Positions 1 through 64,000 of a DNA stretch of 64,000 bases are shown piece by piece. Position 1 is the first letter of the stretch, and every line of letters begins with the position of its first letter. Origin of the DNA: Candidatus Marinacidobacterales bacterium (GTDB lineage: Bacteria; Acidobacteriota; Vicinamibacteria; Marinacidobacterales; DATDRI01); contig CBDANW010000002.1 of the NCBI GenBank assembly GCA_965197825.1, forward strand, positions 213,271 through 277,270, in the 5' to 3' direction. The notes under the pieces are model-generated. The model saw only the letters and a program-made list of their open reading frames with translations. It was not told the origin of the DNA and searched no databases. The position numbers and the translations under genes are program-made.

Positions 1-140
1 CTCGCCGGATGTTGCCACACCCGGCGAGCTTGCACGAACGCACGGTCCACAAGACCTAATCACACGTGAAGACGCGCGACAACGCTCGCTCACTGCATTT
101 TAGCGGCGAGAGGGTGTGGCGCGCAACTAATAGGAGTGCC

Positions 141-1097
141 ATGACTCATATCGCTCGGCTTCTATTGTGCTCGACCCTCTTTCTCTCACCCGTCGGCTCG
201 ACGCTCGCTGCGGCGGCTGATGAGCAACTCGGCGTGTTGGTCGTGGCTCATGGCTCGACGGCGGCGTGGAACGCCAACGTCGAGGCCGTGGTGACGATTA
301 TTCAACAACACATACCATCTAAAGTGGCGTACCTGATGGGTGCGAAGAACCGCACACCGCAGGAGGCGTACGACGAACTGGTCGTGGCTGGTGTCCAGCG
401 GATTGTCGTCGTGCCGCTCCTGGTATCTTCTTACAGCTCGCACTACGAACAGGTCCGCTTCATTGGCCGCCTTCGTGACGATTACCCGGGCTCCGAACGG
501 ATGAAACTCACGCCGCTGCACGGGCCTGCTGACGTTGTCGGCGTCACGCCGGCGCTTGATGCAGATCCGATCCTCGCTGACATCTTGTCCGACCGGGCGC
601 GTGCGCTCAGTCGTGACCCATCCACGGAAAGCCTCGTCATTGTGGCACACGGGCCGAACGGCGTCGCAGACGCAGACCGGTGGATGGACGTGATCCGGGA
701 ACTTGGCGTCCAAATCCGGTCTCTCGTTCCGTTTAAGGAGGTCGACGTCCGCCTCTTGCGAGATGATGCGCCCACACCGGTCAAAGACCAGGCGCTCTCG
801 GAGCTCAGACACTCGGTGGCCAACCGTGCAGCGTCGGGGCGGGTCGTCGTTGTGCCGCTCCTGCTCGGGCCGGGACGCGTCGTCGACCAGGTACCCAACG
901 TACTCACTGGATTGGATTACCTCTGGGACGGTCGACCCGTGCTCCCGGACAGCCGGATCGCTGACTGGGTCATGTCCCAGGTCGAGCATGTATCGGCGCA
1001 GCAAGATGCAGCCAGCCGGCAGTCGACTGATCGGCAGGTGACCGACCGGGCGCTGCCGCCGAAACCGACGCTGCTCAGTCGACAGATGATTGGCTGA
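141..1097 (+). CDS. Secreted CbiX-like (sirohydrochlorin cobaltochelatase-type) tandem two-domain protein; alternative start at 66
   Basis: Two repeats of the CbiX-type motif (VLVVAHGS... and LVIVAHGP...). Predicted signal peptide MTHIARLLLCSTLFLSPVGSTLAAAA. Uninterrupted ORF in a GC-rich frame. Confidence 0.55.
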   Translation: MTHIARLLLCSTLFLSPVGSTLAAAADEQLGVLVVAHGSTAAWNANVEAVVTIIQQHIPSKVAYLMGAKNRTPQEAYDELVVAGVQRIVVVPLLVSSYSSHYEQVRFIGRLRDDYPGSERMKLTPLHGPADVVGVTPALDADPILADILSDRARALSRDPSTESLVIVAHGPNGVADADRWMDVIRELGVQIRSLVPFKEVDVRLLRDDAPTPVKDQALSELRHSVANRAASGRVVVVPLLLGPGRVVDQVPNVLTGLDYLWDGRPVLPDSRIADWVMSQVEHVSAQQDAASRQSTDRQVTDRALPPKPTLLSRQMIG

Positions 1098-1111
1098 CTT
1101 TCTTCGATTCC

Positions 1112-3229
1112 GTGACCGTGACCGCGACGCTCCGGCCGTCGCCGGTACGGGAGATCCCTGGCATGGTGACGGTCTTCGACAGCGAGGTCATTCAGGCGAG
1201 GCTATTCGAGAACCTGTCTGATCTCGTCAAATACGAACCCGGGGTGTACGTCGAAAACAATGTGACCCGTCTTGGTCTTAACGGATTCAACATCCGCGGC
1301 ATCGGAAGGAATCGCGTGATGACGCAGGTGGACGGCATTCAGACAGCGGAGCAGTTCGACTTCGGGCCGTTCAGCGTGCATCAGATGGCGCTCGATCTCG
1401 ATGTGTTGAAATCCGTCGAGATCGTGCGGAATGCCAACTCGGCGCTTTACGGCAGCGACGCCCTCGGCGGCGTCGTGTCGCTGTTCACCAAGGATCCGGG
1501 CGACTACCTCCGCGGCAGGCGGTTCCACATCGGCGCCAAGACGACTTGGAATGGTCGCGCCGGGGATATCAGTGGGAACCTCACTCTGGCCGGGGGTACC
1601 GAACGGCTCCAAGCATTGCTCTTCGCCAGCTTCAACCGCGGGAACGAGGTCCTTAATAAAGGGACGGTAAAAACCCGTGATGCCACCCGTACCGCAGCGA
1701 ATCCGCAAGACGTATGGGGCACGCAACTACTGGGCAAGCTCGTTTTCACAGCCTCGCCCGGCAATATGTGGCGCGTGGCAGCGGAAGTCTACGACACCCG
1801 TGTCGAAACGACATGGTTCTCGGACATGGGATTGACGCAGCTCGGCCCGTTTCTTTATGACACGTTGGACTCGGTTGCTGTTGACACGCAGGGGCGCCAG
1901 CGCCTGTCGCTCGATCACACGCTAGTCGACCGCGCCGGTCTCGATCAACTGTCGTGGCGTATCTACCGCCAGCACAACGACACATTACAGGTCGTCGATC
2001 GTGAGCGTATGACGTCCGGCTTCGGGCCGCCGACTCATTCGACGCGCCACGAAACGGTCGACTTCGAGCAGATTGGCTACGGCGGATCGGTTCGGGGTCA
2101 GAAGTGGCTGGGTAGTTCGAGTAACGGTGTGCTAGTCACGTTCGGTGCCAGCTACCAGACCGACACCTTCGACATCCTGCGCGACCGGAGCGAGCTCAAC
2201 GTTCGAACGGCGGCGCCCGTACCGACCAGCCTGATCTTCCCGACCAAGTACTTCCCCGAAAGCGACGTCGCCGAGTCCGGTACGTACGTCCAGGCGGAGC
2301 TCCAGTTCGGCCGCATCACGCTCGTACCGGGGGTGCGTTACGATCACTTCTCGCTCGACGCCAACCAGAGCGACCCGATCTTCCTTGCAAGCCTGAACCC
2401 GGAGCCGATCGACTTCTCCTACAGCGCCGTGTCGCCGAAAGTTGGCGTGTCGGCGCGATTGACGGATGTGGTGACCGTCCACGCGCAGTACGCCAGCGGA
2501 TTCCGGGCGCCACCATACAGCACCGTCAACACCGGCTTCACGAACCCACAGGGAGGCTACGTCACGCTTCCCAACTCCGAGCTCAGGGCGGAGACGAGCG
2601 ACAACATCGAGGTCGGCGTGCGGACCGCATTCGACCGCGCGAGCTTCGGCGTGACCTTCTTCTCGAACTGGTTCGATGACTTCATCGACCTGACGACGAT
2701 CGGCTTCAATCCAAGAACCCGGCTGCTCGAATTCCAGAGCCGGAACCTCGAACAGGCCGAGATCAACGGTGTCGAGCTACGCGGCGAGGCGTACGTGACC
2801 GACCGTGTGATGATTCGCGGGAGCTACGCGAGAATCGACGGCGTCGAGATCTCGAAGGACGCTGCAGTCCCGCCACTCGCGGCTGAGACGCCGCTTGGTT
2901 CCATCGCGCCGAGCGAAGGTGTGCTCGGTATCCAGTACCTCCAACCGTCCGGTCGTTGGGGTGCGGAGCTCTCGGTCCGGTTGGTCGAGTCGTACGAGGG
3001 TGCCCCCGATGAAAACCAGTTCGCGCCGGACGCCTACCAGGTCGTCGACCTGGTGAGCCACGTCTCGCTCGCGAGGGCCCTCACGTTTCGTCTTGGTCTG
3101 CTCAACCTGACGGGCGCGACGTACTTCGAGTGGTGGAACGTGCGGGGACGCCAGGCGAACGACCCGGTGATCGATCGGTATTCGAGCCCGGGGATTAGTG
3201 TCATCGGGTCACTAGCGTACGACTGGTAG
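1112..3229 (+). CDS. TonB-dependent receptor (plug plus beta-barrel). GTG start lies at a TonB-box-like DSVTVTA with no signal peptide in frame, so the 5' end is unresolved.
   Basis: Plug motifs (VTVTAT..., NLSDLVKYEPGV, IRGIG) and barrel. Frame opens at 1031 with no Met before the TonB box. Upstream CbiX-like ORF ends at 1097 in another frame. Confidence 0.8.
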   Translation: MTVTATLRPSPVREIPGMVTVFDSEVIQARLFENLSDLVKYEPGVYVENNVTRLGLNGFNIRGIGRNRVMTQVDGIQTAEQFDFGPFSVHQMALDLDVLKSVEIVRNANSALYGSDALGGVVSLFTKDPGDYLRGRRFHIGAKTTWNGRAGDISGNLTLAGGTERLQALLFASFNRGNEVLNKGTVKTRDATRTAANPQDVWGTQLLGKLVFTASPGNMWRVAAEVYDTRVETTWFSDMGLTQLGPFLYDTLDSVAVDTQGRQRLSLDHTLVDRAGLDQLSWRIYRQHNDTLQVVDRERMTSGFGPPTHSTRHETVDFEQIGYGGSVRGQKWLGSSSNGVLVTFGASYQTDTFDILRDRSELNVRTAAPVPTSLIFPTKYFPESDVAESGTYVQAELQFGRITLVPGVRYDHFSLDANQSDPIFLASLNPEPIDFSYSAVSPKVGVSARLTDVVTVHAQYASGFRAPPYSTVNTGFTNPQGGYVTLPNSELRAETSDNIEVGVRTAFDRASFGVTFFSNWFDDFIDLTTIGFNPRTRLLEFQSRNLEQAEINGVELRGEAYVTDRVMIRGSYARIDGVEISKDAAVPPLAAETPLGSIAPSEGVLGIQYLQPSGRWGAELSVRLVESYEGAPDENQFAPDAYQVVDLVSHVSLARALTFRLGLLNLTGATYFEWWNVRGRQANDPVIDRYSSPGISVIGSLAYDW

Positions 3230-3346
3230 CCGCGACTGACGAGCCAAAGTGAAAGGGAACACGCATGCATCGCCATCACGAATCGGAAACGCTAGCCAGC
3301 GGTTCGCAATTGGCCGTGTATCAGTGCTGCCGGACCGACCTTTCCC

Positions 3347-3860
3347 GTCCTGTGCCAAAACTCGGCCCTTTTGAAATAGCCCCATAAATCAACAGCTTAG
3401 TGTCTGTGTTCGCGACCGGGCCAAGGGCCGTAGGCTCTACAATCGTCTTGGGCGGACGGGTCGTCACCATGCAGACGACCACCTGGTCGAGAGCGAATAT
3501 CCAAGCGTGTTCCTGAAGCTGTGTTTCCACGCTACACCGGTCGAGTCCACCGAGGGGCTACCGTCGCCGGCGACCATCTACGCGGCACGGCAGTAGTAGT
3601 TGAGAATGCCCCCAAGTCGCTCTCGCGACACGATGGGGCCAGCGTCAGTCGGGCTTGCCGGCAGAGGTGTGAGGAGCTCGTTGCCGAGACCTTGGTGGTT
3701 CCGTTTTGTGTGATAGTGCACTACGTATTCGGTTACCGCTGTCCGCAGGTGTCGCTCACTGAGAGGTACGAAGCGGTCGAGACACTCTCGACGTATGGAG
3801 AGAACGAATCTTTCCGCATATGCGTTCAGATTCGGACTATTAGCGGGAAGGCGAAGGGTG
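3347..3860 (-). mobile_element. IS481-like element 3' fragment (right TIR plus transposase C-terminus), minus orientation, truncated at about 3860
   Basis: Near-identical to the reverse complement of 23830-24336 of the complete copy. Readthrough ORF 3521-4288 is the antisense of the transposase C-terminus. Confidence 0.8.
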
Positions 3861-3955
3861 TGCCTTCCATTTATTCATCCGCGCGCACCGAACTTGATCG
3901 GTCTCCGGTCTGCCGGCACCATGCCTGCATGATTTCGTCGTTTGTTCGCGCTCTC
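3856..3955. repeat. Repeat family C (about 95 bp, consensus ...gtgccttctatttattcatccgcgcgcaccgaac...tttgttcgcgctc)
   Basis: Recurs at 22385-22485, 25292-25385, 47405-47445, 50565-50605 (reverse complement) and 59455-59550. Confidence 0.7.
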
Positions 3956-4149
3956 ATCTCTGCCCGTCGTGTCCCAAAAAAGAGAAACCAACTCCAGGCA
4001 GGTGCACCGGGACGTTTCGGATTAGAGGTCGTCTGGTCAAAATACTCGAACGCCCAGCGGGTCAGCAGTTTGCACCTTTCCAAGGGCTGCTTGAATTTGG
4101 CATCGCGGTCGGATACGTATTTCTTCCGGGTGCGCAGTTCGTTGCCTGC

Positions 4150-4325
4150 AGCTCGCCCCGCAGCCGATTTGAGCCAGCCGTGCGCACCCCCGGTGGGCCT
4201 GTCGCCCGCCACCCGCAGCCCAGGGGTCGGAAGCCAGTCCTGCGGCGCGAAATACCCTGGATTCTTCGCGGATTTCAAGGGCGTCTAAGCTGCTGATTTG
4301 TGGTCTATTTCAAAAGGGCCGAGTT
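4150..4325. repeat. Repeat family E (about 160 bp) fused to a solo TIR end of the IS481-like element
   Basis: gcagccgatttgagccagccgtgcgcacccccggtgggcctgtcgc...ggcgtctaagctgctgatttgtggtctatttcaaaagggccgagttttggcacaggacg. Copies at 6425-6636, 52500-52640 (reverse complement), 57640-57800 and a partial at 50505-50580. Confidence 0.7.
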
Positions 4326-4650
4326 TTGGCACAGGACGGGAACACCTTTCCGATTATCGCAGTCGTAAGGCTCAAGTGGGGGCAAGTGGAGCTATTCGGG
4401 TCTTGGTAGCAAACAAGCAGTAACGGTGCAAAACAGATCATCAAAATGCAATTTGAGGTCATTTCGGGGCTGAATCGAGCGCTAATCGCTCAGCTAATGA
4501 GAAGACGCCGTCGTGTCCAAAAACACAAACGAACTGGTGCTTCCGCAGTCAAGTGTTGGCGGCCGCCGCGTAACCTGTTCGCGTGCTAGAATTTTAGCCT
4601 GATTTCGAGAGGCGCAGTTCTTTCGTCGATGCCGGCTGGGCCGAGTTTTG

Positions 4651-6050
4651 GGTCAAGTCTTAATTTTCCTGTCAAATCTCCGTACGGTTCCCCGCGCTCG
4701 GTTAAGCTGCTGATTCCTCCGACGTGCCTTGCGGGAGAAGCTCGTTGCGAAGCTCCTCGACTTTCCTAGCGGCGAAGACATCCATCCTCACGCCGCGCCA
4801 TTTGTTTGCGACGGCCAAGAGCACAGCGAACGAGAGTTTCATCGCGGCCTCCTCGGTGAAGAAGTGAGGAATGACCTTTGTGCGACGTTTGTGCTCTCCG
4901 AACGTGCGCTCAAGTAGATTCGACGTGCGAAGCCTTTTGTGATGCGCCGCAGGAAGGCGTAGCGCCTGAAGACACGCTTCGAGGGTCTCTTCCATGCACT
5001 TCATCGCGCTCGGGAATCGTTGACGGTACCGAGCGATCACCTCCCGACCCTTCTTCAGCCCTTGCTCGTAGCTGTTCGCATGGAACGACTCAAGGATGGC
5101 CGCCTTGAGTTCGTCGCGCACTTCCTTCGGAGCCTTGCCCAGGATGTTCTCGAGGCGGTGCTTCTGGCAACGTTGCTTGAGGCTTCGAGGGAAGACCTCT
5201 GCGATCGCTTTGAGCACTCCAGGATTCCCGTCCGTCACGATGAGCAACGGCTCCCTCATTCCTCGGGCCACCATCTCCTGCAAAAACCCCTTCCAGTTCT
5301 CGTAGGATTCTCGGTTGCCGACACCGATATGAAGAAGAACTCGCGTCCCATCAGCGCGATAGCCGGTCGCAACGAGGATGGGCTCTTTCCTCTCCGCTCC
5401 TTGGTGGTAGCGCAGGTACGTGCCGTCGAGCTCGAGATACAACAGCTTCTCGTTCGAGAGATCCCGTTTTCGAAACGCCTCGAAATCCTCCGACAGACAC
5501 CGTGTGACCCGGCTCACCACCGACTTCGAGACACCCGTGCCGCTCAGCACGTCCGCGAACGTCGCCTCAATGTCACGCGTCGACATCCCGTGGACGTACA
5601 TCCGCGCGATCAGTTCATCGAGTTTCTCGGTCCGGCTCACGTAGGCGTCGAGAATCTTTGACTGAAACACCTTCTCTGTTTCTCGTACCCGCGGCACTTG
5701 CACCGTCACCGCTCCCTCGCCCGTGAGGACCCGATGCGACTCATACCCGTTGCGTCGTCCCTTCTCCTTCGTCGTTGCCGGAGCGTTCTCATAGTAGTTT
5801 CGACCCAACGCCTCCGTCACCTCGCGCTCCAACGCATATTGAAGCATCATCTGAGCTCCCGACCGGACGATCTCCGAGAGATTCATCTCCCCAAATACCA
5901 GTTGTTCCTCGAACTGCTTGAGTAATCGCTGACTCGGTAGTACCTTTCCCATGATGTATGGTTCTCCTTTTCTGTCCCCATGACGGGGACGGGTTTGAGC
6001 TTGGGGAACCATACATCGTTTTTCTTTGACAGGAATCTTAAGACATCACC
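4651..6050 (-). mobile_element. IS256-family insertion sequence, copy A (about 1400 bp)
   Basis: IRs GGTCAAGTCTTAATTTTCCTGTCAAA and GGTGATGTCTTAAGATTCCTGTCAAAG. Flanks gAGTTTTG and cAGTTTTG show a 7/8 target duplication. Inserted into a solo TIR of the IS481-like family. Confidence 0.9.
4702..5952 (-). CDS. IS256-family (mutator/MULE-type) transposase
   Basis: 416 aa from MGKVLPS... with AAAGGAGAA ribosome-binding site. Five near-identical coding copies in the window (4702, 28119, 42350, 55413 complete; 48405 partial). Confidence 0.9.
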   Translation of the reverse strand: MGKVLPSQRLLKQFEEQLVFGEMNLSEIVRSGAQMMLQYALEREVTEALGRNYYENAPATTKEKGRRNGYESHRVLTGEGAVTVQVPRVRETEKVFQSKILDAYVSRTEKLDELIARMYVHGMSTRDIEATFADVLSGTGVSKSVVSRVTRCLSEDFEAFRKRDLSNEKLLYLELDGTYLRYHQGAERKEPILVATGYRADGTRVLLHIGVGNRESYENWKGFLQEMVARGMREPLLIVTDGNPGVLKAIAEVFPRSLKQRCQKHRLENILGKAPKEVRDELKAAILESFHANSYEQGLKKGREVIARYRQRFPSAMKCMEETLEACLQALRLPAAHHKRLRTSNLLERTFGEHKRRTKVIPHFFTEEAAMKLSFAVLLAVANKWRGVRMDVFAARKVEELRNELLPQGTSEESAA

Positions 6051-6424
6051 CAGTTTTGGCACAGGACGAGGTCCGGCCATTCCACTCGCGGACGAGATGG
6101 GTGCTGGCGGAAACGGACCTCGCGGGAGCGGCGTTGCCTGGTGCCCCGTTCACCATGGCGGCCAGAATGCGCCGGGTTGCAGCCGAATGCCCGCCATGGG
6201 TCCGGCACTGGCGTTCGTGCAAGAGAACGCGGCGCAGGAAGATACGCGAGAGCGAGCTTGGCGGAGCAGCCCCGAAGGTTTGCTCCCAGATCCGCCGTAA
6301 GCTGGCGAAGTCCAAACCGTCCAAAACGACGTTCCGGCCAACTCCTGTATCCCGCGGCATCCCCAAACGTTCGCTCTTCTGCCCGGTAAAGTCCAGTCTA
6401 ATGAGGGACTTCCTGGTGCGAAGT

Positions 6425-6636
6425 CCGCTGCCCGCAGATCGCCCCGCAGCCGATTTGAGCCAGCCGTGCGCACCCCCGGTGGGCCTGTCGCTCGCCACTC
6501 GCAGCCCAGGGGTCGGAAGCCAGCCCTGCGGCGCGAACTACCCTCGATTCCGAGCGGATTCCAAAGGCGTCTAAGCTGCTGATTTGTGGTCTATTTCAAA
6601 AGGGCCGAGTTTTGGCACAGGACGCGATGGATGTAC
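6425..6636. repeat. Repeat family E plus solo TIR end
   Basis: Same module as 4150-4325. Confidence 0.7.
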
Positions 6637-6693
6637 GGGACTGTCGGACTGTTCACAGATTACCGAGTTCGATATCTCGTCGCTTCGCCGAAA

Positions 6694-6894
6694 GACGCCC
6701 CGGCTCGATAGGTCACATAACCCTTCGCGGGAAGTGTGCAGGAGCGCGTAGTGCGGGAAAGCCGCACGCTGCGTGCGACGTGGCGGGGGCTGGAAACGGA
6801 CTTACGGTGCGGCTAGTGAGGCACTCCCACAGGAAACGGGGAGAAACAGATAGGCCGCGCCTACGGAGCACCGCGCCAGCCCTCGACCCTACCG
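6694..6894 (+). repeat. 200-bp repeat family with internal GTGCGG-GAAA-CCGCAC (GNRA tetraloop) hairpin; unclassified
   Basis: gacgccccggctcgataggtcacataaccc...gtgcgggaaagccgcac...cctcgaccctaccg. Second copy (reverse complement) at 58672-58875. A 44-bp 3' piece at 61354-61397. Confidence 0.6.
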
Positions 6895-6974
6895 ACGACG
6901 GGTGTCAGGTGCACCGGGACCTTGGCGTTTCGGACACCGGCCCGGCAGCTATGGCTGCGCTGGAGAGCTTGAGA

Positions 6975-8267
<1,293 letters not shown>

Positions 8268-8271
<4 letters not shown>

Positions 8272-8657
8272 CGCTCCTGCTCGACACCTGCACGTTTCTC
8301 TGGCTGTTGTCCGATGATCCACGGCTGCCGTTGCGCGCCAGGACGGAGTGTCGTACCCCCTCGAACGCCGTGTACCTCAGCGCTCTCTCTGTGTGGGAGA
8401 TAACGATTAAGTATCGACTTGGCCGGTTGTCACTTCCTGCATCTCCGGCGTCGTTCGTCGCTAGTCGTCGCCAGCGGCTGCAGATCGAACCTCTACCGTA
8501 CGACGAACGGGACGCGGTGCACGACGTACTGCTGCCGCCGCATCATCGGGATCCGTTCGACCGGGGCTTGGTGTCCCAAGCGATCCTACGCGGCTTGACG
8601 ATCGTAACACCAGACCAGTTGATCGCACGCTATCCGGCCCCCGTACTCTGGCTGTGA
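8268..8657 (+). CDS. vapC: VapC-type PIN-domain toxin (ribonuclease)
   Basis: VTLLLDTCTFLWLLSDDPRL... then ...LSALSVWEITIKYRLGRL...; GTG start overlapping the upstream stop. About 129 aa. Confidence 0.7.
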
Positions 8658-8709
8658 TGGCGTTCGACGCGCGGACTCCGGTCTTTTTTTTCGCAGATCA
8701 CAGGCATCC

Positions 8710-9026
8710 CGTCCTGTGCCAAAACTCGGCCCTTTTGAAAGACCATGGCTGTAATTTAATGCACCGTAAAGTCTTAGCGTCATTTTACCAACACTTAATG
8801 GCGGAAGCACCCATGAGGTCTGTGTGAGCAGCAGGGCTGCCCGATCGAACGACGGCTGCCTGACCAACAGTAGGAATTGCACATGGTACGTCATGATGGA
8901 TCCGAAGATAACACCCTCGGGCCAGACGATTGTAAAGCCCACAGCCCTTGGCACCGTCGCAAAACACAGACGCTAAGCTGCTGATTTATCGGCTATTTCA
9001 AGAGGGCCGAGTTTTGGCACAGGACG
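8710..9026. mobile_element. MITE (about 317 bp): internally deleted, non-autonomous derivative of the IS481-like element
   Basis: Both TIR ends (cgtcctgtgccaaaactcggcccttttgaaa ... ttcaagagggccgagttttggcacaggacg) plus the first about 55 bp of the transposase 5' region. Near-identical copies at 20572-20888, 37798-38114, 44391-44706 and 57171-57480. Confidence 0.8.
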
Positions 9027-9826
9027 CCGTACCATTGTCCGCGGTGATCGTCTTGACCTGCTCCGGCACCCGCCGGAGCAACATCTTCGTTCGCTGACTA
9101 GTGCTGAACATGGTGCGGTCGGACAGCTTGCCGATCAGCGCATAGCCCGTCTTTCGTTCCACGAGCGTGGTTACGCAGTCCGGCGCGCCTTTTCCTATCA
9201 CGGTGTCGATCTCCCAGTGGCCAACGGCACTGCGCTTGTCGACACAAGGCGGCCGCTCGGAGATATGACGCTTCCCGGCCAGGTGGCCTCGGCTGTCATA
9301 GCTGTTGTGGCGCTTGCGTCTAAGTTTGGGCGAGCATCGAAGGTGGCGGTATAGATGTCCTCCGGCCTCCTTGTCCCGCCAGACGTGGGTGTAGATCGTC
9401 TCGTGGCTGATCGAGAGCTCGCCGTGAAGGCGCAGGTGGCCGGAGATCTGCTCTGGGCTCCAGTCAGCCTTAAGCTTCTTCTCCACCAGGGCAAAGTCGG
9501 CCTTTGTGAAGTACTGGTTCCGGCGAGACCGCGATCGTCGTCCGTTCGTTTTCTCGATGGCCTTGCTCGGCCGGTAGCATCCATCACTACGTGAGCTGTT
9601 CCTCCTGACCTCTCTCGAGATTGTGCTCCGGTGGCGCCCCAGGCGCCGCGCAATCTCGGCCGAGCAAAATCCCTCCCGTCGCAGCGCCGCGATGGTGTAT
9701 CGTTCTTCCGAGGTGATCTGGTAATAAGTCATTAGCGAGTCCCCATTCTTGGTTGTTTGAGGAATCGTGGCACATTCCAGGTCATCTCATCCGGGAGCTG
9801 TGTTGCACTTACTTTATGAATTCGGG
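9027..9826 (-). mobile_element. IS30-family element, 5' part only (transposase N-terminal 235 aa), truncated by the MITE at 9026
   Basis: MTYYQITSEERYTIAALRREGFCSAEIARRLGRHRSTISREV... (HTH) through ...TITADNGT. Same sequence as the element at 54532-57029. End gcacttactttatgaattcggg at 9826. Confidence 0.8.
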
Positions 9827-10442
9827 CTCCACGACATGCTCTTGCCCCGCTCCGGGGCGGGCGCGATGCCGTGCTCGGTGAGGATCCTCTTGATAGTGTT
9901 GCGTCCGAGTTCATGTCCGAGGTTCTTGAGTGTGCCTCGCAGACGCGTATATCCCCACGTCGGGTTCTCCTGCGCCACGCGCACAATGAGCTCACGGATG
10001 TCCTTCGCCGTCGGAGGTCGGCCTGGGCTCCGGTTCTTGCCGCCATCGTAGGCTGCGATGAGGCAGCGGTACCAACGCAGAAGCGTAGCGGGTGTGGCAA
10101 CGGACGCAATCTGGGCCAGCGCCTCGCGGCCCAAAGCCTGGGCCTTGACGGCGAGCCTGCGCCGGTCGTCGTCCGAGAGCCTGAGACGCTTGCCCCGAAG
10201 CCCGGCTCGGAGCACACGGTTCTCCTCTTGCAGGTAGTCGATCACATCCTGCTGCTGGCGGTTGACCCAGCCAGCTAGAACGAGCAGTAGGAATTGCACG
10301 TGGTACGTCATCATGGACCTGAAGATAACACCCTCGGGCCAGACGATTGTAAAGCCCACGGCCCTTGGTCCGGTCGCAAACACAGACACTAAGCTGCTGA
10401 TTTATGGTCTATTTCAAAAGGGCCGAGTTTTGGCACAGGACG
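9827..10442 (-). mobile_element. IS481-like 5' fragment (left TIR plus transposase N-terminal about 180 aa), minus orientation
   Basis: ORF 9814-10389 matches the first 180 aa of the 23037-24107 transposase. TIR ends at 10442. Confidence 0.8.
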
Positions 10443-10553
10443 CCCACATCCTCGGCTGGACGCTCTACATGAAGAGCGAGGAACTCGACTGGAAGTAGTG
10501 TAGAATACCCGCTTTCGGGCAGGAAGCCACCCACCGATCAGGAGGATAAACAA

Positions 10554-12224
10554 GTGACGAACGCCGCCATCAACGTACCCGTTCCGAGGAACGAGCCGAT
10601 CTACGAGTACGCGCCGGGAAGCCCGGAGCGCGCCGAGCTCCAGGCCGCCATCAAGGACATGGCGTCCAAGGAGATCGAGATTCCCATCGTCGTGGGCGGT
10701 AAGGAAATCCGCACCGGCGATATGGGCGATTGCGTCTGCCCGCACGACCACGGACACGTCCTGGGCCGCTACCACAAGGCCACCGCGGACATCATCGACC
10801 AAGCGGCGAAAGCTGCCTCGGATGCCTGGCACGAGTGGTCGGTCATGGACCACCGGGCCCGGGCGAGCATTTTCCTCAAGATGGCCGAGCTCCTCGCCGG
10901 CAAGTACCGGCCCACCGTCAACGCCGCTACGATGCTCGTCCAGTCCAAGACCCCTCATCAGTCGGAGATCGATGCAGCGGCAGAGCTGGTGGATTTCTAC
11001 CGCTTCAACGTGCACTACATGGAGCAGATCTACTCGGGGCAGCCCGTCTCCAGCGACGGCGTCTGGAACTACGTCGAGTACCGGGCACTCGAAGGATTCG
11101 TCTTCGCAGTCACCCCGTTCAATTTCACCTCGATCGCCGGCAATCTGCCCACCGCGCCAGCCCTGATGGGAAACACCGTGCTGTGGAAGCCGGCCTCGAG
11201 TGCCGTCTTGTCGGCCCACTACCTGGTGCAGCTCTTCAAAGAAGCCGGCCTGCCGGACGGCGTCGTCAACTTCATCCCCGGCTCCGGTGGCAAAGTCGGT
11301 GGCCCGGTCATGGACCTCGCAGGCCTTTCCGGAATTCACTTCACTGGTTCCACCGAAGTCTTCCAGAACATGTGGCGGACGGTGGGCAACAACATTACGA
11401 ACTACAGGGTCTACCCCCGCATCGTGGGCGAGACCGGCGGGAAGAACTATATCTTCGTCCATCCCTCGGCACAGATCGACGCGGTGGTCGCCAATACGCT
11501 GCGCGCCGCGTTCGAGTACCAGGGGCAGAAATGCTCCGCTGCTTCGCGGACTTACATCCCGGAGAGCGCCTGGCCGGAGTTCAAAGAGCGCTGGGTCGAG
11601 CAGGTCAAGACGATCAAGATGGGCGACCCCACGGACTTCGAACACTTCATGGGGGCCGTAATCGACAAGGCCGCTTTCAGCGACATCACCGAGTACATCG
11701 ACTATGCGAAAGATTCGTCGGACGCAGAGCTCCTCACCGGTGGCAACTACGATTCGGAGAAAGGCTACTTCGTCGAGCCGACCACTGTCGTGACCAAGGA
11801 TCCGAGGTTCCGGCTGATGGAGGAGGAGATCTTCGGCCCGGTGTTGACCGTCTACGTCTACCCGGACGGGAAGTTCGAGGAGACTCTCGAGCTCTGCAAC
11901 GACACCTCGCCCTACGGTCTCACCGGGGCGATCTTCTCCCAGGATCGCGTGGCCATCGAAAAGGCCTATGCGGCGCTTCGCCAGACGGCAGGCAACTTCT
12001 ACATCAACGACAAGCCGACCGGTGCCGTCGTCGGCCAGCAGCCGTTCGGTGGAAGTCGCGCCTCTGGGACCAACGACAAGGCGGGCTCTGCCGGCAACCT
12101 CATGCGATGGACGAGCTTGCGGACCGTCAAAGAGACCTTCGTGCCGGCCACCGACTACCGCTACCCTTTCATGGAGAAGGAAGAGGGTGGCATAAGGGAA
12201 GTGCCGAAGCGGGCAGCTTCGTAA
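10554..12224 (+). CDS. 1-pyrroline-5-carboxylate dehydrogenase (L-glutamate gamma-semialdehyde dehydrogenase, aldehyde dehydrogenase family, RocA/PruA type)
   Basis: 556 aa. GTG start with AGGAGGA ribosome-binding site 8 nt upstream. ALDH motifs (FTGSTEVF, catalytic ...EYQGQKCSAAS, GETGGKN). The long antisense ORFs here are GC artefacts. Confidence 0.85.
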   Translation: MTNAAINVPVPRNEPIYEYAPGSPERAELQAAIKDMASKEIEIPIVVGGKEIRTGDMGDCVCPHDHGHVLGRYHKATADIIDQAAKAASDAWHEWSVMDHRARASIFLKMAELLAGKYRPTVNAATMLVQSKTPHQSEIDAAAELVDFYRFNVHYMEQIYSGQPVSSDGVWNYVEYRALEGFVFAVTPFNFTSIAGNLPTAPALMGNTVLWKPASSAVLSAHYLVQLFKEAGLPDGVVNFIPGSGGKVGGPVMDLAGLSGIHFTGSTEVFQNMWRTVGNNITNYRVYPRIVGETGGKNYIFVHPSAQIDAVVANTLRAAFEYQGQKCSAASRTYIPESAWPEFKERWVEQVKTIKMGDPTDFEHFMGAVIDKAAFSDITEYIDYAKDSSDAELLTGGNYDSEKGYFVEPTTVVTKDPRFRLMEEEIFGPVLTVYVYPDGKFEETLELCNDTSPYGLTGAIFSQDRVAIEKAYAALRQTAGNFYINDKPTGAVVGQQPFGGSRASGTNDKAGSAGNLMRWTSLRTVKETFVPATDYRYPFMEKEEGGIREVPKRAAS

Positions 12225-12635
12225 CCCGGCCATTTCTGTCCGAGCCGCTGATCCACCCAGGGCCAGCGGCTTTTTCTTTTGCAGGCGAAGGCGTCCTGTG
12301 CCAAAACTCGGCCCAGCCGGCATCGACGAAAGAACTACGCCTCTCGAAATCAGGCTCAAACTCTAGCACGCGAACGGGTTACACGGCAGGCGCCAACATT
12401 TGACTACGGAAGCACCCGAGTTCCATTCTTCGCCGCTGTACGCTACTAGATGGAGGATCGCGATATGCGTCTCCATCGCGCGCAATCGACCGAGAGAACG
12501 ACGGCATAGCCTGTGAGAGGTAAGACTAAGATGCGACACTTCCCCATTCCCGTATGGATCGCTGTGCTCGCCACGGGCTCGTGGCACAACCCCGCCACGG
12601 CCCAGACGTCGTGGCGGGGCTTGGTGGTTGCCCCC

Positions 12636-12775
12636 GAATCCCGTCCTGTGCCAAAACTCGGACAGCCACGGCATCCCCAAGCGCCGGCCTACGGCCCTTG
12701 GCCCGGTCGCAAACACAGACGCTAAGTTGCTGATTTATGGCCTATTTCAAAAGAGCCGAGTTTTGGCACAGGACG
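12636..12775. repeat. Mini-MITE (about 140 bp): the two TIR ends of the IS481-like family joined
   Basis: cgtcctgtgccaaaactcgg...ctatttcaaaagagccgagttttggcacaggacg. Confidence 0.7.
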
Positions 12776-13015
12776 GGGAAATGTCACGAGCAGCACGTGA
12801 GGGGTTCCATTCGAGCACACGAATGGTTTTCTGCCCCTCTCCGGTCAAAAGAGCTCCATCTCCGCCCCCGGGAGTTCACTTCGGCGATGGCGAGCACGTT
12901 ACCCTCGAAGAGCCTGGCCTCTGCCAAAGCATAACGATTACTGTGGAAAAAGGTTAGAACCGTAATATTCGATGTTGGGTGTCCCTCCGCCGAGCCTGGC
13001 GGAGGGACGATCTAG

Positions 13016-13495
13016 CTAGCCGTCCAACGAGGCCCGCAAGAACCAGTCGTGCTTCTCGAACTCGGTGATGATGGAGGTCAACAAATCGGCGGTATCGGTA
13101 TCGCCTGTGTCGTTGGCAATTTCGCGCGATTCGCGTAGACCGATCAAGTAGGCTTCGATCCGATCCGCCAGCAACTTCACGTGCTCCATATCGCGGGTCG
13201 TGTCTCGAGGGTATTCGGTCAGTGCCGACGCTCCGGCGACGTGCCGGGCGGTTCCGTACGCTTGGCCGCCGAGAGTGACCGCGCGCTCGGCAACGGCATC
13301 GTTGTGGTTGGCGAGGCTGACCGCGAACGTCTCGAACAGGGGATGGAGCGACGGGAACTGAGGTCCCCGGATGTTCCAGTGCGCGACTTTGATGTGGCTG
13401 TGCAGATCGAGTCCGTCCGCGAGCCGTGCGTTCAGGCTCTCGATGACACGGCGGCGTGCTTGTTCGGATAGCATGCTCGGGCTTGGGTACATCAT
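13016..13495 (-). CDS. dps: Dps (ferritin-like DNA-binding protein from starved cells)
   Basis: 160 aa from MMYPSPSM... with AAAGGAGA ribosome-binding site. LNA-LAD-LDL...HWNIRGPQF and ferritin-like helices. Confidence 0.85.
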   Translation of the reverse strand: MMYPSPSMLSEQARRRVIESLNARLADGLDLHSHIKVAHWNIRGPQFPSLHPLFETFAVSLANHNDAVAERAVTLGGQAYGTARHVAGASALTEYPRDTTRDMEHVKLLADRIEAYLIGLRESREIANDTGDTDTADLLTSIITEFEKHDWFLRASLDG

Positions 13496-13597
13496 CTCTT
13501 GGTGTCTCCTTTCGTCGTTTTCCTGACCCAAGGATGCCAGTAATCCGCTGATTCGTCCAAGATATCGTTCAGATTATTATGATAGTGTGTATCTATC
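13496..13597. promoter_or_regulatory. Divergent dps/oxyR intergenic region with ATAG-N7-CTAT palindrome (OxyR-type operator half-sites)
   Basis: atgATAGtgtgtatCTATcatgata at 13579-13599, in an AT-rich 100-bp spacer between divergently transcribed genes. Confidence 0.45.
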
Positions 13598-14511
13598 ATG
13601 ATACTGAGCCCTCATCCTGTCACGGTGCGCCAGCTCCAATACATCGTCGCGGTGGCGGAGCGAAGGAGTTTTCGTAGAGCTGCGACCGAGTGCCACGTTT
13701 CTCAGCCTTCGCTCTCGGCGCAGATCGCACAGGTGGAGGGCGCCCTCGGGGTCCGCGTCTTCGAGCGCGACCGACGCCACGTGCTCGTGACTCCCGCCGG
13801 CACCGATATCGTCGCGCGCGCACGCTCCTGAGATCGATGGAGGAGCTCGTTGACAGCGCTACGCGGCTGGCCGACCCGTTTTTGGGCACACTTCGGCTCG
13901 GCGTCATCCCCACCATCGGTCCGTACCTGTTGCCGGATCTGGTGCCTCGCCTCCGTGCCGCGTACCCGAAGCTCACTCTGCTGTGGATCGAAGACAAGAC
14001 CGAGACGTTGATGGCGCGACTGCGGGACGGCAAGATTGAAGGCGCGATTTTGGCGCTGGAAGCGGATATCGGTTCCGTGGAGCGCGTCGTGCTCGGCGAC
14101 GATCCGTTCGTGTTCGCGGCGCCACCGGACCACCCACTCGCTCGCGGTAATCGACGCATCCGTGGACACGACCTCGACGGCCACGCGCTCCTGCTTCTGG
14201 ACGACGGTCACTGCTTCCGCGATCAAGCGCTCTCGTTTTGCTCGAAGGCCGGTGCGGACGAGATGGCGGTGCGCGCCACCAGCCTGTCCACCCTTGCGCA
14301 AATGGCGGCGAGCGGCGCTGGCGGAACCCTTCTTCCATCCCTCGCGATTGATGTCGAGAACCGCCGAGGGACGCTCCGCATCCGTCGCTTCGCCGGAGAC
14401 CCTCCCAAGCGGACCATCGCACTGGTGTGGCGGCGCGGCTCCGCGCTTGAGCCGACACTCCATCCTATCGGCCAAACGATGGGTAAGGTCTACCGCAAGC
14501 TTTCGTATTGA
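13598..14511 (+). pseudogene. oxyR: oxyR (LysR-family peroxide sensor) carrying a -1/+2 frameshift in a (GC)4 run near 13815-13825
   Basis: N-terminal 77 aa in frame 2 (HTH ...ECHVSQPSLSAQIAQVE...). Remainder in frame 1 (LGVIPTIGPYLLP, LLLLDDGHCFRDQALSFCSKAGADE with both redox Cys equivalents, ATSLSTLAQMAASGAGGTLLPSLA). Strong by-eye identity to E. coli OxyR. Confidence 0.8.
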
Positions 14512-14673
14512 GATCCCAGCGTCGTGCCCATCTCACGATAGCCGCGCGCACGCGGCGGTGCGAGGACCCCCGGAAGGATGTCTTCTGTCTGAGGGGGGCG
14601 ACGCCTGAGGAGCGTCACCGCCGCCGTCTGTGGCAGGGCCGTCGTGAGCGGCACAAAGACCGTTGTCCACAGG

Positions 14674-15067
14674 TCATCGGGGGAATCGTAACAAATCCTC
14701 GTGTCTGAAGAGCGTGAAGGAAGGGTTCAAGAAGGGCCAGGACAGCTCGAAGTGGGAAGCGGAAGACGAGATGCGGCTGTCGTCGTAATGATTGTTGAAG
14801 GATTCGAGGGCATTGTTGCTCTTGCCCCAGTGCTCCCACAGAGCGGCAAACGAAATCGGCGACCCGTCCTCAAGTGCCACAAAGTAGGGCTACTTGTCCT
14901 ACCCGGTCCGTTGCCACTCGAACCACCCATCGGCCGGCACCAGGCATCGACGCGAACGGAAGGCGCCGCCGAATGACGGCTTTGTGCGTCGGGCGGCCAT
15001 TTCGTGAGCCGATTCGAGGGCTGTGCTCCGCAAAAACTCGATCCGTCGTTGATTCCGCGAAAGTGTG
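14674..15067 (-). pseudogene. SRAP/YedK-family (abasic-site processing, DUF159) gene remnant: N-terminus replaced by an IS, two in-frame TAG codons
   Basis: ...KPSFGGAFRSRRCLVPADGWFEWQRTG-TAG-DK-TAG-PYFVALEDGSPISFAALWEHWG... . Catalytic N-terminal Cys region lost to the IS256-like insertion at 15068. Confidence 0.6.
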
Positions 15068-16488
15068 CCAATCTTAGTTGGGAATTGAAACGGCTCCAAA
15101 CCCCGTGGTTTGATGGCGTTGGACAAAACAAAATCAAGCCGCGAAGAAAGGAAGCCGAGATGGGAAGTCTGCTACGTTCGGTCAATAAACGCAAGAAGTC
15201 GCGTCGTTTGGGTGAGGTCGAGATGGTGAGGCACGAGGATTACGGGGAACTCGCGCTGGACGCCAAGGTAGAGATGATCCGTTCGTTGGTCCCCCTTGGT
15301 CTAATGCACGTTCACGAGTTGCTCGACGACGAAGTGAAGGCGTTGGCGGGAGAGCGATACTCTCGCAAGGACGAGCTGGAACGCGGTCGCCGTCCCGGAA
15401 GCAACCCGGGCACGGTAGGGCTTGGCGGCCAGCGGGTACCGATCCGTGTGCCACGGGTTCGGAGCATCGAGGGAGGAGAGATTCCGCTTCGCTGCTACGA
15501 GGCGGTGAGCCACGGCGGTGAGGTGAATGATCTTCTGCTGAAACGAGTTCTCTACGGAATCTCTTGTCGCAACTACGAGGCGGCAGCGGAAGCGATTCCG
15601 GGCGCCATCGGGCTGTCGAGCTCAACGGTGTCCCGAGGGTTCGTGCAAGCGAGCGCTGCGAAGCTGCGGGAGATGCAGGAACGGGATCTGACCGGCGAGG
15701 ATGTGGTGGCGCTGTTTCTGGATGGGAAGACATTCGCCGAGGCAACGATGGTCGTGGCTCTGGGCATCACGCTTTGCGGGGAAAAACGCTTCTTGGGCTT
15801 CGTGGAGACGGACACGGAGAACGGGCAGGTGTTGACGCCGTTCCTGCGTTCACTGCTCGAGCGGGGACTCGATATCTCCCAGGGTCTGCTGGTGATCATC
15901 GACGGCGGCAAGGGTCTCCAAGCGGCAGTCAAGAAGGCATTCCGTAAGCGGGCCCTGATACAACGCTGCCAGTGGCACAAACGTGAAAACGTAGTGAGCT
16001 ACCTGTCCAAGGGCGAGCAGGCGTCATGGCGCAAGCGGCTCCAGTGGGCCTACAACAGGCCGGAGTACGAAGAGGCCCTCACTGCGCTCGAGCAACTCCA
16101 CGGTGAGTTAGAAGAGCGGAACCAATCCGCAGCTGGCAGCCTGGAGGAAGGCCTCGAGGAGACGCTGACGTTGCATCGACTCGGCGTATACGGGGTGCTG
16201 GGCCGTTCGTTCAAGACGACGAACTGCCTTGAGTCCGTCAATGCTCTCGTCGAGGAACGCTGCGCGAAGGTCGACCACTGGAAGAACTCGAGCCAACGCC
16301 AGCGCTGGTTGGCAACGGCGCTCGTAGACATCGAACCGCGCTTGAGGAAGGTGGTGGGCTACCGCCATCTTCCCAAGCTTCGCGAAGCTCTCAAGCGGGA
16401 ACTGAAGATCGAGGCGAAGACATCAACCGTATCGAAGAAGAAGGTCGCTTAAACGTGAGCCGTGGAGAGTTTCAACTAAGAATGGGCT
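15068..16488 (+). mobile_element. IS256-family insertion sequence, type 2 (distinct from the five-copy element)
   Basis: IRs CCAATCTTAGTTGGGAA and CCATTCTTAGTTGAAA. A short end fragment at about 53640-53740. Confidence 0.75.
15160..16452 (+). CDS. IS256-family transposase (type 2)
   Basis: MGSLLRS... 430 aa, mutator-type DDE region (...LVIIDGGKGLQAAVKKAF...RCQWHKREN...). Confidence 0.8.
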   Translation: MGSLLRSVNKRKKSRRLGEVEMVRHEDYGELALDAKVEMIRSLVPLGLMHVHELLDDEVKALAGERYSRKDELERGRRPGSNPGTVGLGGQRVPIRVPRVRSIEGGEIPLRCYEAVSHGGEVNDLLLKRVLYGISCRNYEAAAEAIPGAIGLSSSTVSRGFVQASAAKLREMQERDLTGEDVVALFLDGKTFAEATMVVALGITLCGEKRFLGFVETDTENGQVLTPFLRSLLERGLDISQGLLVIIDGGKGLQAAVKKAFRKRALIQRCQWHKRENVVSYLSKGEQASWRKRLQWAYNRPEYEEALTALEQLHGELEERNQSAAGSLEEGLEETLTLHRLGVYGVLGRSFKTTNCLESVNALVEERCAKVDHWKNSSQRQRWLATALVDIEPRLRKVVGYRHLPKLREALKRELKIEAKTSTVSKKKVA

Positions 16489-16626
16489 TGACTCGATTCC
16501 GCAGTTCAGAGCTGCAAGGATTGGCCGTTTCGCGGCGAACGGATGGGGTGATCCGACGTCATTGTAAACGTCGAAAGGTTCGCTCTTGCGATCTATTTCA
16601 AAAGGGCCGAGTTTTGGCACAGGACG

Positions 16627-17016
16627 GGGTACTTCGGCGTGGGCGGCGCTTCTGGCTTTCTACCCGTTCGGGGTTACGAGACATCCACACTGTCGGGACG
16701 CCATGCCTGGTCGGCGTCGGTCGAGTTCCGTGCGCCGCTCGCGCTCGTCAACCGCGGGCTCGGGGCGTGGCCCTTCCACGTAGATCGTCTGTTTGGCTCC
16801 GTTTTGATCGACGCTGGTAACGCGTGGGGTTTCAGTACGCCGTCCTCTGATGTGGAGCACCCGAGACTCCATCCCCTGATGTCAGCCGGGTTCGAGCTCA
16901 GCACGGACTTGCTTACCTTCTACCAAGTCCCGCACCGGCTGCGCATCGGGGTCGCGTTTCCGCTGGCCGAAGGGGAAGGAGTCCGCTACTACGTCCGCCT
17001 CGGGGTCCCGTTCTAA
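16627..17016 (+). pseudogene. C-terminal about 120 aa of an Omp85/BamA-family or related outer-membrane beta-barrel protein, 5'-truncated by a solo TIR at 16590-16626
   Basis: Ends ...YYVRLGVPF with alternating beta-strand pattern. ORF begins inside the TIR readthrough. Confidence 0.45.
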
Positions 17017-17040
17017 CCAGTGAGACTAGGAGGTAGGCCA

Positions 17041-17316
17041 TCAGGTCATCCTGCCGTAGTTGCCCAAAGACGGGCGGCTGACAGAGTAGGGCAGCAATGG
17101 CGCCCCCTGCTCTTGCCAGGCGAGCCACAACTCCACCTTCTCGCGAAGCTCCCGTCCCGGTTTCCGCGCACACCAGACCAACGAGCCCGGGTATAGCCGT
17201 GGCGACTTGCCCCGTTCCTTCGTCCAATGGCCGATGCGCTCGGTGTTGGTCGTGAGGTCAAAATACTCATGCGACTTCCCGATCAATGCATGCTCCAGAA
17301 ACCGTGTCCCTTCCAT
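17041..17316 (-). CDS. Hypothetical protein (91 aa)
   Basis: ORF only. No recognisable motif. Confidence 0.25.
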   Translation of the reverse strand: MEGTRFLEHALIGKSHEYFDLTTNTERIGHWTKERGKSPRLYPGSLVWCARKPGRELREKVELWLAWQEQGAPLLPYSVSRPSLGNYGRMT

Positions 17317-17566
17317 AAACTAAGAAGCGCCCCACGGCTGACGAACCAAGCCTAGACACCTCTAATCCGAAACGTCCCGGCGCGCGGGTCTTGAGTTCGT
17401 TTGTATTTTTGGACACGACGTAGTCAACGAAGTTCTCTCACGATTTACGCTGAACGCCTTGCGCGCGTTTTTTTCCACTACACCGGCAGGATCCTCAGCC
17501 GGTTGTCAGGAAATCAGGCTCAAACTTAACCTCACGGGCAGGCTCGGGTGTGCCGCCGACGAACCG

Positions 17567-20290
17567 TCAGAACGAGACGGTGGCGGTCATCGAGATCGTC
17601 CGCGGCGCGCCGAGCCAGGCAGCGTTCTCGGTGATGGCGGAGAGATAGGCCTTGTCGAGCAGGTTGTTCGCCACGATCGAGAACTCCGTCGACCGAAGTA
17701 GATCGCTCAATGCCTCGCCTGAGAAACTGACGTAGGCATCCACCAGCCAATAGGCGTCCGCGTACCAGTCCGCCGCCGTCAGGCTGACGCGCCGCGGCGA
17801 TGTGTACTTGGCGCTCAGCCCCATGCCGAGGGGGCCGGTCCGGTCGAGTGAGACGACCCACAGCCGATCCGGCACGCCAGTGACGTCAGTCCCCGCAACG
17901 ATGCCCTGGTTGGCGTCGACGAGCGGGTCGCCGCTTCCGATGTACTCCGAGTCGTTGAACGTGTAAGCGGTATAGAACGACATCCGCTGCGGCATCTGCA
18001 CCGTCGCGGAAAGCTCGACACCGCTCGTGTCGATGCCGCCGGCGTTGAAGTAGGCGCCGCCTCCGGGGATGAGGTAGTTGGGACCAGCGAGCGTTTGCGG
18101 ACCGAGGTAGAAGACCCGGTTCTCGAAATCGATAGTGTACCAGGTGGCACTCAATGCCACCCGCTCCCCCGCATACTGCAGCCCGACATCGATGTTCGAG
18201 GCGGTTTCCGGTTCGAGCAGGTCGAGACTCCGGCCCGGCATCTCAAGCAGCGTGCTGCTGATCGCCTTGAAGTTCTGGGCATAGCCTGCAAAAAAGTCGA
18301 GCCCTTCGACCGGCGTATCGTATGTGACGCCACCGGAGAAGAGCAGGTCGGAATCGGAATCGAAGGTCAGGTCCGGGTCGACATTGAACAGGTCCTCGCG
18401 CGACACGCCGACCAGGAACTGCTTGACGCCGCCGCTCAGAGCAAACGGCCCGGCGTAGAGCGTCTCCTCCACGTACCACTTGAAGACGTGCTGCGGGAAG
18501 TCCCACTCGTACTGGTGCCAATAGGCCTGCTCATCCCACTTGAAGCTGAGCGTCGGGTCCAGCATCTGGTGCCAGTCCCGGCCAAGGTCCCGCCGCGAGT
18601 CCTCGTACCAGATGCCGGCGCGCAGCGTGCTGCCGACGTCGCCGATGGTGGTGAACCACTCCTCGTCGAGCGTCACGCCGACGCGGTCTTTCCCGTAGTG
18701 GCTGTGGCGGTACGACTGCACCGCGGTGGCGCCCGGGTGGCACGCCGGGTCGACCTCCGGGCCGCCCGAGCCATAGTAGTTGAAGATGTAGGACGACATG
18801 CACCTGGGCTTCGGTCCGACGGCGACGCCCTCCTGGTTCACGAAGCGGATCAGCCCGCGCTGCGCGCCGCCTTGTACCGGTGTCCGGCCCATCAGCTCCG
18901 ATTCCGGTCCGCCGCCGTCGTCGGTGACGTCGACGATGTAGGGAGGCAGCCAGTCGCCGCGGCCCCGGTTGCGATGAAAATAGGCGCCCGCGCTCAGCGA
19001 GCTGACGTCGCTGAACGACCAGTCCGCTTTCAGGTAGGCGAACGTGTTGTTCCGCCGTGTCTGCCAGCCTGGCCGGTAGAACTGGTTCAGGTACGGGACG
19101 CCGGGCCAGTCGCCGACCAGGCGGTCCCACCGCGGGTTGGCCAGGAAGTCGGCCTCGCTGTAGATCCGCTGGTAGGTATCCTCGTGGATGCTGTCGTACG
19201 AGATGTAGCTGGTGAGATCGAGGCGCCCGTGCGACGAGACCAGCTTGGCGGCAACGTGCTCCCGCTCGTTCCGCGCCGAACCCTGCACCCAGTCGGTCGC
19301 CTCCTGGCGGACTGCGGCGATCCAGGCGCGGGTCTCACTGCCGAACAGCGGCCCGGTGTCGACCCGCATGGAGAACCGCTTGCCGTCGTTCTCGCCGATG
19401 GTGGTCGACGCGGTGTAGGTCCGCTCGGCCGCCGGATCGTCCGTGATGAAGTTGAAGGTGCCGCCCAGCGCCTCGACCGACCGGGAGGCGATGTCGGCCG
19501 TCCCCTGCGACACCTCGACGCCCCCGAGGTTCATCGGGTCGATGAACCGGTTCGCTTTGGAGCCGCTCCAGTAGTCGGACGTACCGTTCGGGAATCCGTC
19601 GATGGTGGTGCCGATCTGCGCGTCGTTGATGGTCACCTGGAAGCCACGCACGGCGACGTTGCTCGACCAGTCGTCGAAGCCGTACGCGTCCCCCTCCTGG
19701 ACGGATACACCGGGGAGGTTGTCCACCACCGACGTCACGCTGGTGATGTTCGATTGCTGCAGCATCATCGGTTCGGCGACGACGTTGCGCGCGAAGATCT
19801 GGGGCTCCTCGGCGACGACGCTGACCGTTTCGAGCAGCCGCGTGACCTGCAGGCTGACGTCCACCGTCGGCGCGGACGCGGCGGCCAGCTCGACGGTATG
19901 CGCCAACTCCTCGAAGCCTGGCAGTGTGAACGTGATGGTGTACGCGCCTGGCGGCAGCGCCTCGAACACGTAACTCCCGTCCCCATCGGTTACAACCACG
20001 CGCGTGCCGACGGCCAGCGCGGGTCCCGCGGCTGCGACGGTCACGCCGGGCAGCACACCGCCGGTTTCGTCGGTGACCGTCCCGGAGATCGTCGCGTCCT
20101 GGGCGTTGGCGACGCCGGGCGCGTACACGACGGCCGCGAAAACCAGCACCAGCAAGAGGAAAGCCTGTCTGTGATTGCGAGGTGTCAATAATTTGTCGCT
20201 CCATTTACCGCTTCGCATCGCTAGAAAAGCTGAGCCTCGCAATGGCGTCCATCGAAACATTAGTTTCAGTTTCATGGTTTTACCCTTCAT
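17567..20290 (-). CDS. TonB-dependent receptor with N-terminal carboxypeptidase-regulatory-like domain; likely start at MRSGKW (20215) or MKLKLMF (20275)
   Basis: Signal peptide ...QAFLLLVLVFAAVVYAPGVANAQD, then ATISGTVTDETGGVLPGVTV, plug and barrel. C-terminal ...TISMTATVSF. Confidence 0.85.
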   Translation of the reverse strand: MKGKTMKLKLMFRWTPLRGSAFLAMRSGKWSDKLLTPRNHRQAFLLLVLVFAAVVYAPGVANAQDATISGTVTDETGGVLPGVTVAAAGPALAVGTRVVVTDGDGSYVFEALPPGAYTITFTLPGFEELAHTVELAAASAPTVDVSLQVTRLLETVSVVAEEPQIFARNVVAEPMMLQQSNITSVTSVVDNLPGVSVQEGDAYGFDDWSSNVAVRGFQVTINDAQIGTTIDGFPNGTSDYWSGSKANRFIDPMNLGGVEVSQGTADIASRSVEALGGTFNFITDDPAAERTYTASTTIGENDGKRFSMRVDTGPLFGSETRAWIAAVRQEATDWVQGSARNEREHVAAKLVSSHGRLDLTSYISYDSIHEDTYQRIYSEADFLANPRWDRLVGDWPGVPYLNQFYRPGWQTRRNNTFAYLKADWSFSDVSSLSAGAYFHRNRGRGDWLPPYIVDVTDDGGGPESELMGRTPVQGGAQRGLIRFVNQEGVAVGPKPRCMSSYIFNYYGSGGPEVDPACHPGATAVQSYRHSHYGKDRVGVTLDEEWFTTIGDVGSTLRAGIWYEDSRRDLGRDWHQMLDPTLSFKWDEQAYWHQYEWDFPQHVFKWYVEETLYAGPFALSGGVKQFLVGVSREDLFNVDPDLTFDSDSDLLFSGGVTYDTPVEGLDFFAGYAQNFKAISSTLLEMPGRSLDLLEPETASNIDVGLQYAGERVALSATWYTIDFENRVFYLGPQTLAGPNYLIPGGGAYFNAGGIDTSGVELSATVQMPQRMSFYTAYTFNDSEYIGSGDPLVDANQGIVAGTDVTGVPDRLWVVSLDRTGPLGMGLSAKYTSPRRVSLTAADWYADAYWLVDAYVSFSGEALSDLLRSTEFSIVANNLLDKAYLSAITENAAWLGAPRTISMTATVSF

Positions 20291-20571
20291 TGTGACAATT
20301 TCCGATCGTTGCTAGCGCTGGTACTCCCTCGCGGAGGGGAGTTTGCTCGTCAACTGACGATTGCCTGTCGGTTGACCGCCTCTCTCCTCCAAACCTCTCA
20401 CTTCTACACCATTTCGTGTGATATTAGCGTGATTTTTAAAGCTGCGTCAGTGATATTTTTATGAATTCTTCCGTGAATCGCTACAATCGGTGCTATCTGG
20501 GCTCCGCACGTCTCGAATCCGGCTCTTGCATTGGGACTTATACCGTTAGATTGACAGCGATTCCCAGAACC

Positions 20572-20888
20572 CGTCCTGTGCCAAAACTCGGCCCTTTTGA
20601 AAGACCATGGCTGTAATTTAATGCACTGTAAAGTCTTAGTGTCATTTTGCCAACACTTAATGGCGGAAGCACCCATGAGGTCTGTGTGAGCGGCAGGGCT
20701 GCCCGATCGAACAACGGCTGCCTGACCAACGGTAGGAATTGCACATGGTACGTCATGATGGATCCGAAGATAACACCCTCGGGCCAGACGATTGTAAAGG
20801 CCACGGCCCTTGGCACCATCGCAAAACACAGACGCTAAGCTGCTGATTTATCGGCTATTTCAAGAGGGCCGAGTTTTGGCACAGGACG
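20572..20888. mobile_element. MITE copy (IS481-like derivative)
   Basis: See 8710-9026. Confidence 0.8.
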
Positions 20889-22285
20889 AGGAGCTGTCCG
20901 ATGCCACCATCACTTACTCGGGCGGCGTGGCCGGCACGGAAGGAATCGTCCACAGCGGCATCGGTCCGTTCGACATGCAGTCGGGGACATATATGGGCTA
21001 TGGCAAGCTGAACTACACGCGGGGCGACCTGCAGATACAGTTCTTCGCGAACTTCCTGGACGGCAAGGCGCCGAACCTGTTGCTGCCGGACATCGCCACC
21101 GGGATGCCGCTGCAGCTCGACTTCAAGTCACAGACGTTCGACGGCGAGATCGGCCACTCGGTGTTCCTCGGAAGCCGGCACCGGCTGAACTACGGCGGCA
21201 ACGTGCGGCAGAACAACTTCGACATCACCCTCGCACCGCTTGGCGAGAACCGCCTCGAGGTGGGCGGGTACCTGCAGGACGAGATCTTCTGGGAACGGTT
21301 CCGCCTCGTTCTGGGCGGGCGCGTGGACAAGTTCGGCAACCTCTCCGACCCAAAGTTCTCGCCGCGGATCGCGTTCATCGTCAAGCCGGCAGAGGATCAC
21401 TCCGTCACGCTGTCGTACAACCGGGCCTTCCGTGCGCCGTCGGTCATCAACAACGCCCTGCAGACGAACATCGTCAGCCCGGTGGACCTGAGCGCCCTCG
21501 CGCCGGTGCTGCAGCCAGCGGTCGCCCAGCCGTTTCCGCTCGTGGTCGGCGCGTCCGGCAGCGACATCCCGATCGGCGGGATGCCCCAGGACGAGTTGAC
21601 GGAGGAATCTTTGACGGCGTACGAAGTGAGCTACACTGGCGTGCTCCCGCGCGGGACGACGCTCGGCGGCTCGTTCTTCGTCAACCGGCGGGATGACTCC
21701 ATCAACTTCACCGCGCTGCCGCCAAGTCTCGACCCATATACCGCAGCAAGTCCACCGCCCGGATGACGGCTCCCGCCGCTCGTGCTGACGCAGATGGCGC
21801 AGTTAGGGATCTTTCTGCCTCGAACCGCGTTCACATACCTGAATCTGGGTCCGATCCGCCAGACCGGCATGGAGCTGTGGCTCGAACAGAAGGTCTCACG
21901 GTCGCTAGCCGCGTCCATCAACTACTCCTGGCAGTCCGAACCGGAGATCCTGGACAATCCGAACCCGTATCTGCCGGCGGAGCTCAACCTGCCCCCGACG
22001 CACCGGTTCAACGCAGCGATGACGTGGAACGGGTCGAGGTTGCTGGGCTCCGCCTCGGTAAACGCCGCCACCGACGCGTTCTGGAGCGACGTCCTCACGT
22101 CGGCGTATCACGGCTACACCGACGGGTACGCGACGGTGAACGGTAGCTTCGGGGTGAAGTGGCAGGGAGGCACCGTCACGACGACGGTGAAGGTGACCAA
22201 CCTGTTCAACCAAACTGTCCAGCAGCACATCTTCGGCGACCTGCTCCGGCGAACCGTTGTAGGCGAGATGAAGTTCAGGTTCTGA
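20889..22285 (+). pseudogene. TonB-dependent receptor barrel remnant: 5'-truncated by the MITE and frameshifted near 21765
   Basis: Two ORFs (20810-21766, 21782-22285) with TBDR barrel features. Ends ...VVGEMKFRF. Confidence 0.65.
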
Positions 22286-22589
22286 CGTGCGGGTCAGCAC
22301 AGCCGGGTTCCGCTCCGAGGGTTGTCCCTTCCATAAACTCGAGCTGTATGAGATTGGCGAACTGCCTACAACCAGGATGCTTTGGTGGTGTGCCTTCTAT
22401 TTATTCATCCGCGCGCACCGAATTTGACTAGTCTCCGGTCTGCCAGGACCATGCCGGCATGATTTCGTCGTTTGTTCGCGCTCTCGTCTAGCTGAAGGAA
22501 AAGGTCGGCGGCTGATGCGACATGATGATCTGGACGTTGCGACGAGACGGAAAGCTGCCAAAGCCCATGAAATTGGAAAGGTGATCGTA

Positions 22590-22770
22590 ATGCTGATGGG
22601 GTGGTGCTTCCGCCATTAAGTGTTGGTGAGATGACGCTAAGACTTTACGCTGTATTAAATTACAGCCAAAATAGCGCTCACGACCTTCGCCGCGCGCTAA
22701 ATGGAGCGTAAGCGCTTTTTTTGCAAAGGGATACGTACACATCACCAACAGCAAACAGCGCAAGCACCAG
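22590..22770. repeat. Repeat family B (about 170 bp, consensus gcttgcgctgtttgctgttggtgatgtgtacgcatccctttgcaaaaaaagcg...ggtgcttccgccattaagtgttgg)
   Basis: Copies at 33425-33560, 34085-34260, 50690-50850 and 57440-57650, in both orientations. Confidence 0.7.
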
Positions 22771-22908
22771 ACCTCGAGCAGCGACGCCTTCCTTAAGTCG
22801 ATAAGGCAGCTACTGTCACTGACGATAAGCCGCATCGGCACCCTGCAGGCCCTTCAAGTCTGCCTCCACCTCCGGCATGGGAATCCGCAGAAGCTCCGTG
22901 CCCTTGCC

Positions 22909-24336
22909 CGTCCTGTGCCAAAACTCAGCCCTTTTGAAATAGGCCATCAATCAGCAGCTTAGTGTCTGTGTTTGCGCCGGGGCCAAGGGCCGTGCTCTTT
23001 ACAATCGTCTAGCCCGAGGGTGTTATCTTCAGATCCATGATGACGTACCACGTGCAATTCCTACTGCTCGTTCTAGCTGGCTGGGTCAACCGCCAGCAGC
23101 AGGATGTGATCGACTACCTGCAAGAGGAGAACCGTGTGCTCCGAGCCGGGCTTCGGGGCAAGCGTCTCAGGCTCTCGGACGACGAGCGGCGCAGGCTCGC
23201 GGTCAAGGCCCAGGCTTTGGGCCGCGAGGCGCTGGCCCAGATTGCGTCCGTTGCCACACCCGCTACGCTTCTGCGTTGGTACCGCTGCCTCATCGCAGTC
23301 AAGTACGATGGCAGCAAGAACCGGAGCCCAGGCCGACCTCCGACGGCGAAGGACATCCGTGAGCTCATTGTGCGCGTGGCGCGGGAGAACCCGACGTGGG
23401 GATATACGCGCCTGCGAGGCGCACTCAAGAACCTCGGACATGAACTCGGACGCAACACCATCAAGAGGCTCCTCGCCGAGCACGGTATCGCTCCTGCGCC
23501 GGAGCGGGGCAAGAGCATGTCGTGGAGCACCTTCATCAAGGCTCATTGGGGCGCCATCGCTGCGACAGACCTGTTCACCGTCGAGGTAGTGAACCCGTTC
23601 GGGCTCGTCCGCTACCATGTCCTGTTTGTCATCGATATCGCCACTCGCTGCGTGTGCATCGGTGGGATAACGTCGGACCCCAACGGGGAGTGGATGAAGC
23701 AGATGGCAAGAAACCTCACTGACATGTGGGATGGGTTCCTCCTTGGCAAGCGATACCTCATCCACGACCGGGACCCACTATTCACTGAGGCGGTACGTGG
23801 GCTGTTGAGAGATTCAGGCGTGAAGCCCCTTCGCCTTCCCGCGAATAGTCCGAATCTGAACGCATACGCGGAAAGATTCGTTCTCTCCATACGTCGAGAG
23901 TGTCTCGACCGCTTCGTACCTCTCAGTGAGCGACACCTGCGCACAGCGATAACCGAATACGTAGTGCACTATCACACAGAACGGAACCACCAAGGTCTCG
24001 GCAACGAGCTCATCACACCTCTGCCGGCAAGCGCGAATGACGCTGGCCCCATCGTGTCGCGAGAGCGACTTGGGGGCATTCTCAACTACTACTGCCGTGC
24101 CGCGTAGATGGTCGCCGGCGACGGTAGCCCCTCGGCGGGCTCGACCGGCGTAGCGTGGAAACAGCTTCAGGAACACGCTTCGATATTCGCTCTCGACTAG
24201 GTGGTCATCTGCATGGTGACGACCCGCCCGCCCAAGACGATTGTAAAGCCCACGGCCTTTGGCCCGGTCGCAAACACAGACACTAAGTTGCTGATTTATG
24301 GCCTATTTCAAAAGGGCCGAGTTTTGGCACAGGACG
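22909..24336 (+). mobile_element. Complete IS481-like (rve/DDE integrase-type) insertion sequence with about 105-bp TIRs; autonomous parent of the MITE family
   Basis: Left end cgtcctgtgccaaaactcagcccttttgaaataggccatcaatcagcagcttagtgtctgtgtttgcgccggggccaagggccgtgctctttacaatcgtct. Right end is its reverse complement. Single 356-aa ORF between. Confidence 0.85.
23037..24107 (+). CDS. IS481/IS3-superfamily DDE transposase (N-terminal HTH plus rve integrase core)
   Basis: ...[11 protein letters not shown]...[27 protein letters not shown]...[13 protein letters not shown]. 356 aa. Confidence 0.85.
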
Positions 24337-24843
24337 GGTTAGATGCTTGAGGAACTCGTCGATCGTGAACCCGCTGTCGGTGTCCACCGTCTTGATCTCT
24401 AGCGTGAGGAACTTCTGTTCCTCGAAAGACTTGCCACCGCGGGAGTTGTAGAGGACGTACCGGTTGCCGTCAGATAGAACGCCCCATTGAACCCCCATCG
24501 CGCCGAGGTAGGAGGTGAGCTGCTTGACGTGGTTCTTGTGGCCGATGTTGCTACCGAGTCGCTTGGCCTCCAAGAGCAGGATGGGTTTCGCAGACTTTTT
24601 TTTCGAGCTGTAAAACGCGTAGTCGACCGGCTCGTTGAATTCGGGCACGCGTGGCTCACTCTTGATGGAGTCAAAATCGGTAAAGTCCCACTGGAGCGCG
24701 CGAAACAACGGGTTGATGAGACCCTGTCGGGTGTCGGTCTCGGTGAGCTTTGCGTCGCCCACCTCGGTCTTGATGATTTGTTTCTTGAGCTTGAGGATGG
24801 TGTCCTTAAGTACCGCGTAGTCTATAGCCTTCCCCCTCCCGGC
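24337..24843 (-). pseudogene. HsdR-N-terminal-like PD-(D/E)xK nuclease-domain gene, copy 1: start codon mutated (ATA), 3'-truncated by the IS481-like TIR
   Basis: ...AIDYAVLKDTILKLKKQII...VDYAFYSSKKKSAKPILLLEAKRLGSNIGHKNHVKQLTSYLGAMGVQWGVLSDGNRYVLYN... . The longer copy is at 62403-63964. Confidence 0.55.
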
Positions 24844-25291
24844 GCCTGCGAGCGTCGAAGTTCTTGAATTATATAACTTTTGACCTGCCCTCCTTCTCTG
24901 TGGCCGGCCCTCCTTCTCTGTGGCCGGCCGCCCGGTGGCGCTGACGGTGCTTCCGCCATCAAGTGTTGCTACGCGGCTGCGGGCAGTGGTACAGGTGCGG
25001 AAGAGACCGGGTTGCGCGCCCCAGTGAGCAAGAAAACCTCGATCCGCGACCACAAAGGAATCGTCGTCGCCAAGAAGATGTCTCGAAAGGTGAGCCGTCG
25101 CGTGGTCAGACCGGCCTGCATAGCCGGAGTTCGGATCTCACGTCCGAACTTCAGAGCTCCGTGCGATCGGACGAAGTTGTAATAGCAACGGAGCAATTCC
25201 ATATGCTCATCGAGCCTCTCCGTCGAGCGAGCGTGGGAAAGCGTTCGTCTCGAAAGGTATGCCGAGCTTTGCCGGATGGTCAGATTCAACC

Positions 25292-25465
25292 TGTGCCTTC
25301 TATTTATTCATCCGCGCCGACCCGAACCTGATCGGTCTCCGATCTGCCGGGACTATGCCTGCATGATTTCGTCGTTTGTTCGCGCTCGGCCCTGGGCACG
25401 GCCGCAAACACAGACTCTAAGTTGCTGATTTATGGGCTATTTCAAAAGGGCTGAGTTTTGGCACA
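25292..25465. repeat. Composite repeat: family C plus solo TIR end
   Basis: The same family C to TIR-end junction recurs at 59455-59636. Confidence 0.7.
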
Positions 25466-25507
25466 GGACGGGCACGCACAAGGCCCGACTTGCAGAGGCG
25501 TCCAGAC

Positions 25508-26794
25508 CTAGATGCCACGCTGGACCAGCCCATCGAGCGCGCCGTGCATGCTCTGATAGACCGTGTCGAGTTGATCGTTGGAAATGCAGTACGGGGGCAT
25601 GACGTAGACCACGTTGCCGAGCGGGCGGAGTAAAACGCCCTTTTCCAGAAAGAAGCGATAGAGTTGGTCGCGGATCCCGTTGAAATAGGAGGTCTCGCTT
25701 CCAGTGTCGATCTCCACGGCCAGAATGGTGCCGGTCTGACGCGCGTCTCGCACCAAGCGATGATTCCGGAAAGAGTCGATCTGCTCCTGGTGACGCGCCT
25801 CGATGCGTCGAATGTTGTCCCAACAGGCGTCGCGCTCCAGAATGTCGAGACTTGCGAGAGCAGTCGCACAGCCGACGGGATTGGCCGTGAAGGAGTGCCC
25901 GTGGAAAAACGTGTGCGTCCTGTCGTCCGAGTGGAACGCCTCGTAGACGTCACCCGAGCAGCTCGTAGCTCCCATCGGGAGCGTACCCCCGGTGAGCCCT
26001 TTGGACAGACAGACGATATCTGCGGGCACATCTTGGTGGTCGACCGCCAAGAAGCGTCCGCACCGTCCAAAGCCGGTCATCACTTCGTCTGCGATCGTAA
26101 CGACGTCGTATTGGCTGCATAGAGTGAGCAGATCCTTCAGGACATCCGGGGCATACATGACCATGCCGCCGGCGCCTTGCACCAAGGGCTCGAAGATGAA
26201 GGCAGCGACGTCTCCCTTGCTCAGTGTCTTCTTCAACGCGTCGAGCGTTTCATCTTCACGGCCAGCGGTGGGTGTCGGAAGGTGGCCCACATCGAACAGA
26301 AAGGGTGCGAAGGGTTGGACAAAGGCACTTCTGCCGCTCGCCGACATAGCTCCGAACGTATCCCCGTGATAGCCGTTCTCCAGAGCAATGATGCGCCGTT
26401 TCTCCGTACCACGATTGACCCAGTACTGAATCGCCATCTTGATACCCACCTCGACCGCCGTGGATCCGTTGTCCGAGAAGAAGACCTTGGCATGGTTCGC
26501 AGGCATTCTCTGGAGCAGTCGTTCCGCCAGCTCCACCGCAGGGGCGTGAGTGAACCCGGCGAAGATGACGTGGTCCAACCGCGCCAGCTGTTCCTGAATC
26601 TTCTTGGCGATGTGAGGATGGGAATGCCCGTGTAGGCAGACCCACCATGACGAGATGGCATCGATATAGGCGCGGCCGTCCTCGTCGAAGAGCAAGGCGC
26701 CTTCGGCGCGTGCGATGGCAATCGGGGGATCTGCCGTTTTCATCTGGGTGTCAGGGTGCCAGATCGTCCGGCGATCGCGCTCGACCAGATTCAT
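25508..26794 (-). CDS. bioA: Adenosylmethionine-8-amino-7-oxononanoate aminotransferase
   Basis: 428 aa, class-III PLP aminotransferase. ...HPDTQMK..., DEVMTGFGRCGRFLA..., SKGLTGGTLP... Confidence 0.85.
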   Translation of the reverse strand: MNLVERDRRTIWHPDTQMKTADPPIAIARAEGALLFDEDGRAYIDAISSWWVCLHGHSHPHIAKKIQEQLARLDHVIFAGFTHAPAVELAERLLQRMPANHAKVFFSDNGSTAVEVGIKMAIQYWVNRGTEKRRIIALENGYHGDTFGAMSASGRSAFVQPFAPFLFDVGHLPTPTAGREDETLDALKKTLSKGDVAAFIFEPLVQGAGGMVMYAPDVLKDLLTLCSQYDVVTIADEVMTGFGRCGRFLAVDHQDVPADIVCLSKGLTGGTLPMGATSCSGDVYEAFHSDDRTHTFFHGHSFTANPVGCATALASLDILERDACWDNIRRIEARHQEQIDSFRNHRLVRDARQTGTILAVEIDTGSETSYFNGIRDQLYRFFLEKGVLLRPLGNVVYVMPPYCISNDQLDTVYQSMHGALDGLVQRGI

Positions 26795-26833
26795 TTTGTC
26801 CAGAAGTGATGAAAGCCTAGTGCGCCCGATGCC

Positions 26834-27110
26834 CTATGTCCCGACCGCCGGCCGCCGACCTTGGCGGGCCAATGCGGGCGCGAATTCGTCTGCGTAACGT
26901 CGAATGAGATCCGGGGTGAGCGTCGTCTCCCATTGAACGTGTCCCACGGGTGCGACGCCGGTCTTGCTCAGGATCAACGACTCGGTATCGGAGTTGCCCT
27001 CGCCATTGAAAACGAGGCCGAGTACGTCGATTCCGCGCCGTTGCAGAGCTTCGACGGTCAAGAGTGTATAGCTCGAAACTTCTTGGGGCGCAAGCGTAAC
27101 TTCACGGGGG
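26834..27110 (-). pseudogene. bioD: Dethiobiotin synthetase C-terminal remnant (about 90 aa); N-terminal two-thirds absent
   Basis: ...LTVEALQRRGIDVLGLVFNGEGNSDTESLILSKTGVAPVGHV... preceded in frame by a stop. Directly downstream of bioA. Confidence 0.5.
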
Positions 27111-27282
27111 AGAGTTTCTGGGCGAGGGGCTACTTCGTGTCCACGGTAGGTTTGGATGAATCCCAGCGAAGCCGGTTTTCGGGATCCGGTGCTTGCATCG
27201 GGACGACCACACGGCCGCGCGTGCTGGCCGCAATCGAATCGGGGGTGTGGAATTGACGGAATCCGACGAACCGGGAGGGGAA

Positions 27283-27640
27283 ATGCAGGCGTTGCGGGAG
27301 CGCCTCTCGAAACTCAGCGAGGCGAGTCTGCGCATCAGCGAGAGCCTGGACGTCAATACTGTCCTGCGCGAGGTGGTGGAGAGCGCCCGCGCGCTGACTA
27401 GCGCCGGCTGCAGCGGGATCACGACCATGGACGCGTCGGGACACCTGCAGGATTTCGTCACCTCCGGCGTGAGTCCCGAGGAATACCAGCGGTTCCTGCA
27501 CCTGCCCCACGGGCCGGGCCTGTGGGAGTATCTGCGCGCGATTCCGCAGCCGCTCCGGCTCCGGGACCTGGCGGCGCATGGTGAGCGAGCCGACCGTCGA
27601 CTCATGAGCAACGGGCGGCATCCGCGGGCCACAGCGAATG
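27283..27640 (+). pseudogene. GAF-domain protein fragment
   Basis: LSEASLRISESLDVNTVLREVVESARALTSAGCSGITTMD... . Lacks any downstream output domain. Ends in repeat sequence. Confidence 0.4.
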
Positions 27641-28067
27641 TCGTTCCGCGTTGTCACTCACCGGGCAAATGCAAGGGGACTTATACCGTTAGATTGACAG
27701 AAACCGTAAGTCCTGGCGTTCTAATGATCCAGCTCGAACGGGCCGAATCATCCCCCATCTACATATAGTGGTTCCGCGTTTTAGACCCTGACCACTACAT
27801 CTTGGGGTTCAACCCTTCCGCCAGAACTCGACCCCGACAGAGTAACCCCCTGGGGCCCTGTGGTAGTAGAATAAAGCCAGAAAAGAGGAAACGCCCCGGC
27901 CAGCAACCGGGGCGTCTAAAACCGGCGGTGCCGCATGTACAAGAACAGCGCCGCCATAGAGGTTTCTAATGTTAGATCATATCATAGAAGTCTTTGGGAA
28001 TGAGCTCATTATAAACCTTGAGCCTACTATAAAGTCTATTTGCAAACCGTATGAGACGATTCTTGAT

Positions 28068-29467
28068 GGTCAAGTCTTAATTTTCCTGTCAAATCTCCGT
28101 ACGGTTCCCCGCGCTCGGTTAAGCTGCTGATTCCTCCGACGTGCCTTGCGGGAGAAGCTCGTTGCGAAGCTCCTCGACTTTCCTAGCGGCGAAGACATCC
28201 ATCCTCACGCCGCGCCATTTGTTTGCGACGGCCAAGAGCACAGCGAACGAGAGTTTCATCGCGGCCTCCTCGGTGAAGAAGTGAGGAATGACCTTTGTGC
28301 GACGTTTGTGCTCTCCGAACGTGCGCTCAAGTAGATTCGACGTGCGAAGCCTTTTGTGATGCGCCGCAGGAAGGCGTAGCGCCTGAAGACACGCTTCGAG
28401 GGTCTCTTCCATGCACTTCATCGCGCTCGGGAATCGTTGACGGTACCGAGCGATCACCTCCCGACCCTTCTTCAGCCCTTGCTCGTAGCTGTTCGCATGG
28501 AACGACTCAAGGATGGCCGCCTTGAGTTCGTCGCGCACTTCCTTCGGAGCCTTGCCCAGGATGTTCTCGAGGCGGTGCTTCTGGCAACGTTGCTTGAGGC
28601 TTCGAGGGAAGACCTCTGCGATCGCTTTGAGCACTCCAGGATTCCCGTCCGTCACGATGAGCAACGGCTCCCTCATTCCTCGGGCCACTATCTCCTGCAA
28701 GAACCCCTTCCAGTTCTCGTAGGATTCTCGGTTGCCGACACCGATATGAAGAAGAACTCGCGTCCCATCAGCGCGATAGCCGGTCGCAACGAGGATGGGC
28801 TCTTTTCTCTCCGCTCCTTGGTGGTAGCGCAGGTACGTGCCGTCGAGCTCGAGATACAACAGCTTCTCGTTCGAGAGATCCCGTTTTCGAAACGCCTCGA
28901 AATCCTCCGACAGACACCGTGTGACCCGGCTCACCACCGACTTCGAGACACCCGTGCCGCTCAGCACGTCCGCGAACGTCGCCTCAATGTCACGCGTCGA
29001 CATCCCGTGGACGTACATCCGCGCGATCAGTTCATCGAGTTTCTCGGTCCGGCTCACGTAGGCGTCGAGAATCTTTGACTGAAACACCTTCTCTGTTTCT
29101 CGTACCCGCGGCACTTGCACCGTCACCGCTCCCTCGCCCGTGAGGACCCGATGCGACTCATACCCGTTGCGTCGTCCCTTCTCCTTCGTCGTTGCCGGAG
29201 CGTTCTCATAGTAGTTTCGACCCAACGCCTCCGTCACCTCGCGCTCCAACGCATATTGAAGCATCATCTGAGCTCCCGACCGGACGATCTCCGAGAGATT
29301 CATCTCCCCAAATACCAGTTGTTCCTCGAACTGCTTGAGCAATCGCTGACTCGGTAGTACCTTTCCCATGATGTATGGTTCTCCTTTTCTGTCCCCATGA
29401 CGGGGACGGGTTTGAGCTTGGGGAACCATACATCGTTTTTCTTTGACAGGAATCTTAAGACATCACC
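28068..29467 (-). mobile_element. IS256-family insertion sequence, copy B; no target-site duplication
   Basis: Same IRs as copy A. Flanks ttcttgat and gttgtctt do not match. Confidence 0.9.
28119..29369 (-). CDS. IS256-family transposase
   Basis: Differs by only about two residues from the 4702 copy over 416 aa. Confidence 0.9.
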   Translation of the reverse strand: MGKVLPSQRLLKQFEEQLVFGEMNLSEIVRSGAQMMLQYALEREVTEALGRNYYENAPATTKEKGRRNGYESHRVLTGEGAVTVQVPRVRETEKVFQSKILDAYVSRTEKLDELIARMYVHGMSTRDIEATFADVLSGTGVSKSVVSRVTRCLSEDFEAFRKRDLSNEKLLYLELDGTYLRYHQGAERKEPILVATGYRADGTRVLLHIGVGNRESYENWKGFLQEIVARGMREPLLIVTDGNPGVLKAIAEVFPRSLKQRCQKHRLENILGKAPKEVRDELKAAILESFHANSYEQGLKKGREVIARYRQRFPSAMKCMEETLEACLQALRLPAAHHKRLRTSNLLERTFGEHKRRTKVIPHFFTEEAAMKLSFAVLLAVANKWRGVRMDVFAARKVEELRNELLPQGTSEESAA

Positions 29468-29791
29468 GTTGTCTTTGCCAGAGCCTATCGTAACTTGGTA
29501 CAAGAGAGTTTTGAAAGCCTCTGCAATTTTCATGCGTTTCTCCTGAGATTTCAGTCGTTCGTTTCGAACCAACAACATCTCATATGACCGGTCGGTAAGT
29601 TCGTCAAAATTAAGGGAATTATATACGGTTTTTGACAAACGCCTCGAAATTTTTCAAAACCGCTACGGAACGTGGGAACCGCACCTGTACGAATGCCTAG
29701 TGGACGTAAAAAACGAAAGGATCCTATCGTTGAAGGTCGCGCCGCGCCGCTGAACGCTGATTCATAGTAGGATAGAGGCCGTAACGCAAGA

Positions 29792-29819
29792 GCCCCGGGG
29801 AATTACCCCCGGGGCTTCT
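29792..29819 (+). terminator. GC hairpin plus T-tract (terminator-like)
   Basis: gccccgggg-aatta-ccccggggc followed by ttctt. Confidence 0.35.
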
Positions 29820-29871
29820 TAAAACAATTTCGCAAGCCGAACACAACATCGGCCAGGAGGTTTTTACTCTC

Positions 29872-30054
29872 ATGAGAGAACTTATCACCGGAATCGCCCC
29901 CAGTCAAATTATAATCGAGCAGTTTTCGAGAGAAGCCAAAATTGTGATGGAGGAGCTTGCTCCGTTTGTGGAGGAGGTTGCTCCCTTGATGGAGCATGAC
30001 TACCGGGCGGTGGTTCAAATGCGCCGCAACGTAGAAGTCTTATTGGGACTATGA
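29872..30054 (+). CDS. Small hypothetical protein (60 aa) in a low-GC island
   Basis: AGGAGG ribosome-binding site 12 nt upstream of the ATG. No homology recognised. Confidence 0.3.
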   Translation: MRELITGIAPSQIIIEQFSREAKIVMEELAPFVEEVAPLMEHDYRAVVQMRRNVEVLLGL

Positions 30055-30377
30055 GTTCATGGGCGCGCTGGGGTACGAGCCGGGAGTCTCCTTCGTCGGA
30101 CCGCTCCCGGGGTCCCTCATCGGTGAGTTCTGCCAGGTGGCCGTTTTTGGCCAGCCATCCTCGGGCCTCGGCCCAGCCCCGGCGCGCCCTCTAAGGTAGA
30201 GGTGTCAAAAAAAGTATATAATTCCCAAAATTAAATACTTTGGATATTAGTCCAACTAGCCAAGTAATTGAATCTTATGATACTTACTAGAGAGACTTTC
30301 TGATGCTTTGTGGAATTGCCTCCGCAGTTAGCCCCCGACGGTAAACTTCTATGAACCACCTACCTCGGAAGGGTTTG

Positions 30378-33300
30378 ATGAAACGAAATATACTTCTAGG
30401 CCCGTTAGCGTGCATGCTCATCGCGAGCACGGCGTCGGCTCAGGTCGAGATCACAGGTCGCATCGTAGTGGCCGTGGAAGACCAGCAAGGCAGCCGCCTT
30501 CCTGGCGCCACGGTATCGGCGTCGGCATCGGACAGCGTTACGTCGCGCGAGGCGGTGACGAACTCGGTTGGAGAAGCGACGCTGCTCGCCATGGATCCTT
30601 CCGCGAGCTACAGCGTCGTCGTCACCATGCAAGGTTTTGCCGACTCGCGCAACGAGAACGTTCTCGTGCGCTCGGGTCACACAGCCTCGCTGCGCGTGAC
30701 CTTAGGCCTGGCCGGCGTTGCGGTGACCGTCACTGTAACCACGGAGACACCTCTCGTCGACACCACCAGCGCCATCACCGGCCAGGACGTGACGCTCGAG
30801 CTGACGGAATCGCTTCCGACAGGTCGGAGCTACCAGAGCTATCTGCAGCTTGTTCCAGGAGTCTTGCCCGATGATCCGGACAAGCCGGGCAATCCGTCCG
30901 CCAAGTCGGGTCTGAACTACAGCGACATCAATGGCGATGTCGGCCATTCAGCTGACAACTTCTATTACATCGACGGGATCAACATCACGGATGGCAACAG
31001 CGGCACCTTCGGCGCCAACCTGAACACGGAGATCATCCAGGAGCAGAAGGTCCTCACCGGCGGTATGCCCGCGGAGTACGTGGGCGCGCCTGGCTTGATG
31101 TCGAACGTGGTCTTGAAGGCCGGAAGCAACACGTTCAGCGGATCCGTCAACTACTTCTTCCAGAACGACAGCCTCGAAGCAGCCAACGAGAACTTAAAGG
31201 ATCAGGCATTCTCCACGTATGACGGGGCGTTTACTCTCGGTGGACCCATCATCACGGACAAATCTTGGTTCTTCGCGAGCTACCGGCGCATCAATCGTGA
31301 TGACGATGTGGTCGCGAACGACACCGGTGAGTTTCTCCGTACCGTCAGCAACTCTCAGGACCAATGGTACTTGAGAGGAACGTACTCGCCGACTGCGTAC
31401 GATACCGTCAGCTTCACGTTTTTGAACGATCCAACGACCATCAGCGGGCGTCGCGAGATCGACATCAGTAATGCCCGTGACCGCTCCCGCGATCAAGGTG
31501 GGAACCGGTGGGGCGTCAAATACTCCCGTCTACTGGGGATGAACGCCCTCCTCAACGTCGTCTTCAACAAGCACAACGGTGAGCTCTCCGACTTCAGTGT
31601 CATCCGCGAGGCGGAGAACAGCATCTCTTTCCCAGCCGGCTCCGGTTTCACCCGTGCGGATCAGGAGCTCGGCGGATGGGGGTCGGACATCATCAATCAA
31701 CGCGACACGAAGCTCTTCAGTGCCTCGCTCGACTACTCCCCAGACGTTCACGACATCAAGGCCGGTGTCGAGTGGAAAGAGAACTCGAACTTCCGTAACG
31801 GTTTAACGATCGGTGCCGACAACGCTCGGTGGTGGTCGTTGGATCCGAGCCTATCTGGAATCACGGCGGGCGACTACGTGTTTCGGGCCGGAAGCTCCGG
31901 CGAGATCGCCGGGGCCGTGAACTTCGACCCCTCAAACGCGAGCGATTACGGCGGGCTCATCAGGACCATCGATGGCCGACCCGATCGTGCGGCGTTCTAC
32001 AACGCCTACGATTCGAATGGCGATGGCACGATCACCCAGGAAGAGCTGGCCGCGAACATGGTATTCAACAGCACCGCCGGCAACCCCCACGGGAGAGTCA
32101 ATTACGACCGTTTCGCCCAGACGGCCGCCGGCGAGCAGTTCACGAAGAACCGCGGCTTGACCTTCTACGTTCAGGACTCGTTCCGCGCCGGCAACTTCGT
32201 GTTCAACGCCGGCCTCCGAATAGAGAATTGGCGCTACTTCAACACTCTGGGTGAGAAGACGTCGTTCTTCGAGTGGACCTTTGCTCCCCGTATCAGCGCT
32301 GTCTACGACATCAAGGGCGATGCGCGGCAAAAACTCTCCGCGTTCTGGGGCCGCTACTACGATCCGATCCGCAACAACATGACGAACTTCGCCGGTTCGG
32401 TCTCCGGCCGCGTGCGCGAAGAGCAGGTCTGGGCCAATGCCGTCGGCGACTGGGTAACCTACCGTGTCCGTGGCGGCCCGGTGCAACCGGATGCCTTGTT
32501 CGCACCGACGACGAAGACGCCGTACACGGACGACCTCCAGGTCGGCTACGAGATCGACCTCGGCAACAGCACGAGCTTCGAGGTTCTCTACACGAACCGT
32601 CGCACGCGCCAAATCCTCGAGGACTATGACCTCGCGCTCTACGCGTTCGCGACCGATGGCTCGACGCTCTACCTCGGTCCGATCGATCACCCCGACTCCT
32701 TGTTCCTCGGTTTGGACTACTTCGGGTACACCGAGAACCCTGGATCGAACTTCGTGATTGCCACTCTCGCGGGCGGCAAGCGCGACTACCAGGGTCTCGA
32801 GCTTACCTTCCGTAAGCGCTTCACCGGCAATTGGCAGGCGCTCGTTTCGTACAACTACAACGACGCCAAGGGCAACACGAACTCGGACTCCAACGCCGAC
32901 TTTCAGGGCGACGTGATTTGGCTCGACCCGCGGGCGCCGAACCAGTTCGGTGACCAACCGGGCCTCATCCGTCACCTCTTCAAGGGAGCCGTCACCTATC
33001 AGTTCGACATGGGGCTGGAGCTCGGTACTGGCTTTACGGCCAACAATGGGTTCCTTCTGAGTCGGACGTTCCTCGCTTCCAGACGTCACCTGCCAATCCG
33101 GGATACCCAGAACACGACGTTTGCCGGAATCACCCGGAGGTGGCTCGAACCCGGTGCCGTTGGCGGCGTGGATAACCCCTCATGGGCGCAACTCGATCTA
33201 CGGATCCAGTACATCGCCCGGTTCCAGGGCAACATGCGAGCGGAGTTCTTCGTGGACATCTTCAACGTGCTCAACAGCCAGGTTGCGTTCCGCAACCAGG

Positions 33301-33395
33301 ACTTGGTGGCCGGTGGCGGTGGCATCGACTTCGGCGAGGCTACCAACTGGCGCCGTCCGAGGCGCATGTTCCTCGGAGTCCGCTTCAACTTCTAG
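30378..33395 (+). CDS. TonB-dependent receptor with carboxypeptidase-regulatory-like N-terminal domain (about 1005 aa)
   Basis: Signal peptide MKRNILLGPLACMLIASTASAQ. VEITGRIVVAVEDQQGSRLPGATV. Plug and 22-strand-type barrel. C-terminal ...GVRFNF. AT-rich promoter region upstream (30185-30350). Confidence 0.85.
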   Translation: MKRNILLGPLACMLIASTASAQVEITGRIVVAVEDQQGSRLPGATVSASASDSVTSREAVTNSVGEATLLAMDPSASYSVVVTMQGFADSRNENVLVRSGHTASLRVTLGLAGVAVTVTVTTETPLVDTTSAITGQDVTLELTESLPTGRSYQSYLQLVPGVLPDDPDKPGNPSAKSGLNYSDINGDVGHSADNFYYIDGINITDGNSGTFGANLNTEIIQEQKVLTGGMPAEYVGAPGLMSNVVLKAGSNTFSGSVNYFFQNDSLEAANENLKDQAFSTYDGAFTLGGPIITDKSWFFASYRRINRDDDVVANDTGEFLRTVSNSQDQWYLRGTYSPTAYDTVSFTFLNDPTTISGRREIDISNARDRSRDQGGNRWGVKYSRLLGMNALLNVVFNKHNGELSDFSVIREAENSISFPAGSGFTRADQELGGWGSDIINQRDTKLFSASLDYSPDVHDIKAGVEWKENSNFRNGLTIGADNARWWSLDPSLSGITAGDYVFRAGSSGEIAGAVNFDPSNASDYGGLIRTIDGRPDRAAFYNAYDSNGDGTITQEELAANMVFNSTAGNPHGRVNYDRFAQTAAGEQFTKNRGLTFYVQDSFRAGNFVFNAGLRIENWRYFNTLGEKTSFFEWTFAPRISAVYDIKGDARQKLSAFWGRYYDPIRNNMTNFAGSVSGRVREEQVWANAVGDWVTYRVRGGPVQPDALFAPTTKTPYTDDLQVGYEIDLGNSTSFEVLYTNRRTRQILEDYDLALYAFATDGSTLYLGPIDHPDSLFLGLDYFGYTENPGSNFVIATLAGGKRDYQGLELTFRKRFTGNWQALVSYNYNDAKGNTNSDSNADFQGDVIWLDPRAPNQFGDQPGLIRHLFKGAVTYQFDMGLELGTGFTANNGFLLSRTFLASRRHLPIRDTQNTTFAGITRRWLEPGAVGGVDNPSWAQLDLRIQYIARFQGNMRAEFFVDIFNVLNSQVAFRNQDLVAGGGGIDFGEATNWRRPRRMFLGVRFNF

Positions 33396-33424
33396 TCGTA
33401 GCGAACCGAGATTCGTTTCAAGGA

Positions 33425-33605
33425 GGCCGGTGCTTGCGCTGTTTGCTGTTGGTGATGTGTACGCATCCCTTTGCAAAAAAAGCGCTTACGCTCCATTTAA
33501 CGGGTGCTTCCGCCATCAAGTGTTGGTAAAATGACGCTAAGACTTTACGGTGCATTAAATTACAGCCATGGTCTTTCAAAAGGGCCGAGTTTTGGCACAG
33601 GACGG
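33425..33605. repeat. Composite repeat: family B plus solo TIR end
   Basis: See family B. Confidence 0.7.
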
Positions 33606-34019
33606 GGTCTCCGCTTTCAATTTTTCCTGATTCCGTGGCGGGTTCGACAACAGTCGCCTCAAATAGCCTTCGTTCATGCGCTCCCCTGCGGCGCAGTGGC
33701 CCATGGTCGCAATGAGAAAAAGACATGTGGAAATCAACACGAATTTCATTCGACGAACCTCGCTGTCCTATGGCCATGTTGAGTGCTGCGGGCACCAGTT
33801 CGGTGCGAACGACATCGCGCTCGTGCAACCCCCGCAGCCCTTGCGCCCGATCAGCATACTATCAACGTAGCGCTGCGCGTTGCGCGCCGAAATGAGCCAC
33901 CGCCATCTCCGAACGCTCGACCACGGGCATACCCTGAACGCCCTCGCTTCCGCCGGCCACATGGCGACGCGTTTCGCCGACGCCCGTGCCGTTCTCGGAC
34001 ACGTCGTGCACCGCAACTC

Positions 34020-34325
34020 CGACTGGAGCGCGTCGTGTCCGAAAAAAACAAACGAACTCAAGACCGGCGCGCCACGGGCGTTTCGGATAGTGCTTGCGCT
34101 GTTTACTGTTGGTGATGTGTACGCATCCCTTTGCAAAAAAAGCGTTTACGCTCCATTTATCGCGCAGCGAAGGTCACGAGCGCTATTTTGGCTGTAATTT
34201 AATGCACCGTAAAGCCTTAGCGTCATCTCACCAACACTTAATGGCGGAAGCACCCGCGGATTCCAAGGGCGTCTAAGCTGCTGATTTGTGATCTATTTCA
34301 AAAGGGCCGAGTTTTGGCACAGGAC
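34020..34325. repeat. Composite repeat: family D (cgtcgtgtccaaaaa...cgtttcgga) plus family B plus TIR end
   Basis: Family D also at 3955-4040, 4515-4545, 17370-17420 (reverse complement) and 53540-53610. Confidence 0.65.
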
Positions 34326-34394
34326 GGGGTGGCGGATGGTGCAGTTCGGAGCTATCCGGTCTCGGCAAAAGGTATTTCTTCAGTTTCTTCAGTA

Positions 34395-34409
34395 TCCCCC
34401 CCCCCTTTT
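34395..34409. repeat. Homopolymeric C10-T5 tract
   Basis: tccccccccccttttt. Confidence 0.6.
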
Positions 34410-35159
34410 TCGCCGCGCGGGTAGTGCGGCAATGTAGCGAATACTCAGAGAAGCCCCGGTGCCCACATCGTTCTATCTGCTTCCTCTACAGTGATTTAAC
34501 GGACGCCGTCACGTGCTGGCCCACGCACACCTCATCGACGGGTGGTCGTTCGAGCCTGAATTCAAATCGGCTTCAATCAGCTTTTCTATACGGTAATTTC
34601 AACTTCCTTGACGCCTGAAAGAGGGCCGTGTCGTAAACCCTCCGGAGGAGGCTAAGGCCGTTACTCATTGTCGCAAAAGGCTTTACGCCTCATCGGCGGA
34701 CGTTTCGTCGACGGGAACACCTTTCCGGCTATCGCAGTCGGCAGGCTCGAGTGGGGGCGAGTGGAGCTTCCGATTCTTGGCTGGAAACGATCAGAAACAG
34801 AGCAAAACAGGCCATCAACTGGCAATTTGGGGCGATTTGGGGGCTTATCGTGTCCATTTTTGCGCTTAATCGCGCAGACAATGAGAAGACGCTTAACGCC
34901 TAGATCGCGTCTGAGGAGAAGGCGAATAGCGGAATTCGAATTGGTCAAACCTCGAATTCATCCAGCGGAGCTTTACGGAGGAGACGAAGATGGCTCCGCC
35001 AGACGGTGCAGTACAAGGAGCTATCCGCTCTTGTCTGGAAACCATGACAGGGAATTTGGGCCAGTTTGAGTCTGATTGGTGGAGGCCAGTGTCGGAGAGC
35101 AGCTTGCTGCTAACCGAGGCCATTCACGAAGTGGGCGCTGGCAGATGCAGCAGGCAGGC

Positions 35160-36303
35160 TCACAGCGTTGCAACGAGCACTCGCTGTTTCTCCCAATCGT
35201 CGGGAAGCGGATGATGCAGGAGGTAGCTCGAGGTCAGCCCAACGGGCTGGCGACCTTCGACAATGGCGCGGACAATGTCGGGGGCCAGGAAGGCATAGCG
35301 GATTGCCTTGCGCACGCGGTCCGTTGGGATGGCGTCTTCGGTGGCAATCTGCTCATAGGTTTTGCCTGCTTTGATCCGGTCGAGCCAGAAGAGGGCGTTG
35401 GCGATATTGCGCAGGAGTGTGCGGTCGACGGATTTCGTACGGATTTCGTGGGGTTGCCCAGAACGAGCTTGGTCTCGACGCCGCGTCGGCGCAAGCGGAA
35501 CGGCGCGTGGATACGGAGTGCATCCTCGCGAATGCGGTCGGACCCCATAGAGAGGCAAGCAGCGAACGCATTGCGGTCGAGGAGGATAGACACAGAGCCG
35601 GGGCTGATATCGACCCGCCGGATGAGGCGGAGCAGGCGGGCTACCGAGGCACTGTCATTATTACTACCGGAACACAGCCCGTCTAAAAAGCGACGCACCG
35701 AGGCGAGCTCTTGCATCGTCGGGGTGTGGGTCAGCGAGGCCGAGAAGGTCGTGGTATCCACATGCTGTCGGATGAGATGCACGACGGTCTGTTCCAGCAT
35801 CGGGGCGGGCAGGCGCCAGCCGGAGAGGTCCTTTTGGCCACTGTGCTGGATGAGGCGCCGGGAGACGTAGTAGCGGAGCCGTTGCCCGTTTTTCTTTTTG
35901 GTGTGGCTCGGCGTCAGCCGGTCCCCGGTCTCGTCGAAGAGCTTGCCTGCCAGTGGGGAAGGGGCGGCGCGGCCCTTCGTCGTGCGTCTCCTTGGTTTGG
36001 CAGCCCCTGCCTGCAGCTGCGCCTGGACCGCGTCCCAGAGCTCCGGAGCAATGATCGATGGATGCTGGCCCTCGTAGACACGCCTCTGGTGCCGGATGCG
36101 GCCGGCGTAGAGAGGATTGGTCAGCAGGCAGTGGAGGTGTCCGCGACGGAACGGCAGCCCTCCTGTCCGGGTTCCATCCGCGGCGAAGCGTTGCTTGGTG
36201 CGCAGTCCCAGATGGTCCGCCTCGGCCTTCACCTGCCGGAGCGTTCCGTGCTTCCGGTACAGCGCATAGAGCGTCCGACCGTGACCGTGAGCTACCCTCA
36301 GAA
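35160..36303 (-). pseudogene. Large serine recombinase, C-terminal two-thirds (recombinase domain, Cys-less zinc-ribbon-like region, C-terminal HTH-like tail). Frameshift near 35545. N-terminus cut by the IS at 36304.
   Basis: ...LYALYRKHGTLRQVKAEADHLGLRTKQRFAADGTRTGGLPFRRGHLHCLLTNPLYAGRIRHQRRVYEGQHPSIIAPELWDAVQAQL... . Tail continues in another frame (35160-35558). Confidence 0.65.
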
Positions 36304-37646
36304 GGTGTGGAAATAAAGTAAAGGCGGAGTAACCTTCCGCGTCACGAAACACGGCCTGAAGGGGCCAACGGAAGGAGACACCGCCATGAAGGAAAAGACC
36401 ACAGGACGACGGAGCTCGTCAAGGGTGGCTTGGGAGTCGCTGGAGAAGTGGGCGAGGCTTGAGATCCAGGATTGGGTGCAGGAGCTGATGGTAGCCGAAG
36501 TCACGGAGCTTCTCGGGCGTGAGAAATCGGAGAGACGGAAGCCCGTGGACACAACGGCGGGCTATCGAAATGGATACGGTAAGCCTCGGAAGCTGACGAT
36601 GAGCGTGGGCACAGTGACGGTTCGCCGGCCGAGAGTACGGAACGTGGAGGAGAGGTTCGAAAGTCGAGTGCTTCCGCTGTTCAAGCGTCGGAGCGAAACG
36701 GTGAGCGAGTTGATTCCGGAGCTGTACCTGCATGGACTAGCTCACGGAGATTTCGATCTGGCGCTCCGCGGGCTTCTAGGGGAGGACGCTCCACTTTCTC
36801 CCAGCACGGTGTCGCGGCTGAAACAGAAATGGCAGGGAGAGTACGAGCAGTGGCTAGCTAGCCCACTGGAAGAACTCGAGCTCGTGTACCTGTGGGTAGA
36901 TGGCGTGTACGTGAAGGCCGGCCTTGAGAAGGACAAGGCGGCGGTGCTAGTTGCGGTTGGTGGCCTGTCCGACGGGACGAAAATCGTCCTGACGCTGGAG
37001 GCCGGGCATCGAGAATCCGAAGCGTCATGGTCGTCGCTGCTACGGAGACTGAAGAAGCGCGGTCTGAGATGTCCCCGTTTGGTGATCGGTGACGGTCATC
37101 TCGGCATCTGGGCCGCGACCCGAAACGTATTTCCAGAAGCTGAGGAACAGCGGTGCTGGAACCACCGAATCCTCAACGTACTGGACCGGATTCCGAAAAG
37201 GGACCAGGCGCAGGCCAAGCCGCTGTTGACGGCGATCCCCTACGCCACCAGCCTGCAGGAGTGCGAGACGAAGAAGGCCAAGTTCCAGGATTGGTGCTTG
37301 CGCAAGGGTCTTCCGGGGGCCGCGCACGTGCTCGACGAGGACTGGGAGCGGATGGTCAGCTTCTATTCCTTTCCCAAGCCTCACTGGCAACACCTTCGCA
37401 CGAGCAACGTCGTGGAGTCACCGTTCGCTGCACTGAGATTGAGAACGGATGCGGCCAAAAGGTTCAAGAAAGTCGAGTCCGCCACTGCGACAATCTTCAA
37501 ACTGCTTCTGGTTGCGGAGAAGAATTTTCGCCGGCTCAACGCACCGGAGCTGATGCGAGAGGTTCACCTGGGCGTTCGATTTGAAGATGGAGACAGGGTA
37601 ACGGAGTCGTCGAAGGTTGCTGCTGCCTGAACTTTTTTACACACCT
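36304..37646 (+). mobile_element. IS256-family insertion sequence, type 3
   Basis: IRs GGTGTGGAAATAAAGTAAAGG and GGTGTGTAAAAAAGTTCAGG. Inserted into the serine recombinase gene. Confidence 0.75.
36386..37630 (+). CDS. IS256-family transposase (type 3)
   Basis: 414 aa. ...YLWVDGVYVKAG...VLVAVG...RCWNHRILNVLD... Confidence 0.8.
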   Translation: MKEKTTGRRSSSRVAWESLEKWARLEIQDWVQELMVAEVTELLGREKSERRKPVDTTAGYRNGYGKPRKLTMSVGTVTVRRPRVRNVEERFESRVLPLFKRRSETVSELIPELYLHGLAHGDFDLALRGLLGEDAPLSPSTVSRLKQKWQGEYEQWLASPLEELELVYLWVDGVYVKAGLEKDKAAVLVAVGGLSDGTKIVLTLEAGHRESEASWSSLLRRLKKRGLRCPRLVIGDGHLGIWAATRNVFPEAEEQRCWNHRILNVLDRIPKRDQAQAKPLLTAIPYATSLQECETKKAKFQDWCLRKGLPGAAHVLDEDWERMVSFYSFPKPHWQHLRTSNVVESPFAALRLRTDAAKRFKKVESATATIFKLLLVAEKNFRRLNAPELMREVHLGVRFEDGDRVTESSKVAAA

Positions 37647-37797
37647 ATTGACAAGAGCTCAAGGCACCTCGAATCAATGACAAGCGAGTTATACGCGACG
37701 TATCTATCAGCTGTGTGACATACTTGCTGGATGGAAATTCATCAAAAAGAACTCGTGGCCTTGCGCTGCAACCCAAAGCAAAAGACTATCTCGTTCC

Positions 37798-38114
37798 CGT
37801 CCTGTGCCAAAACTCGGCCCTTTTGAAAGACCATGGCTGTAATTTAATGCACCGTAAAGTCTTAGCGTCATTTTGCCAACACTTAATGGCGGAAGCACCC
37901 ATGAGGTCTGTGTGAGCAGCAGGGCTGCCCGATCGAACAACGGCTGCCTGACCAACAGTAGGAATTGCACATGGTACGTCATGATGGATCCGAAGATAAC
38001 ACCCTCGGGCCAGACGATTGTAAAGCCCACAGCCCTTGGCACCGTCGCAAAACACAGACGCTAAGCTGCTGATTTATCGGTTATTTCAAGAGGGCCGAGT
38101 TTTGGCACAGGACG
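37798..38114. mobile_element. MITE copy (IS481-like derivative)
   Basis: See 8710-9026. Confidence 0.8.
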
Positions 38115-38255
38115 GGGTGAAACGACGGAACGTTCCACGCCCGCGCATCTCAAGAAACTTAAGCAACTCTTCGAGGACGCTCCAAGCCTCTAGCCGACTG
38201 CCACTAACCCCGCCCCAAGCGGTTGTGGTCCCTGGATAAGTAGATTCTGCAGGAG

Positions 38256-38963
38256 GTGATAAAGAGTTTGCGGTTGCTTGTGGCCCGGATTCGCAGACTG
38301 GAATTCATGAGCGTGGTGACTTTCGTCCGGAACGCCATCGCAGACTATAGGAGTACGGCGTCTCTAGTGCCGAGTTCCCGGCACCTCGCTCGGGCGATGG
38401 TGAGGCCGCTGTGTGGCAAGGCGCCTCGGGTCGTGGTCGAGTTCGGTCCGGGAACAGGCGTGATGACCCGCGAATTGCTTCAGCTGATGCCGGATGACGG
38501 CACTCTGCTCGCGTTCGAGATCAGCGAGCGGTTCGTGACGTACCTGCGCGAGACCGTTCCGGACCCGCGCTTGCAAATCGTGCAAGCGAGCGCGGAGACC
38601 GCAGCGATGGAACTGAGTCGTCGCGGCATCGAACAGGTTGACGGGGTCGTGTCGTCTCTGGGCATCAGCTTCATGGACATGGGGTCGGTGGACGCGCTCT
38701 TCCGCCCTCTCCTGTCGCACTTGGGCAAGAAAGGCACGATCACTCAGTTCCAATATGTCACATCCGCATGGGGCTCCATGGCTGGCGTGTTCAGTATTTC
38801 GATGCGGGCAGTTATGAAGCGCTACTTCCGTTGCGTCCAATCGACCTGCGTGTGGCTGAACCTGCCGCCCGCTTTCGTGATCACCGGCCACGGGGCACGG
38901 ACCGCCGCCGAGGCTCCGTCGAACGGAATCGAAATCGAGAGCCTCCGGTATACTCGCAACTAG
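38256..38963 (+). CDS. Class I SAM-dependent methyltransferase, PmtA/rRNA-adenine-dimethylase-like fold (phospholipid N-methyltransferase-like)
   Basis: FVRNAIADYRSTASLVPSSRHLARAMV (family N-terminal motif) and VVEFGPGTGVMT (motif I). Alternative start at 38307. Confidence 0.55.
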   Translation: MIKSLRLLVARIRRLEFMSVVTFVRNAIADYRSTASLVPSSRHLARAMVRPLCGKAPRVVVEFGPGTGVMTRELLQLMPDDGTLLAFEISERFVTYLRETVPDPRLQIVQASAETAAMELSRRGIEQVDGVVSSLGISFMDMGSVDALFRPLLSHLGKKGTITQFQYVTSAWGSMAGVFSISMRAVMKRYFRCVQSTCVWLNLPPAFVITGHGARTAAEAPSNGIEIESLRYTRN

Positions 38964-39099
38964 CAGATCGATCGGTGCCTTTCGGCGGGCTTGTGATCCG
39001 CAAAAAGAAGATCGCGTATTGACGGGCAGACAGCCATGGGAGTTGAGGTACTGCGAACTCGTCTTCGCCTCGGTGGAGATTCTGCACGGTACTGTCAAG

Positions 39100-39398
39100 T
39101 TGAGGCGAGCCTGCGCCGGTCGTCGTCCGAGAGCCTGAGACGCTTGCCCCGAAGCCCGGCTCGGAGCACACGGTTCTCCTCTTACTGGTAGTCGATCACA
39201 TCTTGCTGCTGGCGGTTGACCCAGCCAGCTAGAACGAGCAGTAGGAATTGCACGTGGTACGTCATCATGGATCTGAAGATAACACCCTCGGGCCAGACGA
39301 TTGTAAAGCCCACGGCCCTTGGCCCGGTCGCAAACACAGACACTAAGCTGCTGATTTATGGCCTATTTCAAAAGGGCTGAGTTTTGGCACAGGACGCG
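39100..39398 (-). mobile_element. IS481-like 5' fragment (left TIR plus first about 60 codons)
   Basis: Matches 22909-23210 in reverse complement. Confidence 0.75.
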
Positions 39399-39404
39399 CA
39401 AGCT

Positions 39405-40506
39405 CGACGAAGCGCTGTCGCGCGGGTTCCAGCGCCGCGTATAGCCTGTCCTGGCTCGCCTTGGGGTCGAAGTACACCCGCCCGAAGGTCTCGACATCGT
39501 CGGACATGAACACGCCGAAGTTGAGCAGTCTGCCCTGAATCTCGTAGAGGAGGTTGGGGTCGGTCTCCTCCGAGAGCAAAGTGGTCTCGTAGTACGGCTC
39601 GAAAGCCTTCCTGATCTCCTCGGCTTCGTTGGCGAAGTCGAGCACCATCGTGCCCTTCTTGCCGAGATGCGTGCGGTTCAGGCGGGACAGCGTCTGGACC
39701 GCGTTCACACCGCCGAGCTTCTTGTCCACGTACATCGTGTGGAGCAAGGGCTGGTCGAAACCGGTCTGGAACTTGTTGGCAACCACCAGGAAGCGGTACT
39801 CGGGCTTGTCGAACTCGGCTGCCGTCTGCCGCTCGCCGATGACCCGCTCTTGATCGGCCGAGTTCATGCTGGACTCCGTGTAGGATTCGCCACGGTCCTT
39901 CACCGTTCCAGAGAAGGCGACGAGCGCTTTCCAGGGATGGCCCTTCTCGGCCAAGTAGCGATCCAGGGCGAGCTTGGTGTGTACCGCGTGCAGGCGCGAG
40001 CGCGTCACAATCATCGCCTTGGCCCGCCCGGCGATCTTGCCCGCGACCTGTGCCGCGAAATGCTCTACACAGATAGCGATCTTCTCGCGGATCGCATGCC
40101 GGTGCAGCTCGACGAAGGACTTGAGCAGATACTCCGCCTGTCGCTTGTCGTACCGTGGATCGTCCTCGATCTTCTTCAGCAGACGCCAGTACGCCTTGTA
40201 GGTCGTGTAGTTCGCGAGCACATCGAGGATGAACCCTTCTTTGATCGCCTGTCGCATGCTGTAGCGGTGGAAGGGCTCGAACTTTCCGTCCGGTCGCTTC
40301 CGGCCGAAGAGCTCAAGGGTCTTGGGCTTCGGGGTCGCCGTAAAGGCGAACGTCGAGAGGTTCGGCATCCGTCCACGACTTCGAATTTCCTTGAGGATCC
40401 GGTTCTCGACCTCCTCTTCCGGGGTCTCGGCACCCGCTTCCTCTTTTTCGGCGTCTTCACTCGGGGCAGGACGGACATGCGTCAAAACACGGGATTTCTC
40501 CAACAC
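39405..40506 (-). pseudogene. hsdR: Type I restriction enzyme R subunit (HsdR) internal/C-terminal fragment, truncated at both ends
   Basis: ...STFAFTATPKPKTLELFG... (helicase motif) and ...FLVVANKFQTGFDQPLLHTMYVDKKLGGVNAVQTLSRLNRTH... . 3' end runs into a TIR. Confidence 0.6.
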
Positions 40507-40546
40507 CGAAATGGGGGAGAAACACCACAGTCGCGAGGGACAGAAG

Positions 40547-40596
40547 TTTCGGTGACAGCTACTTCATCTAAAAAGATGAGGTAGCTGTCACCGAAA
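40547..40596 (-). terminator. 22-bp-stem hairpin immediately downstream of the kamA-like gene
   Basis: tttcggtgacagctacttcatct-aaaaa-gatgaggtagctgtcaccgaaa. Confidence 0.45.
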
Positions 40597-40600
40597 TAGC

Positions 40601-42004
40601 TTACGGGTTTATCGTTGGAGAGAAGGCGTGGTGGCGGCTTGGCTTGTGGCGCGCTTCGATCTGTCGGAGCGGCGTCTCGAAGAAGAACTCTTTTTCACCG
40701 AATGCCGGCTCCAGCTGATCCAGCCAGGTCGCTTCGGGGTCGAAGCGTGCGAAGAAGGGGCGGGCCACCCAGCGAGGGTCCCGTGCTTGAATGAACTTCA
40801 ACACGAAGACCTTTTCGCCTCCTATCTGGGCCACGCCGTCCACGAGAACTTTGCCGGGAGTCGCCGACATGGAAGGCCCTCGCACGGTGCGGGCCAGCCC
40901 GGATACCTGTCGATAGGCGTCATTGAAGATCTGCAGGGCTCGGGCCAGCGGGATCTCGAAGTAGTCCTTGGCGCCAGTATCCCGCTCCACGAACATGTAA
41001 TACGGAATCGCGCCTACGCGAACCTGGCGACGCCACATCTTTGCCCAAGCTGCGGCGCTATCGTTTACACGCCGAATCACGGGTGCTTGACACCGGATCA
41101 CGGCACCCGTGTCCCGGATTCGGTGCACCGCCTTCCGGGAGATCGGCGTTCCGAGCTCGCGCGGGTGGCTGTAGTGGGCCATGACCGCGACACTCCGCCC
41201 GCTGTCTCTAATCTCCTCGAAGAGGCGCAGGAGATCGTCCGCATCATCATCAGTAACGAATCGGTACGGCCAATAGGCGGGCGCCTTGGTGCCAAAGCGG
41301 ATCGAGACGATGTGATCGAGCGACGGATCGAGAAGAGGCTCCACGTACCTGCGGAGGACCTGAGTCTTCATGATCATCGGGTCGCCGCCGGTGAAGATCA
41401 CGTTCGTCACTTCTCGGTGGCTGCGTAGGTAAGACACGAGGGAATCTGCCTCGCGCGCCGCGAACTTGAGCTCGTCGATCCCGACGAACTGCGCCCACCG
41501 GAAGCAATAGGTGCAGTACGCGTGGCACGTTTGGCCCGCGGCCGGGAAGAAGAGCACGGTCTCCGCGTACTTGTGCTGCAATCCCGCAACCGGTTGCCCT
41601 CCAACCTGCGGCACATTGAGCTCCATTTGCAGCGCGGGGTGAGGGTTTAGAGTCTGCTGGATCTCCCGGGCGGCCATTTGGACTTCGTCTTCGGTAGCGC
41701 CGCCTCGAACGAGAGCGAACATCCTCGCGAAGTCCTCCTGCTTCAACATGTCTAGCTGAGGGAACGTGAGCTGGTAGATGGGATCGTCGGGGATGTTGGA
41801 CCAATCGATAAGCTCCTCGACGACGTAGTTGTTGACCCTGAACGGAAGGACGGCCGAAACCGCCTTCATCGAGGTAAGCTCGGTGGGCGATAGCCTTTCG
41901 AGCTGCGGTATCTGATCCATGTGCCGGCGCGTATAGATCTGTAAACGGCGGCTGTCGGGGGATTGATCTCGCTTGTCGTTGGCATGTTGCTTTTCGTGCA
42001 TGGT
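40601..42004 (-). CDS. KamA-family radical-SAM aminomutase (lysine 2,3-aminomutase-like)
   Basis: CHAYCTYCFRW (CxxxCxxC) cluster. Roughly 460 aa from MHEKQ. Confidence 0.75.
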   Translation of the reverse strand, partial: TMHEKQHANDKRDQSPDSRRLQIYTRRHMDQIPQLERLSPTELTSMKAVSAVLPFRVNNYVVEELIDWSNIPDDPIYQLTFPQLDMLKQEDFARMFALVRGGATEDEVQMAAREIQQTLNPHPALQMELNVPQVGGQPVAGLQHKYAETVLFFPAAGQTCHAYCTYCFRWAQFVGIDELKFAAREADSLVSYLRSHREVTNVIFTGGDPMIMKTQVLRRYVEPLLDPSLDHIVSIRFGTKAPAYWPYRFVTDDDADDLLRLFEEIRDSGRSVAVMAHYSHPRELGTPISRKAVHRIRDTGAVIRCQAPVIRRVNDSAAAWAKMWRRQVRVGAIPYYMFVERDTGAKDYFEIPLARALQIFNDAYRQVSGLARTVRGPSMSATPGKVLVDGVAQIGGEKVFVLKFIQARDPRWVARPFFARFDPEATWLDQLEPAFGEKEFFFETPLRQIEARHKPSRHHAFSPTINP

Positions 42005-42261
42005 GGCGTCCTCCTCTCTTCTAAGCAAGACCGCGGTCACACTCCGACTAGGCGGAATGCAAGTCGAGGTCGTTGTCAGCCCGCCAGGTGGGGAGCATGG
42101 GCTGTTAGAACCAAACGCCGGAAAAACGGTAAGAAGCGAAGATGGCAGTCTGACAAGAAGGTCCGGCGCGCGCTGCTGGAAACCCTTCTCGACTGAGGAA
42201 TGTTCATTATAACATGATCTCTCTAAGTATTCAAGAACAAGCGCTTAACCGGGACGGTGAT

Positions 42262-43648
42262 GTCTTAAGATTCCTGTCAAAGAAAAACGATGTATGGTCC
42301 CCAAGCTCAAACCCGTCCCCGTCATGGGGACAGAAAAGGAGAACCATACATCATGGGAAAGGTACTACCGAGTCAGCGATTGCTCAAGCAGTTCGAGGAA
42401 CAACTGGTATTTGGGGAGATGAATCTCTCGGAGATCGTCCGGTCGGGAGCTCAGATGATGCTTCAATATGCGTTGGAGCGCGAGGTGACGGAGGCGTTGG
42501 GTCGAAACTACTATGAGAACGCTCCGGCAACGACGAAGGAGAAGGGACGACGCAACGGGTATGAGTCGCATCGGGTCCTCACGGGCGAGGGAGCGGTGAC
42601 GGTGCAAGTGCCGCGGGTACGAGAAACAGAGAAGGTGTTTCAGTCAAAGATTCTCGACGCCTACGTGAGCCGGACCGAGAAACTCGATGAACTGATCGCG
42701 CGGATGTACGTCCACGGGATGTCGACGCGTGACATTGAGGCGACGTTCGCGGACGTGCTGAGCGGCACGGGTGTCTCGAAGTCGGTGGTGAGCCGGGTCA
42801 CACGGTGTCTGTCGGAGGATTTCGAGGCGTTTCGAAAACGGGATCTCTCGAACGAGAAGCTGTTGTATCTCGAGCTCGACGGCACGTACCTGCGCTACCA
42901 CCAAGGAGCGGAGAGAAAAGAGCCCATCCTCGTTGCGACCGGCTATCGCGCTGATGGGACGCGAGTTCTTCTTCATATCGGTGTCGGCAACCGAGAATCC
43001 TACGAGAACTGGAAGGGGTTCTTGCAGGAGATAGTGGCCCGAGGAATGAGGGAGCCGTTGCTCATCGTGACGGACGGGAATCCTGGAGTGCTCAAAGCGA
43101 TCGCAGAGGTCTTCCCTCGAAGCCTCAAGCAACGTTGCCAGAAGCACCGCCTCGAGAACATCCTGGGCAAGGCTCCGAAGGAAGTGCGCGACGAACTCAA
43201 GGCGGCCATCCTTGAGTCGTTCCATGCGAACAGCTACGAGCAAGGGCTGAAGAAGGGTCGGGAGGTGATCGCTCGGTACCGTCAACGATTCCCGAGCGCG
43301 ATGAAGTGCATGGAAGAGACCCTCGAAGCGTGTCTTCAGGCGCTACGCCTTCCTGCGGCGCATCACAAAAGGCTTCGCACGTCGAATCTACTTGAGCGCA
43401 CGTTCGGAGAGCACAAACGTCGCACAAAGGTCATTCCTCACTTCTTCACCGAGGAGGCCGCGATGAAACTCTCGTTCGCTGTGCTCTTGGCCGTCGCAAA
43501 CAAATGGCGCGGCGTGAGGATGGATGTCTTCGCCGCTAGGAAAGTCGAGGAGCTTCGCAACGAGCTTCTCCCGCAAGGCACGTCGGAGGAATCAGCAGCT
43601 TAACCGAGCGCGGGGAACCGTACGGAGATTTGACAGGAAAATTAAGAC
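42262..43648 (+). mobile_element. IS256-family insertion sequence, copy C, with perfect 8-bp target-site duplication ACCGGGAC
   Basis: Left flank ...cttaACCGGGAC|ggtgatg. Right flank cttgacc|ACCGGGACacg. Confidence 0.9.
42350..43603 (+). CDS. IS256-family transposase
   Basis: Identical to the 28119 copy. Confidence 0.9.
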   Translation: MMGKVLPSQRLLKQFEEQLVFGEMNLSEIVRSGAQMMLQYALEREVTEALGRNYYENAPATTKEKGRRNGYESHRVLTGEGAVTVQVPRVRETEKVFQSKILDAYVSRTEKLDELIARMYVHGMSTRDIEATFADVLSGTGVSKSVVSRVTRCLSEDFEAFRKRDLSNEKLLYLELDGTYLRYHQGAERKEPILVATGYRADGTRVLLHIGVGNRESYENWKGFLQEIVARGMREPLLIVTDGNPGVLKAIAEVFPRSLKQRCQKHRLENILGKAPKEVRDELKAAILESFHANSYEQGLKKGREVIARYRQRFPSAMKCMEETLEACLQALRLPAAHHKRLRTSNLLERTFGEHKRRTKVIPHFFTEEAAMKLSFAVLLAVANKWRGVRMDVFAARKVEELRNELLPQGTSEESAA

Positions 43649-43820
43649 TTGACCACCGGGACACGACTCCCCTCGCTCGGATTGTGCTATTCTCGGCGAC
43701 CCGGTGAGTCTCTCCCCTTGGAGAGAACCTGCTGAAGACAACCAAATTGTACCCTATCACACCTACACATCTGACACGGCAAATTTGTTGCCGCAGAGCA
43801 AGCGACGACTCGAGTCTGTT

Positions 43821-44000
43821 ATGGAAAGCTTGAAGAACATTCTCCTCACCTGGGGCGTGCCGGGCCTTTTCTTCATCTGCCTCCTGGACTCCGCGGGAGT
43901 GCCTTTACCAGGCGGACCGGACGCGGTGGTCATGCTACTTTCATGGCAACGCCCGAACCTGTTGGTCTGGATCGCGCTCGCCGCTGCATTGGAAAAAATG
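43821..44000 (+). pseudogene. DedA/SNARE-associated membrane protein N-terminal fragment (low confidence)
   Basis: MESLKNILLTWGVPGLFFICLLDSAGVPLPGGPDAVVML... then frame decay. Confidence 0.25.
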
Positions 44001-44139
44001 GCTCTAGATCTTCCGGACCAATGGGCTTTCCCGTCCCAGGATGGAGCACCGGCTTGGGACGATTGGGCATGGATGCCTGGATGTTGTACCAGGCTGTCGG
44101 GATGTCTTTCTCGCTGAGCAGGAACTTGGTCGATTCCAT
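43930..44139 (-). pseudogene. TrpB2-like (tryptophan synthase beta-like PLP enzyme) N-terminal 69-aa fragment (low confidence)
   Basis: MESTKFLLSEKDIPTAWYNIQASMPNRPKPVLHPGTGKPIGPEDLEPFFP then premature stop. Overlaps the DedA-like fragment on the other strand. Confidence 0.25.
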
Positions 44140-44390
44140 AGCCCCCCCTTTGTGTGGAAGCGCAGGCCCAAACCGCCTTATAGTACCGGAGCTCCTACTT
44201 CCGCAACCTTGCGGCTGGCCAGCGTATCTGCGAATAATGTGACCAAGCTAACTGTGAAAGGACTCGGAAACGACGAAATTGAGTGAGTTCGAGCCTTTCG
44301 AGCCGAGGCTCCCCACTCCGGAGGGCAGGACTCCATGACACCCCTCGAGCTTCCTATCGTCGATCGCCCGAGTTTCGGGGCTCGCCTCCC

Positions 44391-44706
44391 CGTCCTGTGC
44401 CAAAACTCGGCCCTCTTGAAATAGCCGATAAATCAGCAGCTTAGCGTCTGTGTTTTGCGATGGTGCCAAGGGCCGTGGGCTTTACGATCGTCTGGCCCGA
44501 GGGTGTTATCTTCGGATCCATCATGACGTACCATGTGCAATTCCTACTGTTGGTCAGGCAACCGTTGTTCGATCGGGCAGCCCTGCCGCTCACACAGACC
44601 TCATGGGTGCTTCCGCCATTAAGTGTTGGTAAAATGACACTAAGACTTTACGTGCATTAAATTACAGCCATGGTCTTTCAAAAGGGCCGAGTTTTGGCAC
44701 AGGACG
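44391..44706. mobile_element. MITE copy (IS481-like derivative), inverted orientation
   Basis: See 8710-9026. Confidence 0.8.
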
Positions 44707-44871
44707 CATCGTTCATTATGGCCACGATCTCCGAGCCGGGGGTGTCATCGAGCAGCTATCCTGAGCTATACTGCCGCCATTGCAAAGAGTTGGACCCAGG
44801 CAGGCAGAGCCACCGATGATGGACGCCGAACGCCCTGCGCCGGGCGTGCGCTTGACGGTTGGAGGGTTGTC

Positions 44872-46332
44872 GTGAGCAGCACTCGCCAAAAGGAGACGGG
44901 CGCGTATTTCACACCGCCAGATGCCGTCTCCGCGCTCGTGAAGTGGGTTACTCGACGAGCCTCAGATCGGCTGCTTGACCCATCGTGCGGCGACGGTCGC
45001 TTCATCGCTCTCCATCGTCGGAGCGTGGGTGTGGAGCAGGAAGCCGAATCGTCCCAGAACGCCCGAGAGAGGGCACCAGGGGCCCTGATTCACGAAGGCG
45101 ACTTTTTTATCTGGGCCGCGAGGACGACGGAACGCTTCGAGTGCGCTGCCGGTAATCCTCCTTTCATCCGGTATCAGCGATTCTCCGGCAACAACCGCCG
45201 GACAGCACTGAGCCTTTGCTCGCGGATAGGAGTTGATTTTTCGGCGCTGACATCTTCGTGGGCACCGTTTCTGGCTGCTACTGCTTCTCTCTTGAAGCCG
45301 GGAGGACGAATGGCGTTTGTCGTCCCGGCAGAGATCGGGCATGCGACGTATTCCTCGCCCCTGCTTGAGTATCTTGCCCGTAACTTCGGTAGGGTTCACC
45401 TAACCGCCATTCGAGAGAAGCTGTTCACCGATCTGTCCGAAGATGTGTGGTTACTCTTTGCTGATGACTTTGGCTCATCAACCAATGAGTTTGAGTTGTC
45501 TTGTCGAACTCGATTCGAGTATTCGGCAGAACCGCCGCTACCGACGCGGCGAGTCGGCTTGACCGAGTGGATCAGCTGGAATCGACGATTGCGACCATTC
45601 CTCCTGCCGCGTGGCGTGCGTGAACTGTACGAGAATGCCAAGAATGCTAATTCCAGTTTCAGACTTGGCGAAATCACGAAGGTCGGAATCGGTTACGTTA
45701 CCGGTGCGAACGACTTTTTTCATCTTCGTCCCTCCGACGTGGCTGCAGCGGGCATTCCCGACCGTTGGTTGCACACGGCAGTGAGGAATGGACGCGTTCT
45801 GACAACGGAAACGGTGAATCAACACACAGTTCGCAAATGGCTTAATGATGATGATCCCGTCCTGTTGCTACGGTTGCAGTCGGGGCAGAGTCTGCCGAGA
45901 GCCGTTTGCGACTACCTTGCAACACCCGCCGGAATCCGCGCCAGCAAGACCTACAAATGCCGCAATAGAAACCCGTGGTTTGTGGTGCCGGATGTGAAGG
46001 TGCCGCATGCGTTCCTCTCGGTCATGAGCGGCAATAAACCCTCACTCGCTTGGAACAGAGCCGGTTGTGTGGCGACCAATTCGGTACACACAGTTCAACT
46101 AACTGGAGCGGCGTCACCGCGGGCGATCCGAGATGCATGGAACGGCCCGTTGACGAGCTTGAGTTGTGAGATCGAAGGGCACCCGTTGGGTGGAGGGATG
46201 CTCAAGCTCGAACCACGCGAGGCTTCTCGATTGGTCTTGTCAAATAAGAAGTGTTGGCCCTCGGGGCAGAGTAGCCTGATCCAGGAGGGAGTCGAGACGC
46301 TCCGGCGGTGGAGGCATTCCGGTGCCCAGTAG
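44872..46332 (+). CDS. Gamma-class N6-adenine DNA methyltransferase (Eco57I/TaqI-like MTase domain)
   Basis: GAYFTPPDAVSALV, LDPSCGDGRFI (motif I), GNPPF (motif IV). 486 aa. GTG start. Confidence 0.7.
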   Translation: MSSTRQKETGAYFTPPDAVSALVKWVTRRASDRLLDPSCGDGRFIALHRRSVGVEQEAESSQNARERAPGALIHEGDFFIWAARTTERFECAAGNPPFIRYQRFSGNNRRTALSLCSRIGVDFSALTSSWAPFLAATASLLKPGGRMAFVVPAEIGHATYSSPLLEYLARNFGRVHLTAIREKLFTDLSEDVWLLFADDFGSSTNEFELSCRTRFEYSAEPPLPTRRVGLTEWISWNRRLRPFLLPRGVRELYENAKNANSSFRLGEITKVGIGYVTGANDFFHLRPSDVAAAGIPDRWLHTAVRNGRVLTTETVNQHTVRKWLNDDDPVLLLRLQSGQSLPRAVCDYLATPAGIRASKTYKCRNRNPWFVVPDVKVPHAFLSVMSGNKPSLAWNRAGCVATNSVHTVQLTGAASPRAIRDAWNGPLTSLSCEIEGHPLGGGMLKLEPREASRLVLSNKKCWPSGQSSLIQEGVETLRRWRHSGAQ

Positions 46333-47251
46333 CCCACCGGAGGTCTGCCAATGGATGACTTTCACGGATGCCCTGAAAGCTTTCGTACCCGGACTGCCAA
46401 ATCATCAGAGCACCAAACACATCAAGCGAATGCACTGGTATGTCGCATGTCGCTTGGTACTCGAAGGTGGTTTCGACCCGGAGACGATCACTCCACAACC
46501 ACCGTTTAGAGTACAGAAGAGCCGAGGAGCCTCTGGGCGACGATTCGTCCTCCACCATGACGACGACGTAGCCGGAAGTGGAGAGAGAGCCGTTCTTGGC
46601 GGGCTCAAAACAAAAAACGTTGATGTGGTTGTAGCGATAGACGGTATTGGACCGTGCGTGGCCGTATCCCTAAAAGGGACGTTGAACGCCTACCGAAACC
46701 TGACAAACCGCCTGGAAGAAGCCGTCGGCGACTGTACCAATATTCACATCGCATACCCTGCACTAGTGTACGGCTTTCTCCATTTGATTCGCGCTAACTA
46801 CGAAGGCCCCGTTCCTGAGAACGGCCAGAGGTTTCTGCAAGCGGACCGTAACGGTAACATCAAGGCCGAGGACATCGCCGTTACGGCGTCTAGGGAGGTC
46901 GGTGCGGGTATTCGGAGATATCACGATGCTATCTCAAGACTGGCGGGAAGGCGCGACCTTCGGGACGACATCACCAGATATGAAGCATTGGGGCTGGTCC
47001 TGGTGAGTCCAGAGGAAGATGCCATTGGAACGCCCGTGTTCTACCCGCCCTCGACAAGTGTGCTTTCCTTCAATAGATTCTTTCCCGCCCTGTATGAGCA
47101 GTACGACCTTCGCTTCGTCTACGGCGCGTCTGCGCTGGCAAGTAAGACACGACGAATCGAGTGGGACGCCGATTCGCCAGTTCTCAGCGATCCCCGTTTG
47201 GACGGGATCGAGGCGAGGGTTGCCGGGAGGCCGACCACGCCAGATCCGTAG
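46322..47251 (+). CDS. Putative cognate restriction endonuclease / R-M partner protein (309 aa)
   Basis: Overlaps the MTase stop by 11 bp. Possible PD-(D/E)xK-like stretch VDVVVAIDG...AVSLKG. No firm motif. Confidence 0.4.
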   Translation: MPSSPPEVCQWMTFTDALKAFVPGLPNHQSTKHIKRMHWYVACRLVLEGGFDPETITPQPPFRVQKSRGASGRRFVLHHDDDVAGSGERAVLGGLKTKNVDVVVAIDGIGPCVAVSLKGTLNAYRNLTNRLEEAVGDCTNIHIAYPALVYGFLHLIRANYEGPVPENGQRFLQADRNGNIKAEDIAVTASREVGAGIRRYHDAISRLAGRRDLRDDITRYEALGLVLVSPEEDAIGTPVFYPPSTSVLSFNRFFPALYEQYDLRFVYGASALASKTRRIEWDADSPVLSDPRLDGIEARVAGRPTTPDP

Positions 47252-47536
47252 CTAGACGACGGCCGCGTCGATGCTGACAGGGCCGGGACTGCCGATCAGG
47301 ATGAGCTTCGAGAGACATTCCTCTTTGACGGACTTCACCCAGCGCTCCGCGAACGAGGTCCAATCCGGGCTCCGTGCTGGCAGCTTGACGGGCACGACGC
47401 TAACTGCCTGTGCCTTCTATTTATTCATCCGCGCGCAGCATCTTGCTGACATAGTGGCGGGATCTAGCGGGTAACGCGCTGCCTCTCTCGTGTCCAACTT
47501 CCCTGCTTCCCGAAAAAATTTAGGAGAAATGATCTC

Positions 47537-48404
47537 GTGGGTCACTCAAATGAGAATACGCAATTTTGGCTCGCGTTGCTGACTTACCCGGACGACGCCC
47601 AACAACGAACACGATACTGGAACGGTTACCTTGCGTGGCAGTTGCCGGAAGACTTCCGGTACGAAATCCGTAACGTTGGTAATCCTCCTTTCAATCGGTT
47701 CTTTCAGAACGAACATTTGCAGTTAAAGAAAGAGGAGAAGTGTGCACTCGATGCACTTGCCGATAAGTTCGGCGGACATCCTCCATTCCCGAACAGGTCC
47801 AACGGAGTACCGGCCCGATACATGGATTTCTCCGGCCAAACGTTCAACCACGACGTATGTTTTGCTGGCCGGATTTTAGTCAGAGCTAGCTTTAAGGACG
47901 CCACGCTCGACTGTCTCTCCGACTTCCGCAATGTAACATTTGTAGATACAGCAGACTTTGAGCGAGCAACGTTTAGGCATTGCACTCGTTTCAATAGCGT
48001 CACATTCGAAAAGTCCGTCTATTTCAATGCTGCGACATTCAAGGAAACCACCGTGTTCGACGGATCCGTATTCAGGGATGCAGCGTATTTTGCTGGATCG
48101 TATTTCCTACCCATCCCCGGCATACAAAGACACCGGGCCGGTGCGGTGGGTTTTCGGAATACTGTCTTCACACGCGATGCAAGTTTTGAGGGAACCCAAT
48201 TAGACGTGCCAAGCAATTTCGAAGGTGCAAAATTCCAAGGAAATGCCAACTTCAAGACTTGTCTATTCCGAAAGATAGCAGATTTTCATAGAGCAGTATT
48301 CGAACGTCCTTCCGACTTCTCTGCCGCACGGTTCGAGCAGATTGCAAATTTCAATAACGCTAGGTTCAAATCTACTACATATTTCTGCGATTCATTATTT
48401 CTGA
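47537..48404 (+). pseudogene. Pentapeptide-repeat protein gene (low GC), 3'-truncated and fused in frame to an IS256 transposase 3' fragment
   Basis: Runs of 5-residue repeats (ATFRH CTRFN SVTFE KSVYF NAATF KETTV FDGSV FRDAA YFAGS). ORF continues into ILGKAPKEV... of IS256. Confidence 0.55.
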
Positions 48405-48888
48405 ACATCCTGGGCAAGGCTCCGAAGGAAGTGCGCGACGAACTCAAGGCGGCCATCCTTGAGTCGTTCCATGCGAACAGCTACGAGCAAGGGCTGAAGA
48501 AGGGTCGGGAGGTGATCGCTCGGTACCGTCAACGATTCCCGAGCGCGATGAAGTGCATGGAAGAGACCTTCGAAGCGTGTCTTCAGGCGCTACGCCTTCC
48601 TGCGGCGCATCACAAAAGGCTTCGCACGTCGAATCTACTTGAGCGCACGTTCGGAGAGCACAAACGTCGCACAAAGGTCATTCCTCACTTCTTCACCGAG
48701 GAGGCCGCGATGAAACTCTCGTTCGCTGTGCTCTTGGCCGTCGCAAACAAATGGCGCGGCGTGAGGATGGATGTCTTCGCCGCTAGGAAAGTCGAGGAGC
48801 TTCGCAACGAGCTTCTCCCGCAAGGCACGTCGGAGGAATCAGCAGCTTAACCGAGCGCGGGGAACCGTACGGAGATTTGACAGGAAAA
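48405..48888 (+). mobile_element. IS256 3' fragment (last about 150 codons plus right IR)
   Basis: Matches 43120-43648. Confidence 0.85.
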
Positions 48889-49002
48889 TTAAGACTTGAC
48901 CGAGAAATAGGCAGGGTCCGCACAAGCGCGTGCGTTACGAGTGGCATCCAGCCCGGTGACCCAATTCTGGCACCGTGTTTTTCCAGAACAGGAGAGGAAA
49001 TC

Positions 49003-49320
49003 ATGAGCGCAAAGTCAATGGAGATTAGGAGAGCTGCCGACGAGGAGTCGGTCGGAGAGTGGGGATTTCTGGCGTGGGTAATCTGGCCTGTTGCACTTCT
49101 CGTTGTCTACATTCGGTCTCCGAAAATGCCGGACTCGATGCTCGAATCACTTGAGAAAGAAGGCATCGGTGACACCGAGATCTCAGCGCTGGAACAGGCA
49201 TACGTGAGACGTCTAAAGGGACGCTGGATCAAAGCTGCCTGGATAGGAACTGGGTTGTCCTTTGCAACGGTCGTCATTGTTATGATCATTGTGCCACAAG
49301 CGTTTTTAGGTGGTTTCTAA
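49003..49320 (+). CDS. Small membrane protein (105 aa, two predicted TM helices), low-GC island
   Basis: AGGAGAGGAAATC ribosome-binding site before ATG. Hydrophobic segments WGFLAWVIWPVALLVVYI and AAWIGTGLSFATVVIVMIIV. Confidence 0.4.
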   Translation: MSAKSMEIRRAADEESVGEWGFLAWVIWPVALLVVYIRSPKMPDSMLESLEKEGIGDTEISALEQAYVRRLKGRWIKAAWIGTGLSFATVVIVMIIVPQAFLGGF

Positions 49321-49339
49321 GCTGATGCTCACGATGGTG

Positions 49340-49535
49340 GCGTCCTGTGCCAAAACTCAGCCCTTTTGAAATAGGCCATAAATCAGCAGCTTAGTGTCTG
49401 TGTTTGCGACCGGGCCAAGGGCCGTGGGCTTTACAATTGGCCCGAGGGTGTTATCTTCAGCTCCATGATGACCTACCACGTGCAATTCCTACTGCTCGTT
49501 CTGGCTGGCTGGGTCAACCGCCAGCAGCAGGATGT
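49340..49535 (+). mobile_element. IS481-like 5' fragment (left TIR plus about 30 codons)
   Basis: Matches 22909-23100. Confidence 0.75.
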
Positions 49536-49773
49536 ACGACGGCGTCAGGCTGCAGAGATTTGACCCGCCCCCCAACCCCGACTTTCCGACCGTGACGGAT
49601 GGTCTCGACGTTCCTGCTTCGTGCGGCGTGAAGAGCCACACCCACGACGCGGTCTTCTCGTTGGCCTGGGCACACAGGACGCTGCAGTCACGATATGGGC
49701 ATCCACCCCGGGTCAACAACGAACACCCTGGGCCTGCTTCGTTTCAGTGGACACCTAACGAACGGAGAGGTAT

Positions 49774-50085
49774 ATGGGTGTTCAGATGGCAGAGAAAAAG
49801 AAACGTCGGCAGTTCACGAAGGAATTTCGAGCAGAGGCAGTGCAGCTGGTTCGCGAGAGCGGCAAGGCAGTGAGCGTGGTAGCCCAGGATATCGATGTGA
49901 CGGAGACGTCGCTTTATGCCTGGGTGAGGCAGGACAGGATCGACCGTGGTGAAGGCGGTCCCGGAACCCTGACGAGCGAGGAACTCGAAGAACTGCGTGG
50001 CTTCCGAAAGGAAGTTCGGGAGCTTCGGATGGAGCGTGACTTTCTAAAAAAAACGGCGGCGTACTTCGCGAGCGTGAAGAAATGA
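49774..50085 (+). CDS. IS3-family transposase OrfA
   Basis: MGVQMAEKKKRRQFTKEFRAEAVQLVRESGKAVSVVAQDIDVTETSLYAWVRQ... leucine-zipper region. Ends at the frameshift window. Confidence 0.8.
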   Translation: MGVQMAEKKKRRQFTKEFRAEAVQLVRESGKAVSVVAQDIDVTETSLYAWVRQDRIDRGEGGPGTLTSEELEELRGFRKEVRELRMERDFLKKTAAYFASVKK

Positions 50086-50460
50086 AGTTCGCAGCGATTC
50101 GGATCCAGAGCGAGGAGTTCCACGTTTCGTGGATGTGCCGGCTGCTCCAGGTTTCTCGGAGCGGCTACTATGCGTGGCTGAGGCGGAAGTCCAGCCGCCG
50201 TGAACGAGATGACCTGCGCCTGTCCGTAAAAATCGTTGCGTCCTTCCGAGCCAACCGCGGAGTTTACGGAAGTCCTCGTGTTGTGGACGAGCTCCGTGCG
50301 GATGGTGAGTCTGTTGGGCGTCGGCGCGTTGCTCGCATCATGAGAGAGAAAGGCCTGTGCGCGCGCCTTCCGAGACGTTCTCGGAAGACGACGGATTCGT
50401 CGCACTCGCGCCCCGTAGCTCGAGACCTCGTGCAGCGCCAGTTCTTGCCGAAGACCCCGT
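50082..50460 (+). pseudogene. IS3-family transposase OrfB N-terminal fragment
   Basis: ...YGSPRVVDELRADGESVGRRRVARIMREKGLCAR... then TIR readthrough. Confidence 0.7.
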
Positions 50461-50689
50461 CCTGTGCCAAAACTCGGCCCTTTTGAAATAGCCCATAAAT
50501 CAGCAGCTTAGACGCCCTTGGAATCCGCGCAGAATCCAGGGTATTTCGCGCCGCAGGGCTGACTTCCGACCCATGGGGCTGGCGGATGAATAAATAGAAG
50601 GCACAGGCTCTGCGATAGGCGCTCCCGAGCAGACCTCTCCTCCAGACCATCCCTTTCGTCCAGCTGGCGCGCCCGAACTCCTATGCGAG

Positions 50690-50850
50690 TGCTTCCGCCA
50701 TCAAGTATTGGTAAAATGACGTTAAGACTTTACGGTGCATTAAGTTACAGCCAAAATAGCGTTCGTGACCTTCGCTGCGCGCTAAATGGAGCGTAAGCGC
50801 CTCTTTTGCAAAGGGATGCGTACACATCACCAACAGTAAACAGCGCAAGC
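50690..50850. repeat. Repeat family B copy
   Basis: See 22590-22770. Confidence 0.7.
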
Positions 50851-51114
50851 ACCCGATGTCGTCGTTCGTGCGGCCGGCGGGCACCACCAGCGCGTGGCCG
50901 TCATCGTCGCGCGCATCCTGGTGCCGCTCGATGTAATCAGCGACGCGCGACTCTTCTTATGCTGTCTTCTCGAGAAACAGCCCCGTCATCCAGCGCGACA
51001 TGATACCTTATTAAATCGTTGAATTCCCTGCACACAAATGCAGTTGCAGCAGATCGAGCAATTGACACACCTAGCGTTTTCGCTCTGCCCACCGACAAGA
51101 GAGTAACCACCACC

Positions 51115-52494
51115 GTGATGGCGAAGAATATGACCTCAGACGAACTCCGCGCCAAGCTTGAGGAGGTCGACCGAGATCAACTCATGTCCCTCATCACTCA
51201 GCTTGCTGATGAAGATGACGGAATCCGGGACCGCGCGGAAGCTCTCGCTCTTCGCGGAGAACCCACGGCTCATGCCGACGCACTGAAGCAGCGACTTGAG
51301 CGCTGGAAACGGGCTAGACACTTCATTTCCTACAGCGAGAGCACCGCCTTCGCCCGGCAGTTGGACATCTGGCTCGATGAGCTGGAGGAAGAGCTACTCG
51401 CGGTAAATCCCGAGGCGACCTGGGAACTTGCTGACGCCTTTCTTCGCTCGGATCGCCAGATCTTCGACCGCGCCGATGACTCGAACGGAGCAATCGGCGA
51501 TGCCTATCGTCGGTCTTGCGGCCTCTGGCTGCGGGCTGCCGCAAAACTTGGGGCTTCCCCGGCCTGGGTGGACCGTCTCCACAGCTTGCACTCTGACAAT
51601 GACTACGGCGTTCGAGATGCGTTGCTGGACGGTGCGGGGACGCTGCTTTCGGAGCTTGAGCTACGACGGTTGGCGAAAATCTACGAACAAGAGTTCCGGA
51701 CAGAGGCAAAGCGAACGACTGGAGAACCCTCGCGCTCGCTCGCACCTGCTGCAGCGATGGGACAGGTGGCACTCGCAGCAGGTGATGCGGAACTCTACGA
51801 GCGCTCAGTTAGACTTCACTCGCCGCAGCCCAATAGTCTCCAGGCTCAGGAGATCGCGAAACAGTATGTTCGCTTCGGCCCCGTCGACAAGGCCCTGCCG
51901 TGGCTCACCGGTGCCGCGACGGTCGGATCCGACGTCGACCGACTTGGTCTGCTCGCGGAAGCGTACGGGAAGCTGGGCAACCGCTCTCGCCTCCTTGAAG
52001 TGCGGTGCCAACTTTGGGAGAACACGCTCTCCGCTGAGGCTCTTCGTGAGTACATCGAGTTACTTCCGCCGTCCGAACGCTATGAGGCACGCCGACACGC
52101 CATCGAGAAAGCGTCCCACAGTGACGACGTCGTCTTGGGAACCACACTGCTGCTGAGCCTCGGCGAGTCCGCGAACGCCTCGGCTGTGGCGTGGAGGCTG
52201 CGCGACAGGCTGGTCGACGCGTACTACACCCATCTCATTGATCTGGCGAAACAGTTCGAGGCGGCAGAGTGTGCACTAGGCGCCGTGCTCTGCCTGCGGG
52301 CGTTGATTGATCAAATTCTCGCGGCGGGGCAAACCAAGACCTATCGCTATGCCAAGCGATACCTTGATCGCCTTGTCGCACTGGATGGCTGCGTGAGGGA
52401 CTACCGTGAGGTACCCGACCACCGAGGGTATCTGGAGCACTTGCGAGAAACGCATAGCCGCAAACGGAGCTTCTGGAAGCTCGTCGACGGGTGA
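51115..52494 (+). CDS. Hypothetical alpha-helical protein (about 460 aa); alternative start at 51019
   Basis: Long uninterrupted ORF with plausible codon usage, Ala/Leu/Glu/Arg-rich. No motif recognised. Confidence 0.5.
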   Translation: MMAKNMTSDELRAKLEEVDRDQLMSLITQLADEDDGIRDRAEALALRGEPTAHADALKQRLERWKRARHFISYSESTAFARQLDIWLDELEEELLAVNPEATWELADAFLRSDRQIFDRADDSNGAIGDAYRRSCGLWLRAAAKLGASPAWVDRLHSLHSDNDYGVRDALLDGAGTLLSELELRRLAKIYEQEFRTEAKRTTGEPSRSLAPAAAMGQVALAAGDAELYERSVRLHSPQPNSLQAQEIAKQYVRFGPVDKALPWLTGAATVGSDVDRLGLLAEAYGKLGNRSRLLEVRCQLWENTLSAEALREYIELLPPSERYEARRHAIEKASHSDDVVLGTTLLLSLGESANASAVAWRLRDRLVDAYYTHLIDLAKQFEAAECALGAVLCLRALIDQILAAGQTKTYRYAKRYLDRLVALDGCVRDYREVPDHRGYLEHLRETHSRKRSFWKLVDG

Positions 52495-52659
52495 CCGCCG
52501 GCCTGTGCCAAAACTCGGCCCTTTTGAAATAGACCACAAATCAGAAGCTTAGACGCCCTTGGAATCCGCGCGGAATCGAGGGTATTTCGCACCGCAGGGC
52601 TGGCTTCCGACCCCTGGGCTGCGGGTGGCGAGCGACAGGCCCACCGGGGGTGCGCACGG

Positions 52660-53005
52660 CGTGAAGAAAATCCGTTGCGCCATCTATACGCGAAAGAGCG
52701 CTGAAGAGGGTCTCGAACAGGATTTCAACTCCCTCGATGCGCAGCGAGAAGCCTGCGCCGCGTATGTCGCGAGCCAGAAAGCGGAGGGCTGGGTGCTGCT
52801 GCCAACTGTCTACGAGGACGGAGGGATCTCGGGAGGAACCCTGGAGCGCCCGGGCCTACAGCGCTTGCTCGCCGACATCGATGCCGGTCTCGTCGAGCAG
52901 ATCGTGGTCTACAAGGTCGACCGGCTGACCCGTTCCCTCTCCGACTTTGCAAAGCTCGTCGAGCGGCTCGAGGCGGCCGGCGCGGTTTTCGTCACGCTCA
53001 CCCCG
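52660..53005 (+). pseudogene. Serine recombinase N-terminal catalytic (resolvase) domain fragment, 3'-truncated by a TIR at 53003
   Basis: VKKIRCAIYTRKSAEEGLEQDFNSLDAQREACAAYV...IVVYKVDRLTRSLSDFAKLVERLEAAGAVFVTLT. Confidence 0.6.
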
Positions 53006-53222
53006 TCCTGTGCCAAAACTCGGCCCTTTTGAAATAGGCCATAAATCAGCAACTTAGTGTCTGTGTTTGCGACCGGGCCAAGGGCCGTGGGCTTTACAAT
53101 CGTCTTGGGCGGGCGGGTCGTCACCATGCAGATGACCACCTAGTCGAGAGCGAATATCGAAGCATGTTCCTGAAGCTGTTTCCACGCTACGCCGGTCGAG
53201 CCCGCCGAGGGGCTACCGTCGC
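53003..53222 (-). mobile_element. IS481-like 3' terminal fragment (right TIR plus about 110 bp)
   Basis: Matches the reverse complement of 24115-24336. Confidence 0.75.
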
Positions 53223-53514
53223 CGGCGACCTATTACGAGCAGAAAGCGCGAGAGAAGGACCCAAGCCGCCAGCCAGCGAGAGCGAAGCGCGACGTCCAAC
53301 TCTGCGGCGAGATTCGTCGTGTACGGCAAGAGAACTTTGACGTGTATGGCGTGCGCAAGGTCTGGCGTCAGCTTCGCCGTGAGGGTTGCGACGTGGCTCG
53401 ATGCACGGTGGCCCGTCTGATGCGTGAAATGGGCCTCCAGGGCGCGGTTCGTGGACGTCGATTCAAGACGACGAAGCCGGATTCGAGCGGCGCTCGCCCG
53501 ATGGACCTCCCATG
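53222..53514 (+). pseudogene. IS3-family transposase OrfAB internal fragment
   Basis: ...IRRVRQENFDVYGVRKVWRQLRREGCDVARCTVARLMREMGLQGAVRGRRFKTTKPD... Confidence 0.6.
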
Positions 53515-53809
53515 AGGAAATAACCGGACGATCTTCGTTGGCGTCGTGTCCAAAAATACAAACGCACTCAAGACCCACGCGCCAGGGCGTTTCGGAATCA
53601 TAGCTAGGCCTGGAGTTCACGGCTTCCCTCCACTCTGGATTGACCTTGCTTCACTTCGGCAATGGGAGTCAGGTCACCAGTGCCGGTTGTGCTCCGCAAA
53701 AAGTCCATCCAGCGTTGATTGCGCGCTTTAGACTTGCTACGGTCGGCTGCTTCTGGCCGATCTTCTTTTTTGCGGATCACAACGAAGCATGGCATACTCT
53801 TGCAGGAGT

Positions 53810-54337
53810 ATGCATACCTTCGCTGAACGCGTCGTTGGCGCTGCCCGTCTGAAACCAGACATCTACGAGGAGGTCGAGGCGGATCCGAGAGCCACCGCGC
53901 AGGCGATGGGTGTGGTTGTCCTCTCGAGCGTGGCCGGCGGTATCGGCCTGGCGGGGGGCCAGGGCGCGAACCTCATCGTCAGCACCCTGGGGGCGCTGCT
54001 CGGCTGGCTCATCTGGGCCGTCCTGATCTACGTCCTCGGCACCAAGGTCTTCGCGCAGCCCCAGACGCGCGCCGATGTGGGGGAGTTGCTCCGGACCACC
54101 GGGTTCGCGGCGGCCCCAGGCGTGCTGCGCGTGCTTGGCATCTTGCCAGGGCTGCTCGGCGACCTGTTTCTGCTGGCGGTGCCGATCTGGATGCTCGTCG
54201 CGATGGTGCTGGCGGTGCGGCAGGCGCTTGATTTCACGACGACATGGCGTGCGGTGGTGGTGTGCGTGGCCGGGTGGGGTGTCATGCTCGTGCTGATCGC
54301 CGTGAGCGGCGGCTTCATGAGCCCTGTCGGCCAATAG
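53810..54337 (+). CDS. Yip1-domain family membrane protein
   Basis: MHTFAERVVGAARLKPDIYEEVEADPRATAQAMGVVVLSSVAGGIG... with 4-5 hydrophobic helices. Confidence 0.55.
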   Translation: MHTFAERVVGAARLKPDIYEEVEADPRATAQAMGVVVLSSVAGGIGLAGGQGANLIVSTLGALLGWLIWAVLIYVLGTKVFAQPQTRADVGELLRTTGFAAAPGVLRVLGILPGLLGDLFLLAVPIWMLVAMVLAVRQALDFTTTWRAVVVCVAGWGVMLVLIAVSGGFMSPVGQ

Positions 54338-54439
54338 CCGGACGGGGCACGCGGGTGGTCCCTATGCCGCGTCGCGGTGGTAATAACTGAGCAAGCCGCC
54401 TAGTCGCTTACGACATCGCACGTTTCCGTGGGAACTTGG

Positions 54440-54531
54440 CCGTGAGGTTTCTTGCCACCTGCTTCATCCACTCCCCGTTTGGGTCCGAGGTCATCCCACC
54501 GATGCACACGCAGCGAGTGGCGATATCGATG
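54440..54531 (-). mobile_element. IS481-like internal fragment (left flank of the IS30 insertion)
   Basis: Reverse complement of about 23640-23735. Confidence 0.7.
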
Positions 54532-55318
54532 TGTGACTTCAAGTTTGAAGCGCACCATTCGTTAGAGCCCATGGAAACGTTCCTCCGGTGTGCGGTAGCC
54601 GAGTCTCTTGCGGGGCCGTGAGTTGAGCTTGTTTGCGATACGATCGCAGTCGCGTTGCGTGAGCGCTGCTTGGCTGGTGCGCTTCGGCAGGTATTGTCGT
54701 AGCAGGCTATTGAAGTTCTCGTTGCTGCCTCTCTCCCATGAGTGATAGGGAGTTGCGAAGTAGAACTTGACGCCGGTCGCTTCCTCGACGGATTCGTAGT
54801 CGTGGAACTCCGTACCATTGTCCGCGGTGATCGTCTTGACCTGCTCCGGCACCCGCCGGAGCAACATCTTCGTTCGCTGACTAGTGCTGAACATGGTGCG
54901 GTCGGACAGCTTGCCGATCAGCGCATAGCCCGTCTTTCGTTCCACGAGCGTGGTTACGCAGTCCGGCGCGCCTTTTCCTACCACGGTGTCGATCTCCCAG
55001 TGGCCAACGGCACTGCGCTTGTCGACACAAGGCGGCCGCTCGGAGATATGACGCTTCCCGGCCAGGTGGCCTCGGCTGTCATAGCTGTTGTGGCGCTTGC
55101 GTCTAAATTTGGGCGAGCATCGAAGGTGGCGGTATAGATGTCCTCCGGCCTCCTTGTCCCGCCAGACGTGGGTGTAGATCGTCTCGTGGCTGATCGAGAG
55201 CTCGCCGTGAAGGCGCAGGTGGCCGGAGATCTGCTCTGGGCTCCAGTCAGCCTTAAGCTTCTTCTCCACTAGGGCAAAGTCGGCCTTTGTGAAGTACTGG
55301 TTCCGGCGAGACCGCGAT

Positions 55319-56717
55319 GGTGATGTCTTAAGATTCCTGTCAAAGAAAAACGATGTATGGTCCCCAAGCTCAAACCCGTCCCCGTCATGGGGACAGAAAA
55401 GGAGAACCATACATCATGGGAAAGGTACTACCGAGTCAGCGATTGCTCAAGCAGTTCGAGGAACAACTGGTATTTGGGGAGATGAATCTCTCGGAGATCG
55501 TCCGGTCGGGAGCTCAGATGATGCTTCAATATGCGTTGGAGCGCGAGGTGACGGAGGCGTTGGGTCGAAACTACTATGAGAACGCTCCGGCAACGACGAA
55601 GGAGAAGGGACGACGCAACGGGTATGAGTCGCATCGGGTCCTCACGGGCGAGGGAGCGGTAACGGTGCAAGTGCCGCGGGTACGAGAAACAGAGAAGGTG
55701 TTTCAGTCAAAGATTCTCGACGCCTACGTGAGCCGGACCGAGAAACTCGATGAACTGATCGCGCGGATGTACGTCCACGGGATGTCGACGCGTGACATTG
55801 AGGCGACGTTCGCGGACGTGCTGAGCGGCACGGGTGTCTCGAAGTCGGTGGTGAGCCGGGTCACACGGTGTCTGTCGGAGGATTTCGAGGCGTTTCGAAA
55901 ACGGGATCTCTCGAACGAGAAGCTGTTGTATCTCGAGCTCGACGGCACGTACCTGCGCTACCACCAAGGAGCGGAGAGGAAAGAGCCCATCCTCGTTGCG
56001 ACCGGCTATCGCGCTGATGGGACGCGAGTTCTTCTTCATATCGGTGTCGGCAACCGAGAATCCTACGAGAACTGGAAGGGGTTTTTGCAGGAGATGGTGG
56101 CCCGAGGAATGAGGGAGCCGTTGCTCATCGTGACGGACGGGAATCCTGGAGTGCTCAAAGCGATCGCAGAGGTCTTCCCTCGAAGCCTCAAGCAACGTTG
56201 CCAGAAGCACCGCCTCGAGAACATCCTGGGCAAGGCTCCGAAGGAAGTGCGCGACGAACTCAAGGCGGCCATCCTTGAGTCGTTCCATGCGAACAGCTAC
56301 GAGCAAGGGCTGAAGAAGGGTCGGGAGGTGATCGCTCGGTACCGTCAACGATTCCCGAGCGCGATGAAGTGCATGGAAGAGACCTTCGAAGCGTGTCTTC
56401 AGGCGCTACGCCTTCCTGCGGCGCATCACAAAAGGCTTCGCACGTCGAATCTACTTGAGCGCACGTTCGGAGAGCACAAACGTCGCACAAAGGTCATTCC
56501 TCACTTCTTCACCGAGGAGGCCGCGATGAAACTCTCGTTCGCTGTGCTCTTGGCCGTCGCAAACAAATGGCGCGGCGTGAGGATGGATGTCTTCGCCGCT
56601 AGGAAAGTCGAGGAGCTTCGCAACGAGCTTCTCCCGCAAGGCACGTCGGAGGAATCAGCAGCTTAACCGAGCGCGGGGAACCGTACGGAGATTTGACAGG
56701 AAAATTAAGACTTGACC
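55319..56717 (+). mobile_element. IS256-family insertion sequence, copy D, nested inside the IS30 transposase gene
   Basis: Flanks ACCGCGAT / ACCGCGAgat (approximate 8-bp duplication). Confidence 0.9.
55413..56666 (+). CDS. IS256-family transposase
   Basis: Identical to the 4702 copy. Confidence 0.9.
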   Translation: MMGKVLPSQRLLKQFEEQLVFGEMNLSEIVRSGAQMMLQYALEREVTEALGRNYYENAPATTKEKGRRNGYESHRVLTGEGAVTVQVPRVRETEKVFQSKILDAYVSRTEKLDELIARMYVHGMSTRDIEATFADVLSGTGVSKSVVSRVTRCLSEDFEAFRKRDLSNEKLLYLELDGTYLRYHQGAERKEPILVATGYRADGTRVLLHIGVGNRESYENWKGFLQEMVARGMREPLLIVTDGNPGVLKAIAEVFPRSLKQRCQKHRLENILGKAPKEVRDELKAAILESFHANSYEQGLKKGREVIARYRQRFPSAMKCMEETFEACLQALRLPAAHHKRLRTSNLLERTFGEHKRRTKVIPHFFTEEAAMKLSFAVLLAVANKWRGVRMDVFAARKVEELRNELLPQGTSEESAA

Positions 56718-57029
56718 ACCGCGAGATCGTCGTCCGTTCGTTTTCTCGATGGCCTTGCTCGGCCGGTAGCATCCATCACTACGTGAGTTGTTCCCCCTGA
56801 CCTCTCTCGAGATTGTGCTCCGGTGGCGCCCCAGGCGCCGCGCAATCTCGGCCGAGCAAAATCCCTCCCGTCGCAGCGCCGCGATGGTGTATCGTTCTTC
56901 CGAGGTGATCTGGTAATAAGTCATTAGCGAGTCCCCATTCTTGGTTGTTTGAGGAATCGTGGCACATTCCAGGTCACCTCATCCGGGAGCTGTGTTGCAC
57001 TTACTTTATGAATTCGGGATGACAAACAG

Positions 57030-57170
57030 GACATGGTAGCGGACGAGCCCGAACGGGTTCACAACCTCGACGGTGAACAGGTCTGTCGCAGCGATAGCGC
57101 CCCAATGAGCCTTGAGGAAGGTGCTCCACGACATGCTCTTGCCCCGCTCTGGAGCCGGCGCGATACCGCG
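57030..57170 (-). mobile_element. IS481-like internal fragment (right flank of the IS30 insertion), followed by a MITE
   Basis: Reverse complement of about 23500-23640. Confidence 0.7.
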
Positions 57171-57480
57171 TCCTGTGCCAAAACTCGGCCCTCTTGAAAT
57201 AGCCGATAAATCAGCAGCTTAGCGTCTGTGTTTTGCGACGGTGCCAAGGGCTGTGGGCTTTACAATCGTCTGGCCCGAGGGTGTTATCTTCGGATCCATC
57301 ATGACGTACCATGTGCAAATCCTACTGTTGGTCAGGCAGCCGTTGTTCGATCGGGCAGCCCTGCTGCTCACACAGACCTCATGGGTGCTTCCGCCATTAA
57401 AGTGTTGGTAAAATGACGCTAAGACTTTACGGTGCATTGAATTACAGCCATGGTCTTTCAAAAGGGCCGAGTTTTGGGGT
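57171..57480. mobile_element. MITE copy (inverted), followed by family B and family E repeats to 57800
   Basis: See 8710-9026. Confidence 0.75.
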
Positions 57481-57804
57481 GCTTCCGCCATTAAGTGTTG
57501 GTGAGATGACGCTAAGACTTTGCGCTGCATTAAATTACAGCCGAAATAGCGCTCGCGACCTTCGCCGGGCGCCAAATAGAACGTAAGCTGTTTTTTTGCA
57601 AAGGGATACGTACACATTACCAACAGCAAACAGCGCAAGCACCGCCGGCCGTGCGCACCCCCGGTGGGCCTGTCGCTCGCCACCCGCAGCCCAGGGGTCG
57701 GAAGCCAGCCCTGCGGCGCGAAATACCCTCGATTCTGCGCGGATTCCAAGGGCGTCTAAGCTGCTGATTTGTGGTCTATTTCAAAAGGGCCGAGTTTTGG
57801 CACA

Positions 57805-58567
57805 GGACGGGGAACGTGACAACGGCGAGGCCATACTGGTGGAACCTGGCGATACCCTGATCTTCCCGCAGGGCAGTGTGAAGGTGATGCTCGCCGATGT
57901 TGACCGGTACTCCGAGCCGGGATCCGACGGGTACGCCCCGCTGGCCAACACTGTTTGGACGTGGATTGCTATTCCACCCCGCTCATTCAGCGTGTCGGGT
58001 AGCCACTACCTGCTCGCTGCGGCAAGGCGGTTGGACATGGCTCATGTGCATTGCATCGCAGCCCTCAGAACGCTCCAAGACTGTCCAGGAAAGCCGTTTG
58101 TGAAGGCGAGGGCACTCATGTTCGATGCTCTCGGACATGCCGAGTCCATGTGCATCGCCCTTAGTCGCGTAATCGGGATGACCCAGCAAGCGAACGCGAA
58201 GTTCTCAATTCGAGCTCCTGTGTCCAAAGTGATAACCGGAGTTGAGCCCGGTGTGCGCTCAATTCGAGATGCATTCGAGCACATCGATGAACGGACCGAA
58301 GGTCGGGCTCGGCACGAGGGGCCTGGCGACGCCATGTCGGTCTTCGATCAGTCGGACTTCTTTGTTTCCGGCGTTCTACGGTATGCGGGCCACTCTCTGG
58401 ATATCCAAGGCGAGGCGGTGCCTGCGATGATCGCTGCGCGCAAGTTCATTGCTGATGCTGCGGCCGAGGCGGGCAAGACCAAGACCATCAACGTGGAACT
58501 CAAGTGGACGTTCACGGAGGGAGCCGACTCCGCGCCGCCCGGTGTTTCAACTGCCGCGGCAGGTTGA
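57805..58567 (+). pseudogene. Hypothetical protein gene, 5'-truncated by a TIR
   Basis: ORF 57596-58567. The portion upstream of 57800 is repeat readthrough. No motif recognised. Confidence 0.35.
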
Positions 58568-58671
58568 CGAGGTCTTGCGCGGCCAAGGGTGAGCGAAGCA
58601 GAGCAGTTGTTCTTTGCCGCCATTGCTGGCGCTTCTCACCGAAATGACCAGAAGCGTCCTACCCGGAACCG

Positions 58672-58875
58672 CGGTAGGGTCGAGGGCTGGCGCGGTGCTC
58701 CGTAGGCGCGGCCTATCTGTTTCTCCCCGTTTCCTGTGGTAGTGCCTCACTAGCCGCACCGTAAGTCCGTTTCCAGCCCCCGCCACATCGCACGCAGCGT
58801 GCGGCTTTCCCGCACTACGCGGCGCTCCTGCACACTTCCCGCGAAGGGTTATGTGACCTATCGAGCCGGGGCGTC
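58672..58875 (-). repeat. 200-bp GNRA-hairpin repeat, second copy
   Basis: Reverse complement of 6694-6894 with about 4 mismatches. Confidence 0.6.
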
Positions 58876-59031
58876 TACCCCTCCAAGCTCCGAACGCTTG
58901 AAGGCGCTGACTCGATCAGGATGAATGTCACCGTTACCTGGGAACGTGGGATGCAGAATGGTCATTAGCAGTGCCTCCTTCAACGAGCATGGGTTAACGT
59001 CATCACCACAACCCGGTGGTATACTGCCAGC

Positions 59032-59376
59032 GTGCCAAAAGCCGATGCACTAATTCAAGCGGGTGGGACCATAGTAGCAGCGATCGTGCTCACGGTGGGA
59101 GCACTGCTGGCCGCAGCATCCTTTGAACCGAAGTTCGTACGGTGGGGAAACTTCGTAGCCAACATTGAGCACCTGATTTTGGTCGGGGAGCAAGATGACG
59201 GTTCGGGCTGTTCGGTGATCCTTACCACAACGGTCCAGCGGGTGTTTGAAACATCAGACGGAACCATAAGGACAGGATTAGCAGGACACACGGTGGAGAG
59301 TGACGCCGAGTGCGAAGCAATCCGAAGAGCCGTTCAGGCATACACCATTGACGCAAGGAGCCAATCAGACGACTAA
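59032..59376 (+). CDS. Hypothetical protein (114 aa, N-terminal TM helix)
   Basis: GTG start, hydrophobic N-terminus. No motif. Confidence 0.3.
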   Translation: MPKADALIQAGGTIVAAIVLTVGALLAAASFEPKFVRWGNFVANIEHLILVGEQDDGSGCSVILTTTVQRVFETSDGTIRTGLAGHTVESDAECEAIRRAVQAYTIDARSQSDD

Positions 59377-59454
59377 GAGTGAAAAAGATCGTCCTAATTG
59401 TGTTCGCTTGGTGTTCCGAGTTGCAGCCGACCTTGAGAGTCAGACTCCAGAATC

Positions 59455-59636
59455 AGCTGTACCTTCTATTTATTCATCCGCGCGCCCCGAACCTGATCGG
59501 TCTCCGATCTGCCGGGACTATGCCTGCATGATTTCGTCGTTTGTTCGCGCTCGGCCCTGGGCACGGCCGCAAACACAGACTCTAAGTTGCTGATTTATGG
59601 GCTATTTCAAAAGGGCTGAGTTTTGGCACAGGACGG
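59455..59636. repeat. Composite repeat: family C plus solo TIR end
   Basis: About 95% identical to 25292-25465. Confidence 0.7.
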
Positions 59637-59639
59637 GCC

Positions 59640-59900
59640 GGAGCAAAGTGGAGGCGAGGTGCGAGCGCCACTTCTCGCGTAAGGACTTGAAGCCTCCCCA
59701 TCGGTTGTGGGGGGAAAGGTTGACGGAGAAGATATCTCCGATTTCACGGTAGAAGTCGGCGAGGCGACTCTGAGGTCTGCAGAGTACGCCGACTTCGAGT
59801 TCGGGAAGTTGTTGAAGGCGGTGAGCGAGCAGCCTACAGACGACGGATTTTCCCGTGCCCGGGTCTCCTGTAATCAAAGCGAAACCGCCCTCGCGCACTA
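59640..59900 (-). pseudogene. AAA_22/ExeA-like P-loop ATPase fragment (transposition-helper-like)
   Basis: ...GFALITGDPGTGKSVVCRLLAHRLQQLPELEVGVLCRPQSRLADFYREIG... . Truncated by a TIR. Confidence 0.45.
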
Positions 59901-59929
59901 GGTTTTCAAGCCTGAAGGCGAACGCGTCG

Positions 59930-60437
59930 ACGCCAAAACACGCGCCGCCTGTGCCTGATGAACATCTTCTTGCACAACATCGGTGAGATTGAGGGCGGCG
60001 CTCCCATATCGCCGAATGACTCGCTTGTGGCCGATGCTGGCAAGCGCTTTGAACGTTCGCGGCCGATCTTGAGCTCGATCCGCGAATGGGCACTGACCCA
60101 GCGGGGACTGCCGCGAAGCGACTTCGGCAAGGCGGTCCGATACATGCTGGAGCGCTGGGCGAAGCTGACGCTGTTCGTCGAAAACCCGCTCATGTACCCC
60201 GACAATAACGCGGCCGAACGTGCTCTGCGGGGACCCGTCGTTGGGCGCAAGAATCACTACGGCAGTCGCTCGAAACGCGGAACCGAAGTCGCCACGCTCT
60301 TCTACACCTTGTGCGAGACCGCAAAGCTGCGCAACGTTGAGCCGAGAGCCTACCTGATCCAGGCAGCCTACGCCGCCATCGAGCATCCTGGAACGATCAT
60401 ACTCCCCGACGTGCTACGCGACGACTCCGCCGCGTAG
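59930..60437 (+). pseudogene. IS66-family transposase C-terminal fragment
   Basis: ...MYPDNNAAERALRGPVVGRKNHYGSRSKRGTEVATLFYTLCETAKLRNVEPRAYL... Confidence 0.6.
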
Positions 60438-60502
60438 CTTCCTCTACCGCTCGACTCGTTTCTAGACCCCGAGTGGGGCACGGCGAGTACTTACGAACAT
60501 TC

Positions 60503-60820
60503 TCAGGCGTCGCTTGTGAGCTTCTTCTTCAGTGGGACGACGGCGTCTTGGCAAGCTTTCGCTACTCGAAACTTGACCACCGTCTTTTTCGGGATTCGAA
60601 TCTGTTCGCCGGTCCGGGGGTTGCGTCCCTTGCGAGCCTTTCGTTTCGCTTTCACGAGTTTTCCGATTCCGGGAATGACGAACTGGCCCGTTCGCTTCGT
60701 TTCCTTTACCGCGAGATCGGCAATCGATTTGAACCATGCAGCGGCCTGCTTCTTCGGAACCTGCATCGTTTCCGACATCTGAGCCACGATTTGGGTTTGG
60801 GTCATGGGTTTTTTCGCCAT
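60503..60820 (-). CDS. HU/IHF-family nucleoid-associated DNA-binding protein
   Basis: MAKKPMTQTQIVAQMSE...GQFVIPGIGKLVKAKRKARKGRNPRTGEQIRIPKKTVVKFRVAKA. AAAAGGAGA ribosome-binding site. Confidence 0.75.
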   Translation of the reverse strand: MAKKPMTQTQIVAQMSETMQVPKKQAAAWFKSIADLAVKETKRTGQFVIPGIGKLVKAKRKARKGRNPRTGEQIRIPKKTVVKFRVAKACQDAVVPLKKKLTSDA

Positions 60821-60989
60821 TCCTCAAGTCTCCTTTTTCGTTTGCAGCTAACTCGACGTATTAGGTGGTTGAGCTTCGAGCGATACTCAAACGGCGCTAT
60901 TCTAATGGCCCTACACGAAGTTGACAAACCAGAACGGTATCGCTGCCCTAAAAGAGCAGACGGCCACACTGGAACTGAGACACGGTCCA

Positions 60990-61353
60990 GATTCCTACGG
61001 ATGTAGCGATGGCGACCCATAGACAGGCAAGCAGCGAACGCATTGCGGTCGAGGAGGATAGACATAGAGCCTGGGCTGATATCGACCCGCCGGATGAGAC
61101 GGAGCAGGGGGGCTGCCGAGGCACTATCATTATTACTGCCGGAACACAGCCCGTCTAAAAAGCGACGCACCGAGGCGAGCTCTTGCATCGTTGGAGCGTG
61201 GGTCAGCGAGGCCGGGAAGGTCGGGGCATCCACATGCTGTCGGATGAGATGCACGACGGTCTGTTCCAGCATCGGGGCGGGCAGCCGCCAGCCGGAGAGG
61301 TCCTTTTGGCCACTGTGCTGGATGAGGCGCCGGGAGACGTAGTAGCGGAGCCG
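60990..61353 (-). pseudogene. Large serine recombinase internal fragment, copy 2
   Basis: ...LRYYVSRRLIQHSGQKDLSGWRLPAPMLEQTVVHLIRQHVD...SILLDRNAFAACLSMG. Duplicate of 35540-35900. Confidence 0.6.
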
Positions 61354-61412
61354 TAGGCCGCGCCTACGGAGCACCGCGCCAGCCCTCGACCCTACCGGGC
61401 GCCAGGGGCGTG

Positions 61413-62267
61413 CTATTGCATCCACCAGTCTTTGTTCAGCTCCGCGATTTGCACGAACATCTCCGCTTTGTCCTCAAGCATATCGGATGCTATTTGGAAG
61501 TGAACGCGTTGCCTTCTCTCGGTGTATTGAAAGCCTTTGTCGCTGAGTAATTCTAGAATCTCCTCGCGCTTGCCCCCGTAATGAAAATGGACGAGCACAT
61601 TGTTTCCGCTTCGGTTCTCGAGCAGCAACTGGTTGTAGCCGCTTGAAGTGATCACAACAGAGAACTTGTTGAATCCTAGCTTTGGATTTGAATAAACCGT
61701 CTGCGTAAGGCTCAATAGATACCTTGCACTGGCCAATGTTTTTTGAGATTTCTTTACCCAATAAGCCTCATCGTAGATCTCACCATCTCCTGACGAGGCG
61801 TTGTCGTCTGGCTCCTCGTACACATCTATGATTTTGGTGAAATGAAGGCTTTTGCCGTGCGGGCTTTCCACGACGTTGACCTGAATGGCGATCAACGGCA
61901 CCGCACCGCTGAGAATTTGAATGACGTTGAAGAATCGCTTTGTAATACGCTCTGCAACCAAGACTGCATAGTGTTGTCGTTGCGGCCATTTTCGCTTCAT
62001 GAGGTCCCAATACTCGATGGTTCTCACGATGTGGTCTGGATCAGTTTCTCCGAGCATCGTTTCGACTTCGTACATCGAATCATCGACGGGGTTCTTGAGC
62101 AGAATATCGAGTCGCCCACCAGAGCTTACGGCGCGCTCCTTCGTCACGCCTTCAAGTTCGCCGAGCCCAAGACAAGAAGGGCTCTCCCATATTTGGGCTT
62201 GCAGCCAAGCCTCATCGAGCCCAACGGAATGAAGCGTCACGGTTTTCGAAAAGGGTATCGCGTCCAT
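61413..62267 (-). CDS. Hypothetical protein with PD-(D/E)xK/NucS-like N-terminal signature (285 aa), low GC
   Basis: ...GGRLDILLKNPVDDSMYEVETMLGE... . About 48% GC versus about 62% background. Immediately downstream of the HsdR-N-like repeat gene. Confidence 0.45.
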   Translation of the reverse strand: MDAIPFSKTVTLHSVGLDEAWLQAQIWESPSCLGLGELEGVTKERAVSSGGRLDILLKNPVDDSMYEVETMLGETDPDHIVRTIEYWDLMKRKWPQRQHYAVLVAERITKRFFNVIQILSGAVPLIAIQVNVVESPHGKSLHFTKIIDVYEEPDDNASSGDGEIYDEAYWVKKSQKTLASARYLLSLTQTVYSNPKLGFNKFSVVITSSGYNQLLLENRSGNNVLVHFHYGGKREEILELLSDKGFQYTERRQRVHFQIASDMLEDKAEMFVQIAELNKDWWMQ

Positions 62268-62402
62268 GTTTTTTCCTAGTGCTTGCACGGGAGTTTTTCT
62301 AGTTTCGCAAGGCTGTTTATACGCGCTCTCGGGTTTCAACTGTTCATTCCCACTTCCAGGCATTACGCGGCCATTCGTCTGGTCCACAGATGGCTGGTCG
62401 CG

Positions 62403-63964
62403 CTAGGCCTTGTTGGGCTTCGCGTCATAGACCAGCGCGAGCTTCGCTTTCCCGACTTGCCGGCGATACTCACTTCGGAGAGCACCGATCCTCTGCCACT
62501 CGCCGCTTGCGTCGCGGCAGTACCAGTAGTCCCACCCGTTCCCCGATTTGCTGGTCACGGCAGAGAAGGCCGTGCTCGGGCTTTCGTGGCACTCGTTGTT
62601 TACCTCCAGTTGTCCGTTGCTCTTAATGCGGCCCCGGACGACTTCGCCCTTGAACGATAGACGCCACTGGTCACCCTCACGGACGAGTCCGGCCTTCAAG
62701 AGATCCCCGATAGTAACGCGCTGGCCGTGCACACTGACCGGTCCCCCCTTGGCCCGATTGCCGCCTTCCGGCCCGCTGTCCTGGACAGCATCGTCGGTGT
62801 GAATTGCCTTGGCCCCGAGGTCCACCGGGGTTCGGACCAGCGCGAGCTTCGCTTTTCCGACTTGCCGGCGATACTCACTTCGGAGAGCATCGATCCTCTG
62901 CCATTCGCTCCCAGCGTCGCGGTAGTGCCAGTAGTACCACCCGTTGCCCGGCTTGCTGGTCACGGCAGAGAAGGCTTTGCTCGGGTTACCGTGACCCTTA
63001 TTATTAACCTCCAGCTGTCCGTTTCTCTCAATGCGGCCCCAGACGACTTCGCCCTTGAGCGATAGACGCCACTGGTCACCCTCACGACGAGTCCGGTCTT
63101 CAAAAGATCCCCGATAGTAACGCGCTTGCCGTGCGCACTGACGGGCCCTCCCTTGGCCCGATTGCCGCTTTCCAGCACACTGTCCTGGACCGCATCGTCG
63201 GTGTGAATTGCCTCGGCCTCAAGATCCACCGGGATCCGGCCGGCTTCGTCTGAGATAGATTCCACATAAGCCTTGATGTGCTTCATGCTGATCTTGATCC
63301 CATCAGGCAGCCCAACTCGTTCTTCCTTGAACTCTCGCTGAATTGCCTTACACAACGTGTCGAAGGGAGTGCTGAGCAGGCTATCGAGAGCCAGTTTGAT
63401 CCGGCTGTGAATCATGTGCTCTTCGTACGCGTGCTGGATCTCTTCGTTCTCCAGACACTCGCGTGACAGCAGGCTGGTTAGATGCTTGAGGAACTCGTCC
63501 ATCGTGAACCCGCTGTCGGTGTCCACCGTCTTGATCTCTAGCGTGAGGAACTTCTGTTCCTAGAAAGACTTGCCACTGCGGGAGTTGTAGAGGACGTACC
63601 GGTTGCCGTCAGATAGAACGCCCCATTGAACCCCCATCGCGCCGAGGTAGGAGGTGAGCTGCTTGACGTGGTTCTTGTGGCCGATGTTGCTACTGAGTCG
63701 CTTGGCCTCCAAGAGCAGGATGGGTTTCGCAGACTTTTTTTTCGAGCTGTAAAACGCGTAGTCGACCGGCTCGTTGAATTCGGGCACGCGTGGCTCACTC
63801 TTGATGGAGTCAAAATCGGTAAAGTCCCACTGGAGCGCGCGAAACAACGGGTTGATGAGACCCTGTCGGGTGTCGGTCTCGGTGAGCTTTGCGTCGCCCG
63901 CCTCGGTCTTGATGATTTGTTTCTTGAGCTTGAGGATGGTGTCCTTAAGTACCGCGTAGTCCAT
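62403..63964 (-). pseudogene. HsdR-N-terminal-like PD-(D/E)xK domain protein with two tandem about 95-aa Trp-rich repeats, copy 2: one amber stop (63560) and one 1-nt deletion frameshift (about 63050)
   Basis: MDYAVLKDTILKLKK...KPILLLEAKRL... then VDLEAEAIHTDDAVQDS...GKRVTIGDLLKTGLV... and VDLGAKAIHTDDAVQDS...GNGWDYWYCRDASGEWQRIGALRSEYRRQVGKAKLALV in tandem. Confidence 0.55.
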
Positions 63965-63986
63965 AGCCTTCCCCGTCCTGTGCCGG

Positions 63987-64000
63987 TGATGTCTTAAGAT
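63987..64000 (+). mobile_element. Start of a sixth IS256 copy (left IR GGTGATGTCTTAAGAT), cut by the window edge
   Basis: Matches the IR at 42258 and 55319. Inserted into a TIR fragment (ccccgtcctgtgcc|ggtgatg). Confidence 0.7.

Follow-up and report, generated by a model that had tools for sequence, protein, structure and literature searches.

In the Iht system of Porphyromonas gingivalis, the TonB-dependent receptor (TBDR) IhtA is accompanied by IhtB/FetB, a CbiK-like heme-binding outer-membrane lipoprotein and putative reverse ferrochelatase (PDB 9B86) (PMC12094164, PMC13065792). FetB is reported to act as a chelatase and to be needed for making Mn-PPIX (PMC13065792). A periplasmic class II chelatase that binds metalated porphyrins, CbiK(P) (PDB 2XVX/2XVZ), was described in Desulfovibrio vulgaris (Lobo et al. 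2008, via PMC13065792); its presumed role lies in the handling of heme and iron, not in making B12. The Hmu system of Bacteroidota consists of the hemophore HmuY, the TBDR HmuR and HmuS, a CobN-like chelatase homologue proposed to strip iron from heme (PMC10100974, PMC13227078). N-terminal extensions described for TBDRs include the STN domain, which serves signalling in FecA-type receptors, and the CarboxypepD_reg 'NTE', found in SusC-like receptors among others (PMC9331221). In the literature searched, we found no mention of a CbiX-like N-terminal extension of a TBDR and no paper describing an intact chelatase-TBDR fusion.

Here we analyzed a 64,000-nt stretch of DNA from Candidatus Marinacidobacterales bacterium (GCA_965197825.1, CBDANW010000002.1:213271-277270), hereafter the window. 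Very probably, 141..3229 is one gene, broken in two by the loss of 4 nt from its linker, and the intact form is a heme-type receptor with a periplasmic chelatase-like extension.

A CbiX-like ORF overlaps a receptor frame

The CbiX-like ORF spans 66..1097 on the plus strand, with ATG 141 as the probable true start (Table 1). Its N-terminus, MTHIARLLLCSTLFLSPVGSTLAAAA followed after the predicted cleavage site by DEQ, resembles by inspection a Sec type I signal peptide. A lipobox reading of this signal was ruled out, since the orthologue P0001 has Phe in place of Cys. The protein carries two motifs, VLVVAHGS (residues 32-39) and LVIVAHGP (residues 165-172), and matches Pfam CbiX (PF01903) with 46.8 bits, against a gathering cutoff of 22. 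A sequence-only reading of the window had described an exported two-domain CbiX-like ORF ending at 1097; the two motifs, the Pfam match and the signal seen by inspection agree with this. No other record of the exact 318-aa product of the split ORF was found.

The receptor frame is closed by the TGA at 1028-1030 and then open from 1031 to 3229, where it reads ...STDDWLTFFDSVTVTATLRP..., overlapping the CbiX-like frame by 67 nt (1031-1097). Ahead of the plug, the only start codons are GTG 1112, inside the TonB box, and ATG 1163, and no hydrophobic signal sequence was found there in the receptor frame. As sequenced, the receptor part thus lacks both a start codon ahead of the TonB box and a signal peptide of its own for export. 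Translation and domain matches therefore bear out the earlier description of a TBDR frame that runs from 1031 and begins at a TonB box, with neither a usable start nor a signal. The 22-strand barrel domain after the Plug gave 173.7 bits with Pfam TonB_dep_Rec_b-barrel (PF00593). Chance is not an issue for the CbiX, Plug and barrel matches because they are family-level domain matches.

Table 1. Features of the split gene and its surroundings in the window
Feature	Position	Strand	Evidence
3' part of a conserved hairpin in a long 5' leader, GCTCGCCGG-N12-CCGGCGAGC	1..30	+	Alignment of upstream regions, 10 related loci and L003
Ribosome-binding site AGGAG (132-136) and start ATG (141-143)	132..143	+	Sequence; same start in orthologues P0001, P0121, P0257
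Predicted Sec-type signal peptide, residues 1-26, cleavage between AAA and D	141..218	+	By inspection; low pLDDT in model
CbiX-like class II chelatase-fold domain, two alpha/beta lobes	228..1028	+	Pfam CbiX; AF2; Foldseek; invariant columns
Site of the 4-nt loss (ACCA, at 1044/1045)	1041..1049	+	DNA alignments with L003, L005, L001
Low-complexity linker in the restored frame, PGAAAETDAAQSTDDWLTFF	1046..1105	+	Translation; pLDDT 20-28 in full-length model
Out-of-frame tail of the CbiX ORF made by the deletion, ALPPKPTLLSRQMIG, stop TGA 1095-1097	1050..1097	+	Translation
TonB box DSVTVTAT	1106..1129	+	Translation; motif kept in fused and unfused relatives
Plug domain	1145..1474	+	Pfam PF07715, 78.3 bits
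Beta-barrel domain to C-terminal ...SLAYDW, stop codon 3227-3229; FRAP-like GFRAPPY inside	1874..3229	+	Pfam PF00593; TIGR01786; PhuR
Dispersed repeat; 95% identical copy at 24338-23827	3344..3858		Synteny with intact loci ends here
IS256-family element, transposase 4702..6012	4651..6050	-	Pfam Transposase_mut; self-BLAST, copy comparison

Relatives carry an intact fusion from which the window lacks four nucleotides

Other MAGs of Candidatus Marinacidobacterales (Acidobacteriota) encode orthologues with identities of up to 98%. These are single proteins of 1010-1030 aa, in which a signal peptide is followed by the CbiX-like domain (~270 aa), a disordered linker of ~35 aa, the TonB box, plug and barrel. 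P0121 (1030 aa, 98% identical) and P0122 (1010 aa) are both single in-frame proteins, P0001 and P0002 read through the junction, and P0121-P0136 (987-1052 aa, 72-98% identical) all contain Pfam CbiX, Plug and barrel. Many members of the 1010- and 1030-aa clusters come from separate contigs, and the two parts share one frame in loci L003-L005 and L007-L011. The fusions fall into at least eight distinct 50%-identity clusters, and those traced to genomes are all from Acidobacteriota; L014 and L015 are arranged as CbiX+CarboxypepD_reg+Plug+barrel, and L012 as CbiX+Plug+barrel.

At the junction, L003 and L005 (98% identical) read GTGACCGACCAACCGGGCG, where the window has GTGACCG----ACCGGGCG; L001, like these two, carries the extra 4 nt in frame. 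The exact position of the deletion is ambiguous within a GACC/GACC/AACC repeat. It puts the receptor part in frame 2 instead of frame 3, and the CbiX-like ORF runs into its aberrant tail where orthologues read QPGAAAETDAAQSTDD. In the DNA alignment with L003, the loss of ACCA is the only indel in 141..3229 and no other stop occurs. The dN/dS of the receptor part is 0.15 between the window and L003, and 0.14 between two intact copies. A single indel, the absence of further stops and a dN/dS like that of intact copies suggest that the lesion is recent or, less likely, an assembly error. Of the two alternatives raised by the sequence-only reading, a frameshift hiding a chelatase-receptor fusion thus holds, as the orthologues are single in-frame proteins and the window is short by exactly 4 nt, while a 5'-truncated receptor does not, the orthologous loci being collinear with the window across the junction. 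With the frame restored, and likewise in the orthologues, the receptor relies for export on the signal peptide at the head of the CbiX-like part. One public protein, P0266, matches the split receptor product exactly; it probably derives from the same assembly and so is not independent.

Read as it stands, the first ORF would still give an unattached CbiX-like protein that is exported and ends in 15 aberrant residues. Without a signal peptide, the receptor part should be dead, and the window copy is therefore most likely a pseudogene, probably a very recent one in an IS-ridden genome. It is unlikely, though worth weighing, that the deletion is instead an assembly or consensus error and that the organism has an intact fusion of 1030 codons. 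Such an error would fit the sole lesion in an otherwise perfect ORF and a dN/dS indistinguishable from that between intact copies; several near-identical paralogous copies per genome (two in OZ253507) can confuse polishing, and low-coverage relatives contain many obvious frameshift errors (L002 at 3x). However, the 4 nt are lost within the GACC/GACC/AACC repeat and not by a homopolymer slip. The IS256-family element occurs four times in the window, in copies that are >99.6% identical; all have intact transposase ORFs, with only one indel among them, shared 2 vs 2, so indel errors are locally rare. Erosion of the locus is evident otherwise, too, with IS elements adjacent and the downstream partner genes of L003 and L005 missing from the window beyond the dispersed repeat, and the same gene was independently broken by IS insertions in the relatives L001 and L089.

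The N-terminal domain is modelled with a class II chelatase fold

Structure prediction of the CbiX-like protein, proposed in the sequence-only reading, shows a class II chelatase fold for the N-terminal domain in an AF2 model of pLDDT 92.8, with repeated beta-alpha units in both halves. Foldseek matched this model to SirB (E=2e-10, TM 0.62/0.73), periplasmic CbiK(P) (2xvz, E=2.5e-7), FetB (9b86, E=1e-6) and also CpfC. The full-length AF2 model of the fusion is poor (pLDDT 57) and says nothing on domain docking.

Residues invariant in the family are H37, W43, M66, H170-G-P, W181, D209, R223 and W276. In the alignment, H37 coincides with CfbA His9, and H100, the second His of the putative metal site, lies at most one residue away from CfbA His75. 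H100 is present in 17 of 19 aligned sequences and thus not invariant, and unfused acidobacterial partners have Val at this position. In the second lobe, H170 is invariant and stands without a partner His. By sequence, the nearest families are the sirohydrochlorin Co/Ni chelatases; the equivalog models NF033198 and NF002090 gave 34-37 bits against a cutoff of 120. The likeness to CbiK-type proteins is at the fold level only: Pfam gave no PF06180 (CbiK) match for the window protein, and FetB (9B86) was matched only at E=0.013 with the family profile. The exported CbiX-like family comprises ~1,900 clusters and includes TBDR-linked forms in Acidobacteriota and Gemmatimonadota. Other members are multidomain proteins with SLH, dockerin or copper-amine-oxidase-N domains and look cell-surface-anchored.

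The receptor part belongs to the heme-type family

The window receptor scored 331.3 bits with TIGR01786 (cutoff 323.75) and 304.3 with TIGR01785, just below the cutoff of 316.85, and PhuR (8THE) matched it over its full length with E=3.3e-80. The FRAP box is present (GFRAPPY), the NPNL box is degenerate (LPNSEL), and of the PhuR 'GYH' the alignment shows the Tyr kept (GGYV) and the His not. By the TIGR01786 and PhuR matches, the receptor belongs to the heme-type family and is predicted to transport heme.

Both the promoter and a Fur-like box are located before the first base of the window. A Fur-like palindrome (13-15/19 matches) occurs at -275 from the ATG in each of the 11 fused loci whose upstream region is intact, and in L004-type sequences the box sits just downstream of a promoter-like TTGACC-N18-TATAAT. 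The sequence-only reading had proposed to look upstream of 66 for a btuB-type cobalamin riboswitch or Fur/Zur boxes; no cobalamin riboswitch was found, and the Fur-like box is seen in the orthologues, outside the window. HmuY is encoded directly upstream of the TBDR in L026, L046, L060, L062 and L070, and the unfused acidobacterial loci lie near feoAB, a DtxR-like gene and ferritin. The context of the CbiX-like genes is transport, not a biosynthetic cluster. The proposal of a metallo-tetrapyrrole uptake locus with a periplasmic CbiX/CbiK-like component therefore stands, narrowed to heme by TIGR01786, PhuR, HmuY and the Fur-like box; nothing specific supports its cobalt/nickel part.

We consider it improbable that the substrate is another tetrapyrrole (a corrinoid or precursor) or free Co/Ni, or that the domain inserts metal into an imported porphyrin in the forward direction. 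The kinship with sirohydrochlorin Co/Ni chelatases points that way, as does, for forward activity, the Mn-PPIX production that needs FetB (PMC13065792). So do the distant fusions L012 and L014 and several Gemmatimonadota TBDRs, which score about equally with B12- and heme-receptor models, all below cutoff. Against this, the window receptor lies above the TIGR01786 cutoff and matches PhuR throughout, related operons contain hemophore genes, no cobalamin riboswitch was found, and the Fur-like box and the feoAB/ferritin neighbors point to iron. We thus retain heme for the window receptor. For the family as a whole, 'a tetrapyrrole' is the better description rather than strictly heme, because the TBDRs of those Gemmatimonadota operons that include HmuY obtain their highest scores with the B12-receptor model, though far below its cutoff.

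Linkage of CbiX-like genes and receptors across genomes

Gene linkage was counted over 80 loci from species-representative genomes. The two parts are fused in 10 loci, all from Acidobacteriota, and a TBDR lies directly upstream of a separate cbiX-like gene in a further 27, so that the CbiX-like gene is fused or adjacent to a TBDR in 37/80. In Gemmatimonadota and in the unfused acidobacterial loci, the same pair occurs as an operon, (hmuY)-TBDR-cbiX-like.

This distribution bears on whether the window might hold two truly separate genes, or a 5'-truncated receptor placed beside an unrelated secreted CbiX gene by accident, e.g. by IS-mediated rearrangement. The region is dense in IS elements, and distinct TBDR and cbiX-like genes do occur in the same bacterial order. 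The alignment of orthologous loci shows the fusion, however, and the loci with separate genes and a TBDR signal peptide are paralogous: their order is reversed (TBDR then CbiX) and their CbiX is only 36% identical. Moreover, the window is collinear with the intact fusions over the junction save for 4 nt, and its linker is homologous to the mature N-terminus of unfused receptors. An accidental juxtaposition is thus very improbable.

Haemophilus is known to phase-vary its hemoglobin receptors through tetranucleotide repeats, and the lesion lies in a short (G/A)ACC repeat (x3 to x2) and leaves a stand-alone CbiX-like protein that could still be exported; yet programmed -1 frameshifting or slipped-strand phase variation toggling between a free CbiX-like protein and a fused transporter is hardly credible here, as 2-3 imperfect units are far too few for efficient slippage, no slippery heptamer X XXY YYZ occurs within the overlap 1031-1097, and L003, L005 and L001 keep the extra 4 nt in frame, all intact relatives being one frame.

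Proposed function of the intact fusion

By the established topology of TBDRs, the plug has its N-terminus on the periplasmic side. The chelatase-like domain would therefore be a periplasmic extension tethered by the channel exit. Under iron limitation, the intact transporter may import heme, which the tethered domain would take over in the periplasm. The most likely function is to import heme and pass it to an acceptor or dechelatase domain tethered in the periplasm. Within it, a role of the domain as heme acceptor or chaperone is a tentative assignment, and a dechelatase releasing Fe2+ for FeoB a slightly more tentative one; in the latter role the domain would parallel, as a class II protein, the putative reverse ferrochelatase IhtB/FetB and HmuS, the class I chelatase homologue of Bacteroidota.

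The intact fusion would tie the exported chelatase-like family directly to the import of heme. A bolder and rather doubtful extension is that the intact protein is a single-polypeptide 'import and demetallate' machine, with its class II domain working in reverse and passing Fe2+ to FeoB, and that the exported CbiX-like family represents widespread, uncharacterised extracytoplasmic heme dechelatases. If true, heme would pass straight from the TBDR to the chelatase domain tethered to it in the periplasm.

Comparison with known systems

The locus resembles Iht in that an exported protein of class II chelatase fold is genetically coupled to a TBDR and to heme/iron acquisition. However, IhtA and IhtB are encoded by two genes, and the latter is a CbiK-family lipoprotein at the surface, whereas the window domain is of the CbiX family, has a predicted type I signal peptide and, in the intact fusion, is joined covalently ahead of the TonB box, which puts it in the periplasm. 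CbiK(P) is likewise a class II chelatase exported to the periplasm, and it was matched by Foldseek, yet it belongs to another sequence family (CbiK) and stands alone, with no known transporter fusion. The unfused Gemmatimonadota relatives share with Hmu the order of hmuY, TBDR and chelatase-family protein; in Hmu, the chelatase component is a large class I (CobN/ChlH-like) protein rather than a small class II CbiX-like one, and no fusion is known.

With the cytoplasmic SirB, CbiX-long and CfbA of siroheme, B12 and F430 synthesis, the window domain has in common the fold and the two lobes, with H37 and the less conserved H100 as candidate counterparts of the catalytic CfbA His9/His75. It differs in being exported, in equivalog scores far below cutoff and in its transport context, and the invariant W43, M66, HGPN, RDDAP and W276 set it apart. 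Pseudomonas aeruginosa PhuR (8THE) shares the plug, barrel, TonB box and FRAP-like motif with the window receptor, but has its own signal peptide and is without an N-terminal enzyme-like domain. Like STN domains and NTEs, the CbiX-like domain is a folded periplasmic domain between signal peptide and TonB box, and in L014 and L015 it precedes a CarboxypepD_reg NTE; unlike them, it has an enzyme (chelatase) fold, which places it outside the described NTE types.

Junction between the CbiX-like and receptor frames

The sequence-only reading had described an exported CbiX-like ORF abutting a TonB-dependent receptor (TBDR) frame that lacks a start and signal peptide of its own, and this observation was borne out in all details. 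By inspection, the CbiX-like ORF starts with what looks like a Sec type I signal peptide: n, h and c regions can be made out in MTHIARLLLCSTLFLSPVGSTLAAAA, which is followed by DEQ. Lipoprotein export was considered and rejected, as the Cys at position 10 is unconserved and is replaced by Phe in the orthologue P0001. The product scores 46.8 bits against Pfam CbiX (cutoff 22) and contains both of the AHG motifs picked out earlier. The receptor frame follows a TGA at 1028-1030 and then stays open to 3229; it opens with SAGDRPGAAAETDAAQSTDDWLTFFDSVTVTATLRP and runs through a low-complexity stretch, the TonB box, a Plug domain (78.3 bits) and a barrel (173.7 bits; both Pfam). It has no ATG before 1163, its GTG at 1112 falls inside the TonB box, and no signal sequence was found in it. 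As sequenced, this copy would yield only an untethered CbiX-like protein, still exported, that ends in 15 aberrant residues, together with a receptor remnant that could not be exported.

A search with the CbiX-like ORF showed that the products of close relatives continue through the junction, as in P0001 (...VSAQQDAASRPSTARQVTDQPDAAPETKDPQSTDEPLTFLDSVTVTATLRP...). Using the joined protein as the query, we recovered in-frame full-length proteins of 987-1052 aa, with identities ranging from 98% (P0121, 1030 aa) to 72%, all of them with Pfam CbiX, Plug and barrel; the 1010- and 1030-aa clusters have many members, from differing contigs. When the junction DNA was aligned with the orthologous loci, the intact relatives kept one frame across it, and the window showed one 4-nt gap against L003 and L005, whose copies are 98% identical to that of the window, and also against L001. 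Where L003 and L005 read GTGACCGACCAACCGGGCG, the undeleted form, the window reads GTGACCG----ACCGGGCG; the deletion form of the junction is GTGACCGACCGGGCG. Across 141..3229, the gap is the sole indel relative to L003, alongside 67 substitutions and no internal stops, and putting ACCA back gives a clean 1030-codon ORF. One of the alternatives raised from the sequence, that a frameshift hides a fusion, thus held: the orthologues are single in-frame proteins, from which the window departs by this gap.

The gap is probably a real and recent mutation

We consider the window copy to be probably a real and recent pseudogene. The deleted unit sits within an imperfect GACC-GACC-AACC repeat, so the deletion looks like a slipped-strand event rather than a homopolymer miscall. 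That the gap is instead an assembly error is somewhat unlikely. In its favor, the dN/dS of the receptor part between the window and L003 (0.15) is that of two intact copies (0.14); relaxed selection on the receptor remnant is not seen, and the lesion, if real, must therefore be very recent. Against it, none of the four IS256-family copies in the window (1.4 kb each) has a broken transposase ORF, and they differ by a single indel, two versus two, which argues for a low local indel error rate. Moreover, a dispersed repeat about 100 nt past the stop codon marks the end of synteny with the intact loci, and the downstream partner genes of L003 and L005 are missing from the window. The gene is also broken independently in L001, by an IS256-type insertion in the plug, and in L089, by an IS at codon 296, and L006 is truncated. 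Programmed frameshifting or phase variation is unlikely, as there is no slippery heptamer, the imperfect repeat has only 2-3 units, and all relatives compared across the junction are in frame there.

The receptor remnant called from the ATG at 1163 has an identical counterpart in the public protein P0266 (688 aa), which probably derives from the same assembly and hence offers no independent confirmation of the pseudogene. The exact 318-aa product has no record elsewhere. Another database protein, P0257, was considered as a second sighting of the frameshift allele and discarded, as it carries a different lesion, the IS insertion in L089.

Distribution of fused and unfused forms

From species-representative genomes, 80 loci with relatives of the CbiX-like domain were collected and classed by domain-trimmed profiles. 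The CbiX-TBDR fusion was found in 10 of them, all Acidobacteriota: seven from Marinacidobacterales, plus L012, L014 and L015 from Vicinamibacterales-type and other Acidobacteria MAGs. In 27 loci, mostly from Gemmatimonadota, a TBDR on the same strand precedes a separate cbiX-like gene, its end lying <=600 nt away; 7 have a TBDR elsewhere in the fetched stretch, and in the other 36, several of them on contigs cut short, no TBDR was found. The distant fusions are built as CbiX, CarboxypepD_reg, Plug and barrel (L014, L015) or as CbiX, Plug and barrel (L012), and their receptor parts share about 30-36% identity with the window receptor. Unfused Marinacidobacterales receptors, which are 70-75% identical to the window receptor, are followed by a separate 299-aa cbiX-like gene. 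A recent joining or simple read-through of such a pair was rejected as the origin of the fusion, given that the two genes stand there in the opposite order and their CbiX shares only 36% identity with the fused domain.

In a 50%-identity representative library, the family comprises 1,867 members at E<=1e-3, and the top 150 of these include at least 8 distinct fusion clusters. Others among the top 150 join 2-4 CbiX modules to FmdE, SLH, dockerin, cadherin-like or copper-amine-oxidase-N domains, a composition that suggests cell-surface anchoring; the exported CbiX-like family thus seems to be displayed on cell surfaces as well. The TBDR fusions and these surface-type combinations together indicate an extracytoplasmic location across very different cell envelopes. 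P0271-P0278, P0381 and P0389 are large multidomain proteins with 2-4 CbiX modules, in which GLUG is also found among the partner domains.

Predicted structure of the CbiX-like domain and substrate of the receptor

The structure prediction proposed in the sequence-only reading gave a confident model of the N-terminal domain (pLDDT 92.8) with a predicted class II chelatase fold. In structural comparison the model comes closest to SirB (E=2e-10), DR2241, the D. vulgaris (Desulfovibrio vulgaris) periplasmic CbiK, FetB/IhtB and coproporphyrin ferrochelatases, every one of them a class II chelatase fold. The nearest proteins by sequence are CfbA/CbiX-small. H37 aligns to CfbA His9 and H100 lies within one residue of CfbA His75, the catalytic residues of CfbA. 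Residues 27-300 are identical in L003/P0121. Invariant across 102 family members are H37, G38, W43, M66, V91, P92, H170, G171, P172, W181, D209, R223, P239 and W276. The His pair retained in the N-terminal lobe is compatible with catalysis but is not invariant. Scores against equivalog models of biosynthetic chelatases are far under their cutoffs. In a full-length AF2 model of the intact orthologue P0121, the CbiX-like domain is confident and the receptor part poor (mean pLDDT 57, pTM 0.44), and the model is uninformative on docking of the domain. The linker of ~35 residues is disordered in the models and is homologous to the mature N-terminus of unfused receptors.

The receptor part scores 331.3 against TIGR01786 (TonB-dependent hemoglobin/transferrin/lactoferrin family receptor), above the curated cutoff of 323.75, and slightly under the cutoff of TIGR01785. 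Its alignment to PhuR (8THE), a heme receptor of Pseudomonas, spans the full length (E=3.3e-80), with the FRAP box kept and the NPNL box degenerate. A heme substrate is well supported for the window receptor. For the HmuY-linked Gemmatimonadota receptors and the distant fusions, B12- and heme-receptor models score about equally, far under cutoff, and 'tetrapyrrole' is a safer family-level substrate than 'heme'.

Iron-related context and upstream region

Close to the unfused Marinacidobacterales receptors lie feoAB and an accompanying DtxR-like regulator, as well as ferritin and a chlorite-dismutase-family gene, and an HmuY-family gene lies directly upstream of the TBDR in L026, L046, L060, L062 and L070. 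A Fur-box-like palindrome, with 13-15/19 matches to GATAATGATAATCATTATC, is present at -275 from the ATG wherever fused Marinacidobacterales loci have kept their upstream region intact (11/11); in loci of the L004 type it is immediately 3' of TTGACC-N18-TATAAT. A Fur box, as suggested earlier, is thus seen in these orthologues and not in the window, which has no match of >=14/19 anywhere: it starts at -140, and the orthologues' box would lie 135 nt past its left edge. Iron regulation of the fusion gene is likely, judging from these upstream sequences. The other suggested regulator, a cobalamin riboswitch, was not supported, as 1..8000, which includes the 140-nt leader, gave no relevant riboswitch or other RNA when scanned against Rfam with permissive E-values. 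No promoter-like site was found in 1..3700, and terminator-like matches were at chance level.

The conserved leader of the fusion gene, at 8935-9140 in L003 and thus upstream of the window's left edge, contains a TTGACC/TATAAT promoter-like pair and the Fur-like palindrome. It also has a mini-ORF of 6 codons (MKCSKP*) that has a GGAGAGG of its own, and a GC-rich hairpin of 9 bp after an A-run, which resembles an intrinsic terminator on the minus strand and inside which the window (1-30) starts.

Genome setting

The species-representative carriers are MAGs of Candidatus Marinacidobacterales (Acidobacteriota), several of which have chromosomes of 8-10 Mb, and IS elements crowd both their loci and the window. 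The four full IS256-family copies, >99.6% identical, point to a recent IS expansion. In L001 (6965-9248) and L003 (7104-8808), the opposite strand directly upstream of the fusion gene carries genes for a large serine recombinase and a DUF2924 protein, and OZ253507 carries two fusion-gene copies about 80 kb apart; the fusion gene may travel with a mobile segment. Downstream in L003, L005, L007, L009 and L010 is a ~580-aa exported protein (L003 12669-14417) with two degenerate CbiX-like modules that share 26% identity with the fused domain, followed in L003 by a Spondin_N lipoprotein (14709-15422); both are absent from the window.

The dispersed repeat families are 100-320 bp long, 91-99% identical, MITE-like and intergenic. 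The repeat 3344-3858 corresponds to 24338-23827 and marks the synteny break directly 3' of the receptor gene. The tandem duplication spans adjacent minus-strand ORFs of 186 aa (62403..62963) and 188 aa (62960..63526).

Features of the window and their coordinates
Feature	Position	Strand	Remark
CbiX-like ORF	66..1097	+	likely start ATG 141 (ORF list, sequence)
Ribosome-binding site AGGAG	132-136	+	precedes ATG 141
IS256-family (Transposase_mut), full copies	4651-6050, 28068-29467, 42256-43654, 55319-56717		1.4 kb, transposase ORFs intact
IS256-family, partial copy	48403-48901		
More diverged Mutator-family transposases	15004..16452, 36386..37630		
Short dispersed repeats	8707-9026, 20570-20888, 37795-38114, 44391-44706, 57164-57477		
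Short dispersed repeats	3857-3964, 4123-4344		many copies in window and L003/L089
CarboxypepD_reg+Plug+barrel TBDR	17567..20290	-	
Barrel-only TBDR fragment, 318 aa	20810..21766	+	probably another truncated gene
Oar-like CarboxypepD_reg+OMP_b-brl_4 protein	30351..33395	+	
Group II intron domain V/VI Rfam match	6742-6830	+	sub-threshold: 27.8 bits, gathering score 40, E=0.027
Tandem duplication	62430-62829 vs 62835-63233		88.5% identity

Proposed role and comparison with known systems

In the established topology of TBDRs, domains that precede the TonB box lie in the periplasm. The CbiX-like domain of the intact fusion would accordingly be held in the periplasm on its ~35-residue linker, where it could capture heme after TonB-driven passage and then either hand it on as a chaperone or strip its iron as a dechelatase. 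Since the His pair is not invariant, we keep both roles: the tethered domain could quite possibly be a heme chaperone, and might, more tentatively, be a dechelatase. Stand-alone members are named sirohydrochlorin cobalto-/ferrochelatase in the databases, a name that can hardly be right for proteins that are exported and linked to a transporter.

For the bacterial release of iron from heme without oxygen-dependent ring cleavage, the candidates so far are HmuS, a class I chelatase homologue, and the class II protein IhtB/FetB of Porphyromonas gingivalis, a putative reverse ferrochelatase (PMC12094164) with chelatase activity in vitro (PMC13065792). Covalent fusion to the periplasmic end of a heme-type TBDR is Rosetta-stone evidence for physical cooperation, and the same chelatase-TBDR pair recurs in a second phylum, as an hmuY-TBDR-cbiX-like operon. 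The domain is small, soluble and confidently predicted, hence amenable to heme-binding and iron-release assays, and an intact orthologue might serve to test substrate channelling from barrel to tethered acceptor. The fusion offers a useful and testable lead on how heme is processed in the periplasm, and its value lies in the family and not in the broken window copy.

In our literature search, no paper came up that describes a TBDR fused to a chelatase-fold domain or this exported CbiX-like family, and none under the order name Marinacidobacterales. Several elements have known counterparts. Heme TBDRs are already known as such, and STN and CarboxypepD_reg have been described as TBDR N-terminal extension domains (PMC9331221), a short list to which the fusion adds an enzyme-fold type. 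CbiK(P) and IhtB/FetB are known periplasmic or surface class II chelatase homologues tied to heme/iron uptake. HmuY is a Porphyromonas hemophore family, and the hmuY-TBDR-cbiX-like operon mirrors the Bacteroidota order hmuY-hmuR-hmuS (PMC10100974, PMC13227078).

Follow-up and report, generated by a model that had tools for sequence, protein, structure and literature searches.

A high-copy insertion sequence resembling IS481, its swarm of short non-autonomous derivatives and their possibly non-canonical integration in Candidatus Marinacidobacterales

The window, by which is meant the whole 64-kb stretch of Candidatus Marinacidobacterales DNA that was analysed, carries a full-length insertion sequence (IS) of 1,428 bp at positions 22909..24336 of the + strand, bounded by CGTCC-TGTGCC and GGCACA-GGACG. 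The element starts with CGTCCTGTGCCAAAACTC and finishes with the reverse complement of CGTCCTGTGCCAAAACTC. Its terminal inverted repeats are about 105 nt long (left repeat at 22909..23013, + strand; right repeat at 24232..24336, - strand), a length already given in the preliminary description and borne out here both by a repeat finder (117 nt at 88% identity) and by BLAST (104 nt at 92%). In other full copies, the two inverted repeats agree at 100-104 of 110 positions. The outer 31 nt (CGTCC-TGTGCCAAAACTCGGCCCTTTTGAAA) are the sole part of the element that is common to all of its derivatives. The only ORF, at 23037..24107 (+), encodes a transposase of 356 aa with HTH_21/HTH_32 and rve_3 domains, and about 125 nt of unique sequence separate its stop codon from the right repeat.

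The candidate catalytic residues of the transposase lie in the motifs ATD(178)LF, IHD(244)RD and YAE(279)RF, with R286 located seven residues past the glutamate, and the spacing of D178, D244 and E279 corresponds to the DD(35)E arrangement of IS3/IS481-type transposases. Among the curated insertion sequence models, the NCBIfam IS481 model (NF033577) gives the best score, which at 97.1 bits is far below its cut-off of 224, and the IS3 model reaches 85 bits (cut-off 160). Homologues of the protein number more than 8,000, many of them of about 357 aa at about 65% identity and in other phyla, and the protein's 90%-identity cluster contains 1,511 sequences; the homologues encoded on plasmids are named by PGAP only as 'integrase core domain-containing protein'. 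A PDB sequence search with the 356-aa transposase returned no match, and no family was matched in an Rfam search of the whole 64-kb window. Judged from these comparisons, the transposase belongs to the IS3/IS481 superfamily, within a large clade that current curated models leave unnamed.

The label 'IS481-like' of the preliminary description is thus kept as a statement of resemblance, and membership of IS481 is not claimed. Like the IS481 family, including the IS1202 group, the element has a single DDE ORF without frameshift, an N-terminal HTH, an rve_3 core, a TGT...ACA core at its ends and a size of about 1-1.4 kb. It departs from that family in the absence of a target-site duplication, in its repeats of about 105 nt, in the CGTCC that stands outside TGTG and in the sub-cut-off score. 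Members of the IS3 family have two overlapping ORFs joined by -1 frameshifting and produce duplications of 3-5 bp. The window element shares with that family, as exemplified by IS911, the catalytic fold and the TG...CA ends, but has a single continuous ORF. As for the values reported elsewhere, IS481 family duplications measure 2-15 bp, mostly 6 bp, and the inverted repeats of IS481EU, its eukaryotic relatives, are mostly shorter than 50 bp (PMC10045372). Since both the IS481 model score and the duplications fall outside what defines the family, the element is filed here as one that would work like an IS481/IS3-type element.

The long inverted repeat appears to have been derived in this lineage and not to be a feature of the transposase clade. 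Relatives at 65-70% protein identity are compact elements of 1.2 kb; their inverted repeats measure about 20-40 nt, the right one overlapping the stop codon, and these relatives share the tip CG-TnC-TGTGCCAAAACTC with the window element. The 1.43-kb form and the long repeat are already present in a relative at 84% identity. The TGTGCC...GGCACA ends are kept down to the relatives at 65% identity, with the five further conserved bases CGTCC outside them. These forms suggest that an inverted copy of the left end, together with about 125 nt of new sequence, may have taken the place of the right end.

The most uniform derivatives are units of about 317 bp, of which five are found in the window (mean column identity 95%) and 11 in the scanned loci. 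All five had been recognised from the sequence at first reading, where they were described as internally deleted copies that retain both inverted repeats. Their structure is different: one end consists of IS positions 1-160, and at the other the terminus is reduced to its outer 31 nt, after which come about 125 nt of unrelated sequence. Within the latter lies one half of a distinct 166-bp repeat that has short inverted repeats of its own (GGTGCTTSCGC). The 317-bp units are not simple internal deletions of the IS. The copy at 8710..9026 (-) reads as the 31-nt terminus, the unrelated module of about 125 nt and IS positions 160-1; it is flanked on the right by an IS30-like element that lacks its first 275 bp and continues in the copy at 54807, and on the left by unrelated sequence. 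The copy at 37798..38114 (-) is 99% identical to it, and these are the two closest MITEs of the set. The copy at 20572..20888 (-) adjoins the remnant of a TonB-dependent receptor barrel without its N-terminal part, and a 316-bp copy lies at 44391..44706 (+). The fifth, at 57169..57477 (+) and first placed at 57171, has its 31-nt end truncated by a 166-bp repeat and adjoins an IS481-like copy whose break lies at about IS position 575. A smaller derivative at 12642..12775 (-), which had been noted as a 140-bp mini version, measures 134 bp and is composed of a 20-nt terminus, 26 nt and then an 88-nt inverted repeat.

A second type of terminus, TGTGCCTTCTATTTATTCATCC, which ends exactly at CACA, is present in 91 copies in the DNA examined, six of them within the window. 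It bounds hybrid units that have one IS-type end (89 nt or 56 nt of the terminus) and one TGTGCCTTCTATTTATTCATCC end, and in which TGTGCC is the sole sequence common to the two termini. These hybrids are as common as the 317-bp unit and fall into size classes of 147-149 bp (n=17), 178 bp (n=8), 309 bp (n=11) and 92 bp (n=3). The window contains a 179-bp hybrid at 25292..25470 (-), whose TGTGCCTTCTATTTATTCATCC end is at 25292 and whose IS-type end is at 25470, a 178-bp hybrid of the same type at 59458..59635 (-) and a 148-bp hybrid at 50458..50605 (+), in which 56 nt of IS terminus and 22 nt of the second terminus enclose about 70 nt of a serine-recombinase element. None of the loci examined contained an autonomous element with ends of the second type.

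The serine-recombinase element just mentioned encodes a DUF2924 protein and a large serine recombinase of 553 aa. In many loci, ends with the 56-nt terminus run into its 5' region, and an intact copy is found at locus L061 (1817-4623); the window holds fragments of it at 6069-6624, 52499-53003 and 34320-36282. Composite ends, in which the 56-nt IS-type terminus is joined to the 5' region of this element, lie at 6069..6624 (-), at 4123..4338 (-, truncated at 216 bp), at 52499..52660 (+, where the element runs on to 53003 with a resolvase fragment) and at 57644..57809 (-, 166 bp). Inside the serine-recombinase element, a 56-nt terminus joined to a 166-bp repeat lies at 34273..34326 (-), and L017, L071 and L096 have the site occupied as well. 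The numerous 'solo' ends of the preliminary description are accordingly of several kinds: some are indeed truncated, three (25292-25470, 50458-50605 and 59458-59635) are complete hybrid units of 148-179 bp, and four (4123-4338, 6069-6624, 52499-52660 and 57644-57809) are ends of the DUF2924/serine-recombinase element.

Isolated pieces of the terminus comprise a 31-nt terminus with the repeat module of the 317-bp MITE at 33574..33604 (-), a 23-nt fragment at 12292..12314 (+) and a solo terminus of about 34 nt at 16593..16626 (-), followed by a weak Omp85 C-terminal remnant (16639). Larger fragments of the IS correspond to its 3' 511 bp at 3346..3858 (-), interrupted at 3858/3859 by a terminus of the second type, its 5' 620 bp at 9826..10442 (-), its 5' 292 bp at 39105..39396 (-), beside a fragment of a type I restriction R subunit, its 5' 195 bp at 49341..49535 (+) and its 3' 227 bp at 53004..53230 (-), which cuts the ORF of a resolvase N-terminal domain. 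Two internal fragments, at 54434..54531 (-, element positions 821-724) and 57018..57168 (-, element positions 727-577), are the left and right halves of a copy split by the IS30-like element, and the overlap at element positions 724-727 is the 4-bp duplication of that insertion. Gene remnants at the ends of the family, as first reported, include the TonB-dependent receptor barrel at 20889, HsdR_N at 24337, the resolvase fragment at 53003 and the weak Omp85 match at 16639.

As to abundance, 27 matches to the 24-nt terminal core are found in the window when up to 2 mismatches are allowed, where shuffled sequences give an expectation of 0.00, in agreement with the more than 25 ends counted at first. 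The family had been said to dominate the window; sequence derived from the IS481-like element makes up about 10% of the window's bases, and repeats in total 30%, much of it IS256-like. In a scan of one genome per species, at least 100 loci with the terminus were recovered from at least 10 Candidatus Marinacidobacterales assemblies, whose chromosomes measure 4-10 Mb, and all matches listed came from this order, which was not mentioned in any paper found by a literature search. Given these numbers, the autonomous element and its non-autonomous family are not only a local pile-up, one of the outcomes that had been named as speaking against the first reading; the family is genome-wide and common to several species. 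The window is nevertheless a hot spot for terminus ends, with 3.4 per 8 kb compared with about 2.2 per 8 kb in loci that were themselves selected for a match. Identity between the window copy and seven other full-length copies is 95-98%, and six of the seven have an intact ORF of 355-359 aa, which, together with the 99% identity of the closest MITEs, indicates that the family is probably still active, as had been proposed. A 2.4-Mb contig and an independent contig of 10 kb also encode the exact window protein.

The sequences that surround the ends were compared at 245 of them. CGTCC outside TGTG is 96% conserved, and the four bases beyond it prefer A-C-C-C (66%, 58%, 85% and 75%), with the same preference at both ends in inverted orientation. 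For 149 ends, an element-free copy of the flank exists in the DNA examined. The unoccupied sequence, taken over 84 distinct flanks of IS-type ends, reads A69% C57% C82% C65% | C62% G55% T60% C43% and then becomes random, so that the unoccupied consensus is ACCCCGTC and the target motif ACCC^CGTC mimics the outermost CGTCC of the element. The point at which the homology between occupied and unoccupied sequences ends varies, the extremes being immediately before CGTCC (23 cases) and one base short of TGTG (17 cases). ACCC is therefore target sequence, and CGTCC must be supplied by the element in at least 23 of the 84 junctions. The unoccupied flanks of the second terminus show the matching pattern ^N-C(65%)-T(75%).

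Target-site duplications, the search for which had been suggested from the outset, were missing from all 38 IS-type pairs at every symmetric or asymmetric offset and from all 38 hybrid units as well. Longer or displaced duplications were likewise absent from the IS-type pairs at offsets from -6 to +11 and k of 2-8, and seven compact relatives from other organisms have no target-site duplication either. Other insertion sequences in the same DNA behave differently: besides the IS30-like element, an IS256-like copy in the window is a clean insertion with a 9-bp duplication. Two ways of accommodating the flanks were considered and rejected. A 2-bp duplication of CG, with an element that would run from TCC to GGA, is contradicted by junctions inside IS copies that read ...ccg-CG-TCC, with an extra CG, and by the 99%-identical empty IS30-like copy, which has CT. 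Blunt insertion into a palindrome (CCGTCC..GGACGG) is contradicted by the rarity of such sites (1-20 in 859 kb) and by left and right flanks that are no more complementary than shuffled pairs. Back-to-back ends with a fixed (3-4-bp) spacer, which would be relics of circle junctions, were not found, and neither transposition intermediates nor insertion polymorphism within a species were seen.

The unoccupied counterparts of a flank do not run on into the other flank of the same unit. When 15 units with homologues for both flanks were examined, with tolerance of offsets and of either orientation, a simple two-sided insertion was recognised in one and not in the other 14. The clean case is the unit at L058 5959-6267 compared with L004, in which the empty site ...gcggagcacag|cccttggccc... 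corresponds to the occupied site ...gcggagcacag-GT-CGTCC...GGCACA-G-gcccttggccc...; its duplication is at most 2 nt and it lies beside the end-like GCACAG. Simple insertion, therefore, does occur. The 99%-identical MITEs at 8710 and 37798 are already one-sided. Further one-sided junctions in the window are those of the MITEs at 20572 and 57169, described above, and of the full IS. The latter adjoins an HsdR_N gene (24337); a paralogue of this gene at 63476 loses its similarity precisely at the IS boundary and hence provides no empty site. A search for empty sites with joined flanks gave only ambiguous matches.

Taken as a whole, the locus is best described as an intact autonomous DDE insertion sequence of the IS3/IS481 superfamily accompanied by a swarm of non-autonomous derivatives. 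This core reading is secure; the complete description, which includes an unusual mode of integration, is regarded as probable. The derivatives resemble bacterial IS-derived MITEs in being short, non-coding and multi-copy, in carrying the termini of a co-resident autonomous element, in forming discrete size classes and in having different flanks. They are not the classic MITE structures for which they were first taken, as duplications are absent from every unit, no more than 31 nt remain of one inverted repeat, two different termini are paired in most size classes and the internal modules are borrowed from other repeats.

The shared 31-nt terminus suggests that the transposase could bind these outer nucleotides and move the short units in trans, probably by a copy-out/paste-in route, as in its relatives. 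Each end would join separately to end-like target sites, with deletions and rearrangements as the consequence. Under this scheme, the end-like target, the absence of duplications and flanks that mostly come from different places would be an intrinsic property of the element and not the product of later scrambling, a view that is favoured here with moderate confidence in the light of the inverted ACCC at both ends, the one-sidedness of the 99%-identical MITE pair, the relatives without duplications and the clean insertion with essentially none. The separate joining of the ends is put forward only as a hypothesis, since the loci were chosen for carrying the terminus and most unoccupied counterparts are other repeats, which skews the sample towards repeat-rich DNA, the setting in which secondary rearrangement is likeliest.

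Precedents for such joining come from two known systems. According to work cited in PMC7986276, IS911 can insert beside sequences that resemble its ends, through a single-end transfer that is processed by host enzymes, which is similar to the end-mimicking target of the window element. The IS911 circle, with abutted ends separated by 3-4 bp of former flank (PMC2909936), has no visible counterpart here, no abutted ends with such a spacer having been seen. IS26 and the IS6 family, through intramolecular replicative transposition and the targeted conservative reaction, give rise to copies without matching duplications, to adjacent deletions and to junctions beside the end of another copy (PMC7986276). 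In these respects they resemble the window family, but the transposase families are unrelated, and IS26 targets a full identical IS end instead of a motif of about 8 nt.

The alternative with most in its favour is that of a canonical insertion sequence/MITE family with ordinary duplications, whose flanks were parted later by recombination and deletions among hundreds of copies. In its favour, 30% of the window consists of repeats, elements of the IS256-like, IS30-like and other kinds are nested in one another and gene remnants are numerous; the copies of a unit differ by 1-10%, so that many are old, and one clean simple insertion exists. If scrambling were the cause, however, left and right flank types would stay distinct, yet both ends prefer the inverted ACCC, an arrangement that a duplication-making staggered cut at the non-palindromic ACCC^CGTC cannot yield and that scrambling cannot create. 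It also has to contend with the youngest MITE pair being one-sided already, with the lack of duplications in the seven compact relatives from other organisms, with a clean insertion whose duplication does not exceed 2 nt and with other insertion sequence families of the window that keep their duplications. Later scrambling is for these reasons regarded as possible but rather unlikely.

A role of the large serine recombinase (DUF2924) was also weighed, in which the termini would be its attachment sites, CG the crossover dinucleotide and the recombinase the enzyme that moves the short units. The fusion of the terminus to the 5' end of the DUF2924/recombinase operon in many loci would agree with this, and CG at both ends, an inverted-repeat flank consensus and the lack of duplications do have the look of attL/attR. 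Unoccupied sites, however, read ACCC-CG-TC... and not the palindromic ACCC-CG-GGGT expected of attB, two junctions inside IS copies have an extra CG that a crossover at CG would not leave, a 99%-identical empty copy has CT, and in distant relatives the CG-TnC-TGTGCCAAAACTC tip travels with the DDE transposase, all of which makes this explanation very improbable. That the one-sided junctions are artefacts of contigs mis-joined at repeats is hardly credible: although all the genomes involved are metagenome assemblies, the independent 10-kb contig, which belongs to another assembly, repeats the IS/HsdR_N arrangement and shows no difference in 181 nt at the left junction, these junction types are met with again in several genomes, and the IS256-like repeats, which are longer and more identical, are cleanly inserted.

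An insertion sequence with MITEs is as such of an ordinary and known kind, and its description amounts to routine annotation for an undescribed lineage; what is new is the high-copy variant and, possibly, a non-canonical integration pattern. The family seems to be one of the main forces behind gene loss and rearrangement in these acidobacterial genomes, which at 4-10 Mb are unusually large, and, if the separate joining of its ends is real, the element would be as much an engine of deletion and rearrangement as a simple insertion. If the lack of duplications and the end-mimicking target are intrinsic, a very common and unnamed transposase clade would depart from the textbook staggered cut. The widest form of the proposal, doubtful as it stands, is that the rve_3 clade with its more than 8,000 homologues integrates without duplication, its ends joining singly to an 8-nt ACCC^CGTC mimic of flank plus tip, and could mobilise unlike ends that share only TGTGCC.

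A minor observation concerns the genes at the junctions. Coding flanks were too few for a GC3 phase test to be of use. At nine of 12 junctions the reading frame continues without extra bases, a result that is no more than suggestive, most of these ORFs having a spurious appearance.

Besides the IS481-like terminus, the end sequence that the IS481-like element shares with its short derivatives, another terminus, TGTGCCTTCTATTTATTCATCC, is abundant; its exact endpoint is CACA, and in the window it lies at 3859, 22389, 25292, 47409, 50605 and 59458. It counts 91 copies in the loci examined; nearly all are paired with the IS481-like terminus, and none was found to belong to an autonomous element. 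A stretch of 56 nt of the IS481-like terminus also opens an element with genes for a DUF2924 protein and a 553-aa large serine recombinase (window 6069-6624, 34320-36282 and 52499-53003; 1817-4623 in L061, one of the Candidatus Marinacidobacterales loci carrying the terminus). The opposite end of this element was not found. One site inside it, between ccaccccgtc and TGGCCAATTGTGGCAC, is itself similar to the IS481-like terminus and is occupied in three loci as well as in the window. A separate repeat of ~166 bp (22603-22771, 34090-34254, 50689-50856 and 57478-57643) is bounded by short inverted repeats (GGTGCTTSCGC) and contains a GC-rich stem with a run of T behind it; one half of it, inverted, constitutes the module inside the 317-bp MITE, a non-coding derivative of the IS481-like element.

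Nested insertions are also found. An IS30-like element (~1,077 bp, with ORFs carrying HTH_38 and rve) has inserted into an IS481-like copy, duplicating 4 bp of it (IS481-like element positions 724-727); at 54532-57017 the IS30-like element is split by an IS256-like copy, and at 9027-9825 it is truncated. The 1.4-kb IS256-family element, which encodes a Transposase_mut ORF of 436-437 aa, is present as four full copies (4651-6050, 28068-29467, 42256-43654 and 55319-56717) and a partial one (48403-48912). Comparison with the uninterrupted sequence at 9530-9538 reveals a 9-bp duplication at the copy starting at 55319. Since the window copies are 99.3-99.9% identical, their sequences suggest very recent activity.

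Two other, distinct Transposase_mut (IS256-family) ORFs (15004-16452 and 36386-37630), together with restriction-modification fragments (39343-40506 and 44872-46332), suggest that the window is a defence or mobile-element island. A gene fragment resembling HsdR_N, the N-terminal domain of the type I restriction R subunit, is duplicated (24337-24839 versus 63476-63978; 503 bp, 98.6% identical), and the similarity starts exactly where the IS481-like element ends. A tandem duplication of ~405 bp (62430-62835 and 62835-63239; 88% identity) covers two neighbouring minus-strand ORFs of 186-188 aa.

Follow-up and report, generated by a model that had tools for sequence, protein, structure and literature searches.

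The definition of the RAMA domain (PF18755) goes back to Iyer, Zhang and Aravind (2016), whose description already included fusions of this domain to nucleases (PMC4738411). CcrM and MPND carry it as their C-terminal DNA-binding domain (PMC4738411, PMC11037411). RAMA was predicted to read N6-methyladenine (m6A) (PMC4738411); a preference for m6A still lacks experimental confirmation (PMC11037411). Proteins with the order HSDR_N, linker and RAMA are represented by about 180 database homologues of the gene studied here, mostly of about 385 aa with a single RAMA domain, and carry at NCBI the name 'type I restriction enzyme HsdR N-terminal domain-containing protein'. This family is common and already annotated. 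In the searched literature we found no biochemically characterised member, and a literature search on PF18755 and DUF5655 yielded nothing useful. Solitary nuclease-RAMA proteins of the HsdR-N type, being common and unstudied, would allow the reading of adenine methylation by bacterial RAMA domains to be tested directly.

The window, which here means the whole 64-kb stretch of DNA that was analysed, contains two genes on the minus strand, 135 nt apart. Gene 1 (copy 1, 62403-63964) once encoded a solitary HsdR-N-type nuclease with two RAMA domains and is now a pseudogene, and gene 2 (61413-62267) is intact, solitary and encodes 284 aa. An earlier note on this DNA had treated the two as one cassette. 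We consider it probable that they are independent solitary DNA-nuclease genes in an IS-saturated stretch and do not form a functional pair.

Copy 1 of gene 1 is split over three consecutive minus-strand ORFs (63964-63560, 63526-62960 and 62963-62403), which could be assigned to a single gene by means of the ORF pieces, the Pfam matches, the intact 520-aa relatives and the fold matches of the model. After repair the protein has 520 aa and consists of a PD-(D/E)xK nuclease domain of the HsdR-N type, a helical linker and two RAMA domains. The HsdR-N-like N-terminus had been proposed before and holds up: the domain (aa 29-134; 63563-63880, minus strand) reaches 28.4 bits against HSDR_N (cut-off 25.1) and 27.7 bits against HSDR_N_2 (cut-off 25.0), a narrow margin over the gathering threshold, and the homologues carry the same precomputed domains. 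Among 40 homologues E29, D31, D68, E86, A87, K88 and Q113 are invariant, including the motif D68...E86-A-K88, and a Foldseek search with the model matched the HsdR fragment 3h1t (E=6e-3, probability 1.0). The Pfam RAMA profile is matched with 123.3 bits (cut-off 35.2, E=5e-36) in two stretches. On the level of the fold, the model matches the C-terminal domain of CcrM (6pbd, E=6e-5) and the RAMA domain of MPND (7ydw/7ydt, target TM 0.72-0.75). The two RAMA domains lie in tandem units, each composed of linker and RAMA, at 62835-63239 (unit 1) and 62430-62835 (unit 2) on the minus strand; both were found by self-BLAST, with 88% nucleotide identity between them, and by a repeat search, and the best RAMA stretch (aa 408-504) belongs to unit 2. 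Thus the tandem pair described in the earlier note is real, but its unit is not the roughly 95 aa given there: it measures 405 bp or 135 aa, of which RAMA fills about 97 aa, and the repeats are not of an unrecognised kind.

Intact two-RAMA relatives of 520 aa exist (P0121 with 96% and P0122 with 93% identity), and the 405-bp duplication which produced the tandem RAMA was observed in a narrow lineage only. A 623-aa homologue (P0123) was considered as a three-RAMA form and rejected, as its additional residues stem from read-through out of an IS fragment at the N-terminus. The database also holds many truncated close homologues, and a scan of metagenomes gave only 17 loci, mostly short. With the solitary nuclease-RAMA fusions gene 1 shares HSDR_N, the helical linker, RAMA and the invariant D...EAK; copy 1 differs from them in having two RAMA domains and in being a pseudogene. 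Because the family is named at NCBI and the fusions have been described with RAMA (PMC4738411), the domain combination can be named, contrary to what had been stated. With HsdR itself (EcoR124I and the Vibrio vulnificus fragment 3h1t) the N-terminal PD-(D/E)xK domain is shared; however, gene 1 lacks the SF2 helicase/translocase domain and its family members have 385-520 aa compared to about 1,000 aa. No HsdM or HsdS was found beside gene 1 or in the homologue loci examined. Like a type IV restriction enzyme gene 1 is solitary, and in nine homologue loci examined no methyltransferase directly adjoins it; in locus L011 an N6_N4_Mtase lies about 4.7 kb from the gene 1 homologue, paired with its own BamHI/BglII-like gene. 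A recurrent neighbour of gene 1 was not found. Judging from its domains, the intact protein would bind DNA through RAMA and cut it with the D68/E86/K88 site. If RAMA reads m6A, it could be a solitary type-IV-like, possibly modification-sensing restriction nuclease, a reading (cutting of m6A DNA only) that draws solely on what Iyer et al. 2016 predicted.

Defence-system classification had been proposed as a check, and it did not place either gene. In PADLOC-DB v2 neither gene 1 nor gene 2 has a full-length system match, and gene 2 has no match at all. The partial matches of gene 1 are the candidate PDC-S14 and methyltransferases via RAMA, and type IIG enzymes via the nuclease domain. The match of gene 1 to PDC-S14 covers the C-terminal RAMA domain that both possess (E=2e-27, profile positions 179-275 of 280). 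An assignment of gene 1 to PDC-S14 was rejected, as the N-terminal part of that profile is unmatched.

Gene 2 belongs to a family of a different kind. We found 1,725 homologues with a length of about 283 aa, which supports the start of the 284-aa ORF; one residue more, 285, had been given before. At 50% identity the family amounts to 1,587 clusters, over which the architecture is uniform; it occurs in many phyla, from Planctomycetota to Methanosaeta, and in more than 560 species. Searches against Pfam, NCBIfam and PADLOC gave no significant match, so that this family of about 285-aa proteins is unnamed and has no entry in any of these searched libraries. The profile of gene 2 produced only noise against PDB sequences. 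In a Pfam scan of 50 homologues, the only hits stayed below threshold: NucS_C and DUF5655 were each matched in three members, with a best NucS_C value of E=0.0024. An hhalign comparison of the gene 2 profile with a NucS_C protein of locus L003 indicated no relation (probability 0.3%).

The AlphaFold2 model (pLDDT 83, above 90 in the C-terminal domain) predicts a NucS-like PD-(D/E)xK domain (about aa 1-150) followed by a domain like the C-terminal one of MotA (about aa 165-284). The core elements of the model (H19-28, E39-43, E54-58, E65-74, H77-93 and E99-107) have the alpha-beta-beta-beta-alpha-beta layout of PD-(D/E)xK enzymes with acidic residues on helix 1 and on strands 2 and 3, and the family-wide invariant residues are E19, D54, E67 and E69. 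Foldseek matched the nuclease domain to NucS (5gke/2vld) and XisH, and the C-terminal nuclease domain of NucS/EndoMS can be superposed with the N-terminal one of gene 2 over 109 columns (E=7e-5). In both, helix 1 bears an acidic residue, strand 2 an Asp and strand 3 E-x-[K/E]. Gene 2 differs from NucS/EndoMS by the missing Pfam NucS_C match, the missing NucS N-terminal domain, another domain order and an E instead of K at the third catalytic position. For an E at this position BamHI is a precedent. The NucS-likeness claimed from the sequence holds for the fold of the modelled nuclease domain, and at that level only. The C-terminal domain was matched to that of MotA from phage T4 (1kaf, 5jlt; E=8e-4, target-normalised TM-score 0.5-0.6). 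There is no sequence similarity between the two, and MotA is a phage transcription factor whereas gene 2 encodes a putative bacterial solitary nuclease; the modelled fold suggests that this domain binds DNA.

Most likely the gene 2 protein is a stand-alone DNA endonuclease, sometimes encoded near defence genes. Some of the genes flanking its homologues are indeed defence genes (McrBC, type I and type IIG R-M, MADS, AriA). No neighbour is recurrent: no cluster occurs in more than three loci, and among 121 flanking proteins no Pfam family was seen more than twice. A tblastn search against phage gave no match, while against plasmids 13 distant matches were obtained, all hypothetical or unannotated. 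We regard gene 2 as a modestly interesting candidate for a solitary defence nuclease. Its family is sizeable and uniform and sometimes found among restriction, McrBC, MADS or PARIS genes; being in addition absent from the libraries, it is a cheap candidate for a phage-defence screen.

Two lesions interrupt the reading frame of gene 1 copy 1, and both had been noticed before. The first is an amber codon (TAG, codon 135, 63560-63562 on the minus strand) at a place where copy 2 and the related sequences L001 and L002 have GAG. The second is a 1-nt deletion at 63086 (minus strand), by which one C of a CC pair is lost and the frame is shifted. It reduces the repeat spacing from 405 to 404, is also evident against the second tandem repeat of the gene, and the missing C is present in L001, L002 and another related locus, L010. 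This deletion had been placed between the repeats but lies inside the first RAMA repeat. In addition, the upstream region of copy 1 has been exchanged. A comparison of upstream sequences showed that the native one is common to copy 2, L001, L002 and L010 but not to copy 1, where 14 nt before the ATG, at 63978-64000 (minus strand), it is replaced by sequence ending in the IS-end-like GGCACAGGACGG. The edge of the window falls at this junction, and an inserted element itself would lie beyond it. Searching 61200-64000 for promoters and terminators gave nothing promoter-like and a single terminator-like site, a yield below that of shuffled sequence.

The second copy of gene 1 (24337-24839, minus strand) comprises, according to alignment and BLAST (98.6% identity), the 5' 163 codons together with native upstream sequence only, the latter being common to L010 and L002. 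As noted earlier, its ATG is changed to ATA (24823-24825) and its 3' side breaks off at a terminal repeat belonging to an IS element. This element (22906-24340, plus strand) was identified by Pfam, terminal-repeat search and self-BLAST. Its 356-aa transposase ORF contains rve_3, HTH_21 and HTH_32 domains, by which IS481 and IS3-like elements are not separated, and its inverted ends of about 100 nt lie at 22906 and 24340; a terminal-repeat search with these ends found 19 copies. The impression of a cassette present in two decayed copies does not survive, as the duplication comprises no more than the 5' third of gene 1 (503 bp) and about 75 nt of native upstream sequence, and gene 2 is single-copy and intact. 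That gene 1 might move as a mobile cassette of its own was also considered, since its homology with both L010 and copy 2 begins and ends near the gene. This was rejected: homology extends about 75 nt upstream and is then followed by different IS ends, a pattern explained by IS-mediated rearrangement.

A third route of inactivation is seen in L001 and L002, in which gene 1 is interrupted by an IS256-type element, flanked by an 8-bp target duplication (at 63690-63697), and carries indels as well. Together with the two copies in the window there are at least three independent routes, in agreement with the earlier observation that separate copies were inactivated differently. The stretch around genes 1 and 2 is IS-saturated and rich in defence and mobile genes: besides a single full copy of one IS there are more than 20 fragments of it, another IS is present in at least four copies, and several further genes besides gene 1 are truncated. 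In a window so saturated with IS copies and gene fragments, decay is ordinary. A toxic or counter-selected gene, as had been proposed, is possible but is not needed given the IS load and the other truncated genes.

A specific form of counter-selection was nevertheless considered, in which an m6A-recognising RAMA nuclease becomes toxic to its own host once the host has an N6-adenine methyltransferase. In favour of such autoimmunity are the accumulated lesions of copy 1 (amber codon, frameshift and displaced promoter), of copy 2 (loss of the start codon and truncation by the IS) and of L001/L002 (IS256-type insertion and indels), the many truncated database homologues, the prediction of RAMA as an m6A reader and a remnant of an Eco57I-like N6-methyltransferase, detected by Pfam in the window at 44872-46332. 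However, close relatives retain intact copies (P0121, P0122 and the 385-aa forms), and with so many other broken genes and IS copies in the window neutral decay is an equally good fit. The truncated database entries derive in many cases from 3-5x long-read contigs, where the truncation may be an error, and the reading of m6A by RAMA is unproven (PMC11037411). We therefore regard autoimmunity as an unlikely cause of the gene 1 losses. The broader proposal, which takes the gene 2 family as a so far undescribed endonuclease that has been widely transferred and acts as a single gene in defence or against mobile elements (NucS-like core, E-D-ExE site, MotA-C-terminal-like double-wing domain) and at the same time the gene 1 knock-outs as autoimmunity of an m6A reader, is put forward only tentatively: as a joint statement it may be correct, but we would rather doubt it.

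One could also ask whether copy 1 is broken at all, as its amber codon and 1-nt deletion could be assembly or sequencing errors in an intact coding sequence. Both lesions are private to the window, the intact bases being found in its relatives, which makes such errors possible. The loss of one C from a pair, the frameshifts at other positions in P0145 and P0147 (both from low-coverage long-read assemblies) and the many small indels of L001 relative to L002 point in the same direction. Against this, the amber codon is a substitution and not an indel, and the native promoter of copy 1 has been replaced as well, which fits a dead gene. Furthermore, at three of the five gene 2 residues which differ from L001 the window has the family consensus, which argues for a good sequence quality. 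An artefact of this kind seems to us improbable, slightly more so than autoimmunity.

It remains to consider the adjacency of the two genes, which are found side by side in only three sequences: the window, L001 and L002. As these are 99.3% identical, the adjacency counts as one event. In the adjacency test set beforehand, tblastn detected gene 2 in none of 26 gene-1 loci, of which 14 extend more than 1 kb downstream, and in the reverse direction gene 1 in only 1 of 80 gene-2 loci, as a weak HSDR_N-like match. The idea of a conserved module of genes 1 and 2 fails on this result. L010 carries an intact gene 1 with 93% identity and has a DUF4145 gene downstream of it where the window has gene 2. 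The homology between the window and L010 (92% identical) spans only 63978 to 62355 and ends 48 nt past the gene-1 stop codon. Gene 2 has 49.7% GC, gene 1 58.3% and the whole window 58.9%, so the contrast reported before stands, with about 50% versus 58-59% in place of 48% versus 62%. From the low GC and the break of homology behind gene 1, gene 2 looks horizontally acquired, as had been supposed. A true two-gene defence module, in which the RAMA nuclease and the 284-aa nuclease cooperate and which is lost through toxicity, could appeal to the common strand, the short gap, the nuclease-like nature of both proteins and the retained adjacency in L001 and L002, but it is largely refuted by the co-occurrence counts and, with gene 2 intact and gene 1 dead in all three sequences and GC and homology dividing the genes, has hardly any probability left. 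The main effect of the analysis is thus that a false lead is removed, there being no new two-gene system here. For two independent solitary genes, which is the reading we prefer, gene 2 would have been inserted separately into a variable slot directly downstream of gene 1; the genes 3' of gene 1 do vary by locus, with DUF4145, IS fragments, DUF87 or nothing recognisable at this position.

Gene 1, the HsdR-N-type nuclease gene at window positions 62403-63964 (minus strand), is broken into three minus-strand ORFs (63964-63560, 63526-62960 and 62963-62403), which are pieces of a single gene. The first two share one frame and are split by an amber codon (TAG, 63560-63562, minus strand), and the third is entered via a 1-base frame shift. 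This shift lies within a 405-bp tandem duplication on the minus strand (62430-62835 and 62835-63239, 88% identical), in which the distance between the repeats falls from 405 to 404 at 63086. The gene was repaired in silico by putting back GAG at the amber codon and adding the missing C, giving a protein of 520 aa. This protein matches the Pfam profiles HSDR_N (28.4 bits, cut-off 25.1) and HSDR_N_2 (27.7 bits, cut-off 25) and contains two RAMA domains (Pfam, 123 bits, E=5e-36). Therefore the "W-Y-W repeats" described in the earlier note are present, but they represent the known RAMA domain, which serves as C-terminal DNA-binding domain in the CcrM methyltransferase and in MPND.

A database search identified 180 relatives of gene 1, several of which already carry an NCBI name. 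The majority are about 385 aa long and consist of HSDR_N, a helical region and a single RAMA, and intact two-RAMA forms of 520 aa are found in close relatives (P0121, 96% identity; P0122, 93% identity). Across 40 aligned homologues E29, D31, D68, E86-A-K88 and Q113 are invariant, a sequence pattern as expected for an active PD-(D/E)xK nuclease. P0121 was modelled with AlphaFold2 (pLDDT 76) and compared with solved structures; the model matches the CcrM C-terminal domain (6pbd, E=6e-5), the MPND RAMA-DNA complex (7ydw, target TM 0.72-0.75) and an HsdR fragment (3h1t, E=6e-3). The definition of RAMA dates from 2016 and rests on proteins in which it is fused to adenine methyltransferases or to nucleases of several folds, that of restriction endonucleases included; the discrimination of N6-methyladenine is a prediction for this domain (PMC4738411). 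According to a later paper this preference is without experimental confirmation, and RAMA-nuclease fusions are listed there as candidate type IV enzymes awaiting study (PMC11037411). Gene 1 is a pseudogene of a known and already annotated kind, the solitary nuclease-RAMA protein.

The second copy (503 bp, 24337-24839) corresponds to the 5′ end of gene 1, with 98.6% identity. It has ATA as start codon, carries GAG at the position of the TAG in copy 1, and breaks off past codon 163, where it runs into the terminal repeat of an IS (22906-24340); the rest of it was not found elsewhere in the 64-kb window by self-BLAST. About 75 nt of native upstream sequence are retained, which are common to L010, a relative's locus with intact gene 1, and to the metagenomic contigs L001 and L002; in copy 1 this sequence is swapped for IS-end-like sequence 14 nt before the ATG. 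L001 and L002 are 99.3% identical to window 63697-60374 and have intact bases at both the amber codon and the 1-nt deletion. In both contigs gene 1 is interrupted: an IS256-type element has inserted there, duplicating 8 bp of target at 63690-63697, and the 5′ part of the gene carries additional indels. As the lesions differ between copy 1, copy 2 and L001/L002, gene 1 has been inactivated along at least three independent routes. For the two point lesions in copy 1 an assembly error is conceivable, because both are private to the window.

The earlier note had likened the pattern to a duplicated, toxic or counter-selected defence-type module. Such a special cause is unnecessary in a window full of IS copies and gene fragments. 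The window is an IS graveyard: the element truncating copy 2 (22906-24340) has terminal repeats inverted over about 100 nt and codes for a transposase of 356 aa (rve_3, HTH_21). Besides its single complete copy there are more than 20 solo ends or fragments (for example 4285-4340, 6571-6624, 10341-10442, 25384-25473, 39105-39399, 53002-53230 and 59549-59638), and a 44-nt stretch from its end was counted 19 times in the 64 kb, with 0 expected. An IS256-family element of 1.4 kb (Transposase_mut) has four full copies (4651-6050, 28068-29467, 42256-43654 and 55319-56717) and a partial one (48403-48901); the identity of 99.6-99.8% among them suggests that the element spread very recently. The Transposase_mut ORFs at 15004-16452 and 36386-37630 are more diverged, and other genes left as fragments encode an HsdR subunit, an Eco57I-like methyltransferase, TonB-dependent receptors and serine recombinases. 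Autoimmunity caused by a nuclease sensing methyl-adenine is a reasonable minority hypothesis for the decay of gene 1; gene decay in this window requires no special explanation.

For the start of gene 2 (62267-61413, minus strand, 284 aa) support comes from 1,725 unnamed homologues with lengths of about 283 aa. Pfam, NCBIfam, PADLOC and the PDB sequences gave no significant match. When 1.84 billion cluster representatives were searched with a profile, the family came to 1,587 clusters, nearly all of 280-300 aa and matching end to end. Conservation is strong over the N-terminal 150 residues, where E19, D54, E67, E69, H79, R82 and E85-Y-W-D are invariant. The AlphaFold2 model (pLDDT 83) has two domains, the first with the alpha-beta-beta-beta-alpha-beta layout of PD-(D/E)xK nucleases. 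Structures on which this domain superposes are the NucS/EndoMS nuclease domain (5gke, E=7e-5; 2vld) and XisH; the second (pLDDT >90) matches the C-terminal DNA-binding domain of T4 MotA (1kaf, 5jlt, E about 1e-3). However, gene 2 fails sequence-level membership in NucS_C and, unlike NucS, has Glu instead of Lys at the third catalytic position, so that the designation "NucS-like" holds at the level of the fold only. At three of the five residues differing from L001 the window gene has the family consensus, and judged by its sequence it looks functional. The gene is intact, and its family, one of solitary PD-(D/E)xK nucleases, is unnamed but looks ordinary.

That both genes form a two-gene cassette, as had been suggested, is contradicted by the loci of their relatives. 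Gene 2 was absent by tblastn from all 26 gene-1 loci, 14 of which reach more than 1 kb downstream of gene 1, and only one of 80 gene-2 loci has an HSDR_N-like match within 8 kb, a weak one of 28% identity. These 80 loci come from species-representative genomes of Planctomycetota, Acidobacteriota, Proteobacteria, Bacteroidota, Verrucomicrobiota and Methanosaeta. In L010 gene 1 is 92% identical in DNA, homology to the window is confined to 63978-62355, and a DUF4145 gene follows in place of gene 2. This 229-aa protein (L010 7671-8360) lies downstream of an intact two-RAMA gene, and directly behind gene 1 there may be a slot for variable insertions. Further gene-1 homologues are surrounded by IS fragments or unrelated genes, and some have a defence-like setting (KAP NTPase, DUF87 and patatin/CD-NTase in one locus, Mrr and TIR in another); a methyltransferase directly adjoining them was not seen in the loci examined. 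Within the window gene 2 is single-copy, with a GC content of 49.7%, lower than in gene 1 (58.3%) and in the window (58.9%). Its low GC and the homology break indicate that it arrived separately. The two genes are neighbours through an accident of insertion; what the earlier note had observed was largely accurate, but over-interpreted.

Gene 2 has no recurrent neighbour either: no neighbour cluster occurs in more than three loci, and no Pfam family in more than two of the 121 immediately flanking proteins. Defence genes among the flanks are type I and type IIG R-M, MADS mad2/mad3, AriA and McrBC with a NERD-kinase; other flanking proteins are housekeeping ones. Some novelty value attaches only to the gene 2 family, as a candidate single-gene defence nuclease. 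In the loci L005-L007 a 70%-identical gene-2 homologue (P0018), with a conserved 126-aa ORF directly upstream, lies between a HicAB toxin-antitoxin pair and a McrB/McrC pair with a NERD-protein-kinase gene (1,421 aa) behind it, clearly a defence island.

In the window, a remnant of a type I R subunit (39343-40506, minus strand; ORF matching domain 3 only) and an ORF with an Eco57I-like methyltransferase C-terminal domain and a partial N6_Mtase motif (44872-46332, plus strand) look like parts of a decayed defence island. Directly downstream of gene 2 a 345-bp stretch (61016-61360) recurs with 95% identity at 35544-35888, within an ORF that has a serine-recombinase ("Recombinase") domain, and an exact 44-nt sequence is found three times (61354-61397, 6851-6894 and 58672-58715). 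The 105-aa ORF two genes downstream of gene 2 (60503-60820, minus strand) has a counterpart in L001/L002 assigned to Pfam Bac_DNA_binding (HU/IHF-like protein), and the order gene 1, gene 2, HU-like gene is kept in both contigs. About 730 bp (59644-60374) are missing from the 99.3%-identical L001/L002; as this stretch overlaps an unannotated ORF (59958-60437) and abuts the IS end at 59549-59638, it is probably another insertion. Between IS fragments, a 491-aa ORF (51019-52494, plus strand) matches DUF6880 over its full length (E=1.5e-41).
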